Of a DNA stretch of 51,907 bases, positions 1 through 51,907 are shown in pieces; the stretch's first letter is position 1, and the number at the start of each line of letters is the position of its first letter. The stretch comes from Gemmatimonadota bacterium (GTDB taxonomy: Bacteria > Gemmatimonadota > Gemmatimonadetes > JACCXV01 > JAHWKZ01). Made by a program: the position numbers and the translations under genes. The notes under the pieces were generated by a model that did not search any database, was not told the origin of the DNA, and saw nothing but the letters and a program-made list of their open reading frames with translations. The stretch lies in contig DASSPT010000042.1 in the NCBI GenBank assembly GCA_035699465.1, forward strand, positions 1 through 51,907, given 5' to 3'.

Positions 1-40
1 GCGGAACGACGCAGATGAGCCGTTTTCACCGCTCGGCTGA

Positions 41-544
41 CTAGGGGCGCCAGGCGGCGCCGATCGCCGTCCTCGCCCGCCGCATGTACTCCGGGACCCC
101 CGGCTTCAGGCTCTCGCCCGCCCACGCCGAGACCGTGATCGCGGCCTCGTCCTCGCCCTTCTCGTAGATCACGATCTCTTCGGCCAGGACACGGCTCCAC
201 TCGGGGGGCCCGATCTGGGAGTCGTACCAGGCGACGACCCGCGTCCACTCGTCGGGAGTGTACGCCTCGAAGGAGCGCATCGCCGAGGTCTGCTGCCGGG
301 AGGTATGCACGCTGGCGCCCTCGTAGGCAGGGATGCCGCCCGCGCTCGAGGCGGGGGGCATGGGACCGCCGTCGGGCAGCGTTCCGACGAGGGTGACCGC
401 CGTGTCGGGGGTGGCTGCCGCCGCGGCGGTGTCGGGTGGAGATCCGGCGGCGGGCTCGTCCCCGGAGCCGCCGCAGGCGAGCGCGGCGATCAGGAGGCCG
501 GTCCCGACCGGGCCGGCGCGGTGCATCGAACCAGGACGGTGCAT
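41..544 (-). CDS. hypothetical lipoprotein (167 aa)
   Basis: This is the C-terminal part of track ORF 41..1318. ATG at 544 (alternative ATG at 526) is followed by a hydrophobic segment and a lipobox-like LIAALAC. The upstream part of the 425-aa ORF is Arg/Pro-rich and overlaps gene 580..1485, so it is treated as an artefact. Stop TAG at 41-43. Confidence 0.55.
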   Translation of the reverse strand: MHRPGSMHRAGPVGTGLLIAALACGGSGDEPAAGSPPDTAAAAATPDTAVTLVGTLPDGGPMPPASSAGGIPAYEGASVHTSRQQTSAMRSFEAYTPDEWTRVVAWYDSQIGPPEWSRVLAEEIVIYEKGEDEAAITVSAWAGESLKPGVPEYMRRARTAIGAAWRP

Positions 545-579
545 CGAAGCGGAGGAGCGGATCGGACGAGCGGGAAGGA

Positions 580-1485
580 TCAGAAGTTCTCGACGGTGAA
601 GGAGACCCACTTCTCCACGGTCTCGTCCTTCAGCGAAACGAACTGGCGGTCGGCGAATCTCACCTCCCACCGCTTCAGCTCGCCCACCTGGGGATGCCAG
701 CTGTAGAAGGAGATCAGGTAATCGCCGGGAGTCTCGGACTCCACCCGCGGAGGCGTCACCAGGCCGTGGACGCGCTGGGGGATCTTCCCGTAGAGGAGCG
801 CCTCGGCGTTGTCGGCGTCGAAGCGACGCAGCCCCTGGGGGATCTCGTCCGTCGAGCTCAGCACGCGCACGAGGTTCAGCTCGGCGAACGTCAGCGAATC
901 CACGCTCGACGGGACGTAGCGATAATCGAAGTTGTAGAACACCTCGACGACGAATCGCGCGAGGGCGAGCGCGTCCTCCGCCGATTCGGGCGCCACGCGC
1001 TCGCGCTGGAGGAGCGCGTTGACGGCGTCCACGTAGTCGTTGTTCATCTCCTGCCCGAAGGCGGCCGGGTCGACACGGTTGATGAGCGGCCAGGCGCGGT
1101 CGCGCTCGCTGACCACGAACAGGGCCTGGAACAGCTCGCCTTCGGTGGTGACGCTGTAGAGGGCCACGTCGCCGAGAGGGGGATGGATGACCTGCCCGAG
1201 GATCTCGATCTCCCAGTAGAACCTGTCCGGGCTCGGCTCGGGGAGCGCGATCCGGCCGGCGTCGGGTGGGGTGTTGTGGCGGAACTGCCGCATCAGCCGC
1301 TCGTACTCGGGCCACCACAGCGTGAACGCGGCCTGCCTGACGAGCTGGGTCTCCGCCGCCGGCGTGACGGGGGACAGATCCTGGGCCGCGGCTGCGGGAA
1401 TCCCGCCTATGGCCAGGGCGATCAGGAGGAAGGCGCCACCCGTACGAATGCGCCGTGCGCGAGCAGGGGAAGTTCGTTGCGGCAT
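580..1485 (-). CDS. hypothetical secreted protein (301 aa)
   Basis: ATG at 1485. The N-terminus is basic and followed by a hydrophobic signal-like stretch (RIRTGGAFLLIALAIGGIPAAAAQ). Amino-acid composition is normal, unlike the overlapping alternative frames. No family recognised. Confidence 0.6.
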   Translation of the reverse strand: MPQRTSPARARRIRTGGAFLLIALAIGGIPAAAAQDLSPVTPAAETQLVRQAAFTLWWPEYERLMRQFRHNTPPDAGRIALPEPSPDRFYWEIEILGQVIHPPLGDVALYSVTTEGELFQALFVVSERDRAWPLINRVDPAAFGQEMNNDYVDAVNALLQRERVAPESAEDALALARFVVEVFYNFDYRYVPSSVDSLTFAELNLVRVLSSTDEIPQGLRRFDADNAEALLYGKIPQRVHGLVTPPRVESETPGDYLISFYSWHPQVGELKRWEVRFADRQFVSLKDETVEKWVSFTVENF

Positions 1486-1577
1486 GAGGGCTATTCGAAT
1501 CTATCCTCCGCGCGGGGGCTCCGGCAAGCGGACGGGACGCGTTTGCGCGGCCCCGGGTGCTCCCTAGCTTGGGGGGC

Positions 1578-2843
1578 GTGACGACCCCCTTCCGGTACGA
1601 GGACGGCGAGATGCGGGTCGGGGGCGTGCCGCTCGCGCGGCTCGCCGCCGAGCACGGAACCCCCCTGTACGTCTACCACCGCCCGGCGATCGGCGCCCGG
1701 CTCGAGGAAGTCCGGCGGGCGTTCGGCGAGCACCCGACCACGATCTGCTACAGCGTGAAGGCCAACTCCAACCTCCGCCTGCTAAAGTGGCTCGCCGGCC
1801 ACGGCGTTGGGTTCGACGTCGTGTCCGGGGGAGAGATCGCACGCACGAAGGCCTGTGGCGTGACTCCCGATCGGGTGGTGTTCGCCGGCGTCGGGAAGAC
1901 CCGCGCGGAGCTCGAGGAGGGGGTGGAAGCCGGGCTCTGGATGATCAACGTCGAATCGGTCGACGAGGCGCTGCTGCTGGCGGAGATCGCCGAGCGCGCC
2001 GATGCGCCGGTCAGGATCAGCCTGAGGATCAATCCCGACGTCGATCCCGGGACGCATCGGCACATCGCCACGGGCCGGGGCGCCGACAAGTTCGGCATCG
2101 CTCCCTCCGAATACCGCACGCTCCTGCCGTGGCTCGCCGGACACCCGGCGCTACGCGTCGTCGGGCTCCATATGCACCTCGGCAGCCAGATCACCGATCC
2201 GGCGCCTTACGGCCGGGGGTTCGACGTGCTGCTCGATTGCGGGCGCGAGGCGCGGGCCGCCGGTCTCGAGCCGCGCTGGATGAACGCCGGCGGGGGCTTC
2301 GGGATCGCGTACGACGGCGGGGATGTGCCGCCGCCCGCGGCGTACGCCGCCGAGCTCATCCCGCGCGCGCGGCAGTTCGGGGCCGAGCTCCTGCTCGAGC
2401 TGGGACGGTACCTGGTGGGGTCGGCGGGGTGCCTCCTGACCGAAGTGCAGTACCGCAAGACGCGCGGCGGGCGGGAGCTCGTCATCGCGGACGCGGGCAT
2501 GACCGACCTCCTGCGGCCGGCTCTGTACGAGGCCGTGCACCGCATCCTCCCGGTCCGCGAGGCCGACCCGGCGGACTTCCGGCCTACCGACGTCGCGGGA
2601 CCGATCTGCGAATCGACCGACTTCCTCGGCCGCGAGCGGCCGCTTCCCCTGCTCGCGCGGGGAGATCTGCTGGCGATCCTCGACGCCGGCGCCTACGGGA
2701 TGTCGATGGCGAGCCACTACAACACCCACCCGCGGCCGGCCGAGGTGTGGGTCGACGAGGCGGGCGCCGTCGAGGTGATCCGGCGGCGCGAGACCGTCGC
2801 CGATCTCCTCGCGGTGGAGCTAGAGTCCCTCTCCGCCGGTTGA
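1578..2843 (+). CDS. lysA: diaminopimelate decarboxylase
   Basis: Fold-type III PLP decarboxylase hallmarks: GTPLYVY, CYSVKANSN, a GGGFGI loop and CESTD. The start is set at GTG 1578 after a G-run; in-frame GTG 1557 is an alternative. Confidence 0.9.
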   Translation: MTTPFRYEDGEMRVGGVPLARLAAEHGTPLYVYHRPAIGARLEEVRRAFGEHPTTICYSVKANSNLRLLKWLAGHGVGFDVVSGGEIARTKACGVTPDRVVFAGVGKTRAELEEGVEAGLWMINVESVDEALLLAEIAERADAPVRISLRINPDVDPGTHRHIATGRGADKFGIAPSEYRTLLPWLAGHPALRVVGLHMHLGSQITDPAPYGRGFDVLLDCGREARAAGLEPRWMNAGGGFGIAYDGGDVPPPAAYAAELIPRARQFGAELLLELGRYLVGSAGCLLTEVQYRKTRGGRELVIADAGMTDLLRPALYEAVHRILPVREADPADFRPTDVAGPICESTDFLGRERPLPLLARGDLLAILDAGAYGMSMASHYNTHPRPAEVWVDEAGAVEVIRRRETVADLLAVELESLSAG

Positions 2844-2852
2844 GCGCGCCCG

Positions 2853-3422
2853 ATGACGATCCGCGCGGCCGTCCTCGCGCGCGGCGTGACGACCGGCGCC
2901 GCGATCCTCGCCGCCGGGATCGCAGCCTGGCGCGTCGCCGGCCCGGCAATCGAGCTGGCGGCCTGGCGCGCGGAGCTCCTGGCGGCCGATCCGCCGCCTG
3001 CCCTCCCCGTCCCGGTCGAGGGGGTCGCGCCAGCGGATCTGGCGGACACGTGGGGCGATCCGCGCAGCGGCGGAGACCGCGACCACCAGGGCATCGACAT
3101 CTTCGCGCGGCGCCGCACCCCCGTTCGATCGACCACTCCCGGCGTCGTCGCGCGCCGGGGGGAGAACCCGCTCGGCGGCCGCACCGTGACGGTCCTCGGC
3201 CCCGCCGGCTGGCGTCATTACTATGCGCATCTCCAGGGATACGCCGGGCATTCGGAGGGCGACCGCGTGGCGGCGGGCGAGGTGATCGGGTTCGTGGGAA
3301 CGTCCGGAAACGCGCCGCCGGACTCCCCGCACCTCCACTACGGGATCTACACGAGCAGCGGCCCGATCAACCCCTATCCGCTGCTGTCGCGGGGCGCGGG
3401 CTCGCCCGTATACTCCCCGTGA
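2853..3422 (+). CDS. M23 family metallopeptidase (LytM-like)
   Basis: N-terminal TM/signal segment, an HxxxD motif (HQGIDIF) and an HxH motif (PHLHYGI). The TGA stop overlaps the next ATG (TGATG). Confidence 0.85.
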   Translation: MTIRAAVLARGVTTGAAILAAGIAAWRVAGPAIELAAWRAELLAADPPPALPVPVEGVAPADLADTWGDPRSGGDRDHQGIDIFARRRTPVRSTTPGVVARRGENPLGGRTVTVLGPAGWRHYYAHLQGYAGHSEGDRVAAGEVIGFVGTSGNAPPDSPHLHYGIYTSSGPINPYPLLSRGAGSPVYSP

Positions 3423-4454
3423 TGCTGCGCCCGACCCTTCTGGCCATCTCGCTCTTCGGCCTGGTTGCACCCGCGGGCGCGGCCGCGCAGGTGTTGCTCG
3501 TCGGACTGGAATCCGAGGACGCCGTGGCGGTGGTGGATCCGAACGCGGGGACGGTGGTGCGGAAGATCCCGGTGGGTATCTCGGGCGAGGACATCGAAGG
3601 GGTGCACGCGCTCACTGTCTCGCCGGACGGCCGGCACTATTACCTGGCCATGGCGCACGGCTGGCCCAACGGCTCGGTGTGGAAGCTCACTACCGGGGAG
3701 GACTCGCTGGCCGGACGCGCGAGCGTGGGCCTGTTTCCCGCGACGATGGTGATCACGCCCGATGGCACGTGGCTCTTCGTCGCCAACTACAACCTCCACG
3801 GCGATCCGGCGCTGGACACCGTCTCCGCGGTCCACACTCCGACGATGACGGAGGTCGCGAGGATCCCCGTGTGCACGAAGCCCCACGGCATGGCGGTCTC
3901 ATGACGGGAAGTGGGTCTATGCATCGTGCACGCGGGACAACGTCGTGCGGAAGATCGACGTGGCCTCGCTGTCGGTGGTGGATTCGACGAACATGCTGAC
4001 GGAGCAGGACCGGACGGAGGGCCGGACCTGCTACCCGGCCGGCCTCGCGCTTTCCGCCGATGACTCGAAGCTCTACGTGGCATGCCACAGACACGCGGAG
4101 ATCCGCGTGGTCACGACCGAGCCGTTGGGGACGATCACCAACGCGATCCCGACCGGAGACGGGCCCTACCTGATCCGCTCGGACCCGGCCGGCAGGCGCC
4201 TCTGGGTTCCCAACCGCAACGACGGTTCGTTCACCGTGATCGATCTGGCCGACGAGATGCCGATCGCCACGCGGCAGGCGAGCGCGAGCCATCCCCATAC
4301 GTTCGCCTTCGGTCCCGACGGAACCGCCTACTTGTCCATGGAGAGCCGCGGCGTCGTGCCGGGCGCGATCGACGTCATCGATCCCCAGACGCTGGAGATC
4401 CAGCGGTCGATAGAGGTCGGGCTGCAGGCGACCGGTGTGGGAGTGATTCGCTAG
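3422..4454 (+). pseudogene. YVTN/YncE-like beta-propeller repeat protein, interrupted by a 1-nt frameshift near 3899-3903
   Basis: ATG 3422 opens a signal peptide followed by YVTN-type repeats and ends ...KPHGMAVS-TGA at 3904. The next frame, open from 3849, continues seamlessly as SHDGKWVYASCTRDNVVRKIDV... to TAG 4454. The joined reading PHGMAVSHDGKWVY matches the repeat pattern seen elsewhere in the protein (SPDGRHYY, TPDGTWLF, ADDSKLYV). Confidence 0.7.
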
Positions 4455-5893
4455 CGCCGGAAGCGCGCCAGCGCGGCGACGATAGAATCCTGTACGGCGC
4501 GCCGCGGCGCCGAGCTTCCCGTATAGAACTCCATCATCAGGCTGAACGCGAGCCGCTCGCCGTCGGCGGAAGGGACGTAGCCGGACAGCGCGGTCACGCC
4601 GTTCAGCGTTCCGGTCTTCGCGCCCGCCCGGCCCTCGGCAGCGGTGCCGCGCATCCGGCCCTCGAGCGTGCCGTCCACGCCCGCGATGGGAAGCGCCGCG
4701 CGATAGGAAGGGAACAGGTCGTCGCGCGTCGTCATGTATCGAAGCAGGGCGAGGATCTGCCGCGCGGTCACCAGGTTGTAGCGCGAGACGCCCGAGCCGT
4801 CGGCGAGCATCTGCGCGGTGGTATCGATTCCCACTTCCTGCGCCAGGAACGCGCGTTCGGCCGCGAGTCCCTTATCGTAGGTTCCGGGGGGACCTGCGAC
4901 CGATGCGCCCACGGCCTTGACCAGGAGCTCGCCCGTCAGGTTGTCGCTGATCTTCAGGAAGTTCCGGACGCTCTCCGAAAGCGGATCCGAAACGTGCACG
5001 GCGATCGTGTCCACGACCGCGTCGGCATCCGCCAGGTCTCCGTGCCGCGCGGCGCCCCGAACCTCCACGCCGCGCGCCTCGAGGAGCTCGACCAGGAGCG
5101 TCGCCGCGTAGAGCGCTGGGTCCTCGACCGTGCGCCGCGCGATGATCGGCTCGGCGTCGCGCGGGAGCGTCCCGGTTACGTCGACGACGTTCTCCTTGGG
5201 ATCCCAGCGGCGATCGACGACGAGTTCCGGGACGCCGCCGGCCGCGGAGGTGACGGCCGCGACGTTTACGGTCACGTATCCCGTGGGCGGGTCGAGCGTG
5301 ACTTCGACGGGGTCGCCGACCCGCGGCCCCGGTCGCACCGTCACGGCGACCACGTTGTCGGCCACCGTCAGCGCGGTCACGTACGGCCATTCCCAGTACG
5401 GCCCGTCGTCCCACATCCAGCCCGCCCCCCATTCCACGTCGTCGAACCATGCGTCGTCGGCGCGGACGTCGCCCGCGACCACCCGCGCGCCGCCCGCCGC
5501 GAGCGTGTCTGCGAGCGCGGCAAGGTGGGCGGGAAGGAGATCCGGATCGCCACGGCCGATCAGGATCAGATCGCCGCGCAGCGTGTCGGTATCGATCGGG
5601 CCGGTGGCCACCAGCGTGGTCCGGAACCTGTGGTCCGGCCCCAGCCAGTGGAGGGCGCTGGCGGCGGTGAACAGCTTGCGGTTCGACGCCGGCGTATAGA
5701 GCCGGTCGGCTTCACGCGCGAACAGCGTGTCGCCTCGATCCAGCGATACGGCGAGGAACGCGATGCCGGAGTGGGCTAGCGAAGGGTCCGCGAGCGCGCG
5801 CGCCACCGTCTCCACGAACGCGCTGCTCCCGGTCCCCCGCAGGGGGCGCGGGGTGCAGGCCGGCACGAGCAGCGGCAACGACAGCAACGCCAA
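4451..5893 (-). CDS. dacB: D-alanyl-D-alanine carboxypeptidase/endopeptidase (PBP4, peptidase S13)
   Basis: SxxK (ASNRK), DGSGVSRYN (SxN) and KTGTL motifs in PBP4 order and spacing. The N-terminus is signal/lipobox-like (LLVPAC). The TTG start at 5893 is uncertain. Confidence 0.85.
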   Translation of the reverse strand: MALLSLPLLVPACTPRPLRGTGSSAFVETVARALADPSLAHSGIAFLAVSLDRGDTLFAREADRLYTPASNRKLFTAASALHWLGPDHRFRTTLVATGPIDTDTLRGDLILIGRGDPDLLPAHLAALADTLAAGGARVVAGDVRADDAWFDDVEWGAGWMWDDGPYWEWPYVTALTVADNVVAVTVRPGPRVGDPVEVTLDPPTGYVTVNVAAVTSAAGGVPELVVDRRWDPKENVVDVTGTLPRDAEPIIARRTVEDPALYAATLLVELLEARGVEVRGAARHGDLADADAVVDTIAVHVSDPLSESVRNFLKISDNLTGELLVKAVGASVAGPPGTYDKGLAAERAFLAQEVGIDTTAQMLADGSGVSRYNLVTARQILALLRYMTTRDDLFPSYRAALPIAGVDGTLEGRMRGTAAEGRAGAKTGTLNGVTALSGYVPSADGERLAFSLMMEFYTGSSAPRRAVQDSIVAALARFRR

Positions 5894-5920
5894 AACGAAA
5901 GCCCGCGGAAGCGGGCTTTC
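5891..5920 (-). terminator. rho-independent terminator downstream of the small Lys-rich ORF
   Basis: Perfect 10-bp stem GAAAGCCCGC / GCGGGCTTTC (5897-5906 and 5911-5920) with a 4-nt loop. On the minus strand it is followed by GTTTTG. It lies about 50 nt after the stop at 5970. Confidence 0.7.
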
Positions 5921-5969
5921 GTGTGGTGCGCGTCGACGTGGTCTTCGAAATCGGTCGGTCAGCGCTTGT

Positions 5970-6071
5970 TTACTTCTTCTTTCTCTTCTTGCCAGCCTTC
6001 TTCTTGGTCGCCTTCTTTGAAGCCTTCTTCTTGGTCGACTTCTTAGCTGCCTTCTTCTTTCGCATTGCCAT
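5970..6071 (-). CDS. small Lys-rich basic protein, 33 aa (MAMRKKKAAKKSTKKKASKKATKKKAGKKRKKK)
   Basis: Absent from the supplied track because it is under 60 aa. ATG at 6071 is preceded by GGAGGA (6085-6080) with an 8-nt spacer; stop TAA at 5972-5970. The unit has its own sigma70-like promoter and terminator and lies in a conspicuously AT-rich pocket. Confidence 0.65.
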   Translation of the reverse strand: MAMRKKKAAKKSTKKKASKKATKKKAGKKRKKK

Positions 6072-6126
6072 TGTCGTTTCCTCCTGGTCTGAGCAACAAC
6101 CGACGTTCAGACCACGCGACGAACAC

Positions 6127-6156
6127 AGTCTATCACATTCGCGTAAAACAATGCAA
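6127..6156 (-). promoter_or_regulatory. putative sigma70-type promoter for the small Lys-rich ORF
   Basis: Minus strand: -35 TTGCAT (6156-6151), 18-nt spacer, extended -10 TG-A-TAGACT (6135-6127). It sits about 55 nt upstream of the ATG. Confidence 0.45.
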
Positions 6157-6201
6157 CACTTTTGTAAACGAAAAACGAGATTTTTTTTCCGCTCTGAACA
6201 C

Positions 6202-7194
6202 TCACCCCGCGAGCTCGTTCACGAGATCCAGAAGCGTTCGATCGATGAGCTTCTCTTCCGCGAGCGCGATTGCGAACGGCGTCTCGCACACCGTGTTTCC
6301 GCGAACGCCGTACAGCAAGCCGCGTTTTCCTTCGAGCGCCGCACGCGCCGCGAACGTCGAAAGTCGGCTGGCGAGAACGCGGTCGCGAACCGTGGGATTG
6401 CCTCCGCGCTGGATGTGTCCGAGGATCGTGACGCGCGCATCGGCGGATCCCGGCAGGCCGAGCTGCTCGAGCGGCGCCTCGATCTCCAGCAGCAGTCCGC
6501 GCGCGCCTCCGGGGTGTGCTCCTTCGGCGACCACGACGATGCACGACACTTTGCCCCGCTCGTGATTGGAGCGGATGACATTCACCAGCCATTCGGTGTC
6601 GAGCTCGACCTCGGGGAGCAGAACCGCCTCCGCCCCGCCGCCCACTGCCACCTCGAGCGCGATGAACCCCGCGCGTCGCCCCATCACCTCGATGAAGAAC
6701 AGCCGGTCCAGCGAGTGTGCGGTGTCGCGGATGCGGTCGATGGCTTCGAGCGCGGTGTTGCATGCGGTGTCGAACCCGATCGAGGTGTCGGTTCCCCCCA
6801 GGTCGTTATCGATGGTGGATGCAACGCCCAGCACGGCGCCCTGCCATTCGTGCTGGATCAGGAGAGCTCCGCGCTGCGTCCCGTTGCCGCCGATCACGAT
6901 GAGCGCGTCGAGGCGTTCGCGCTCGAGCGTCTCGATCGCCTTCCGGCGCTGGGCGGGATCATGGAACCGCGGCTCGCGGCTCGTGTCGAGGATCGATCCC
7001 CCGCGCTGCAGGATATTGGCCACGTCGCGGGGTCCGAGCCCCTCCAGCGACCCGTCGATGAGCCCGCAGAAGCCGCGCCGGATGCCGATCACCTCGCCGC
7101 TACCTGCGGACACGGCCCGCACGACGCCGCGGATGGCCGCGTTCATGCCGGGCGCATCACCGCCGCTCGTAAGGACTCCGATACGTCGCGTCAT
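6202..7194 (-). CDS. pfkA: 6-phosphofructokinase
   Basis: MTRRIGVLTSGGDAPGMNAAIRG, TIDNDL, MGR and GHIQRGG motifs. The start is taken at the second ATG (7194), where the conserved N-terminus begins; the track ORF extends to 7230. Confidence 0.9.
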   Translation of the reverse strand: MTRRIGVLTSGGDAPGMNAAIRGVVRAVSAGSGEVIGIRRGFCGLIDGSLEGLGPRDVANILQRGGSILDTSREPRFHDPAQRRKAIETLERERLDALIVIGGNGTQRGALLIQHEWQGAVLGVASTIDNDLGGTDTSIGFDTACNTALEAIDRIRDTAHSLDRLFFIEVMGRRAGFIALEVAVGGGAEAVLLPEVELDTEWLVNVIRSNHERGKVSCIVVVAEGAHPGGARGLLLEIEAPLEQLGLPGSADARVTILGHIQRGGNPTVRDRVLASRLSTFAARAALEGKRGLLYGVRGNTVCETPFAIALAEEKLIDRTLLDLVNELAG

Positions 7195-7391
7195 GCGCCG
7201 GAACCTATGGACGCGCCCCGCCGGTGTCATGGGACGGGGACGGATGCGTCCGCGAGCGAGGACGATGCGCGCCCGGAAAAAGGCCCTCCCAGAGAGCGGT
7301 TCGGCCCTTCGGCCCGGGAACTTTTCGGCACGCCGGATGCTACAAGAGTCGATGGTTCCACTATCGATTCCAGTCCGAGGAGGCAGAGACC

Positions 7392-8183
7392 ATGCGCTCG
7401 TTTAGCCGTTCCATGACCGCCGCCGGGATGGCGGCACTGATCGCGGGGGCGACCCTCGCATGTCAGGGGGAAACGGCCGAAGAGGACACCCCCATCGTCG
7501 TCGAGGAGGGTGGGCCGATCGCGCTGGGCGAGTCGCTGCCCTCAGGGCCCACGGAAGAGGAGATCCAGCTCGCGGATGAGCCCAGGGTCGTGACCCGCAC
7601 GGTCGTCGTTCGTGAGCGACCCGAGCCGGCACGCAACCCGGAGCCCGAAACGCGCGCACCGGTCGGTCCGGCGCGGCCGTCCGTGATTCCCGCCGGGACG
7701 TCGGTTCCGGTGACGCTCCTGGCCCAGGTGGACAGCGAGCACAACGAAGTCGGCCAGTCCTGGACGGGCCGCGTGACGCGAGACGTCGTGGTCGGGGGGC
7801 AGGTCGTGATCCCCGCCGGCGCCGCGGTCAGCGGCGTGGTGATGGCCATGGACGAGGGCGATCAGAACGAGGGTAACGGCTCGATCACGCTCGAGGCGCG
7901 CTCGATCGAGACGACGTCGGGCACGCGGTCGATCGCCAGCGCTCCGGTTTCGGGCGGCCACTCCTACACGGACGAGAGCTTCCCCGCGAAGGAAACCGCC
8001 ATCGGGGCGGGCGCTGGAGCGGCGATCGGGGCCATCGTCGGCGGCAAGAAGGGCGCCGCCATCGGCGCAGCCGCAGGAGGCATGGGCGGCGCGGCGATGG
8101 GCTCCGCCAGGGCCGACTACGAGGTCGCGATGCCGGCCGGAACCGACATCACGATCCGCATCACGAGCGCGGTCGCCCTCTAG
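7392..8183 (+). CDS. lipoprotein with C-terminal glycine-zipper segment
   Basis: GAGGAGG lies upstream of ATG 7392. There is a lipobox LAC-QG and a C-terminal GAGAGAAIGAIVGGKKGAAIGAAAGGMGGAAMG stretch (glycine-zipper / 17-kDa-antigen-like). The track ORF starts at 7224. Confidence 0.6.
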   Translation: MRSFSRSMTAAGMAALIAGATLACQGETAEEDTPIVVEEGGPIALGESLPSGPTEEEIQLADEPRVVTRTVVVRERPEPARNPEPETRAPVGPARPSVIPAGTSVPVTLLAQVDSEHNEVGQSWTGRVTRDVVVGGQVVIPAGAAVSGVVMAMDEGDQNEGNGSITLEARSIETTSGTRSIASAPVSGGHSYTDESFPAKETAIGAGAGAAIGAIVGGKKGAAIGAAAGGMGGAAMGSARADYEVAMPAGTDITIRITSAVAL

Positions 8184-8219
8184 CCGGGCGGCTGAAGAAT
8201 GCGCGGCGCGAGCCGCGTG

Positions 8220-8261
8220 CCGGGGTCCATTCGGTTGCGCGAATGGGCCCCGGATTTTTTT
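8220..8261 (+). terminator. rho-independent terminator
   Basis: 14-bp stem CCGGGGTCCATTCG / CGAATGGGCCCCGG (one G-U pair), 6-nt loop, then A followed by a run of 7 T. It lies 37 nt after the stop at 8183. Confidence 0.8.
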
Positions 8262-8387
8262 CGGCCCTTGTCAGGCGACCGCCCGGCTGCCCGCTGAACG
8301 GGGCGCTGATCGCGGTCGTCTAGCCGGTGAGGTTCCCGGCGGCGATACTCAGCGATTCCCATTCGATCTGAGACATGGAGGCGATGC

Positions 8388-9755
8388 ATGAGATCTCGAA
8401 CGTGGGGACTGGCCGCGCTGCTGGTCGCCAGTCCGTTGGCGGCGCAGGACGAGCTGCCGATTCGCACGACGACGCTCGACAACGGCTTGGAAGTCATCGT
8501 GATCGAGAACCACGCCGTGCCGCTCGTCACGATCGAGCTCGACGTCAAGAACGGCGCCTACACGGAGACTCCGGAGTATGACGGACTCTCCCACCTGTAC
8601 GAGCACATGTTCTTCAAGGCCAACCGCTCGATCCCGAGCCAGGAAGAGTACATGGAGCGCGTGAACGAGCTCGGCGCGGTGTGGAACGGCACGACCTCGA
8701 CGGAGCGGGTCAATTACTACATCACGGTGGGCGTCGACAGCCTCGAGCCCGGGCTCCAGTTCATGGAGGACGCCATTCGATACCCGCTCTTCGAGCAGGC
8801 GGAGCTCGAGCGCGAGCGCCCGGTCGTCCTGGGGGAGTATGACCGCAACGAGTCCAACCCGTTCTTCCATCTGGGCCGCGCCACCGACACGCTGCTGTGG
8901 TCGTCCGAATACTATTCCCACAAGAACGTGATCGGAGACCGCGAGGTCATCAGCACTACCACGCAGGAGAAGATGCGGACGATCCAGGAGCGGTTCTACG
9001 TTCCCAACAACGCGGCGCTGATCCTGTCCGGCGACATTACGGCCGAGCGCGGGTTCGAGCTGGCCCGGGAGGTTTTCGGCGACTGGCCGCGCGGCGAGGA
9101 CCCGTTCGCCAATCCGATCGCCGACCCGCCGCCTCTGACGGAGCCCAAGGCCGTCGTCGTCGAGCAGCCCGTCAACACCGTTTCCGTGTCCGTCAACTGG
9201 CAGGGGCCGAGCGTGACGACCGACCCCAAGTCGACGTACGTCGCCGACCTCCTGGCCACGGCGCTCGGGAATCCGACCAGCAAGTTCTACAAGGCGCTGG
9301 TGGAGAGCGGACTCGCGTTCGGCGTGAACTTCTCGTACTTCACCCAGATGCACGTGGGGCCGATCGCGATCCAGGCGCAGACGACGCCGGACAAGGCCCT
9401 GGAGCTTCACCGCGCGATGCTCGCCGAGGTCGACAAGCTCGGCGACCCGGGATACGTCACCCGGGAAGAGCTCGACGCCGCCAAGGCGGAGGTCGAGGTC
9501 GCCCAGATCTACGGCCGAGAGCAGGCCAGCACGTTCGCGCACACCGTGGGCTTCTGGTGGGCGATCGCGGGACTGGATTACTACCTGGGCTACGTCGACG
9601 GAATGCAGGCGGTCACCCAGGACGACATAGCGGAGTTCGCCCGGACGTACATGATCGGCAAGCCGCACGTAAGCGGCGTCCTCATCGACCCCGAGTCGCG
9701 GGCCGCCATCGACCTGACGGCGAGCGATCTGCTGGCCCAGGAGGTGGTCCAGTGA
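8388..9755 (+). CDS. M16 (pitrilysin/insulinase) family zinc peptidase, catalytic subunit
   Basis: Signal peptide and an inverted zinc motif HxxEH present as HLYEH. GGAGG lies 6 nt upstream of the ATG. Confidence 0.85.
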   Translation: MRSRTWGLAALLVASPLAAQDELPIRTTTLDNGLEVIVIENHAVPLVTIELDVKNGAYTETPEYDGLSHLYEHMFFKANRSIPSQEEYMERVNELGAVWNGTTSTERVNYYITVGVDSLEPGLQFMEDAIRYPLFEQAELERERPVVLGEYDRNESNPFFHLGRATDTLLWSSEYYSHKNVIGDREVISTTTQEKMRTIQERFYVPNNAALILSGDITAERGFELAREVFGDWPRGEDPFANPIADPPPLTEPKAVVVEQPVNTVSVSVNWQGPSVTTDPKSTYVADLLATALGNPTSKFYKALVESGLAFGVNFSYFTQMHVGPIAIQAQTTPDKALELHRAMLAEVDKLGDPGYVTREELDAAKAEVEVAQIYGREQASTFAHTVGFWWAIAGLDYYLGYVDGMQAVTQDDIAEFARTYMIGKPHVSGVLIDPESRAAIDLTASDLLAQEVVQ

Positions 9756-11059
9756 CGCGGCTGCTGATGTGCGGGCTGGCGGCGCTGGCGATCGCGCTGC
9801 CCGCCGCGGCGCAGGCGCAGGAAGCAGCGCAGGCCACCGAGTTCACCGTCGCCGGAATCCCGGTGATCTACAAGCCGATCCGCGCCAACGAGGTGATCGC
9901 CGTGCGGCTCTACATCGAGGGCGGAAGCGCGAACCTCGATCCCGAGACCGCGGGGATCGAGAACTTCATGACGGCAGCATCCACCCGGGGCACCGAGAAG
10001 TACACGCGCGACGAGTTCGCCGCGTTGTCCTCGGCGACCGGAACGGCGATCGGGGCGACCGCCAACCCTGACTACACCTTCCTGTCACTGCAGGCGGTGA
10101 GCGAGCACTGGGACCAGGCCTGGGACTTGTTCGCCCAGGCCGCGCTCCATCCGACGTTCCCCGACGAGGAGGTGGCGCTGGTCCGCGACCAGATCGTCAA
10201 CCAGCTCAAGGGACGGCTCGACAACCCGGACGCGTATCTCGCGCTCCTGGCCAACGAGCAGTTCTACGCCGGGCATCCCTACGCGGTCGATCCCCTGGGC
10301 ACCGTGGAGGCGGTCGAGGGGATGACGGCGGAGGACCTGCGCGCCTGGCACGCCGAGCGGATGACCAAGGAGAACCTCTTGCTCGTCGTCGTGGGAAACG
10401 TCCCGCGCGAGGACCTCGAGCGGAAGATCGAGGCGTCGTTCGGCTCGCTGCCCGCGACCGGCGGCGCGGCCAACCCGGTTCCCGAGCTGGCCCCGTCGGC
10501 GCCCGTGGTCGAGGTGACCGAGCGGGAGCTTCCCACCAACTACATCCGCGGGCAATTCCTCGCCCCCGATCCGGGACACCCGGACTTTCCCGCAATGCAG
10601 GTGGCCACCGACATCCTCTCCGACCGCCTGTTCGAGGAAGTGCGCACCAAGCGGAACCTCTCCTACGCCGTGTTCTCGGGGCTCTCGCAGCGGCGCGCGA
10701 ACTACGGTCTCCTGTACGTCACCGCGGTTCAGCCCGACACGACTCTCGCCGTCATGCTCCACGAGGTCGAGCGGCTGAAGACCGAGCCGATCAGCGAGGA
10801 GCGGCTGGCCGAGAACGTCAACGTCTTCCTGACCCAGTACTGGCTGGCGCAGGAGACGAACATGGGCCAGGCGGGGACGCTCGGGGTTTTCGAGCTGGTC
10901 GGCGGAGGGTGGGAGAACGCCGCGCGGTTCGTCGAAGGAGTCCGTCGGGTCACTCCGGCGGACATCCAGCGGGTCGCCGAGACGTATATGAAGGACTTCC
11001 ACTTCGTCGTGATCGGCAACCCCTCCACGATCGACGACGAGCTGTTCACGTCCCTGTGA
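9752..11059 (+). CDS. M16 family peptidase, non-catalytic partner subunit
   Basis: M16-like length and fold motifs but no HxxEH at the equivalent position (ENFMTAA). Signal peptide present. The GTG start overlaps the upstream stop (GTGA) and is preceded by GGAGG. Confidence 0.75.
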   Translation: MTRLLMCGLAALAIALPAAAQAQEAAQATEFTVAGIPVIYKPIRANEVIAVRLYIEGGSANLDPETAGIENFMTAASTRGTEKYTRDEFAALSSATGTAIGATANPDYTFLSLQAVSEHWDQAWDLFAQAALHPTFPDEEVALVRDQIVNQLKGRLDNPDAYLALLANEQFYAGHPYAVDPLGTVEAVEGMTAEDLRAWHAERMTKENLLLVVVGNVPREDLERKIEASFGSLPATGGAANPVPELAPSAPVVEVTERELPTNYIRGQFLAPDPGHPDFPAMQVATDILSDRLFEEVRTKRNLSYAVFSGLSQRRANYGLLYVTAVQPDTTLAVMLHEVERLKTEPISEERLAENVNVFLTQYWLAQETNMGQAGTLGVFELVGGGWENAARFVEGVRRVTPADIQRVAETYMKDFHFVVIGNPSTIDDELFTSL

Positions 11060-11838
11060 TCGAGCCGGGGGAGCTGGCCGAGCTGCGCGCGTTCGCGATC
11101 GACGCGGCGCGCGCGGCCGGCCGGATCACCCTGGAGACGTTCGGCTCGGCGCTCGGCTTCGACACCAAGCCCGACGGCTCGCCCGTCACCGACGCCGACC
11201 GCCGCGCGGAGGAGCTCCTGCGCGGGCGGATCGCCGAGCAGTGCCCCCGCGACGGGATCCTCGGCGAGGAGTTCGGCACCGCGGACGGCGATAGCGGCCG
11301 CGCCTGGACCGTCGACCCGATCGACGGCACCGCCTCGTTCATCCATGGCGTTCCCCTCTACGGAGTGCTGATCGGTCTCCTGGACGGCGACGAGGCCGTG
11401 CTCGGCGTGATCCACTTCCCGGCCCTCGACGAGACGGTGGCGGCCGCGCGGGGCGGGGGGTGCGGATGGTGGCAGCGGGGTGTCGACCGGTCGCCGGCGC
11501 GGGTGCGGCCGACCGACGCACTGGACCGGGCGCTCGTCCTGTGCACGGACTTCGCGCGGCTGGAATCGCCGGGTCGCTCGCTGGAGCGGCTGGCCCGGGG
11601 CGCCGGGCGGCTCCGCACCTGGGGGGACTGCTACGGCCACGCGCTCGTGGCGACCGGCCGCGCGGAGGCGATGATCGACCCCCGGATGAGCCCGTGGGAC
11701 TCGGCCCCGCTCCTCCCGGTCGTCGAGGAGGCGGGCGGCCGGTTCACCACGCTCGCTGGGGAGCGCCGCGCCGTGGGAGGGAGCGCGCTCTCGACGAACG
11801 GCGCCCTCCACGGAGCGCTGCTCGAGCTCCTGGGGTGA
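11056..11838 (+). CDS. inositol monophosphatase family protein (possibly histidinol-phosphatase type)
   Basis: EE...DPIDGT (WTVDPIDGTASF) and WDSAP motifs. The GTG start overlaps the previous stop (GTGA). Confidence 0.75.
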   Translation: MIEPGELAELRAFAIDAARAAGRITLETFGSALGFDTKPDGSPVTDADRRAEELLRGRIAEQCPRDGILGEEFGTADGDSGRAWTVDPIDGTASFIHGVPLYGVLIGLLDGDEAVLGVIHFPALDETVAAARGGGCGWWQRGVDRSPARVRPTDALDRALVLCTDFARLESPGRSLERLARGAGRLRTWGDCYGHALVATGRAEAMIDPRMSPWDSAPLLPVVEEAGGRFTTLAGERRAVGGSALSTNGALHGALLELLG

Positions 11839-11858
11839 TCGCCACCGGGTGGCCCGCC

Positions 11859-12443
11859 TCAGCTGCCCGGCGCAGCGGGCCGCACCGATCCGTTCCGGAC
11901 GATGGACTCGATCGACGGGAGCGCGGCGAGCGCGGCATCCGACGGGCGCCGGAGCGTGCCGGCCGCCGGGCCCGGCTCGTGGAGCGCGTCACGGGCGCCG
12001 CCCTCCGGCACGACCACGATCCGCCCTACCATGCCGGCCATCTCGTGGGGAATGCAGTAGTAGTCGTAGACGCCGGGAACGTCGAACCGCCGCTCGAAGA
12101 CCTCCCCGGGCCGGGTGAGGATGCCCGAGTCCCAGGGCTCGGCGCCGGCCGGGATCCGGGGCGCCCAGCCCCCGTTGGCGGGGTGGTAGGCGGTCGTCGA
12201 GTGGACGTTCGCCTCGAGCACCCAGCGGACCGTGGTGCCGGGGACGACCAGGAGGCCCACCGGGTCGAACCAGACGTGGGAGCCCCGCGAATCGCTCCGC
12301 ATGCGGATCTCGGCCACGCGCCGCGCGCTTCCCGCCAGCACCCGCCCGCGCCGTGCGCCGGCGAACCACGGGTCGGCCCAGGTGGCGGCCAGGCCGGCGA
12401 GCGCCAGCCCGCCGGCCCGCAGGAACTCCCGCCTCGTCGCCAT
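11859..12443 (-). CDS. Tat-exported type-1 copper (cupredoxin/plastocyanin-like) protein
   Basis: ATG 12443 is followed by the twin-arginine motif RREFLR. The type-1 Cu ligand pattern is H (NVHST)...C-x2-H-x4-M (YYCIPHEMAGM). It is the C-terminal portion of track ORF 11859..12938. Confidence 0.75.
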   Translation of the reverse strand: MATRREFLRAGGLALAGLAATWADPWFAGARRGRVLAGSARRVAEIRMRSDSRGSHVWFDPVGLLVVPGTTVRWVLEANVHSTTAYHPANGGWAPRIPAGAEPWDSGILTRPGEVFERRFDVPGVYDYYCIPHEMAGMVGRIVVVPEGGARDALHEPGPAAGTLRRPSDAALAALPSIESIVRNGSVRPAAPGS

Positions 12444-12445
12444 GC

Positions 12446-12856
12446 CTACTGGAGACCGGCCGCCTCCTGCGGCGACACGTACCAGAGGGTGACGTGGTAG
12501 TGGGGCTCGGCGACCCCGGGGTGGCCGGCGTTGTACTGGATGTCGACGTGGTCGACCTCGCCGCCTCCCACCGCGAGCCCCTCGAAGTTCTGGTGCCCGT
12601 TCATTCCCGCGAGCGGGATCATGTAGACCGAACTGACCAGGCGGCCCTCGCGGTCGTAGGCCAGGAACGGACCGGCCGGCAGGGTCGCGGGGTCGACGTA
12701 GAGGCTGCCCATGCCGGGGATGAAGTCCGGCAGATCGACGAGCGCGGACACGGCCTGGTAGGGCGCCGGAGGCGAAGCGTGTGTCTGAGCGCGGCCGGGC
12801 GCGGCGACGGTGAGGACAGCCGCGGCGGCCACGGCGAAGGGAGCGAGATTGCGCAT
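12446..12856 (-). CDS. hypothetical secreted His-containing protein (136 aa)
   Basis: AAGGAG SD and a signal peptide ending in AQ. There are several His clusters (GHQNF, HVDIQYNAGHPG, PHYHV). Its stop lies 2 nt before the cupredoxin ATG, so the two are probably co-transcribed. Confidence 0.6.
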   Translation of the reverse strand: MRNLAPFAVAAAAVLTVAAPGRAQTHASPPAPYQAVSALVDLPDFIPGMGSLYVDPATLPAGPFLAYDREGRLVSSVYMIPLAGMNGHQNFEGLAVGGGEVDHVDIQYNAGHPGVAEPHYHVTLWYVSPQEAAGLQ

Positions 12857-12964
12857 GCGAAACTCCTTGGATGAGGTCCGGGGGCTTTCCTTCGAGCCCC
12901 GTTTCCTCTATTCTACCAGGCATTGGAGAATTATGCAAGATGAAACTTATATAAATAGGGGAGC

Positions 12965-13612
12965 ATGACTCCAGAGAGGTTACCCGAAGGCACGAAGCGG
13001 GGGCTGTTGGATCTCCTGGTCCGCCGGGAGCGCACGGCGGAGGAGCTCGCGGCGCTGCTGGGAGTCAGTCCCACCGCCGTGCGCCAACACCTCGCCACGC
13101 TGGCAGGGCTGGGCCTCGTCGAACGCCGGAAGTCGGGGACCACAGGGGGCCGGCCGGCCTTCCTCTACCGGCTCACCGCGCATGCCCACCGGGCGTATCC
13201 CAAGCGCCACGACCTCCTCGTACGGGAGATCCTCGAAGCCGTGATCGAGCGGGAGGGCGAGGAGGAGGCGCTGGCCATCGTCACAGACGCGGCGCGCCAT
13301 CTGGCCCGGAAGGTACACGTCGGCGACGGGGAACCGGGGGCGCCCGGGCGCCTCGAAGCCCTTGCGGCCCGGCTCGAGGAGGAGTTCGCCTGGGAAGCCG
13401 ACTTCGAGAGGCGGCCCGACGGTGGCCTTCAATTCGTCGTCCACCAGTGCCCCTTCCAGGCCGTGTCGACGGAACACCCCGCGGTCTGCGGGGCCTTCTT
13501 CCGCACACTCCTCGAGGAGCTGACGAACGCGGGGCCGTTCCTCCATCGCCCTGTGGGGGACGGCATCTGCTGTTGCGCGCTGGAGTCCGCCTCCGAACGC
13601 GGGGCGAGCTAG
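12965..13612 (+). CDS. ArsR/SufR-like winged-helix regulator with C-terminal Cys cluster
   Basis: N-terminal wHTH (RTAEELAALLGVSPTAVRQHLATLAGLGLVE). The C-terminal domain carries C-x12-C-x26-CCC. It is divergent from the cupredoxin operon across an AT-rich 108-bp spacer. Confidence 0.65.
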   Translation: MTPERLPEGTKRGLLDLLVRRERTAEELAALLGVSPTAVRQHLATLAGLGLVERRKSGTTGGRPAFLYRLTAHAHRAYPKRHDLLVREILEAVIEREGEEEALAIVTDAARHLARKVHVGDGEPGAPGRLEALAARLEEEFAWEADFERRPDGGLQFVVHQCPFQAVSTEHPAVCGAFFRTLLEELTNAGPFLHRPVGDGICCCALESASERGAS

Positions 13613-13652
13613 AGGTCCCACCTGCCGTCGACCCAAGTCGTCCTGATGCGGA

Positions 13653-15002
13653 CTAGGCCAGAGAAGCCCCGTTCGTGCGGATCACATTCGCGTAGTAGCG
13701 CGCGCTATCCTTCCAGGTGCGGGCCTGCGTCTCGAAGTCGACGTGGATGATGCCGAACCGCTTGGTGTATCCGAGCGCCCACTCGAAATTGTCGAGCAAC
13801 GACCACACGAAGTATCCCCGCAGGTCGACCCCTCGATCGATGGCGCGGTGGGCGGCGCGCAGGTGCTCCCTGAGGTAGACCACGCGCAGCGGGTCCTGCA
13901 CCCCGTCCTCGTCCGCGACGGGCGGATCGTAGAACGCCGCGCCGTTCTCGGTCACGTACAGAGGAATGTCCCCGTACCGCTCGCGCACGCTCACGAGAGT
14001 TTCCACGAGGCCCTCCGGATACACCTCCCAGTGCGTCCGGGTGTGGGTCGATCGGCGCTGCCACACCCGCGCCGTGCCGGGTGGCAGGAGGACCGGGGCC
14101 TCGCGGACCACGGTGCGCGAGTAGTAGTTCACCCCGAGGAAGTCGATGGGTGCACCGATCGTCTCGAAGTCGGCGGTGGGGAACTCCGGCCACGCCTGGC
14201 CGAACATCTCGCCCATCGCCGCGGGGTATTCCCCGAGAAAGACCGGGTCGAGGTACCAGCGATTCATGTAGGCGTCCGCGCGCCGGGCGGCTTCGCGGTC
14301 GCGGCGGCGATCGCTCGCCGCATGCTTGGGCTCGAGGTTCACCACGAGCCCGATCTTCCCGCGCCCCTCGGCCCGGTAGGCGCGGACCGCGTGGCCGTGC
14401 GCTCGCAAGAGGTTGTGGGCGGCGATCGGGGCCTCGAACAGGCTCCGGTGGCCCGGAGCCAGCGCGCCGTGGAGATACCCGCCGTCGACGACCACCCAGG
14501 GCTCGTTGAGCGTGGACCAGAGAGCCACACGATCGTCGAGCGATCGAAAGACCGCGCTCGCGTAATCGGAGAACCACCCCGCGATGTCGCGGTTGAGCCA
14601 GCCACCCTGGTCATCGAGCGCGGCGGGCAGATCCCAGTGGAACAGCGTGACCATGGGCTGGATGTCGTGCGCCAGGAGTGCGTCCACGAGTCGCTCGTAG
14701 AAGTCGAGCCCCGGCCGGTTCAAGGGGCCGCGGCCGGCAGGGAACACCCGGCTCCACGAGATGCTGAACCGGTAGGATCGTAGCCCCAGCTCGGCCATGA
14801 GAGCGACGTCCGACTCGTAGCGTCGGTAATGATCGCAGGCGACGTCGCCGGTGTCGTCCAGCCGCACATTGCCGGGGGTATGCACGAACCGGTGCCAGTT
14901 GCTGGGCCCGGCGCCGTCGGCGAGGGGCGAGCCCTCGATCTGGTATGCCGAGGTCGCCGCCCCCCAGAGGAACTCGTCGGGGAACCGATAGTCCGGGCTC
15001 AT
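13653..15002 (-). CDS. GH1 beta-glucosidase
   Basis: FLWGAATSAYQIEG, TLNEPW (acid/base Glu) and YVTENGAA (nucleophile Glu). The start is ATG 15002 or the in-frame GTG 15017. Confidence 0.9.
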   Translation of the reverse strand: MSPDYRFPDEFLWGAATSAYQIEGSPLADGAGPSNWHRFVHTPGNVRLDDTGDVACDHYRRYESDVALMAELGLRSYRFSISWSRVFPAGRGPLNRPGLDFYERLVDALLAHDIQPMVTLFHWDLPAALDDQGGWLNRDIAGWFSDYASAVFRSLDDRVALWSTLNEPWVVVDGGYLHGALAPGHRSLFEAPIAAHNLLRAHGHAVRAYRAEGRGKIGLVVNLEPKHAASDRRRDREAARRADAYMNRWYLDPVFLGEYPAAMGEMFGQAWPEFPTADFETIGAPIDFLGVNYYSRTVVREAPVLLPPGTARVWQRRSTHTRTHWEVYPEGLVETLVSVRERYGDIPLYVTENGAAFYDPPVADEDGVQDPLRVVYLREHLRAAHRAIDRGVDLRGYFVWSLLDNFEWALGYTKRFGIIHVDFETQARTWKDSARYYANVIRTNGASLA

Positions 15003-15020
15003 GCCTCGCCGATCCACCCC

Positions 15021-16157
15021 ATGCCGGGTTTGACAACTCTCCAGCCGGTACTATACGATGGATATGGAAACGTTTCCACCGGGCCTGGCCCCTGGGGGAG
15101 GGTTCTGAGCGCGACGATCAAGGACGTGGCTCGCGAGGCGGGGGTGTCGATCGGAACCGTGTCCCGCGCGTTCAACGGCAACGGGCCGATCCGCGAAGCG
15201 ACACGTCAGCGTGTGCTCACGACTGCGGAGGCATTGCGCTACGTCCCCAACAGCGCGGCCCGCACCCTGATAACCCGGCGCACGATGACGATCGGGGTCT
15301 TGCTGCCCGACCTCTACGGCGAGTTCTTCTCCGAGGTCATCCGGGGCATCGACACCGCGGCCCGTCGCCTCCAGTACCATCTGCTGGTCTCGAGCTCCCA
15401 CAACGACACGGACGAGATCCGCGCCGCCCTGCGCGCGATGCGCGGGCGAGTGGACGGCTTGATCATCATGTCGCCGAACATCGATGCTCGTACGCTGGAG
15501 ACCAACCTCCCGCCGCATCTCCCGGTCGTCCTGCTGAATTGCCGCGTCGAGGGCGGAGCGTACGACTCGATCAACGTCGACAACTTCGGCGGGGCGCATT
15601 CGATGACCCGCCATCTCCTGGACGCCGGACATCGTCGGATCGCCTTCGTGCGGGGGCCGCGGGGGAACTACGATGCCGAGGAACGGCTGCGGGGATATCG
15701 AGCGGCGCTGATCGAGTACGGCCTGGAGTGCGGGCCGGAATGGGAGGTGACGGGCGACTTCACCGAGGCCGGTGGAGAGCGCGCGGCGAGCGAGCTTCTG
15801 AATCGGCATCCCCGTCCTTCCGCCGTGTTCGCGTCCAACGATTCGACCGCTATCGGGGTGCTGAGCGCCCTGCGCGCGGCCGGCTCGTTCGTCCCTGAGG
15901 AGATCGCGGTGGCGGGGTTCGACGACATCCCGGTCGCCCGGTATCTGACTCCGCCGCTCACGTCCGCAGGCGTCTCCATCACGGGGCTCGGCGGATTCGC
16001 GACCGACAAGCTCCTGCGTGCGATTGCCGAACGGAACGAGCACGCCAAACAGAATGAGATCCTGCCGGTACGACTGACCGTTCGCGACTCCACGGCGACG
16101 CGAGCCCATGAGCCGCAGGGCTCATCGCGTTCGCCTCTCTCCCACCCTGCAGCATGA
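15021..16157 (+). CDS. LacI family transcriptional repressor (start codon uncertain)
   Basis: The HTH TIKDVAREAGVSIGTVSRAFNG begins at about 15114 and is followed by a periplasmic-binding-fold sugar domain. The only canonical in-frame starts are ATG 15021 and TTG 15030, which put the operator and promoter inside the CDS. A CTG at 15105, just after GGGGGAGGG, is the alternative. Confidence 0.8.
   Translation: MPGLTTLQPVLYDGYGNVSTGPGPWGRVLSATIKDVAREAGVSIGTVSRAFNGNGPIREATRQRVLTTAEALRYVPNSAARTLITRRTMTIGVLLPDLYGEFFSEVIRGIDTAARRLQYHLLVSSSHNDTDEIRAALRAMRGRVDGLIIMSPNIDARTLETNLPPHLPVVLLNCRVEGGAYDSINVDNFGGAHSMTRHLLDAGHRRIAFVRGPRGNYDAEERLRGYRAALIEYGLECGPEWEVTGDFTEAGGERAASELLNRHPRPSAVFASNDSTAIGVLSALRAAGSFVPEEIAVAGFDDIPVARYLTPPLTSAGVSITGLGGFATDKLLRAIAERNEHAKQNEILPVRLTVRDSTATRAHEPQGSSRSPLSHPAA
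15065..15078. promoter_or_regulatory. LacI-family operator, perfect 14-bp palindrome TGGAAACGTTTCCA
   Basis: The palindrome has a central CG and matches the general LacI/cre-type TGnAAnCGnTTnCA pattern. It lies between the divergent GH1 and LacI genes. It overlaps the candidate -35 of the GH1 promoter and sits just downstream of a TTGACA (15030-35) / TACGAT (15054-59) candidate promoter for the plus-strand operon. Confidence 0.75.
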
Positions 16158-16170
16158 GGAGGTCTCGGCA

Positions 16171-19140
16171 ATGAGGGGTTCCCTGTTCGCTTCGCTCGGC
16201 GCCACAGGCGTGCTTCTGATCGCCTGCGCCCTGCTCACCCCGGCGCTCCTGCCCGCGCAGACGAGCACCGGCACGGTTCGAGGCGTTGTCATGGGCGAGA
16301 ACGGCGAGCCCCTGGCCGGCGCCTCCGTCATGGCACGGAATCCTGAAACGAACTTCCAGCGTGGGATGCTCACCGAGGAGGGAGGATTCTACAACCTGGG
16401 AGGGTTGCCGCCGGCAACCTACTCGTTCGAGTTCTCCCATCCCTCCTACACGACCGAGGCGCAGGACGTGCGCGTCCAGATCGGTCAGACCCTCAGCATC
16501 GACGTCGTGCTGACGACGGAGGCGATCGAGGTCGCGGGGATCACGGCCATCATGAGCGCCGAGCGGATCATCGAGCCGACGACGACGGAGGTCGCGACCA
16601 ACATCACCCAGGAGCAGATCGAGAACCTGCCGCTCCTGAATCGAAACTTCCTCGAGTTCGCCAAGCTGGCGCCGGGCGTAACGCCGACGCCGGGTGGGGA
16701 GAGCGTTCGCGCCGGCGGCCTGCCGGCCGAGAACATCAATCTGTTCATCGACGGCGCGAGCTATAAGAACGACGTCCTCACGAACGGCATCGTGGGCCAG
16801 GACGCGAGCGCCGGGAACCCCTTCCCCCAGAACGCGGTCGAGGAGTTCCGCGTCATCACGCAGAACTACAAGGCGGAGTATCAGAAAGCCGCCGGCGCGG
16901 TCGTCACCGCGATCACCAGATCCGGCACCAACGAGTGGGAGGGCAGCGCCTTCTTCCTGGGTCAGAACGAGAACTTCATCGGGAAGGACCCCTTCCAGAG
17001 TTGCGAGGCTCCGGGGCAGGACGAGAATTGCGTAGAGGTGGACGTCCGGGACATCGGTCGCCGGCAGTTCGGCGGTACCCTGGGCGGGCCCATCGTTCGC
17101 GATCGCGCGTTCGTCTTCGGCGCGTTCGAGGGGAACCACCGGAACATCCCGGAGACGATCAAGACGCTCGGCGAGGCGGACATCGCCCGACTGCCCGCAT
17201 CGATCGCGGGCATCGACGTGAGAAACCGCGTGCAGAGCGTGGTGGGGACGACCAGCAACCGCGATCTGCGTTCGAACCTCTTCTTCGGGAAGGCGACCTT
17301 CCAGCCGCGCGAGCGGCACCGGCTCGAGACCAGCCTCTTCGTCCGCGACGAATTCGAGGTGCGGAACTTCGGGGGGGATCAGCCGCGGTCGCGCGCCGAG
17401 GACTTCAACAACGAGGTCCTGACGGCGCTCGCTACATGGCAGTATTCCCGCGACAGGCTCCTCAACGAGGCGTTCGTCGATTTCCAGCGCTTCCGGTGGC
17501 GTCCGATTCCGCTCGACTCCGAGCCCGGGCTCCGCTTCGAAGGCCCTCTCGACATCTGGCTGGGTGGTGGCTCGACCGAGCAGGACTTCATCCAGGACAG
17601 GATCGGGCTCCGCAACGACGTCACCTACACGCTGCCCGACTGGAACGGAAGCCACGTCCTCAAGGGCGGCGCGTACCTCGATTTCCTCGACTACGACATC
17701 ACGAAGCGGCAGCTCGGCAATCCCCAGTTCTTCTTCCGCCAGGACGAGAACTTCGAGATTCCCTATCGGGCGGAGATGGGATTCGGCAATCCGGACCTTA
17801 GCGCCACGAACGAACAGGTGGGCCTGTACGTGCAGGACGACTGGAGCCCCAGCGACCGCCTGAACATCAACCTCGGGATCCGCTGGGACTACGAGACCAA
17901 CATGCTGAACAACGACTGGGTCACGCCGGACAGCGTACGAGCGGAAGTGGCACAGTTCCTCACGCCCGCGCAGCAGGCGAACTACTTCACCGACGGAGAC
18001 GACCGCGACGGCTACAACAAGATGTTCCAGCCGCGCTTCGGAGTGTCCTACGACCTGACCGGTGACTCCCGGACGATCCTGTTCGGCGGAGGCGGTTTGT
18101 TCTTCGACCGCACCGTGTACAACTTCGGGCTCGACGAACGCTTCCGTCTCCAGTGGGCGGTCTTCCCCTTCCGCTTCTCGGAGACCGGTGGGCCGGACCC
18201 GAACGGCAACCCCACGATCCAGTGGGAGGACGGCTTCCTCAGCCGCGAAGGGCTCCAGAGCATCGCCGACCAGCGGCTGCCGGGCGGCAAGCCCGAGGTA
18301 TTCCTGCTCGAGAACGACACCGAGCCTCCCCGGGCGTGGCAGTGGACGATCGGGCTGCGGAGGGCGATCGGCGAGCTGATGGCGTCGGTCAACTACACCG
18401 GCGTCCGCGGCTACAACCAGACCACGTGGATGTTCGGCAACCGCCGCCCCAACGGGTCGTGCTGCCTGGACTCGCCCCGCTTCGGGAACCTCCTGATCTC
18501 CACGGACGAAGGGCGCACGTGGTACGACGCGCTGATGGTCCAGCTCGGCAAGCCCTACAGCGAAGCATCGCGGTGGGGCGCCCAGGCCGCGTACACGCTG
18601 TCGGAGTCGCAGCAGAACACGCAGGGGTCGTTCACCCTCGACATCCTTTCGCCGGATGAGTTCGAGAAGTTCCCGTCCGACACCGACGAGCGGCATCGGC
18701 TGGTCGTCAACGGAATCGTCGGGTTGCCCTGGGACGTGATGCTGAGCAGCATCGGAACCTTCGCATCGGCCCGGCCGATCAGCGCCTTCGTGGGAGGCGA
18801 TCCCAACAACAACGGCCTCTTCGACGATTTCCCGCCGGGGGAGGGACGGAACTCCCGCCGCCCGGAAGACGGGGAGTTCAAGCGGATCGACTTGCGAATC
18901 GAGAAGGAGTTCCCGTTCCTGCGCACCGGTCAGAGCGTGGGTCTGGTGCTCGAGGTCTTCAATCTCTTCGATTGGGAGAACTTCACCTGCTTCGACGCAG
19001 GATTCGGGGACTTCAATCGGGAAACGGGCGAGATCGTGAGGAACGAGAGCCAGATCGAGCATTTCGGAACGCGAGCCTTCTGTACCGTCGGCGATAGTCC
19101 TTCGCGGCGGCTCCAGCTCGGCGCGAACTACGAGTTCTGA
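16171..19140 (+). CDS. TonB-dependent receptor with N-terminal carboxypeptidase-regulatory-like domain
   Basis: GAGGAGG SD and a signal peptide. The GTVRGVV...GEPLAGASV segment is a CarbopepD_reg-like domain. A plug region follows (ITQEQIENLPLLNRNFLEFAKLAPGV), then a long beta-barrel ending ...LGANYEF with a terminal aromatic residue. Confidence 0.85.
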   Translation: MRGSLFASLGATGVLLIACALLTPALLPAQTSTGTVRGVVMGENGEPLAGASVMARNPETNFQRGMLTEEGGFYNLGGLPPATYSFEFSHPSYTTEAQDVRVQIGQTLSIDVVLTTEAIEVAGITAIMSAERIIEPTTTEVATNITQEQIENLPLLNRNFLEFAKLAPGVTPTPGGESVRAGGLPAENINLFIDGASYKNDVLTNGIVGQDASAGNPFPQNAVEEFRVITQNYKAEYQKAAGAVVTAITRSGTNEWEGSAFFLGQNENFIGKDPFQSCEAPGQDENCVEVDVRDIGRRQFGGTLGGPIVRDRAFVFGAFEGNHRNIPETIKTLGEADIARLPASIAGIDVRNRVQSVVGTTSNRDLRSNLFFGKATFQPRERHRLETSLFVRDEFEVRNFGGDQPRSRAEDFNNEVLTALATWQYSRDRLLNEAFVDFQRFRWRPIPLDSEPGLRFEGPLDIWLGGGSTEQDFIQDRIGLRNDVTYTLPDWNGSHVLKGGAYLDFLDYDITKRQLGNPQFFFRQDENFEIPYRAEMGFGNPDLSATNEQVGLYVQDDWSPSDRLNINLGIRWDYETNMLNNDWVTPDSVRAEVAQFLTPAQQANYFTDGDDRDGYNKMFQPRFGVSYDLTGDSRTILFGGGGLFFDRTVYNFGLDERFRLQWAVFPFRFSETGGPDPNGNPTIQWEDGFLSREGLQSIADQRLPGGKPEVFLLENDTEPPRAWQWTIGLRRAIGELMASVNYTGVRGYNQTTWMFGNRRPNGSCCLDSPRFGNLLISTDEGRTWYDALMVQLGKPYSEASRWGAQAAYTLSESQQNTQGSFTLDILSPDEFEKFPSDTDERHRLVVNGIVGLPWDVMLSSIGTFASARPISAFVGGDPNNNGLFDDFPPGEGRNSRRPEDGEFKRIDLRIEKEFPFLRTGQSVGLVLEVFNLFDWENFTCFDAGFGDFNRETGEIVRNESQIEHFGTRAFCTVGDSPSRRLQLGANYEF

Positions 19141-19159
19141 ACCGCGGGACCGACCGCGG

Positions 19160-20593
19160 ATGAAGGCGACGGCGGCGCGCGCGAGGATTCTCCTCGCCGC
19201 GCCGCTGTTCCTGTGGGCCTGTGCAACCGCCGAGCGACGGGAAGCACCGCCGCTATTCGAACCCTCGGCCGTCGCTTTCCTGGACTCCGTCCAGTCACGC
19301 ACGTTCGACTGGTTCTGGGCGCTCTCGGACGCGCGAACGGGTCTCACACCCGACCGGTGGCCGACCGAGTCCTTCTCGAGCGTCGCAGCCGTCGGTTTCG
19401 CGCTGACGAGCTACCCCGTCGGCGTGGAGCGCGGCTGGGTGACGCGGGAAGAGGCGGAAGCGCGCGTCCTGGCGACCCTGCGGTTCTTCTGGCATGCGCC
19501 TCAGGGGCCCGATTCGACGGGGATTACGGGATATAGAGGGTTCTTCTACCACTTCCTCGACATGGACACGGGCCATCGGTGGGAGACGGTCGAGCTCTCG
19601 ACGATCGACACCGCGCTCCTGCTCGCGGGGGTCCTCGCCTGCCGGGAGTACTTCGACGAGGGCGACGACGAGGGCGAGCTCGCGATCCGGGCCTACGCCG
19701 ACTCCATCTACCAGCGCGTCGATTGGCCCTGGGCTCAGGTTCGGCCCCCCCTCGTGTCGATGGGATGGAGGCCGGAGTCCGGGTTCCACGACTACGACTG
19801 GCGGGGCTACAACGAGGCGATGATCCTGTACGTGCTCGCGCTCGGCTCCCCGACGCACGCCGTGGAGCCGGCCGCCTGGGACGCCTGGACCGAGACCTAT
19901 CGCTGGGGTGAGTTCCACGGGCAGGAGCATCTCGGATTCGCGCCCCTCTTCGGTCACCAGTACTCGCATGTCTGGATCGACTTTCGCGGGATCCAGGACG
20001 CCTACATGCGGGAGCGTGGGATCGACTATTTCGAAAACTCGCGCCGCGCGACGCTCGCCCAGCGCGCGTACGCCGTGGCGAATCCCGAGGGCTGGATCGG
20101 CTACGGCGCGGACGTGTGGGGCCTAACGGCTTCCGACGGCCCCGCCGACACGACGCTCCTCCTGGCCGGGCGGCCGCGCCAGTTCCACTCCTACGCGGCC
20201 CGTGGAGCGGGGCCGAACGAGATCCGGGACGACGGCACGATCGCGCCCACCGCGGCCGGCGGATCGGTGGCCTTCGCGCCGGAGGTCGCCATCCCGGCGC
20301 TGATCGAGATGCGCCGCCGCTTCGGAGCCCCGCTCTTTGGCGAATACGGATTTCTGGATGCGTTCAACCCCACGTTCACCGCTGCGGATGCGCGGCTCAA
20401 GCACGGCCGGGTCGTGGAGGGGAGCGGTTGGTTCGATACCGACTACTTGGGCATCGACCAGGGTCCGATCCTCCTCATGATCGAGAATCACCGCACCGGT
20501 CTCGTCTGGGAGCTCATGAAGAGCAGTCCCTACGTCGTGCGCGGCCTCTGCCGGGCCGGGTTCCGGGGCGGCTGGCTGGAGGGCCGGTGCTGA
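19160..20593 (+). CDS. GH144-like (putative endo-beta-1,2-glucanase / 'glucoamylase-like' family) lipoprotein
   Basis: Lipobox LFLWAC. The block GFFYHFLDMDTGHRWETVELSTIDTALLLAG, with W/Y-rich flanking blocks, is recognised by eye as the family of Chitinophaga pinensis SGL. No search was run. Confidence 0.65.
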   Translation: MKATAARARILLAAPLFLWACATAERREAPPLFEPSAVAFLDSVQSRTFDWFWALSDARTGLTPDRWPTESFSSVAAVGFALTSYPVGVERGWVTREEAEARVLATLRFFWHAPQGPDSTGITGYRGFFYHFLDMDTGHRWETVELSTIDTALLLAGVLACREYFDEGDDEGELAIRAYADSIYQRVDWPWAQVRPPLVSMGWRPESGFHDYDWRGYNEAMILYVLALGSPTHAVEPAAWDAWTETYRWGEFHGQEHLGFAPLFGHQYSHVWIDFRGIQDAYMRERGIDYFENSRRATLAQRAYAVANPEGWIGYGADVWGLTASDGPADTTLLLAGRPRQFHSYAARGAGPNEIRDDGTIAPTAAGGSVAFAPEVAIPALIEMRRRFGAPLFGEYGFLDAFNPTFTAADARLKHGRVVEGSGWFDTDYLGIDQGPILLMIENHRTGLVWELMKSSPYVVRGLCRAGFRGGWLEGRC

Positions 20594-21846
20594 GAGTCTC
20601 CGTGGTGGCGGCGCTGCTCCTCGGTAGCTGCCGCTCTGCGCCCGACGGCACGCAGGTCGTGGAGTTCTGGGGACTCGGGCGCGAGGGGGAGGTCGTGAGC
20701 GAGCTGGTCCCCGCTTTCGAGCGTGAGAACCCCGGCATCCGGATCGACGTCCAGCAGATTCCGTGGACCGCGGCGCACGAGAAGCTCCTGACGTCGTTCG
20801 TCGGCGAGGCCACGCCCGACGTCGCCCAGCTCGGAAACACGTGGATCCCCGAGTTCGTCGCGCTCGGCGCGCTCGAGAGGCTCGACTCCTGGATCGCGCG
20901 CTCGCGCACCGTGTCGCCCGACGCGTACTTCGAAGGAATCTGGCAGACGAACGTCGTCGAGGACGGGTTGTACGGCATCCCGTGGTACGTCGACACGCGG
21001 GTCCTGTTCTACCGCACGGACTTGCTCGATGCGGTCGGGTACGAGGAGCCCCCCGAGACATGGGAGGAATGGCTCGAGGCGATGGAGAGGCTCCGGGTTC
21101 ACATGGGCGAGGGCCGGTGGCCGATACTCCTCCCGACCAACGAGTGGCCGCAACCCGTCATTCTCGGCCTCCAGAACGGCTCCCTGCTTCTCGATGACGA
21201 GGGCAGCCGCGGCGCGTTCCGCGAGGCCGCCTTCCGCCATGCCTTCGGGTTCTACGTCGATCTCTTCCGTCGCGGGTATGCTCCGGCGGTCGCGAACACC
21301 CAGATCGCCAATCTCTTCCAGCAGTTCGCGCGCGGCGATTTTGCGATGGTGATCACCGGACCTTGGGGGATCGGCGAATTCCGGCGCCGGCTTCCGGCCG
21401 GTGTGCCGTGGACCACCGCTCCGCTCCCGGGTCCGGACGGTCCCGGCGTCTCGCTGGCGGGAGGCTCGAGCCTCGTCCTGTTCGCCGACTCCGACGCCGA
21501 TAGCGCGGCGTGGCGCTTCATCGAGTATCTGTCGCGCCCCGAGATCCAGGTACGTTTCTACGAGCTGACGGGCGATCTACCGGGGCGGGTCGAAGCGTGG
21601 AAGGCGCCGTCGCTGAGCGCGGACCCCGAGGTCCGGGCATTCCGCGACCAGCTCGAGCGGGCGGCGCCGCTACCCCGCGTTCCGGAGTGGGAGCGGATCG
21701 CGACCAAGGTCTACGAATACGGCGAGGCGGCCGTGCGCGGGCGCCTGACGGAGGAGGAGGCCCTCGCCGCGCTCGATCGCGACGTGGACCGGATCCTCGC
21801 GAAGCGACGCTGGATGCTGGCCCGTCTGGACGAGCCGGCGCGTTGA
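20587..21846 (+). CDS. ABC transporter extracellular sugar-binding lipoprotein
   Basis: GTG 20587 overlaps the GH144 stop by 7 nt. Lipobox LLLGSC. The layout is that of a family-1 solute-binding protein (WGLG..., IPWYVDTRVLFYR, GDFAMVITGPW). Confidence 0.8.
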   Translation: MLRVSVVAALLLGSCRSAPDGTQVVEFWGLGREGEVVSELVPAFERENPGIRIDVQQIPWTAAHEKLLTSFVGEATPDVAQLGNTWIPEFVALGALERLDSWIARSRTVSPDAYFEGIWQTNVVEDGLYGIPWYVDTRVLFYRTDLLDAVGYEEPPETWEEWLEAMERLRVHMGEGRWPILLPTNEWPQPVILGLQNGSLLLDDEGSRGAFREAAFRHAFGFYVDLFRRGYAPAVANTQIANLFQQFARGDFAMVITGPWGIGEFRRRLPAGVPWTTAPLPGPDGPGVSLAGGSSLVLFADSDADSAAWRFIEYLSRPEIQVRFYELTGDLPGRVEAWKAPSLSADPEVRAFRDQLERAAPLPRVPEWERIATKVYEYGEAAVRGRLTEEEALAALDRDVDRILAKRRWMLARLDEPAR

Positions 21847-22742
21847 CCGGCTCCAGGGCGCGCACCGATGCGGGGTCGGCCACCGGCTGGTGGTTCGTGG
21901 CGCCGGCGGTCCTCGTCATCGGGGGATTCTTCTTCGTCCCAGTCGCCGCGGCCTTCCTGCTCAGCTTCACCGACTTCGACATATACGCCCTTGCGAGCTT
22001 CGACAACACGCGCTTCATCGGGCTCGAGAACTACGCCGCGTTGCTCGGCGATTCGATCTTCTGGAAGGCCCTCGTCAACACCTTCTACTTCGCGGCCGTC
22101 GGCGGGCCTCTGACGATCGCGATCTCGCTCGCGGCCGCGGTCTTGCTCCAAGCTCGGCTGGTCCGGTTCAAGGGGTTCTTCCGCACCATCTATTTCGCGC
22201 CGGTCGTCACGACGCTGGTCGCGGTTGCGGTCGTATGGCGCTACCTCTACCATCCGCGCTTCGGGCTGCTCAACTATGGTCTCGGGTGGTTCGGGATCGG
22301 GCCCGTCGACTGGCTCGGCGACCCGCGCTGGGCGATGCCGGCGATCATCCTGCTCGCGGTATGGAAGAATTTCGGCTACAACATGGTGGTCTTCGTGGCC
22401 GGGCTGCAGAGCATCCCGGAGGAGCTCTACGAGGCCGCCGAGCTCGACGGCGCGAACGCCGTTCAGCGATTCCGGCACGTCACTCTCCCCATGCTCGGGC
22501 CCACGTTCCTGTTCGTCACGGTCATCACGATGATCGGCTATCTGCAGCTCTTCGCCGAGCCCTACGTCATGACCCAGGGCGGGCCTCTACAGGCCACCAC
22601 GAGCGTCGTACTGCTCATGTACGAGCAGGGATTCCGCTGGTGGAACATGGGGTACGCGGCGGCCATCGCGTTCGTGCTTTTCCTCGTGATCTTCGCGATC
22701 ACGCTCGTCCAGTTGAGATTTCAGCCGCGGAGCGACGCGTGA
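21843..22742 (+). CDS. ABC sugar transporter permease (MalF/UgpA-like)
   Basis: The TTG start overlaps the previous stop (TTGA). Six hydrophobic segments and an EAA loop (EAAELDGANAVQRFRHVTLP). Confidence 0.8.
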   Translation: MTGSRARTDAGSATGWWFVAPAVLVIGGFFFVPVAAAFLLSFTDFDIYALASFDNTRFIGLENYAALLGDSIFWKALVNTFYFAAVGGPLTIAISLAAAVLLQARLVRFKGFFRTIYFAPVVTTLVAVAVVWRYLYHPRFGLLNYGLGWFGIGPVDWLGDPRWAMPAIILLAVWKNFGYNMVVFVAGLQSIPEELYEAAELDGANAVQRFRHVTLPMLGPTFLFVTVITMIGYLQLFAEPYVMTQGGPLQATTSVVLLMYEQGFRWWNMGYAAAIAFVLFLVIFAITLVQLRFQPRSDA

Positions 22743-23572
22743 GGCCGGCTTTGCGTCGCAGTCTGGCCCGGATCGGGATCTACTCCGTGCTCCTCGGTGG
22801 AGCGTTTCTCACGCTGATGCCGCTCGCGTGGATGGTCTCGGCCTCCTTCATGCCTACCGGACAGGCCAACACCTTCCCGCCTTCCTTCCTGCCGACCAAT
22901 CCCACGCTCCAGCACTATCGCGAGTTGTTCGTTCGTCTCGACGTGGGGCGCTACTTCCTGAACAGCGCCATCCTCGCCGGCGCGGTGACGGGGATCTCGC
23001 TCCTATTCAATTCGATGGCGGGATACGCCTTCGCGAAGCTCCGGTTCCGCGGTCGCGACTCGCTCTTCCGGGTCCTCCTCGGCGGGCTCGTGATCCCGGT
23101 CCAGGTCGCGATGTTGCCGTTGTTCCTGCTGCTCAAGGAGCTGGGATTGGTGAACACCTACGGCGGTGTCGTCGTGCCGGCGGCAGCCGGGATCTTCGGC
23201 ATCTTCCTCGTCAGGCAATACGCGCTCGGCATCCCGGACGATCTTCTCGACGCAGCGCGGATCGACGGCGCGAGCGAGTTCCGCATCTACCGGTCGATCG
23301 TCCTGCCGCTCTGCCGGCCGATCCTGACCACGCTCGGGATCTTCACGTTCCTCGGCGTGTGGAACGACTTCATGTGGCCGCTGATCGTCCTCACCGATGC
23401 CGACATGTACACCCTGCCCGTCGGGCTCGCGAACCTCGTCGGCGAGCACGTCCAGGACACCGAGCTCATGATGGCAGGCTCGGTCCTGACGGTACTCCCG
23501 GTGCTGGCGCTGTTCATCGCCCTCCAGCGCTATTACATCCAGGGGATCATGATGGGAAGCGTGAAGGGGTGA
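22739..23572 (+). CDS. ABC sugar transporter permease (MalG/UgpE-like)
   Basis: The GTG start overlaps the previous stop (GTGA). EAA loop DAARIDGASEFRIYRSIVLP. Confidence 0.8.
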   Translation: MRPALRRSLARIGIYSVLLGGAFLTLMPLAWMVSASFMPTGQANTFPPSFLPTNPTLQHYRELFVRLDVGRYFLNSAILAGAVTGISLLFNSMAGYAFAKLRFRGRDSLFRVLLGGLVIPVQVAMLPLFLLLKELGLVNTYGGVVVPAAAGIFGIFLVRQYALGIPDDLLDAARIDGASEFRIYRSIVLPLCRPILTTLGIFTFLGVWNDFMWPLIVLTDADMYTLPVGLANLVGEHVQDTELMMAGSVLTVLPVLALFIALQRYYIQGIMMGSVKG

Positions 23573-26500
23573 GGCGTGCCGCCCAGGTCGCGGTCGTCTC
23601 GACCGTCGGGCTTCTCGCGCTCCCTCACCACTCGATCGCCGTGCAGGGCCATGCGCTGGACGGCTTCGAGGATCTCGCCGCGTGGCAGGCCGCGCCGTCG
23701 GACGGGGTCTCGCTCGAGATCGAGCCGGATGAGGGATTCCGGGGCCGCGCCATGCGGCTCGAATTCGACTTCCACGCCGGCGGTGGATACGCCGTCGCGC
23801 GCCGCCCCCTGGCGCTCGAGCTTCCCGACAACTACGCGCTGACGTTCTGGATCCGGGGCGTCGCACTTCCGAACAACCTCGAGATCAAGCTGGTCGATCC
23901 CTCGGGGGAGAACGTCTGGTGGGTGAACCGCCGAGACTTCGTGTTTCCCGGCGAGTGGACCCTCGTGACCCTGAAGAAGCGCCACATCGCGTTCGCCTGG
24001 GGCCCCATAGGCGGGGGGGAGATCCGCCAAGTCGGGGCGATCGAGTTTGCCGTCACCGCGGGCTCGGGCGGATCGGGATCCGTCTGGATCGACGAACTTG
24101 CGATCGAGGCCCGCCCGACGGTCGAGCCGTACGGCGGGACCCCCATTGCGAGCGCCTCCTCAACGGAGGCCGGCACGGAAGCGGCGCGGGTCGTCGATGG
24201 GGATTCGTCGAGCGCATGGCGGAGCGATGCGAGCGGCAGGCAGTGGCTCGCGCTCGATTTCCAGGCGCTGCGCGAATACGGGGGCCTCGTCATCGATTGG
24301 GAGCCGGGCGCCCACGCGAGCGACTACGCCGTCGAGACCTCGGACGACGGGATCCGCTGGGAGATCGCGCGGCGCGTGACCGCCGGGGACGGAGGTCGCG
24401 ACTGGCTGTACCTGCCCGAGTCGGAATCGCGCGCGCTGCGGCTCGCGCTCGAGTCCGGGCCCGCCCGGAGGTATGGAGTGCGCGAGCTGGGCATCCGCCC
24501 GCTCGAGTTCTCGACCTCGATGAACGATTTCTTCCGCGCGATCGCGGCGGAGTCACCGCGCGGTGTCTACCCGCGGCCGTTCCTGGACGAGCTCGTCTAC
24601 TGGACCGTTGTCGGGGGGTCGGGCGACGAGGCCGAGGCGCTCCTCGCCGAGGACGGCCGTCTGGAAATTCACCCTGGCGGCTTCTCGATCGAGCCTTTCG
24701 TATCGGTCGGAGACCGGCTCCTGACGTGGGCCGACGGGGAGCACCGACAGACGCTCCTCGAGCGGTCGCTTCCGATCCCGACGGTCACTCGGGCGCACGG
24801 GGATCTCGTCCTCGCGGTGACGGCGGTCGCGGCGGGAGACTCGGGTGCCTCGGTTCTCCACGTGCGCTACCGGGTGCACAACAAGAGCGAGACCGCGGCG
24901 CGCGCAGGCCTGTTCCTCGCGATCCGCCCGTTCCAGGTGAACCCGCCGACCCAGTTCCTCGCCGTTCCCGGCGGCGTCGCTCGCGTGCGCGAGATCTCGC
25001 GCACGGGGAATGGCGTACTGGTCGACGGGCATGCCCTGCTCGTGCGGCCGGAACCGGTGGCGTTCGGAGCCGCCACCTTCGACCAGGGCGACGTCGTCGA
25101 GCGGCTCCTCCGCGGATCGCCGCCCTCGGCCGAGCGGGTCGACGACCCCTTCGAGCACGCCTCGGCCATGCTGACCTGGGAGCTCGAGATCGCGCCGGGG
25201 GACTCGGCGGAAGTGGATCTCGTGGCGCCTTTCCACCCGCCGTCCATCGCGCCCGGGCCGGGCAAGGCGTCCGATTTTCCCTCCTTCGACGTGGCGCTGG
25301 CCGAAACCGCCGCCCGGTGGCGGGAACGGCTCGGTCGGGTGTCGATCGAGCTGCCCGGCGAGGCGGCGCGGCTCGTAGACGTCCTCCGCAGCAACGTCGC
25401 CTTCATCCTGATCAACCGGGACGGTCCCGCGATCCAGCCCGGTTCGCGCGCATACGACCGGTCCTGGATCCGGGACGGCGCGTTGACCTCCGCCGCGCTC
25501 CTACGGATGGGCCACGCCGGCGTCGTGCGGGATTTCATCGAATGGTACTCCGGCTTCCAGTATCCCAGCGGCAAGATCCCCTGCTGCGTCGATCATCGCG
25601 GCGCCGATCCCGTGCCCGAGCACGACAGCCACGGCGAATTCGTCTACCTCGTCGCCGAGTACACCCGGTTCACGGGCGATACCGTCCTCGCTCGCGCGAT
25701 GTGGCCGCACGTCGCGGGGGCCGTCGGGTATGTCGACTCGATCCGGCAGACACGCCTGGGACCCGAGTACCAGGTCGGCGAGAAGCGCCTGTTCCGCGGC
25801 ATCCTGCCCGAGTCCATCAGTCACGAGGGGTATTCCGCCAGGCCCGTCCACTCGTACTGGGACGATTTCTTCGCCTTGCGCGGACTCGAGGACGCGGTCG
25901 AGCTTGCAGAAACGCTCGGCGAGACGGAGGAGGCCGCGCGGTTCGCCGCGATCCGGGACGCTTTCCGGACGGACTTCCACGCGTCGATCCGCGCGGCCAT
26001 CCAGCATCACGGGATCGACTACGTCCCCGGATCGGCGGATCTGGGCGACTTCGACGCCACGTCCACGACGATCGGAGTGGCGCCCGGCGGACAACTCGAG
26101 CGCCTGCCGCGGCGCGAGCTGCTCCGCACGTTCGAGCGCTACCTCGCCGAGCACGAGCGCCGGCTTCAAGAGGCCGGATGGGAGGCCTACACGCCGTACG
26201 AGCTGCGTGTCGTGGGGACGCTCGTGCGGCTGGGATGGAAGGAGCAGGCCCACGAGCTCCTCCCCTTCTTCTTCGGCCACCTGCGACCGACGGCGTGGAA
26301 CGCGTGGGCCGAGGTCGTGGGGCGCGAGGCGCGCTCGCCCCGGTTCATCGGCGACCTCCCCCACACGTGGGTCGGATCCGACTACATCCGTTCGCTCCTC
26401 GACCTTTTCGTCTACGACCGAGAGAGAGATCAGGCGCTGGTCGTGGGGGCCGGCATACCGGCGGATTGGGCACGCGCGGACGGCGGGGTCCGCGCCAGAG

Positions 26501-26739
26501 GCCTCCTCACACGCTGGGGCAGGTTGGACTTCGAGATCGCGGCGGCGGGCGATTCGGCGCGCGTGCGCCTCGAGGGCGATCTCGAGATTCCCCCCGGAGG
26601 GCTGGTGGTCCTGTCGCCGCTCGAAGCGCCGGTGACCGGGGCGAGGATCTACGGACGGCCGCTCCAGGTGGGCGACTCGGGCGAGGTGATCGTGCGCAGC
26701 CTTCCGGCGGCGATCGTTTTTCTGCATCGGAGGCAGTGA
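23569..26739 (+). CDS. 1056-aa secreted multidomain protein: CBM-like beta-sandwich + F5/8 type C (discoidin) + six-hairpin (alpha/alpha)6 GH15-like domain
   Basis: The GTG start overlaps the previous stop (GTGA) and the N-terminus is signal-like. The discoidin-like block is VVDGDSSSAWRS...QWLALDF...YAVETSDDGIRW. The C-terminal half has YDRSWIRDGA and W/Y/F-rich helical repeats typical of glucoamylase-like barrels. Domain calls were made by eye. Confidence 0.6.
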   Translation: MRRAAQVAVVSTVGLLALPHHSIAVQGHALDGFEDLAAWQAAPSDGVSLEIEPDEGFRGRAMRLEFDFHAGGGYAVARRPLALELPDNYALTFWIRGVALPNNLEIKLVDPSGENVWWVNRRDFVFPGEWTLVTLKKRHIAFAWGPIGGGEIRQVGAIEFAVTAGSGGSGSVWIDELAIEARPTVEPYGGTPIASASSTEAGTEAARVVDGDSSSAWRSDASGRQWLALDFQALREYGGLVIDWEPGAHASDYAVETSDDGIRWEIARRVTAGDGGRDWLYLPESESRALRLALESGPARRYGVRELGIRPLEFSTSMNDFFRAIAAESPRGVYPRPFLDELVYWTVVGGSGDEAEALLAEDGRLEIHPGGFSIEPFVSVGDRLLTWADGEHRQTLLERSLPIPTVTRAHGDLVLAVTAVAAGDSGASVLHVRYRVHNKSETAARAGLFLAIRPFQVNPPTQFLAVPGGVARVREISRTGNGVLVDGHALLVRPEPVAFGAATFDQGDVVERLLRGSPPSAERVDDPFEHASAMLTWELEIAPGDSAEVDLVAPFHPPSIAPGPGKASDFPSFDVALAETAARWRERLGRVSIELPGEAARLVDVLRSNVAFILINRDGPAIQPGSRAYDRSWIRDGALTSAALLRMGHAGVVRDFIEWYSGFQYPSGKIPCCVDHRGADPVPEHDSHGEFVYLVAEYTRFTGDTVLARAMWPHVAGAVGYVDSIRQTRLGPEYQVGEKRLFRGILPESISHEGYSARPVHSYWDDFFALRGLEDAVELAETLGETEEAARFAAIRDAFRTDFHASIRAAIQHHGIDYVPGSADLGDFDATSTTIGVAPGGQLERLPRRELLRTFERYLAEHERRLQEAGWEAYTPYELRVVGTLVRLGWKEQAHELLPFFFGHLRPTAWNAWAEVVGREARSPRFIGDLPHTWVGSDYIRSLLDLFVYDRERDQALVVGAGIPADWARADGGVRARGLLTRWGRLDFEIAAAGDSARVRLEGDLEIPPGGLVVLSPLEAPVTGARIYGRPLQVGDSGEVIVRSLPAAIVFLHRRQ

Positions 26740-26745
26740 CTCGAC

Positions 26746-27855
26746 ATGGCGCGCGTTCGACTGGAGAACGTCCGCAAGGTGTACGGCGTCGAGTCCCAGG
26801 CGTTCGTCGCCGTCCATGGCGCCGATCTGGAGGTTCGGGACGGCGAGCTACTGGTTCTCGTCGGGCCCTCGGGTTGCGGCAAGAGCACGCTCCTCCGGAT
26901 GATCGCCGGCCTGGAGACGATCTCGGAGGGTCGCCTGAGCATCGGCGATCGCGTGGTCAACGACGTGCCGCCGAAGGACAGGGACATCGCGATGGTCTTC
27001 CAGAACTACGCACTCTATCCCCACATGACGGTATACGAGAACCTCGCGTTCGGTCTCAAGCTGCGAAAGCTGCCAGGAGACGAGATCGACCGCCGCGTGC
27101 GCGAGGCCGGCGCCATTCTCGAGCTGGCGGAGATTCTGGACCGCAGACCGCGCCAGCTCTCCGGGGGCCAGCGACAGCGGGTGGCGCTCGGGCGGGCCAT
27201 CGTCCGCCAGCCGGCGGTCTTCCTGTTCGACGAACCGCTATCCAATCTGGACGCCAAGCTACGTGTCCAGACGCGCGGCGAGATCGCGCGGCTGCACCGC
27301 CGGCTCGGCGCGACGATGATCTACGTGACCCACGACCAGGTCGAGGCGATGACGCTCGGGGAGCGGATCGTCGTCCTGAACGAGGGCAGAATCCAGCAGA
27401 TCGACACTCCGCTCGGCCTCTACGAGCGACCCGCCAACCGGTTCGTCGCGGGGTTCATCGGGAGCCCGGCCATGAATCTCGTGGAGGGAGTGGTCGAGCG
27501 TCCGAACGCACCGGTCTTTCGCGCGCTCGATGGCGGCTTGACGATCAACCTGACCTCGGCGGCCGTGCCCGAGGGGTGCATCGGACAACGGGTGACGCTG
27601 GGGATCCGACCCGAGAACATCCGGGTCGCCGGCTCCCTCACGTCGGGAGGGACTCAGAGCGAGGCGACCCTGCTCCTCGATGTCGTCGAATCGATGGGGA
27701 ACGAGATCTTCGTCTACGCGAGGAGCGGCAACCAGGCCATCGTCGCGCGCGTGCCCCCCGAGCCGCTACCCGCTCCCGGCGAACCGATCCGCCTCGTCTT
27801 CGACCTGGACAAGCTCCACTTCTTCGATTCGACCGGTGGAGACCGCCTGGGATAG
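26746..27855 (+). CDS. ABC sugar transporter ATPase (MalK/MsiK/UgpC type)
   Basis: Walker [10 protein letters not shown], signature LSGGQRQR, Walker B FLFDEPLS, and a C-terminal regulatory (TOBE-like) extension. Confidence 0.9.
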
Positions 27856-27879
27856 CGTCCCGGCGCGCGCGGGTGCCGC

Positions 27880-28323
27880 CTACTGACAGCGGGGGAAGGT
27901 CGGCGCGCGATCTCGAACGAGGGTCAACGGCCCGAGTATGCGATCATCGGGCTCGGCGACGATGACGAGATCGAGCCGGCCGCCGACGATCCTTCCCGCG
28001 TAGCGGGCGCGCAGCGACTCGTTCGGCGGCACCGGACCCGGCCACCACGGGCCGGTCGCTTCGAAGCGACCATCGTCGAGGAGTATCGGCCCATCGATCC
28101 GTCCGTCCGCGCAGGGCAGCTCGACGCGGGCGCCTTCGTCGTCTACGACCAGGGACGCCTCCGAGCCACCCCACTCTCCCGAGAGCGGACCGAACGTGGG
28201 CGCTGGAGCGGTCGCGTGGGACGAGCAACCGGCGGCGAGCGCGCCCAGGGGAAGGATCCGAAGGAGGAGCCGGCGCGCCGAGCGGCCGGTGCCCTCCCGC
28301 GCGCTTGCCATCCCGTGCATCAC
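27880..28323 (-). CDS. hypothetical lipoprotein (147 aa)
   Basis: Basic N-terminus and lipobox LAAGC-SS. The GTG/ATG start overlaps the mug stop (GTGATG). Confidence 0.55.
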   Translation of the reverse strand: MMHGMASAREGTGRSARRLLLRILPLGALAAGCSSHATAPAPTFGPLSGEWGGSEASLVVDDEGARVELPCADGRIDGPILLDDGRFEATGPWWPGPVPPNESLRARYAGRIVGGRLDLVIVAEPDDRILGPLTLVRDRAPTFPRCQ

Positions 28324-28901
28324 CGGCGTCTCCCGACCGCGAGTCCCGCAGCCTTGGCCGCCGCCCGGAACAACGGCGTCAGGTCCTCGAGCTGGTAGTT
28401 CGCGTTGAGACCGCTGGGGTTGGGCAGCGCCCAGACCTCGGCCCCGGCGATCACGTGGTCATCCTGGCGGCCAACCTTTGCCCGTGGCCGTCCGAACGCG
28501 GTCCGATACGCTGTCAGCCCGACGAATGCCACGACCCGGGGCTTCCAGTTGGCGATCTTGCCGACCAGGCGCTTCGCGCCGCGCCGGAGCTCGTCGTCGT
28601 CGAGCTCGTCGGCCCGTGCGGTGGCGCGGTTCACGAGGTTCGTGATCGTGATGCCACGCGAAGCGAGGATATCGCGCTCTTCGTCGTCGAACCCGTCTCG
28701 GGGATCGAGAGCGCGCGGTGTGATGCCGGCGCGATGGAGCGCCTTGTAGAAGCGGTTGCCGGGCCGGGCGAAGTGGGCCTGGGCCGCCGCGGTCCACAGT
28801 CCCGGGTTGATGCCGACGAAGACGAGCCGTATCTCGTTGCCCACCAAATCGGGCACGCTCCTCCCGCGCGCCGCCTCGAGCTCCGTGCGAGTGAATCCCA
28901 C
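28320..28901 (-). CDS. mug: G/U mismatch-specific DNA glycosylase (UDG family 2)
   Basis: GINPG motif (FVGINPGLWT) and the C-terminal NPSGLN motif. GTG start. Confidence 0.8.
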   Translation of the reverse strand: MGFTRTELEAARGRSVPDLVGNEIRLVFVGINPGLWTAAAQAHFARPGNRFYKALHRAGITPRALDPRDGFDDEERDILASRGITITNLVNRATARADELDDDELRRGAKRLVGKIANWKPRVVAFVGLTAYRTAFGRPRAKVGRQDDHVIAGAEVWALPNPSGLNANYQLEDLTPLFRAAAKAAGLAVGRRR

Positions 28902-28916
28902 CGCCGAGCGCGCGGT

Positions 28917-29258
28917 CTAGCGCCGCTCGCCCTCGTCGGGCGGCTCCTCCCCGTCCGCGACGGCGGGGGTGAACCGATCGGCGAGGGATTCGAGCTCGGC
29001 GCTCATCCAACGCAGGGCCTCGACGGCCGACCGTCGCGCCTTCGAGGCCATTTCCGCGGGGCGCGCGGTTCCCGCGCGATTGAGCGCCCGCTCGCACTCG
29101 TCGACGAACGCGCGCGCCCCGGACCGCAGCTCCTCCTGGACCTTGCGACGCTCGGCGCTTCTCCACGCCGCGTCGAGCGTTTCTCCGACCTGCTTTCCGA
29201 GCCGCTTGAGCTCGGCGATCACTTCCGGGTCTACTCCGGCTCGCTCATCCGCGTTCAT
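28917..29258 (-). CDS. hypothetical helical protein (~113 aa)
   Basis: Charged and predicted helical or coiled. The internal ATG at 29258 is preceded by GGAGGAGGAG; the track ORF starts at 29276. Confidence 0.5.
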   Translation of the reverse strand: MNADERAGVDPEVIAELKRLGKQVGETLDAAWRSAERRKVQEELRSGARAFVDECERALNRAGTARPAEMASKARRSAVEALRWMSAELESLADRFTPAVADGEEPPDEGERR

Positions 29259-29294
29259 CTCTCCTCCTCCTGTCATGCCGCACGAAAACCAGGC

Positions 29295-32941
<3,647 letters not shown>

Positions 32942-33178
32942 ATCGACGGCACATCCCTTGCACCACTCCCTGGCGAACCCCCCGCGCCGGGAGCGGTGTG
33001 TCCGGGGGATGAAAAAAGGAGCCCGAAGTTGCTAAATTCCACCTTCCCGAAACCGAGATCAGCTCCAACGAGAACGGCTCGAACCGTTCCCCCGGCCGCA
33101 TCCTGGTCCAAGGCCGCGCGCCCGCCGGGGGCAAATTCTCCGCCGCGACGGCGACTCGCCTCCTACGAGGACCTGCGC

Positions 33179-34225
33179 ATGCCCGAGCACGAAGCCCGCT
33201 GGACGAACATGAGCCCCGTCCCATTCCTCATGGCTTCCTGGTTCGCCCGCCTGGTCGCGATCGGCGCCCTGGTGCTGATCATCCTCATGATCCTCCCCTA
33301 CCCGCTGCGGTACGTCGAGAACGCCGACCAGTACGAGTACCTCCAGAAGGCCGTGGATCTCGGGACGCGCGCCCGGGCCCGGCTGGGTGCCAAGGTGCAG
33401 GAATGGGTTCCGACCCACATCGCGGGTGCGGATCGCACGATGTGGATCCTGGTGGGCGGGTTCCTGCTCGTGGAGATCGCCGCGGCGAGGGTCGGCGGGC
33501 TGTTCGGCGCGCGGGCGGACTACCTGAAGCTCAAGCGCAAGGTGGAGAGCTGGCAGCAGGAGATGGGCCTGGCGAAGGACTCCGCGGTGGCGTCGTCGCT
33601 CAACGCCAAGCTCGAAGCCCTGAAGGAGGGCAGCAAAGGCGACCGCGAAGAGCTCTTGCGGATCTTCGCGGAGACCAAGCGCAAACTTTCGGGGATGGGC
33701 CGCGAGCTCGCCTTCCTGTCGATAGACATCGTGGACTCGACCAAGATGAAGATCGGCGAGGACCAGGAGACGATCGAGTACGACTTCAAGCAATACAAGA
33801 CATTCGTCGACGAGATCCTGAAAGCGAACGGGGTCATCAAGGTGGCCTGGACCCCCGACGGAATCATGGCCTGCTTCTCGAACATCGACACGGCCGTGAA
33901 AACCGGGAAAGACGTGATCCGCGGGTTGAAGCAGTTCAATCGAGATGTCAAGCTCATGAAGTCGGATTTCCGCGTGCGGTGCGGGGTCAACTCGGGCTAT
34001 GTCTACATGGACGACGACGTGCCCCTCGAGGACGTCAGCGACCGGGTGATCGACATCGCAGGGCACATGCAGAAGCACGCGGAGCCGATGACCGTGTCGG
34101 TGGCCAAGACCGTCGTGGAGCCGCTGACCGACAGGGAGGGGTTCGAGGAGACGCCCAAGATCGTGGACGGCTATCAGGTGTACGCCTGGAGCGGAGAGGG
34201 CACCGCCCCCCCTGGAGGGAGCTGA
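33179..34225 (+). CDS. membrane-anchored class III nucleotidyl cyclase homology domain protein (2 TM + coiled coil + CHD)
   Basis: Two hydrophobic helices, a coiled-coil linker, then CHD motifs: FLSIDIVDST, WTPDGIMACF and RCGVNSG. ATG 33179 is preceded by GAGGA 7 nt upstream. An in-frame TTG at 33029 with AAGGAG 7 nt upstream is an alternative, but the intervening codons show weak GC3 bias. Confidence 0.7.
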   Translation: MPEHEARWTNMSPVPFLMASWFARLVAIGALVLIILMILPYPLRYVENADQYEYLQKAVDLGTRARARLGAKVQEWVPTHIAGADRTMWILVGGFLLVEIAAARVGGLFGARADYLKLKRKVESWQQEMGLAKDSAVASSLNAKLEALKEGSKGDREELLRIFAETKRKLSGMGRELAFLSIDIVDSTKMKIGEDQETIEYDFKQYKTFVDEILKANGVIKVAWTPDGIMACFSNIDTAVKTGKDVIRGLKQFNRDVKLMKSDFRVRCGVNSGYVYMDDDVPLEDVSDRVIDIAGHMQKHAEPMTVSVAKTVVEPLTDREGFEETPKIVDGYQVYAWSGEGTAPPGGS

Positions 34226-34228
34226 GCC

Positions 34229-35224
34229 ATGCGGGTCCTGATCACGGGCGGGGCGGGGTTCATCGGCTCCCACCTCGCCGAGTTCCATCTCGAGCGCGGA
34301 GACGAGGTCCACTGCGTCGACGACCTGAGCACCGGCACGCTGGAGAACGTCGCGCCGTTCCGGGATAGCACGGATTTCCGCTTCGACCGCGCGGACATCC
34401 TGACATGGGACGGCCTAACAGAGGCGCTGGCGCGGGCCGAGCGCGTGTATCACATGGCAGCCGTCGTCGGGATGTTCCGCGTCCTGACCGAGCCCGCGGC
34501 GGTTCTCGCGACCAACGTCGCCGGAACCGAGCGCGTGCTGCGCTGCGCAGCCGAGGCCGGCTCCCGGCCGCGCGTCCTGGTGGCTTCCAGCTCGGAGGTC
34601 TACGGTCCGGTTGGAACCCATCGGCTGGACGAGACCGACGCTCTCCTGGTCCACTGCGACACCGCCAAGACGCAGTGGAACTACGCGCTCAGCAAGCTGG
34701 CCGGAGAGGCGCTGGGTATCACCTACGCCGGCTCATTCGACCTGCCCGTGACGATCGTGCGGCTGTTCAACACCACTGGTCCGCGGCAGTCCGGGCGCTA
34801 CGGAATGGTCGTTCCGCGCTTCGTGCGTCAGGCGGCTCTCGGCGAGCCGCTCACCGTCTTCGGCGACGGACTCCAGACGCGCTCCTTCTGCCACGTCGGC
34901 GACTCGGTGCGCGCGCTCCATCTGCTCTGCGAGAGCGATGCCGCCGAGGGAGAGATCGTGAACGTCGGCAATGACCGCGCGATCACGGTCCTCGACCTCG
35001 CGAACCTGGTGCGTTCGATGGCCGGCAGCAGCTCGCCGGTGATCTTCGTCCCCGACAGCGAGGCGTACTATCACGGCTTCGTGGGGATCCGGCACCGCAA
35101 GCCCGCCCTCGACAAGCTCAAGCGCCTGGTCGGCTTCGAGCCCGAGCACACGCTCGAAGACACGATCACCGATCTGCTCGCCGCAATACGGCCGACCGCC
35201 GAAGGGGCCAGGGCCACGGGCTGA
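34229..35224 (+). CDS. NAD-dependent nucleotide-sugar epimerase/dehydratase (extended SDR)
   Basis: GGAGFIGSH Rossmann motif and the YxxxK catalytic pair (YALSK). It starts 3 nt after the cyclase stop, with GGAGGGAG upstream. Confidence 0.85.
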   Translation: MRVLITGGAGFIGSHLAEFHLERGDEVHCVDDLSTGTLENVAPFRDSTDFRFDRADILTWDGLTEALARAERVYHMAAVVGMFRVLTEPAAVLATNVAGTERVLRCAAEAGSRPRVLVASSSEVYGPVGTHRLDETDALLVHCDTAKTQWNYALSKLAGEALGITYAGSFDLPVTIVRLFNTTGPRQSGRYGMVVPRFVRQAALGEPLTVFGDGLQTRSFCHVGDSVRALHLLCESDAAEGEIVNVGNDRAITVLDLANLVRSMAGSSSPVIFVPDSEAYYHGFVGIRHRKPALDKLKRLVGFEPEHTLEDTITDLLAAIRPTAEGARATG

Positions 35225-36609
35225 TGGCGGTATATCCGCTATTCGTAATCAGCCCCAATACGATCGTCAGCCTCGTAGGTTACGTTCGCGGTCCCGACAA
35301 GACGATTCCCGTGCCCACCGAGGACTATCGGCAGGCGAGGGTCGACGTGGTCATCCCCTGCCTGAACGAGGAGCGGAACATCACGCTCGCGCTCGCCTCG
35401 GTCGCGCGTCAGACGATGCAGCCACGGCGGATCATCCTGGTGGACGACGGGAGTCTGGATCGGACAGTGGAGTTCGCACAGGAGTTCTGTCACGTCAACG
35501 GAATCGACTTGATCGCGATCCGGCGCAAGAAACCGATCGGAAAGACTCCGACCTTGAAGCGACAGGCTCGCGAGTTCGATTCCGACGTCGAGTTCATCTT
35601 GGACGCCGATACCGTGCTGGAGTCGGAGAACTACATCGAGCGGACCGTGGAGGAGCTGTACAAAGCGGTGGGAATCGCGAGCGCGTGCGGGATCATCATG
35701 CCGCAGCGGGCGCGGGACCGCGACCGCTTCGGGAAGACGACGGCCATGCAGCGCTTCCTCGTGAATCACCCCGAGGGCAAGGTCTACGAGGACAGGAGCC
35801 GGATGCGGCGCTTCCTGCGCGGGATCACGAACCTCTACCGGGAGACCCTGTACGTCTATCTCCAGCGTTTCATCTACCGGGGCCAGATGACGTTCTTCGG
35901 ATCGATCTCGGGTCCGATCGGGTGCGCCGTCGCGTACCGCCGGCAGTACGTGGAGAACCTGTTCGACAAGTACGAGCCGATCATGGGCGACGATCTCACG
36001 AATTCCGAGGACGTTTTCCTCGGCCTCGCCTCCCTCAACGAAGGCCACCGGAACATCCAGCTCCAGGACGTCGTAGCCCGCACCGAGGAGCCCGAGTTCC
36101 AGCGCCTCCACAAGCAGCTCTATCTGTGGTCTTCGGCGTTCCTGCAGAGCGCGTTCTATTTCGACCCGCTCATGTGGAGCCCGTTCAAGTCCATGCGCCG
36201 GCTGATCAACGGCGACTGGCGGCGCAACAAGGTGCGCTCCTACGACGAGCGCCGGCGGGTGGCCGAGCCGTACCGTCAGGCGTTCGGCGAAGAAGTGACG
36301 AAGAGCCGGGGCCGGCCCATGGGATGGGTGCTCCTCATGGGCGTTATCGAAAAGCTGTTCTTCCCGGCGGCGATCATCATCATGATGCTCCTCGGATGGT
36401 GGGAAGCGCTGCTGGTGACGATCGTGGCCGAGATCCTGCTGGCGTCCACCCTGCTTGCGATCTCCTCGCCGGGCCAGCGGGTCGAGTACTTCCTCAAGTG
36501 CCTGCTGATCACCCCTATCCGGTACGTGTCGCTGATGTGGGACTTCGTCACCTCCATGCGCTTCGCCGCCGATCTCTGGATCTTCGGCACCCGGAAGTGG
36601 CGCAAGTGA
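35224..36609 (+). CDS. processive family-2 glycosyltransferase (PgaC/cellulose-synthase-like polysaccharide synthase)
   Basis: The ATG overlaps the epimerase stop (TGATG). Motifs: VVIPCLNEE, DDGS, DAD, SED and a QxxRW-like QLYLW, followed by C-terminal TM helices. Confidence 0.8.
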   Translation: MAVYPLFVISPNTIVSLVGYVRGPDKTIPVPTEDYRQARVDVVIPCLNEERNITLALASVARQTMQPRRIILVDDGSLDRTVEFAQEFCHVNGIDLIAIRRKKPIGKTPTLKRQAREFDSDVEFILDADTVLESENYIERTVEELYKAVGIASACGIIMPQRARDRDRFGKTTAMQRFLVNHPEGKVYEDRSRMRRFLRGITNLYRETLYVYLQRFIYRGQMTFFGSISGPIGCAVAYRRQYVENLFDKYEPIMGDDLTNSEDVFLGLASLNEGHRNIQLQDVVARTEEPEFQRLHKQLYLWSSAFLQSAFYFDPLMWSPFKSMRRLINGDWRRNKVRSYDERRRVAEPYRQAFGEEVTKSRGRPMGWVLLMGVIEKLFFPAAIIIMMLLGWWEALLVTIVAEILLASTLLAISSPGQRVEYFLKCLLITPIRYVSLMWDFVTSMRFAADLWIFGTRKWRK

Positions 36610-38318
36610 AGGCCTTCGTGCTCGTCCTCTCGTTCGCGCTCGTGAGCCCGGCGGGCGTGGCGCTCGCCCAGGAGCCGGCCGTGCCGGCCGCCGGTATGGC
36701 CGCGGAGGCGGCGGGGGACCTGGACGCCGCGATCGCCGTCTACGAAGAGGCCGCGCGCGAGGGCGGCCGCGCCGACCTCTGGGTCCGGATCTCCCGCATC
36801 GAGGCCACGCGCGACAACCCGCGAGCGGCGCTGGATGCGATCGAGCGCGCAGTGGAGCTCGAGCCCGGCGACGTGGAGCACCTCCGCGCGCGGGCGGAGC
36901 TCGCCTCGTGGGCCGGCGACTACGAGCGCGCGGCCGACAGTCATCGGCGGATCGGGGAGCTGACCGGAGATCCGTCCGCCGAACTGGGCCTGGCGCGGAT
37001 CGCCGCCTGGCAGGGGAAGACCGCAGTCTCGATACGGCATTATCGGGAGTACCTGAGGAGGCAGCCGGCCGATTCCGTCGCGACGATCGAGCTGGCGCGG
37101 CAGGAGACCTGGCGCGGGAACGCACGCGCGGCGCTGAGGGTTCTCGATGGATACCGGGCGCGGTTCGGCGAGACCGTCGACTACCGGATCGAGCGCGGTC
37201 GCGCGCTCGTGACCGGGAATCGGCCGCGCGCGGCGATCGAGATCCTGGAGCCGCTCGTAACGGAGCGCCCCGGTGACTACGAGGCGCGACTGGTCCTGAC
37301 GCTCGCGCTGTCCGACGCGGGGCGCCGTCGGGACGCCGTCCACTCCGCGGATGAGCTCCTGCGAATCGATGCGGCGAATCCGCGGACAGCGGAGGTGCGG
37401 GCCTACGTCACGGCGCCGATCCGTTCCTTCGTCCGGCCGCGGTACGAGTACTACGACGACTCCGACGAGGTGCGCCACGACCTGTACGGATTCGAGGTCG
37501 GCGTGGAGCTCTCGCCGGACTCGAAACTGGTCGGTCAGGGCAGCGATACCCGGGTGCGGTCGGAGCCAGGGTCGGGCCTGGCGCCGCTCTCGGGCGATGC
37601 GACCGTTCACGAGCGGGCCGCGGACGCTGGGATCGTCTACGGACTCGGCGGTTACGGAGAGGTCGAGGCGCGCGTGGGAGGCGCGTGGATCGACGACGGC
37701 GGACCGGAGCTCTTCACGTGGCTCGCCGCGCTGCGCCTGGCGGCCTCCGACGCGGTGGGGATCGCGCTATCCAGCGGACGCGACTTCTTCGACGTCTCCG
37801 CGCGCGCGCTCGACCTCGGCATCGAGCGCACGGCCGGCCGCGCCCAGCTCCGCTGGTCGCCCGCGATCGGCTGGACGGTCGACGCCGCCGGCTCGCGGGA
37901 GTCGTACAGCGACGACAACGGTCGCTGGGAGGCCCGGCTGGCGGTGAGCGACGGCGTCCTCCGGCGGCAGCTCGTCAACGTCGACCTGGGCGTGGCGAGC
38001 CGATGGCTGTGGTTCGACGAGAATACCGACAGCGGCTACTACGACCCGGCGCGCTACGAGCAGCACCTGGGGGTCGTGTCCACGTACTGGAAGCTGGGCG
38101 ATCAGTCCGGGCTGTCCGCCCGCGGGGCGATCGGGGCTTTCCGCGACGACGAGATCGAGGACTTCAAGCGCAGCGCGGAGCTCGCCGCCGAGGCGACGTT
38201 CGGCATCACGACCGACTGGTCGCTGGTGGCGCGCGCTGCCTACCTCGACAACGTGCGCTCGGTTACGGGGGCGTTCAGCGCCACCGGGGCGGGCTTGTAC
38301 CTCACTCGCCGGTTCTGA
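36606..38318 (+). CDS. outer-membrane TPR + beta-barrel polysaccharide export protein (PgaA/BcsC/PelB-like)
   Basis: The GTG start overlaps the GT2 stop (GTGA). Signal peptide present. The N-terminal half has TPR-like A/L/R-rich repeats. The C-terminal half has alternating beta-strand patterns and ends ...GLYLTRRF. Confidence 0.65.
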   Translation: MKAFVLVLSFALVSPAGVALAQEPAVPAAGMAAEAAGDLDAAIAVYEEAAREGGRADLWVRISRIEATRDNPRAALDAIERAVELEPGDVEHLRARAELASWAGDYERAADSHRRIGELTGDPSAELGLARIAAWQGKTAVSIRHYREYLRRQPADSVATIELARQETWRGNARAALRVLDGYRARFGETVDYRIERGRALVTGNRPRAAIEILEPLVTERPGDYEARLVLTLALSDAGRRRDAVHSADELLRIDAANPRTAEVRAYVTAPIRSFVRPRYEYYDDSDEVRHDLYGFEVGVELSPDSKLVGQGSDTRVRSEPGSGLAPLSGDATVHERAADAGIVYGLGGYGEVEARVGGAWIDDGGPELFTWLAALRLAASDAVGIALSSGRDFFDVSARALDLGIERTAGRAQLRWSPAIGWTVDAAGSRESYSDDNGRWEARLAVSDGVLRRQLVNVDLGVASRWLWFDENTDSGYYDPARYEQHLGVVSTYWKLGDQSGLSARGAIGAFRDDEIEDFKRSAELAAEATFGITTDWSLVARAAYLDNVRSVTGAFSATGAGLYLTRRF

Positions 38319-38346
38319 GGTCCCGGCCAGCGGATCGACAGGCGCG

Positions 38347-38982
38347 TCAGAGTACGCCGCTCAGGTAGGCGATCCCCATCGCGATCAGGATCGCCGCGCT
38401 GATCCGCGGCAAAGCGTGGTGCCAGCGTTCCACGCGCTCGCCGAGCCTTCCGAGTGCCGCGATGGAGAGCAGCGTCAGCCCGATGATCGCCGCTGCGACC
38501 GTGAGCGCGTACGCCCCCATGACGCCCCAGCAGCTGGCTCGTCCCGCACATAGAGCGACGATCGCGAACTCCTCCTCGTGCGCGAAGCCCAGCACGAAGG
38601 CAAAGGCCGCGATCCCCCAAAGGCCATCACGGCCCTTTGCATCGCGCTGCCCGTGGCCATCGGAATGGGAGTGCGAATGGCCACCGCGCCGCCACTGCAC
38701 GACCCCCATGACGATCAGGACGGCGCCGGCGATCGGACCGACCCAGGGTGTGTCCGTGAGGTCCACCCAGCGGTCGAGCAGCGCGAAGAGGGCGACTACA
38801 GCGAAGGAGGAGACGAGGTGCGCCCCCCCTATGAGGAGCCCCGCCAGCGTTCCCTCGAACCAGGGACGTCGCCGACCCAGTGCATACGCCGCCGCTACGG
38901 GCCAACCGTGGCCGGGCTCCGTTCCATGCAGCGCGCCGATCGTCACGGCCGTGACGTAGGCGGCCTCCGCTCCCTCGATCAT
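38347..38982 (-). CDS. NicO/RcnA-like nickel/cobalt efflux permease
   Basis: HG(T)EPGHG signature (ALHGTEPGHGW), a His-rich loop GGHSHSHSDGHG, and about 6 TM helices. GGAGGGGG SD. Confidence 0.7.
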   Translation of the reverse strand: MIEGAEAAYVTAVTIGALHGTEPGHGWPVAAAYALGRRRPWFEGTLAGLLIGGAHLVSSFAVVALFALLDRWVDLTDTPWVGPIAGAVLIVMGVVQWRRGGHSHSHSDGHGQRDAKGRDGLWGIAAFAFVLGFAHEEEFAIVALCAGRASCWGVMGAYALTVAAAIIGLTLLSIAALGRLGERVERWHHALPRISAAILIAMGIAYLSGVL

Positions 38983-39006
38983 GGCCGCGGCCCCCTCCTG
39001 GCAGGC

Positions 39007-41406
39007 TCAATCCCGGTCGGTCGTAGCCGCCGGATCGGTGGGGCCGCCGAGGTGTCGGGCGAAGAAATCGGTCAGGGCGGAGAAGAGGGCGATGCGGGCG
39101 GGCGGGTCGCCGATCGCGTGGCCGCGGCCCGGGAACACGTGGACCTCGGGCGCGCGGCCCGCGGCGATGAGCGCATCCACCAGGCGTTCGCTGTGCACGG
39201 GGTGGACGTTGTCGTCGGTCGTGCCCCAGGCGAGGAACAGCGGGTCCCGAACGGCCCCGACCACCGGAAGCACGGACGTCTCCTCGTACCCCTCTTCGTT
39301 CTCCGACGGAAGCTCCATGTAGCGCTCGGTGTAGGCGGTGTCGTAGTCGCGCCAGTCGCTGACCGGCGCGACGGCGGCCGCAGCCGCCCACGTCTCCGGC
39401 TCCTGGACGAGCGCGCGGGCGGCCATGAAGCCGCCGTACGACCAGCCCCAGATCCCGGTGCGGGTCGAGTCGGCGGCGGGTTCGTTCCGCCACAGCGCGC
39501 GCACGCACGCGGCCTGGTCCTCGCTCTCGAGGATCCCGAGCCGCTCGTGCACGAGCTCCACCCATGCCTTGCCGCGCGCCCCGGTCCCGCGCCCGTCGCA
39601 CGACCACACGAGGAAGCCGCGCTGCACCATGAGCTGGTGCCACAGGCCGCGGCCGCGCGACAGCCAGTCGTCGACGACCGTTTGCGATCCGGGCCCGCCG
39701 TAGGTGAAGGCGATCACGGGATAACGGCGCTCCGGGTCGAAGTCCCGGGGGCGGTAGAGCATCGCGGGTAGCGAGTCCTCGCGCATCCCGCCGTCGTCGT
39801 CGATCGGGCGCACCCACAGGAACTCGGGCCGCACCAGACCGTAGACCGCGAGCCGCCGGGGGTCGTTCTCTTCGATCCACGCGAGTCGCTCGCCGGTGTC
39901 CGCGTCGCGCGTGGAGACGGAAGGCGGACGCGTGGCCGTGGACCAGGTGTCCACGTAGCGATCGCCCTCGGGCGCGAAGGATACCTGGTGCCAGCCGGGC
40001 TCGCGGCTGACGCGCTGAAGAGGCGGGGTCCCGGTCTGCGCCTGTGCGCCCGAAGCACCGCCCTCCGCCCGCCCGCGCGCGCCCGAGCCGTCGAGACGCG
40101 CCCGGTACAGGTGCCGCTCGAACGGTCCCGAAACGTGCCCGGTGAAGTAGAGCCAGCCGGCGTCGGAATCCACGTGGGCGATCGACGCCACCGACCAGTC
40201 TCCGGCGGTGACCGGATGCGCGAGCCGGCCACCCGCGTCGTAACGGTAGACGTGCTCGTGTCCGGAGCGCTCGCTGACCCACAGGAAGCCGCCGTCGGGA
40301 AGCCACAGGGGGTCGTCGCCGATGCTCACCCATTCGTCGTCGCGCTCGGCGAAGAGCGTGCGCGTCACCCCGGTCACGGCGTCCGCATCGAGAACCCGGA
40401 GCTCGTTCTGGCTCCGGGGCAGGACCTGGGCGACCAGGCTGCCTCCGTCGGGCCGCCAGGCGACTCGCGCCAGATACCAGTCGGGACCCGTGGGGATGTC
40501 GATGCGGACGGCGGGAGCCGCCGAGTCGGATGGGGTCAGGGAATCCACCCGCGCCACCCACAGGTTCACCGTCGCATTGGGGTCCCCCGGTCGAGGGTAG
40601 CGCTGGCGGGTGAGACCGCCGTAGTCGTCGCGATAGTCGGCGAGCGCGAAGACCGGGACGTCGGACTCGTCGACCTCGGTGAACGCGATCCGGCTGCCGT
40701 CCGGGGACCACCAGTGGCCGCGGCGCCGCCCCAGCTCTTCCTGCGCGATGAACTCCGCGACGCCGTACGACACGGTGTCGCTCGCCCCGGCCGTCAGACG
40801 GCGCGTCGCCCGCGTTCGAACGTCGAGGAGCCACAGATCTCCGTCTCGCACGAACGCGATCCGCGGTCCGTCGGGCGAATAGCGTGGGTCGAACTCGGGG
40901 GCCGGAGTGTCGGTCAGGCGGCGGGTCGTGCCCGCCGTCGCGTCGTGCTCGTAGAGGTCGCCCGAGACCGGAACGAGGATGCGGCCGCCGTCGGGGGACC
41001 ATTGATAGGATGTGATGCCCCGGGCCGAGAGGCGGAGGCGCTCCCGCATCGCCTCCTCGGCTTCGCCGAAGGTCTGGCGCTCGCCCCCCAGCAGCTCCTC
41101 GATCCCGAGCAGGCGCCGGCGCTCGCCGGAGGCCGGATCGGCCAGCCAGAGGGCCAGCACCTCGTCCCCCGTCACGCTGTCGCGCGAGGCGGGCGCCAGG
41201 AAGGCGACGGCGCCGCCGTCGGGCCGCCAGGTCACCTCGCGGAGCAGCTCGCCGTCCGGGCCAGGAGGAGCGAAGATCCCCCTCGCGGTGAGCGATTCGA
41301 CCGGCGCCTGCGCTCCCGCGCGAGGCGGCGGGCGGTCGTCACGATCGCATGCGGCCGCTCCGAGCGCTGCGGCGAGACATAGAGATAGGAGGCGCCGGCA
41401 GCTCAT
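39007..41406 (-). CDS. dipeptidyl-peptidase IV family serine peptidase (S9B) lipoprotein
   Basis: DPP-IV N-terminal beta-propeller region plus an alpha/beta-hydrolase domain with GWSYGG. The start is taken at ATG 41406 (MSCRRLLSLCLAAALGAAAC lipobox); the track ORF extends to 41538. Confidence 0.85.
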   Translation of the reverse strand: MSCRRLLSLCLAAALGAAACDRDDRPPPRAGAQAPVESLTARGIFAPPGPDGELLREVTWRPDGGAVAFLAPASRDSVTGDEVLALWLADPASGERRRLLGIEELLGGERQTFGEAEEAMRERLRLSARGITSYQWSPDGGRILVPVSGDLYEHDATAGTTRRLTDTPAPEFDPRYSPDGPRIAFVRDGDLWLLDVRTRATRRLTAGASDTVSYGVAEFIAQEELGRRRGHWWSPDGSRIAFTEVDESDVPVFALADYRDDYGGLTRQRYPRPGDPNATVNLWVARVDSLTPSDSAAPAVRIDIPTGPDWYLARVAWRPDGGSLVAQVLPRSQNELRVLDADAVTGVTRTLFAERDDEWVSIGDDPLWLPDGGFLWVSERSGHEHVYRYDAGGRLAHPVTAGDWSVASIAHVDSDAGWLYFTGHVSGPFERHLYRARLDGSGARGRAEGGASGAQAQTGTPPLQRVSREPGWHQVSFAPEGDRYVDTWSTATRPPSVSTRDADTGERLAWIEENDPRRLAVYGLVRPEFLWVRPIDDDGGMREDSLPAMLYRPRDFDPERRYPVIAFTYGGPGSQTVVDDWLSRGRGLWHQLMVQRGFLVWSCDGRGTGARGKAWVELVHERLGILESEDQAACVRALWRNEPAADSTRTGIWGWSYGGFMAARALVQEPETWAAAAAVAPVSDWRDYDTAYTERYMELPSENEEGYEETSVLPVVGAVRDPLFLAWGTTDDNVHPVHSERLVDALIAAGRAPEVHVFPGRGHAIGDPPARIALFSALTDFFARHLGGPTDPAATTDRD

Positions 41407-41515
41407 CGGGGGGAACGCTAACGCGCGTCCGGGGCCGGCAGCAATCGCAGTCATGCCCGCGCGCGGACGCGGAGCCCGCGGTACACTTCCAGCGACCTCC
41501 GAAGGAGTCGCGCCG

Positions 41516-43573
41516 GTGCACACCCACCACGAGCACATGGAACCAGACGCGGAGGAATCCGCCTCGCGAGCTGCGCATGAGGCGCACGCCGGTCATGACG
41601 CGCACGCCGGGCACGACGCGCATGCCGGACACAGCGTGGCGATGTTCCGGCGGAAGTTCTGGGTCTCCCTCGCGTTGACGATCCCCACCGTCGTGTGGGG
41701 ACACATGCTGGCCCCCTTGCTGGGCATCCATGCCCCCGCGTTCCCGGGCTCCGCGTGGATCGCTCCGGTCTTCGGGACGGCGGTCTTCCTCTACGGCGGC
41801 GGCGTGTTCCTCGAGGGTGCCTGGCGGGAGTGGAAGCGCCGGCTTCCCGGCATGATGACGCTGATCTCGCTCGCGATCGGGGTCGCCTTCGTGTTCAGCC
41901 TGGCGGTCACCCTCGGCTATCCGGGGATGCCTCTCTGGGAGGAGCTGGCCACCCTCGTGACGATCATGCTCCTCGGCCACTGGATCGAGATGAAGTCGAT
42001 CGCGCACGCCCGAGGGGCGCTCGGGGAGCTGGCGAAGCTCCTCCCCGACAAAGCCGTTCGAATATCGGGCGACAGCACCGAGGAGGTGCCGGTCGAGGCG
42101 CTCCGCGGGGGGGATCTCGTCCTCGTCCGACCGGGATCCTCGATTCCCGCCGACGGTCTCGTACGCGAGGGGGCGAGCGACGTGAACGAGGCCATGATCA
42201 CGGGCGAGTCCCGTCCCGTGGAGAAGAGCGAAGGGGAGGCGGTCATCGCCGGAACGATCAACGGCTCGGGCTCGCTCCGGGTCGAGGTCACGAAGACCGG
42301 CGAGCAGACCGCGCTGGCGGGCATCATGCGGCTCGTCGGGGAGGCCCAGAGCTCCCGCAGCCATGCCCAGGACCTCGCCGACCGGGCGGCCCTCTGGCTG
42401 ACGATCGTCGCGCTCGCCGCGGGGGTGCTGACGCTCGTGGCCTGGCTCGCCATCGGCTCGGAGACCGCCTTCGCGGTCGAGCGCCTGGTCAGCGTGCTCG
42501 TCGTCGCGTGCCCGCACGCCCTCGGCCTCGCGATCCCGCTCGTCATCGCGATCTCGACCACGCTCGCCGCCAAGCGCGGGCTCCTCGTGCGGGACCGCCG
42601 CGGGCTCGAGCTGGCGCGCGAGCTGGACATGGTCGTCTTCGACAAGACGGGGACGCTCACGCGGGGCGAGTTCCGGGTGGTGGAAATCGCGGTTGCCGGA
42701 GTCGGCGAGGACGAAGCCCTGGCGCTCGCCGCCGCGGTCGAGCGGGACTCCGAGCACACGATCGCTCGCGGAATCGTGCGGAGCGCGGACGAGCGCGGGC
42801 TCGAGGTCCCGCGGGCGACGGGGTTCCTGGCGATCCCCGGCAAGGGCGTGCGGGCGCGCGTGGGGACGCGCGAGCTCCTGGTCGGGGGCCCGGGCCTGCT
42901 GGCAGCGCACGGCGTGATGCTGACACCCGATCTGGCCGCCGCCGCCGACGGGTTTGCGTCCCGAGGCCACACCGTCGTCTTCCTCCTCGAGGGGAACCGT
43001 CCGCTCGCGGCGCTCGCGGTTGCCGACGAGATCCGGCCGGAGTCGCACGAGGCGGTGGCCCGGCTGCACGCGCAGGGGGTCGACGTGGCGATGCTGACGG
43101 GAGATTCGCGGACGGTGGCCGAATCGGTGGGCAAGCAGCTCGGAATCGACGTCGTCTTCGCCGAGGTGTCCCCCGGGGAGAAGGTCGAGCGGGTCCGGGA
43201 GCTCAAGGCCTTCGGCGGCCGCATCGCGATGGTCGGAGACGGGGTGAACGACGCTGCCGCGCTGCTCACCGCGGATATCGGGATCGCGATCGGCGCGGGC
43301 ACGGGGGTCGCGGTCGAGGCCGGCGACATCGTCCTCGTCCGAAGCGACCCCCGGGACGTGGGGCGGGCGATCGATCTGTCGAAGGCCAGCTATCGCAAGA
43401 TGGTGCAGAACCTCGTGTGGGCGGCAGGCTACAACGTCGTCGCGATCCCTCTCGCGGCCGGCGTTCTGGCCAATCGGGGAATCCTGCTACAGCCGGCCGT
43501 GGCCGCGATCCTGATGTCGGCGAGCACGGTGATCGTAGCCCTCAACGCGCAGCTCCTGCGAAGGCTGGAATAG
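41516..43573 (+). CDS. copB: P1B-type heavy-metal ATPase, CopB-like (CPH motif, His-rich N-terminus)
   Basis: GAAGGAG lies 8 nt upstream of GTG 41516 (alternative ATG 41537). His-rich N-terminus VHTHHEH...HEAHAGHDAHAGHDAHAGH. TGES, the transmembrane CPH motif (VVACPHALGLAIP), DKTGTLT and GDGVNDAAAL are present. There is no CxxC HMA domain. Confidence 0.85.
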   Translation: MHTHHEHMEPDAEESASRAAHEAHAGHDAHAGHDAHAGHSVAMFRRKFWVSLALTIPTVVWGHMLAPLLGIHAPAFPGSAWIAPVFGTAVFLYGGGVFLEGAWREWKRRLPGMMTLISLAIGVAFVFSLAVTLGYPGMPLWEELATLVTIMLLGHWIEMKSIAHARGALGELAKLLPDKAVRISGDSTEEVPVEALRGGDLVLVRPGSSIPADGLVREGASDVNEAMITGESRPVEKSEGEAVIAGTINGSGSLRVEVTKTGEQTALAGIMRLVGEAQSSRSHAQDLADRAALWLTIVALAAGVLTLVAWLAIGSETAFAVERLVSVLVVACPHALGLAIPLVIAISTTLAAKRGLLVRDRRGLELARELDMVVFDKTGTLTRGEFRVVEIAVAGVGEDEALALAAAVERDSEHTIARGIVRSADERGLEVPRATGFLAIPGKGVRARVGTRELLVGGPGLLAAHGVMLTPDLAAAADGFASRGHTVVFLLEGNRPLAALAVADEIRPESHEAVARLHAQGVDVAMLTGDSRTVAESVGKQLGIDVVFAEVSPGEKVERVRELKAFGGRIAMVGDGVNDAAALLTADIGIAIGAGTGVAVEAGDIVLVRSDPRDVGRAIDLSKASYRKMVQNLVWAAGYNVVAIPLAAGVLANRGILLQPAVAAILMSASTVIVALNAQLLRRLE
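41582..41635 (+). repeat. three imperfect tandem 18-nt repeats encoding (AHAGHD)x3
   Basis: The units are gcgcacgccggtcatgac / gcgcacgccgggcacgac / gcgcatgccggacacagc. They are in frame within the copB N-terminus. Confidence 0.85.
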
Positions 43574-43655
43574 GCGTTCCGGTCACGATGGGCGAATTCC
43601 CCCACACGCGATCGTGGGATTCCACCGACAGATCGGCGGGTTGGAGAGGACTAGG

Positions 43656-43666
43656 ATACCGGGTAT
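43656..43666. promoter_or_regulatory. candidate operator ATACC-G-GGTAT overlapping a candidate -10 (TATGCT) upstream of the small ORF and cusCBA
   Basis: The palindrome shares its outer half-sites with the CsoR-type site at 51361-51377. It has the same position relative to a -10-like hexamer. TTGGAG lies 17 nt upstream. Confidence 0.35.
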
Positions 43667-43685
43667 GCTTGGAGTCACGCGAGCG

Positions 43686-44009
43686 ATGAGGGTCCTGGTC
43701 GCGGTCGCGGTCCTCGGGATCGGGCTACTCCCCTGCCTGGTATGCGCTCCCGAGTCCGGGCGGCCGGCGATCCGCGCGGAAACCCCGTGTCACGGAACCA
43801 CGCCTCGAGTCGAGTCGGTATGCGCGGATGACCTCGGCGTCCGAATCGCGGTCGCCCCCATCCTTTCGCTCGCAATCGCTCCCCCTCCGCCATCCGTTCC
43901 CGAGCTCGTCGCGGGCTCGTTGCGGACCCTCGCTCGACCCAGGAGCGAGCCGATCTCTCCGGGGGACGGCCCTCCCCTCTGGCTCCGCCACGCCTCCCTG
44001 CTGGTCTAG
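43686..44009 (+). CDS. hypothetical small membrane/secreted protein (107 aa) preceding cusCBA
   Basis: ATG 43686, an N-terminal hydrophobic helix with LPCLVC, a PCHG motif, high GC3, and a Pro-rich C-terminal half. No family assigned. Confidence 0.45.
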   Translation: MRVLVAVAVLGIGLLPCLVCAPESGRPAIRAETPCHGTTPRVESVCADDLGVRIAVAPILSLAIAPPPPSVPELVAGSLRTLARPRSEPISPGDGPPLWLRHASLLV

Positions 44010-44092
44010 AAGCTCCTCCTTCTGAATGCGTCGGCAGGGGGCCGGATTTTCCGGCCTCGCTCTCGCTCGTTCCATCGGAACGGAGGAACACC

Positions 44093-45412
44093 GTGGGTTC
44101 TCGAATCCTACTCGTCGCCGCGGCGTCGATCGCCTTGACGGCGGCATTCAGCCGACCGATTCCCGTCCGCGCGCAGGAGGGCGCGGGCTCCGCAGGCGAG
44201 CTCCGTCTGGAAGGGGTCTACGCGCTCGCGGCCGAGCGGAATCCGCGGATCGCCGCCGCGACGGCCGTGGCCGATGCCTCTGCGACCATGGTCTCCTCCG
44301 CCGGCCTGCCGCCCGACCCCGTCTTCCAGATCGGGGCCATGAACCTGCGACTGCCGGAGTTCGAGGCGAACATGGAGGCGTCGATGGCGCCATCGCTTCA
44401 GCTCATGCAGATGGTTCCCTTCCCGGGCAAGCTGGGTCTCTCGGAGCGGATCGCCCGAGGAACGAGCGAGATGGCGCGTGCGAACGCCGAAGAGACGGCG
44501 TGGATGATCCGGACGGAGGTCGCGATGGCGTTCTACGACCTGTACGCGGCCGACCGCCAGATCGAGGTGATGCGAAGGACTCTCCGGATCCTCGAGGACT
44601 TCGAGCAGGTGGCCCGGGCGATGTACGGCGCCGGCACCGGGCGGCAGAGCGACGTCCTCCGAGCGAACGTCGAGATCGCCCGCATGGAGGCGGAGATCGC
44701 CCGGATGACGGCGATGCGGGAGGTCGCCGCGGCGAAGCTCAACGGGCTGCTCGTCCGCCCCGCCGAGACCCCCGTTCCGTCGCCGGTCCTCCCCGACCTT
44801 CCCGCCGCCATCCCTGCCCGCGACACCCTGCGATCGTGGGCGGACGCGACCCGTCCGATGCTGCTGGAGGCGAGGACCGCTGTCGAGCGCGCCGGGGCGG
44901 CGCGCGATCTGGCGCGCAGAGAGCTCTGGCCAGACCTCGCGCTCGGCGTCCAGTACGGCCAGCGCGACGCGGGCATGGGCCTCGAGCGCATGGGGAGCTT
45001 CATGGTGGGGTTCAGTCTTCCCGTATTTGCGGGAAGCCGTCAGCTACGGATGCGGGACGAGGCGGCGGCGATGGAGCGGATGTCGGTGGCCGACCTGTCG
45101 GAAACGCGAGCCGACATCGACGCGCGGATCGGTGAGCTCCTCGCGGAGCTCGACCGCGCGCGCACGCTGATCGACCTCTACGAAGGCACGATTCTCCCGC
45201 AGGCCGAGGCCAACGTGGAGTCGTCGTATTCCTCCTATCGGGTCGGGAGCGTCGATTTCATGACGCTGGTCGACGCCCGGATGACCGTCAACCGATACGA
45301 GCAGGAGTATCACCAGCTCCTCGCCGACTACGGCATCGGTGTCGCGGAGCTCGAGGCGGTCGTCGGACGGGAGCTGCCGCCCGGTCCGGGGTCGCTCGCG
45401 GAGGTCCGATGA
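44093..45412 (+). CDS. cusC: outer-membrane efflux protein (TolC family, CusC/CzcC-like)
   Basis: GGAGGA SD before GTG 44093 and a signal peptide. The two-repeat OEP architecture is present. It is the first of three efflux genes. Confidence 0.8.
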   Translation: MGSRILLVAAASIALTAAFSRPIPVRAQEGAGSAGELRLEGVYALAAERNPRIAAATAVADASATMVSSAGLPPDPVFQIGAMNLRLPEFEANMEASMAPSLQLMQMVPFPGKLGLSERIARGTSEMARANAEETAWMIRTEVAMAFYDLYAADRQIEVMRRTLRILEDFEQVARAMYGAGTGRQSDVLRANVEIARMEAEIARMTAMREVAAAKLNGLLVRPAETPVPSPVLPDLPAAIPARDTLRSWADATRPMLLEARTAVERAGAARDLARRELWPDLALGVQYGQRDAGMGLERMGSFMVGFSLPVFAGSRQLRMRDEAAAMERMSVADLSETRADIDARIGELLAELDRARTLIDLYEGTILPQAEANVESSYSSYRVGSVDFMTLVDARMTVNRYEQEYHQLLADYGIGVAELEAVVGRELPPGPGSLAEVR

Positions 45413-46593
45413 ACGCGCGGAAACAGGTCCTGGTGTCCATCGGCCTCGTAACGGCTGCCGCCATCGTGGTCGCTCTGGTGACTCTGGGAAGGGGCGGGGA
45501 CGCGGCGGATGGCGGGGAGCGAGGTCACGACCATGCGGCGAGCTCCGGAGACGAAGGAATCGAACGGTCTCCGGTCCGGCTGGACGCCGCCGCCGCGCGC
45601 CGGATCGGCGTGGGGTACGCGACGGCGGAGCTCAAGGTAATCGACCACACGGTGAGAACGGTGGGGACCGTCACCTACGACGAGACCCGGATCGTGGACG
45701 TCGACCCCAAGGTCGAGGGATGGGTCGAGCGTCTCTACGTCGACTTCACGGGAGCCCCGGTTCGCCGCGGGCAACCGCTGCTGGCGGTGTACAGCCCCAT
45801 GCTCGTGTCCGCGCAGGAAGAACTGATCCTGGCCCGCCGTCTGTTCGACGAGTCGGCCGTCGATCCGCAGGGTCGCGCCCTCGAGCGCGCGGAGCAGCTC
45901 CTCGAGGCCGCGCGCCGCCGGCTCGCGTATTGGGACATCCCGGCCGGCGAGATCCGGCGCGTCGAGGACACCGGCACCCCGACCAAGACGCTCACTCTCA
46001 CGTCGCCGGCATCGGGGTTCGTCGTCGAGAAGAGCGTGTTCGAGGGAGCGCAGATCGGCCCGGGAATGAACCTCTACCGGATCGCCGACCTCTCGACCGT
46101 CTGGGTCGACGGGGAGGTGTTTGAGAAGGACCTGGGGCTCGTCCGCGAGGGTCAGGCGGCGCGGATCACGGTCCAGGCGTATCCCGGCGAGACGTTCCGG
46201 GGGCAGGTGACGTACGTCTACCCGACCGTGACGATGGAAGCCCGGACCGGCCGGGTCCGGGTGGCGCTGGCGAATCCCGGTCTTCGGCTCAAGCCCGGGA
46301 TGTACGCCGAGGTCGAGCTCGAGGTGTCGGCCGGGGACCGGCGGCTCGTCGTGCCGCGGGGCGCCGTCCACGCCACGGGGGAGCGCTCGTGGGTCTTCCT
46401 CCAGACCTCCGAAGGAACCCTGATCGCTCGTGAGGTCACCACCGGCCTCGTGGCGGGCGGAGACATCGAGATCCTGGCCGGGCTCGAGGAGGGCGACTCC
46501 GTCGTCGCCTCGGCCAACTTCCTGATCGACGCCGAGTCGAGCATGGGATCGGCGATCGACGCGATGCCGGGCATGGACATGGAGGACGACTGA
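45409..46593 (+). CDS. cusB: RND efflux periplasmic adaptor (CusB/CzcB-like)
   Basis: ATGA overlap with cusC. N-terminal TM helix. HlyD-type lipoyl/beta-barrel motifs (VDPKVEGWVERLYVDF.G..V..GQPL). Confidence 0.85.
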   Translation: MNARKQVLVSIGLVTAAAIVVALVTLGRGGDAADGGERGHDHAASSGDEGIERSPVRLDAAAARRIGVGYATAELKVIDHTVRTVGTVTYDETRIVDVDPKVEGWVERLYVDFTGAPVRRGQPLLAVYSPMLVSAQEELILARRLFDESAVDPQGRALERAEQLLEAARRRLAYWDIPAGEIRRVEDTGTPTKTLTLTSPASGFVVEKSVFEGAQIGPGMNLYRIADLSTVWVDGEVFEKDLGLVREGQAARITVQAYPGETFRGQVTYVYPTVTMEARTGRVRVALANPGLRLKPGMYAEVELEVSAGDRRLVVPRGAVHATGERSWVFLQTSEGTLIAREVTTGLVAGGDIEILAGLEEGDSVVASANFLIDAESSMGSAIDAMPGMDMEDD

Positions 46594-49500
46594 TGCTGCG
46601 CCGGGTCATCGAGTGGTCGGTCGACAACCGGCTCATCGTCCTGGTCTTCGCCGCCGCCGTGGTCGCGGCGGGCATCGTGGCCATGCGGGGAACCCGGCTC
46701 GAGGCGCTGCCCGACCTGTCGGACGTCCAGGTGATCGTCCAGACCGACTATCCGGGACAGGCCCCGATGATCGTCGAGGACCAGGTCACGTATCCCATCG
46801 CCACCGAGATGCTGAAGGTCCCCGGCGCGCGGACGGTGCGGGGGTACTCGTTCTTCGGGGTCTCCTTCGTCTACATGATCTTCGACGACGGAGTCGACCT
46901 CTACTGGGCTCGGAGCCGGGTCCTCGAGTACCTCTCGGCGATCCGCAGCAAGCTGCCGGTCGGCGCCGAGACCGCGATCGGTCCCGACGCGACCGGTCTC
47001 GGCTGGGTGTACCAGTACGTCCTCATCGACACGACCGGCACGCGCGACCTGGCCGAGCTGCGCTCGATCCAGGACTGGTACCTGCGCTTCCAGCTCACCG
47101 CCGTGCCGGGGGTCAGCGAAGTCGCCAGCGTGGGCGGCTTCGAGCGGATGTACGAAGTCACCGTCGACCCGACCAAGCTCCGGGGCTATGGGATCGGCGT
47201 GACCAACGTGATGTCGGCGATCCGCGCCTCGAACGAGGACGTCGGGGCGATGATGATCGAGCTGTCCGAGCGCGAGTTCATGGTCCGGAGCCTCGGCTAC
47301 CTGAAGGGGATCGACGACGTCGAAGGAGTCGTCGTGGGATCGACCGAGACGGGTGTGCCGATCCGGGTGGCCGATGTGGCCACCGTCCAGCTCGCGCCGG
47401 ACGTGCGGCGCGGCGTGGCCGATCTCGACGGCCGCGGGGACGTCGTCGGCGGGATCGTCGTCATGCGATTCGGCGAGAACGCGCTGGCGACGATCGAGCG
47501 GGTGAAGGAGAAGCTGGCAGGGATCCAAGGCGGTCTGCCCGAGGGCGTGGTCGTGAAGCCCGTCTACGATCGATCCGATCTCATCCATCGGGCGATCGAT
47601 ACGCTCAAGGAGAAGCTGCTCGAAGAGTCGATCGTGGTCGCGCTCGTGTGCCTCGTCTTTCTCTTTCATGCCCGGAGCGCGCTGGTGGCGATCCTCACGC
47701 TGCCGCTCGGCATCCTGATGGCGTTCATCGCCATGCGCTTCCTCGGCGTCGGCGCGGACATCATGAGCCTGGGCGGGATCGCGATCGCGATCGGGGCCAT
47801 GATCGACGCGGCGATCGTGATGATCGAGAACATGCACAAGCACCTGGAGAAGACGATCGTCGAGAAGGGGCAACGCCTCGGCGAAGCGGTCGTGGACGCT
47901 CGCGGACGACTGTCGACCTCGATTCTCACACCCTCCGAGCGCTGGGACGTGGTCGTCCGCTCGTCGAAGGAGGTGGGGCCGGCGCTCTTCTTCTCGCTCT
48001 TGATCATCACGGTCTCCTTCCTCCCGGTCTTCACGCTCGAAGCGCAGGAGGGCCGGCTGTTCGAGCCGCTGGCGTGGACGAAGACCCTGTCGATGGCCGC
48101 GGCGAGCCTGCTCTCGGTGACTCTCGTTCCGGTGACGATGGGGCTCTTCATCCGCGGGCGGATCCGCGCGGAGCGGGCCAACCCGATCTCGCGCGCTCTC
48201 CAGGCGGTGTACGGCCCGGTCATCGACTTCGTGCTGGCGTATCGCTGGCCGGTCGTGGCGGGCGCGATCGCGGTCATGATCCTGACATGGATCCCGTACC
48301 GGCGGATCGGCTCGGAGTTCATGCCGCCGCTGAACGAGGGAACCCTGCTGTACATGCCCACGACGCTGCCGGGGATCAGCGTGGCGCGTGCCAGCGCCGC
48401 GCTCCAGCGCCAGGACTCGATCCTGGCGACGATTCCGGAGGTCGAGACGGTGTTCGGCAAGGCGGGGCGCGCCACGACCGCCACCGATCCCGCAGGCCTC
48501 GACATGTTCGAGACCACGATCACGTTGAAGCCGGAGGAGCAGTGGCGCGCCGGGATTACGGTGGAGGGCCTGATCGAGGAGATGGACGAGAAGGTGCGCT
48601 TCCCCGGATTCACGAACGCGTGGACGATGCCGATCCAGGGGAGGAACGACATGCTCGCCACCGGCATCCGGACACCGGTCGGCGTCAAGATCTTCGGCGA
48701 GGACCTGGCCGAGCTCGAACGTATCGGCGGGGAGGTCGAGGCCGCGGTGCGGATGGTTCCGGGCACGCGGTCGGTCTTCGCCGAGCGGACGGTCAGCGGC
48801 TACTACCTCGACATCGACATCGACCGCGCGGCCGCCGCACGATACGGCCTCAACGTCGAGGACGTTCAGACCGTGGTCCAGTCCGCGATCGGCGGCATGG
48901 CGATCACCCAGACGGTCGAAGGGCGCGAACGGTACGGCGTGCGGTTGCGCTATCCGCACGAGTTGCGCGACCAGCCGGAGAAGCTCGAGGAGGTGCTGAT
49001 CCCGGTACGCAGGGGACGCGCGACGGGCGGCATGGACGGCCCCGAAGGGGGCACCGGGAACGGCATGTCCGGGAGCGGGATCGCCGGAGACATGACGGTG
49101 AACGCTGCGGGGACCGCGCAGATCCCTCTCGGCCAGATCGCAACGATCCGCGCCGTCGGCGGCCCGATGGCGATCAAGACCGAGGACGCGTTTCCGACCG
49201 CGTGGGTGTACGTGGACGTGGCCGGCCGCGACATCGGAGGCTACGTGGCCGAAGCCAGGGAGGCGGTGCGACAGGCGGTCACTCTGCCGCCGGGCTACAC
49301 GCTCCAGTGGTCGGGCCAGTACGAGTACATGCAGCGCGCCAAGGAGAAGCTGAAGCTCGTGGTGCCCGCCACGCTCCTGGTGATCCTCCTGCTACTGTAC
49401 TTCAACTTCAAGAACGTCGGCGAGACGCTGATCGTCATGCTGTCGCTGCCGTTCGCCCTGGTCGGCGGCGTGGTGTTCATGGCGCTCCTCGGCTACAACT

Positions 49501-49943
49501 GGTCGGTGGCGGCGGCGATCGGGTTCATCGCCCTCGCCGGGGTCGCCGCGGAGACGGGTGTGGTGATGCTGGTCTATCTCGACCACGCCTGGGCCGCACG
49601 GCGGTCGAGGGGCGAGACGGGCGTACAGGATCTCTACGAGGGGATCACCGAGGGCGCCGTCGACCGCGTTCGGCCGAAGATGATGACGGTGACCGCGATC
49701 ATCGCTGGACTCCTGCCGATCCTCTGGGGGCAGGGGACGGGGGCGAGCGTGATGAAGCGGATCGCGGCGCCGATGGTGGGAGGGATGGTCTCCTCGACGA
49801 TCCTGACCCTCGTCGTCATCCCCGCCATCTACTCGCTGTGGCAGGAGGCCAGGCTACGGCGGGCAGCCGGGGCGAGCGCGGTGTCCGCGATCTCCGTGGC
49901 CGATGAAGGGAACGTACCGTCAGGAGAAGCCTTCACTGGGTAG
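46593..49943 (+). CDS. cusA: heavy-metal efflux RND pump, CusA/CzcA (HME) family
   Basis: The ATG overlaps the cusB stop (TGATG). The protein is 1116 aa with 12-TM RND topology. EFMPPLNEGTLLYMP and other Met-containing periplasmic-cleft motifs are typical of Cu/Ag-type HME pumps. Confidence 0.9.
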   Translation: MLRRVIEWSVDNRLIVLVFAAAVVAAGIVAMRGTRLEALPDLSDVQVIVQTDYPGQAPMIVEDQVTYPIATEMLKVPGARTVRGYSFFGVSFVYMIFDDGVDLYWARSRVLEYLSAIRSKLPVGAETAIGPDATGLGWVYQYVLIDTTGTRDLAELRSIQDWYLRFQLTAVPGVSEVASVGGFERMYEVTVDPTKLRGYGIGVTNVMSAIRASNEDVGAMMIELSEREFMVRSLGYLKGIDDVEGVVVGSTETGVPIRVADVATVQLAPDVRRGVADLDGRGDVVGGIVVMRFGENALATIERVKEKLAGIQGGLPEGVVVKPVYDRSDLIHRAIDTLKEKLLEESIVVALVCLVFLFHARSALVAILTLPLGILMAFIAMRFLGVGADIMSLGGIAIAIGAMIDAAIVMIENMHKHLEKTIVEKGQRLGEAVVDARGRLSTSILTPSERWDVVVRSSKEVGPALFFSLLIITVSFLPVFTLEAQEGRLFEPLAWTKTLSMAAASLLSVTLVPVTMGLFIRGRIRAERANPISRALQAVYGPVIDFVLAYRWPVVAGAIAVMILTWIPYRRIGSEFMPPLNEGTLLYMPTTLPGISVARASAALQRQDSILATIPEVETVFGKAGRATTATDPAGLDMFETTITLKPEEQWRAGITVEGLIEEMDEKVRFPGFTNAWTMPIQGRNDMLATGIRTPVGVKIFGEDLAELERIGGEVEAAVRMVPGTRSVFAERTVSGYYLDIDIDRAAAARYGLNVEDVQTVVQSAIGGMAITQTVEGRERYGVRLRYPHELRDQPEKLEEVLIPVRRGRATGGMDGPEGGTGNGMSGSGIAGDMTVNAAGTAQIPLGQIATIRAVGGPMAIKTEDAFPTAWVYVDVAGRDIGGYVAEAREAVRQAVTLPPGYTLQWSGQYEYMQRAKEKLKLVVPATLLVILLLLYFNFKNVGETLIVMLSLPFALVGGVVFMALLGYNWSVAAAIGFIALAGVAAETGVVMLVYLDHAWAARRSRGETGVQDLYEGITEGAVDRVRPKMMTVTAIIAGLLPILWGQGTGASVMKRIAAPMVGGMVSSTILTLVVIPAIYSLWQEARLRRAAGASAVSAISVADEGNVPSGEAFTG

Positions 49944-50889
49944 TTCGCGGTTCCTCGGCATCCGATCGATGGGCGGCCGGTTCCTGGGGCCGCACCCCCG
50001 CCTCGCGGAGCCGGCGCGCGAGCTCGATCCCCGCCGTTTCCCCTTCGGCCATCGCCTGGGTGACCTGCTTGCGGCCGCCATCGCAATCCCCGGCCGCGTA
50101 CACGAACGGCACGCTCGTGGCCTGCCGCTCGTCCGTGACGATGTAGCCGACCCGGTCGAGGCGACAGCCCAGCGCCTCGGCGACGTCGGTCCGGGGTAAC
50201 ACGCCGGTGGCGATGAAAACGTGCGGGAAGGGCGGCGGGTCGTCAGCGGAAGCGAAGCGCACGCCGTCCGCGCCGCAGCGGTACTCCTCGAGCGGGGCCG
50301 GGTAGACTCCCACGCCCCACCCCTCGAGCCGTTTCGCATCCGCGCCGCGGGGTTCGGACTCGCCGTCCAGGAGGAGGTGCAGGTCCGACGTGAAGTCGCG
50401 GAGCGCCTCGATCGTGTCGACCGCGCGCTCGCCGGAGCCGACGACGGCTACGCGCTGCCCGAGCACCTCGCGGCCGTCGCACACGACGCAGTAGTGGACG
50501 CCACGGCCGGTCTCCCCGTAGAGGTTGCCGCAGCGAAGCTGGCGGTCCTTTACGCCGGTCGCGAACACGATCCCGCTCGCTCGGAAGATCCCTTCGGTCG
50601 TGACGAGGGCGAATCGCGGTGGTTCCTCGGATTCGATCTCGACGGCGGTCACGGCGGCATTGACCATCGCCGCGCCCCACCGTTCCGCCTGCTCACGTCC
50701 GAGCCGCAGGAGTTCCTCACCGGAGATCCCGTTGGGGAATCCGAGGTAGTTGTGGTAGCAGGGGGCGTGTGCCGTGCGCGGCGTTCCCGCCTCGAGACAT
50801 ACCGCGCGCCGGTTCATGCGCCCCGTCGCGATCGCCGCGGCGAGGCCCGCCGGCCCGCCGCCCACGATGGCCGCGTCGTACGGGGTCAG
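49933..50889 (-). CDS. thioredoxin-reductase-like FAD/NAD(P)-dependent disulfide oxidoreductase (start uncertain)
   Basis: YDAAIVGGGPAGLAAA dinucleotide fold, redox-active CVVC (HYCVVCDG), a second GSGERAVD Rossmann motif, and C-terminal YAAGDC. No ATG/GTG/TTG lies near the conserved N-terminus. CTG 50889 overlaps the upstream stop (CTGA). The other options are GTG 50865 (truncates beta1) and GTG 51153 (about 270-nt overlap with the neighbouring gene). Confidence 0.7.
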   Translation of the reverse strand: MTPYDAAIVGGGPAGLAAAIATGRMNRRAVCLEAGTPRTAHAPCYHNYLGFPNGISGEELLRLGREQAERWGAAMVNAAVTAVEIESEEPPRFALVTTEGIFRASGIVFATGVKDRQLRCGNLYGETGRGVHYCVVCDGREVLGQRVAVVGSGERAVDTIEALRDFTSDLHLLLDGESEPRGADAKRLEGWGVGVYPAPLEEYRCGADGVRFASADDPPPFPHVFIATGVLPRTDVAEALGCRLDRVGYIVTDERQATSVPFVYAAGDCDGGRKQVTQAMAEGETAGIELARRLREAGVRPQEPAAHRSDAEEPRTTQ

Positions 50890-51278
50890 CGCCCGTCGTC
50901 GGGATCGGCCTCCCGCTTCATGCCCTCGTGGTGCTCCCCGGGGCCGTGCATGCCCATCATCATCGCGTGCATGGCGCGATGCTGGGAGAGCATCTCGTCG
51001 AGGAGCGCCTCCATCGCCTCGAGCTTGGCCTCCCCGGTGGCGGCGTGCATCTCGTTCTGGAGCTCCTGCAGCCGCGCGGCGCCCTGCTCGTGCATCTGCA
51101 TCATCGCCTCGTGCCGTCCCTGCATCGCTTCGTGGTCCTGCGGCATCGGGCACGTCTGACCCGCCGGACAGGTATGCTCGCTCCGTGGCTTGACTTCCTC
51201 ATCCTGGCCCGAGGCGAGCCGGGGCATGGCGAGGACTCCGAAGACGAGTATCGCCGGGATCCATGAGCTTCTGGGCAT
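50886..51278 (-). CDS. His/Met-rich periplasmic protein (130 aa), putative copper-binding
   Basis: AAGGA SD and ATG 51278. Signal peptide IPAILVFGVLAMPRLASGQ. The mature part is rich in H/M motifs (HEAMQGRHEAMMQMHEQ, HRAMHAMMMGMHGPGEHHEGM) and contains CPAGQTCP. Confidence 0.65.
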   Translation of the reverse strand: MPRSSWIPAILVFGVLAMPRLASGQDEEVKPRSEHTCPAGQTCPMPQDHEAMQGRHEAMMQMHEQGAARLQELQNEMHAATGEAKLEAMEALLDEMLSQHRAMHAMMMGMHGPGEHHEGMKREADPDDGR

Positions 51279-51360
51279 GGAATTCCTTTCGCTGAATGGT
51301 CGAATCGGCCCGAATGCGAAGATACGGGCGTCGAGGGGCTCCGCCATCGGTGGACCGAGG

Positions 51361-51377
51361 ATACCCCCGAGGGGTAT
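51361..51377. promoter_or_regulatory. CsoR-type operator ATACCCC-CGA-GGGGTAT overlapping the csoR-copA promoter
   Basis: A 7-3-7 perfect inverted repeat with C4/G4 tracts, as in described CsoR operators. Its 3' end merges into -10 TATATT (51375-80). TGGACC (51351-56) lies 18 nt upstream. Confidence 0.7.
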
Positions 51378-51386
51378 ATTACGAAG

Positions 51387-51716
51387 ATGAGGACCGAAAC
51401 GCCAGACGGGCATCCCGGTGCCCCGGGATACATCCGCGCGGAGGGCAGCGAGAAGCTGATCCACCGACTGCGCCGGATCGAGGGACAGGTGCGTGGAATC
51501 CAGAAGATGGTCGAAGAGGGTCGCTACTGCGTGGAGATCATGACGCAGATCGACGCGGCGGCGGCCGCGCTCGCACGCGTCCAGGACGGAATCCTGGAGT
51601 CCCATCTGCAGCACTGCGTGGCGGACGCGCTCGAGGGCCGGGACGTCGGCGTCCGGCGGGAGAAGGTCGACGAAGTGGTGACCCTCCTGAAGAAGTATCG
51701 GCGGTCCGCAAGGTGA
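51387..51716 (+). CDS. csoR: copper-sensing repressor, CsoR/RcnR family
   Basis: DUF156 fold motifs RLRRIEGQVRGIQKM and the Cu(I) ligand pattern C (YCVEI)...H-x3... HC (HLQHC). Confidence 0.85.
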   Translation: MRTETPDGHPGAPGYIRAEGSEKLIHRLRRIEGQVRGIQKMVEEGRYCVEIMTQIDAAAAALARVQDGILESHLQHCVADALEGRDVGVRREKVDEVVTLLKKYRRSAR

Positions 51717-51907
51717 ACCGCGCGGTCTCCTCCACGCGTACGGCCGCAGGCCGCGCGGTGCGCCTCCCGATCCAGGGGATGGACTGCGCGAGCTGCGCGG
51801 CGAAGATCGAGCGGGCGCTCTCCGCCGTGCCCGGCGTCGACCGGGCCACGGCCAACGTCGCGGCCGAGGAGGCGACCATCACGCTCTCGCCCGGAGCGGC
51901 TCCCGAC
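51713..51907 (+). CDS. copA: copper-translocating P1B-1 ATPase, N-terminal HMA domain (partial, runs off the window)
   Basis: The GTG start overlaps the csoR stop (GTGA). The GMDCASCA (GMxCxxC) heavy-metal-associated fold is present. The ORF is still open at the window end. Confidence 0.75.
   Translation, partial: MNRAVSSTRTAAGRAVRLPIQGMDCASCAAKIERALSAVPGVDRATANVAAEEATITLSPGAAPD

Follow-up and report, generated by a model that had tools for sequence, protein, structure and literature searches.

What signal governs an exopolysaccharide (EPS) operon that encodes a class III cyclase-homology (CHD) membrane protein and no recognizable c-di-GMP component? The question is raised by positions 33179-38318 of a 51,907-nucleotide stretch of DNA (here, the window) from a soil bacterium of the phylum Gemmatimonadota, where four tightly packed genes lie on the same (+) strand. 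The features discussed below are the following.

31226..32941, + strand: 571-aa secreted protein with an N-terminal hydrophobic segment (hydropathy), a candidate fifth component
32942..33178, + strand: upstream intergenic region of 237 nt, the presumed promoter and 5' UTR of gene 1
33179..34225, + strand: gene 1, 348-aa membrane class III cyclase-homology (CHD) protein (Pfam Guanylate_cyc, AF2, Foldseek)
33251..33502, + strand: membrane part of gene 1, with TM1 (residues 25-43), a periplasmic loop of ~46 aa, and TM2 (residues 90-108) (hydropathy)
33698..34198, + strand: CHD of gene 1, residues 174-340 (profile alignment to PDB 3mr7 and Ma1120)
34229..35224, + strand: gene 2, 331-aa extended SDR nucleotide-sugar enzyme (Pfam Epimerase, 1.4e-54; motifs ASSSEVYG and YALSK)
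35224..36609, + strand: gene 3, 461-aa GT2 synthase, with a catalytic domain at ~39-302 and a C-terminal TM block at 369-445
36606..38318, + strand: gene 4, 570-aa outer-membrane export porin, with a signal peptide (1-21), 16 TPR-like helices (28-272), and a 16-strand beta-barrel (275-570)

The best explanation, to which we give a probability of roughly 0.55, is a synthase-dependent EPS operon in which the gene 1 CHD protein serves as a local signal-input partner of the synthase. All four open reading frames have the positions given in an earlier sequence-only reading, and the junction coordinates agree with its account of one short gap and two overlaps. The stop codon of gene 1 (TGA, 34223-34225) lies 3 nt before the ATG of gene 2 at 34229, which is preceded by GGAGGG 10 nt upstream; the end of gene 2 and the start of gene 3 overlap by 1 nt within TGATG (35222-35226), and genes 3 and 4 overlap by 4 nt in GTGA (36606-36609). 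Translation of gene 1 from ATG 33179 yields 348 aa, in agreement with homologue lengths of 345-348 aa. This tight packing suggests that the four genes are co-transcribed as one operon. No Rfam family was found in the 237-nt upstream region at the gathering score, nor a plausible one at E<=5, and no sigma-70-like site was seen in 32942..33178, the sigma-70 consensus saying little for Gemmatimonadota. The 571-aa secreted protein had no match in Pfam, NCBIfam, or PDB searches; its homologue flanks the CHD-SDR-GT2-porin module upstream in two loci (L087 and L088, 49%) and downstream of the porin in a third (L089, 52%), and it may tentatively be considered a fifth component. Composition gives no support to the earlier suggestion of horizontal acquisition, made from a G+C content lower than that of the flanks, since the GC3 of genes 1 and 3 (0.88-0.91) is the same as in the flanks; the G+C drop in these genes is due to codon positions 1 and 2 only.

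Genes 2 to 4 have the makings of a synthase-dependent-type EPS module, as had been proposed. Gene 2 had been taken for an NAD-dependent epimerase/dehydratase; its assignment to the sugar-nucleotide SDRs stood (Pfam Epimerase), but the solved relatives closest to it are UDP-glucuronate decarboxylases (human UXS1 at 3.6e-44), and all NCBIfam equivalog cut-offs were missed. Its ASSSEVYG and YALSK motifs are kept in the module across lineages. Gene 3 matches Glycos_transf_2 (8e-21) and Glyco_tranf_2_3 (1e-12) in Pfam and carries DDGS, LDADT (DxD), NSED, and Q298xxxW302 (QLYLW), motifs that are conserved across a GT2 family with a mean column identity of 69% across phyla; motifs and hydropathy, which gives the GT2 about 2-3 TM helices and a C-terminal TM block, agree with the original description. 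NodC and PgaC gave weak partial matches (NCBIfam), and Arg-rich segments (R344, R351, and a C-terminal RKWRK) are conserved. Of the parts read from the gene 4 sequence, the signal peptide was recovered by hydropathy and the TPR and barrel halves in the AF2 model (pLDDT 92.8, pTM 0.85), which Foldseek matched to BcsC (4e-17), PelB (6e-13), and the PgaA barrel (4y25; target-normalized TM-score 0.85). Pfam reported several TPR families and a weak PgaA_barrel match, the latter also being recorded for gene 4 orthologues; TIGR03939 (PgaA) scored 56.6 bits, below its cut-off, and the protein ends in RRF.

The SDR-GT2-porin genes make up a widespread three-gene module, usually without a CHD gene and apparently uncharacterized, that is found again as a unit, the 4-nt overlap between GT2 and porin genes included, in Uliginosibacterium and other phyla. 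A CHD gene was absent from all four distant modules looked at, and near one of these (L086), PilZ and PAS-GGDEF genes lie at a distance of 3-5 kb. Because most sampled lineages have the core module without it, the CHD protein is an accessory rather than a core part, dispensable for synthesis as such. Synteny of the CHD gene with the GT2/porin pair was nevertheless found repeatedly: the CHD-SDR-GT2-porin arrangement is present in Gemmatimonadota loci L003-L012 (CHD identity, 81-97%) and in L087-L089 (50-53%), and in a Planctomycetia MAG (L011, 64%) the CHD gene adjoins the module in a different gene order.

The CHD-GT2 linkage is phylogenetically robust. In an NJ tree, a rough method, all GT2-linked CHDs formed one clade (clade B, 100/100 bootstraps), with a synthase-type GT2 within 4 kb in 37 of the 40 other loci, whereas none of the 40 loci of sister clade A, which accounts for about half of the CHD family, had a GT2 within 10 kb. 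Since clade A adjoins no GT2, the CHD protein has a function that needs no synthase neighbor. Clade A loci have conserved but probably meaningless neighbors, CysRS for example. Clade B is linked to three unrelated GT2 families in all: the window type, an NfrB-like GT2 that the CHD gene adjoins together with WecB in Bradyrhizobium and other Alphaproteobacteria (23 loci), and a third type with QRKRW in Reyranella (4 loci). The NfrB-like partner scores 553 bits on PRK15489 and lacks MshEN, because its match spans positions 3-474 only, out of 723 in the NfrB model. There are at least four gene orders at GT2-linked loci (CHD-first, CHD-last, divergent, and with an inserted PEP-CTERM gene), in several phyla. 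Separate transcription of the CHD gene is possible in Bradyrhizobium and in L087/L089, given gaps of ~230 nt to WecB and 96-123 nt to the SDR gene, respectively.

Pfam, hydropathy, and AF2 agree that gene 1 encodes two TM segments, a coiled coil, and a CHD, as first described. The Guanylate_cyc match scored 25.9 bits against a gathering score of 21.9; the AF2 model, with helices at 14-38 and 87-129, exceeded a pLDDT of 90 in the CHD part and was closest by Foldseek to Ma1120, CyaC, RhGC, and Rv1900c (target-normalized TM-scores, ~0.8). Homologues (n = 427) reach identities of up to 100% in Gemmatimonadota MAGs, and invariant columns at the loop/TM2 border define a family-wide motif, P78-T79..G83-D85-T87-W89. 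The active-site peculiarities noted earlier proved to be real and family-invariant: both metal Asp positions (D183 and D227) are kept, the transition-state Asn/Arg positions are D292/H296, and the substrate Lys position is A223 (Ala/Ser/Thr across the family by profile alignment). Canonical cyclase activity is doubtful, because Asp/His replaces Asn/Arg and the substrate Lys is missing. The invariance of D183, D227, R267, N271, D292, H296, Q298, and K299 across 68 homologues argues for a functional rather than a decaying site, and frequent fusion of relatives to Ser/Thr kinases marks the subfamily as a signaling domain.

An ordinary adenylyl or guanylyl cyclase, one whose cAMP or cGMP diffuses to act globally by way of a CRP/Clr-type regulator elsewhere while the operon only ensures co-expression, is an unlikely reading of gene 1, if the most serious of the alternatives. 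The class III fold, the two metal Asp residues, and an acidic residue or Gln at the second substrate-specifying position are consistent with it, and so is the solitary position of clade A members, which is what one would expect if they made a diffusible signal. Against it are the invariant Asp/His, the small residue at the substrate Lys position, and module flanks in which no cNMP-binding regulator was found; moreover, a global messenger leaves the repeated recruitment beside three unrelated synthases unexplained. The "cNMP-linked" secretion proposed earlier is likewise unproven: of 6 canonical positions in the CHD active site, 3 deviate from catalytic class III cyclases, and a cNMP receptor is absent. 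No partner GT2 had a cNMP-binding, GAF, or other receptor domain.

Domain searches of the module and its flanks found no PilZ, GGDEF, EAL, MshEN, or cNMP-binding domain and no PgaB or PgaD, and an Rfam search found no riboswitch in or beside the module, in keeping with the original statement that it holds no recognizable c-di-GMP component. PgaCD binds c-di-GMP without any recognizable domain, a precedent for gating of the synthase through an unrecognized site in the GT2 or its oligomer interface, with the CHD protein unrelated or an extra input. The conserved Arg-rich GT2 segments and the PilZ and PAS-GGDEF genes near L086 point the same way. We regard such gating as rather improbable, however: PilZ, MshEN, and GGDEF I-site-like domains were not detected, and NfrB-like partners specifically lost MshEN where the CHD gene is present. 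That the adjacency is functionally meaningless, through chance or vertically inherited gene order, is very unlikely; plain inheritance could account for the order within Gemmatimonadota, and clade A does keep neighbors of that sort, but not for one fully supported clade joined to three unrelated GT2 families in at least four orders and several phyla, with no such link in its sister clade. A Pycsar-type anti-phage pyrimidine cyclase is scarcely credible, since the weak PADLOC PycC match (18.5 bits, E 2.5e-4) reflects no more than general CHD homology, an effector gene is missing, and the gene belongs to an EPS operon that is translationally coupled and conserved in its chromosomal synteny.

In our preferred reading, that of a local signal input to the synthase, the SDR enzyme would tailor a UDP-sugar, possibly to a UDP-glucuronate-derived product as its closest solved relatives suggest; the inner-membrane GT2 would polymerize the sugar and hand the polymer outward; and the TPR/16-strand barrel protein would conduct it across the periplasm and outer membrane. 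To this conserved core gene 1 would have been recruited as signal input, without itself being core. We infer its regulatory role, locality, and chemistry: most likely a dimeric, membrane-anchored, cyclase-fold protein, its short periplasmic loop and TM segment would feed through the coiled coil into a nucleotide- and metal-binding CHD that controls the adjoining synthase locally, taking the role of PilZ, PgaD, MshEN, or a dedicated diguanylate cyclase in Bcs, Pga, and Nfr systems. Because the metal Asp residues are kept but Asp/His stands for Asn/Arg and the substrate Lys is absent, its output may be a nucleotide product of a non-canonical kind or, alternatively, a conformational signal that depends on nucleotide and is relayed by direct contact. 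NfrB in E. coli relatives is c-di-GMP-activated through MshEN, and in pseudomonads a GGDEF gene lies within the operon of the NfrB system (PMC8669469); the CHD gene holds the corresponding place beside MshEN-less NfrB homologues. The CHD protein may thus be a control switch for a surface polysaccharide, used where such systems usually rely on c-di-GMP.

Among known systems, gene 1 resembles class III cyclases with 2-TM/6-TM anchors and coiled-coil transducers (Ma1120, CyaC, Rv1625c) in its fold, dimerization-type coiled coil before the CHD, and two metal Asp residues, but its family is invariantly altered (Asn to Asp, Arg to His, substrate Lys to Ala/Ser/Thr) and has the operonic GT2 link and Ser/Thr kinase fusions. 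Gene 4 finds its best fold match over the full length in BcsC, and the module GT2 shares the D, DxD, and (S/T)ED motifs of BcsA; in contrast, PilZ and BcsB are lacking, the CelA model gives 14.5 bits where its cut-off is 699, and the TM helices are few. PgaABCD of E. coli (poly-beta-1,6-GlcNAc) likewise pairs an inner-membrane GT2 with a TPR and 16-strand barrel porin, on which the module barrel superposes (4y25), and PgaA and PgaC are the best partial NCBIfam matches, though at 57 bits (cut-off 367) and 45 bits (cut-off 422). Unlike Pga, the module has neither the PgaB deacetylase nor PgaD, lacks the Arg of QxxRW, includes an SDR sugar-nucleotide enzyme, and has a CHD partner where Pga has c-di-GMP-binding PgaCD. 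The GT2 encoded by gene 3 is no homologue of NfrB, MshEN and a GGDEF partner are lacking, and the signaling partner has a class III cyclase fold; yet the NfrBA-YbcH/NGR glycan system of E. coli with DgcJ (PMC8669469) has the same combination of a GT2, a dedicated nucleotide-sugar enzyme (there WecB), a TPR/barrel porin, and a membrane signaling enzyme encoded or acting locally, and it is beside WecB and an NfrB homologue that the gene 1 family is found in Bradyrhizobium.

The linkage between genes for a membrane protein with a class III cyclase-homology domain (CHD) and genes for synthase-type GT2 proteins is robust. In the window, the CHD gene (gene 1) stands ahead of an SDR gene (gene 2), a GT2 gene (gene 3), and a porin gene (gene 4), and the sequence-only reading had made synteny of the CHD gene with the GT2/porin pair its main test. 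That synteny recurs beyond the window in several phyla, as judged from 80 genome loci with relatives and further metagenome loci, with partners sought by tblastn, ORF clustering, and phmmer. The order CHD-SDR-GT2-porin is kept in Gemmatimonadota (L003-L012; CHD identity, 81-97%) and in two deeper lineages (L087/L088 and L089; CHD identity, 50-53%), and a Planctomycetia MAG (L011; CHD identity, 64%) has the order GT2-porin-CHD. Twenty-three alphaproteobacterial loci, among them those of Bradyrhizobium japonicum, B. lablabi, B. erythrophlei, and Xanthobacteraceae, read CHD-WecB-GT2 or WecB-GT2-CHD, and the partner GT2 is an NfrB homologue (PRK15489, 553 bits versus a cut-off of 537). A third GT2 type (472 aa, QRKRW), divergent from the CHD gene, is found at four Reyranella loci (L042, L048, L054, and L081).

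These partner loci have further features of their own. In Bradyrhizobium and relatives (L049-L082; for example, L076 14386-15885), the NfrB-like GT2 is ~500 aa long, lacks MshEN, and adjoins the WecB and CHD genes; a divergent Bac_transf (priming sugar transferase) gene and an H-NS-like gene lie upstream, and some loci carry a PEP-CTERM protein gene between the CHD and WecB genes. The Reyranella GT2 is accompanied by a GH10 glycoside hydrolase and an SDR. A xylan-like polymer was considered as the product of this set and put aside; the SDR motif is GalE-like (ASSMSVYG) and not UXS-like (SSEVYG).

A neighbor-joining tree split the GT2-linked CHDs (window type, Alphaproteobacteria, and Reyranella) from the GT2-less group, and the GT2-linked clade was recovered in 100 of 100 bootstraps. 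With the window left out, a synthase-type GT2 lies within 4 kb at 37 of the 40 loci in this clade. Of the three exceptions, two (L004 and L072) are on contigs that break off within the partner operon; the third, from Rhodopseudomonas pseudopalustris (L024), has no synthase-type GT2 within 4 kb. The association extends to synthases of three unrelated families, to several gene orders, and to several phyla, which makes chance or purely vertical inheritance an unlikely explanation. CHDs with a window-type GT2 were monophyletic in just 2 of 100 bootstraps, which suggests either partner exchange or poor resolution within the clade.

The GT2-less sister clade comprises ~40 CHD loci from Ignavibacteria, Bacteroidota, Nitrospirota, and deltaproteobacteria, with no such GT2 within 10 kb. 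At 29 loci in the range L013-L053 (Ignavibacteria and Bacteroidota-type MAGs; for example, L025 219-1172), a Hist_deacetyl gene (8e-100) lies ~100 nt 5' of the CHD gene on the same strand and the CHD gene is followed by a convergent cysteinyl-tRNA synthetase gene, with no GT2 nearby. No neighbor is common to the remaining loci of this clade. The other neighbors of these stand-alone genes (ankyrin, MoCF, glycine cleavage, TPS, PAS kinase, and M24 peptidase) show no common theme. An exhaustive profile search (E<=1e-30) gave 199 CHD family clusters at 50% identity. Seven of the 10 long members examined carry a fused Hanks-type Ser/Thr kinase domain, placed either N- or C-terminal of the CHD (P0300, P0404, P0399, P0409, P0426, P0384, and P0386); the fused CHDs retain WTPDG, and most retain RCGxNxG too. 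The kinase fusions indicate that the CHD works in signaling contexts.

Gene 1 encodes a 348-aa protein whose two transmembrane helices (residues 25-43 and 90-108) enclose a short periplasmic loop and lead into a long helix/coiled coil and the CHD. Its Pfam Guanylate_cyc (PF00211) score of 25.9 bits is just over the gathering score of 21.9, and the top 50 Foldseek matches are all class III cyclases (target-normalized TM-scores up to 0.82), with Ma1120, CyaC, RhGC, and Rv1900c among them at ~0.8. The predicted fold is unambiguously that of a class III cyclase. Competent members of this class carry a transition-state N-x-x-x-R in helix alpha4, and the residue four positions ahead of the second metal Asp specifies the substrate, as Lys for ATP or Glu for GTP. 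The corresponding positions were read from a profile alignment to PDB 3mr7 and Ma1120 and from a 68-sequence alignment.

Active-site positions of class III cyclases and their equivalents in the CHD family.
First metal Asp: D183; invariant (68 sequences)
Second metal Asp: D227; invariant (68 sequences)
Arg of the R-x-G-x-N-x-G strand: R267; invariant
Substrate Lys position: A223 (Ala/Ser/Thr); near-invariant Lys K221 two residues upstream
Second specificity position: Asp/Glu/Gln; variable
Transition-state Asn: D292; invariant
Transition-state Arg: H296; invariant

The CHD family departs at three of the six residues by which a catalytically competent class III cyclase is defined. The block S-D-R-V-I-D-I-A-G-H-M-Q-K is nearly unchanged across phyla, so the site is conserved and re-tooled, not decaying.

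The CHD protein would be a membrane-bound, dimeric sensor that binds nucleotide and metal through its cytosolic domain, and it probably controls the adjacent synthase. Control may be local, exerted by direct contact or by a product that is used locally; this is favored because one CHD clade serves three synthases that share no extra domain and because no receptor gene co-travels. No recognizable c-di-GMP or cNMP receptor and no c-di-GMP riboswitch was found in the module or its flanks, and the flanking genes encode no cNMP-binding, PilZ, GGDEF, or EAL domains. The most far-reaching reading, to which we assign a probability of about 0.35, is that a conserved, re-tooled membrane cyclase-fold family, with Asp/His in place of Asn/Arg, acts as a second, c-di-GMP-independent gatekeeper of synthase-dependent secretion, through a noncanonical product or nucleotide-dependent contact. 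Alternatively, the CHD might make cAMP or cGMP canonically, which its active-site residues render rather doubtful. The sequence-only reading had proposed a cNMP-linked or cyclase-fold-gated system: the link between a cyclase-fold gene and a synthase module that lacks c-di-GMP parts stands and reaches far past the window, but the "cNMP-gated" part found no support. An obligatory-subunit role is disfavored, since the SDR-GT2-porin core usually occurs without a CHD gene and the GT2-less CHD proteins stand alone. A Pycsar-type defense cyclase can be dismissed, with a PycC score of only 18.5 bits and no effector present.

The core genes themselves point to a putative polymer-secreting unit. Gene 2 is an extended SDR (Pfam Epimerase, 1.4e-54) that reaches no NCBIfam equivalog cut-off, and its motifs, ASSSEVYG and W-N-Y-A-L-S-K, are kept in the module across lineages. 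It had been called a sugar epimerase/dehydratase. Its nearest solved relatives are human UDP-glucuronate decarboxylases (3.6e-44), and in Uliginosibacterium a UDP-glucose/GDP-mannose-type dehydrogenase gene lies directly 5' of the SDR gene, so an epimerase role is only one possibility among others. On these likenesses, the product of the core SDR may be a UDP-GlcA-derived sugar.

Gene 3 is a GT2 (Glycos_transf_2, 8e-21) with weak, partial similarity to NodC and PgaC. Its family, with >1,500 matches, is unusually well conserved, with ~60% identity among Gemmatimonadota, Acidobacteriota, Poribacteria, Desulfobulbaceae, and Gamma- and Betaproteobacteria, and the family alignment has a mean column identity of 69%, with DDGS, LDxDT, and NSED invariant. 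The QxxRW position reads Q-x-Y/R-L/M-W in the entire family; since Leu or Met replaces Arg throughout, this is a family trait and not decay. Also invariant in the alignment are the N-terminal peptide MAxxPxF..SPN...GPD and the C-terminal WRK (gene 3, window 35224-36609). Hydropathy gives the C-terminal block only ~2-3 transmembrane helices, few for a translocating synthase. The marks of a processive inner-membrane GT2 are D, DxD, (S/T)ED, and QxxRW motifs plus transmembrane helices; gene 3 has the first three motifs, lacks the Arg of the fourth, and is only putatively processive. Gene 4 had been read as a TPR domain joined to a beta-barrel, and its AF2 model (pLDDT, 92.8; pTM, 0.85) agrees, with a signal helix, 16 TPR-like helices, and 16 beta-strands. 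The top fold matches are BcsC (4e-17) and PelB (6e-13), and superposition on the PgaA barrel gave a target-normalized TM-score of 0.85 (rmsd, 2.8 Å).

SDR-GT2-porin is a widespread three-gene synthase-type module. Three lineages have it without a CHD gene (Uliginosibacterium aquaticum, one with a 9.3-Mb genome, and one with a split porin), and the 4-nt GT2/porin overlap is kept in all three; a Poribacteria MAG has GT2-porin by itself, again with a 4-nt overlap. In Uliginosibacterium (L083 5722-11185), the core module with its preceding dehydrogenase gene adjoins nif genes. In the split-porin lineage (L086 2891-11199), separate genes encode the TPR (303 aa) and barrel (302 aa) parts, and genes for PilZ and PAS-GGDEF proteins are found 3-5 kb upstream. 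No paper describing the SDR-GT2-porin core or its CHD link was found in the searchable literature, and a search for CHD- or cAMP-linked synthase operons gave nothing relevant.

Within the window (G+C, ~69%), the module and its surroundings are arranged as follows.

22828-26739, plus strand: 1303-aa protein with an F5/8 type C (galactose-binding-like) domain and a weak alpha-L-rhamnosidase six-hairpin match
29295-31121, minus strand: thiC, with a TPP riboswitch; the upstream flank also holds ABC ATPase and UDG genes and is unrelated to the module
31113-31224, minus strand: TPP riboswitch directly 5' of thiC, 56.8 bits versus a gathering score of 54.3
31226-32941, plus strand: 571-aa secreted protein
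33179-38318, plus strand: the four ORFs of the module, on one strand
38347-49943: RcnA-like 211-aa membrane protein, P-type ATPase, and OEP; the downstream flank also holds a DPP-IV peptidase and is unrelated to the module

The closest homologues of all four module proteins come from Gemmatimonadota MAGs. The tight junctions proposed from the sequence were confirmed: the TGA of gene 1 (34223-25) is followed by gcc and the ATG of gene 2 (34229), with GGAGGG upstream; genes 2 and 3 meet at TGATG (35222-26); and the GT2 and porin genes overlap by 4 nt at GTGA (36606-09). We infer that genes 1 to 4 are co-transcribed. The promoter and terminator scan, which is uninformative for this phylum, gave nothing beyond shuffle expectation, and no riboswitch or known RNA was found 5' of gene 1, the thiC TPP riboswitch being the sole Rfam match in the window. 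Horizontal acquisition, suggested earlier from a slight dip in G+C, is not borne out. GC3 is 0.88-0.91 in the four genes versus 0.82-0.92 for the flanks. Genes 1 and 3, which encode the module's two most conserved proteins, have a lower G+C at codon positions 1 and 2 only; since GC3 of these genes equals that of the flanks, composition shows no sign of recent transfer.

The 571-aa protein has no Pfam, NCBIfam, or PDB-profile match; its conserved motifs include GRFCYxHE, WWxADPLWxVPGNERRxEH, and WGxDLxELLxRYGxP. Homologues lie upstream of the module in L087/L088 (L087 1870-3450) and 3' of the porin gene in L089 (6243-7148), and none was found at the CHD-less loci. The protein may, tentatively, be a fifth, periplasmic component of the CHD-containing module. 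Its ORF is divergent from thiC and abuts the riboswitch. The 1303-aa protein is a candidate large secreted glycosidase unrelated to the module. In L087 (9052-12941), an ArsR-type HTH gene, an OEP gene, and a CzcB-like gene lie just 3' of the module; the presence of efflux genes downstream of the module both there and in the window is probably coincidence.

If the gatekeeper reading is true, an alternative input module exists, the c-di-GMP dependence of synthase-dependent EPS secretion is not universal, and the cyclase fold gains a new output. The CHD-synthase association also occurs in B. japonicum, B. lablabi, B. erythrophlei, Reyranella massiliensis, and R. soli; because these carriers are cultivable and genetically tractable, the hypothesis is open to direct test. 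The SDR-GT2-porin core is of interest as well, being widespread and highly conserved, with a GT2 identity of ~60% across phyla.

To our knowledge, the well-studied synthase-dependent EPS systems (cellulose, PNAG, alginate, Pel, and NGR) are all activated posttranslationally by c-di-GMP. Pfam and NCBIfam searches found no c-di-GMP receptor (PilZ, PgaD, PelD, Alg44, or MshEN) in any of the four proteins or in the flanks, although a cryptic site may exist. Compared with PgaABCD, the window module scores 45.4 bits for PgaC (cut-off, 422) and 56.6 for PgaA (cut-off, 366.7) and lacks both the PgaB deacetylase and a small 2-TM PgaD-like gene; compared with Bcs, it scores 14.5 bits for CelA (cut-off, 699) and has no PilZ domain. 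The window GT2 matches neither NfrB model (PRK11234 or PRK15489) and does not retrieve NfrB-like GT2s by phmmer, whereas the CHD family's partner GT2s in Bradyrhizobium pass the NfrB model (553 versus 537 bits). With equivalog scores far under the cut-offs and the defining accessory genes missing, the window system falls outside the Pga, Bcs, and Nfr families. In E. coli, c-di-GMP activates NfrB via its MshEN domain and is supplied locally by DgcJ; in other bacteria, nfrB is often linked to wecB-like and GGDEF genes, and MshEN is kept in 1,705 of 1,841 NfrB homologues (PMC8669469). In Bradyrhizobium, the arrangement resembles this logic minus the c-di-GMP parts, with a CHD gene where the cyclase gene would be. 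The window system belongs to the general kind of synthase-dependent EPS secretion, as a variant built around a previously undescribed CHD subfamily.
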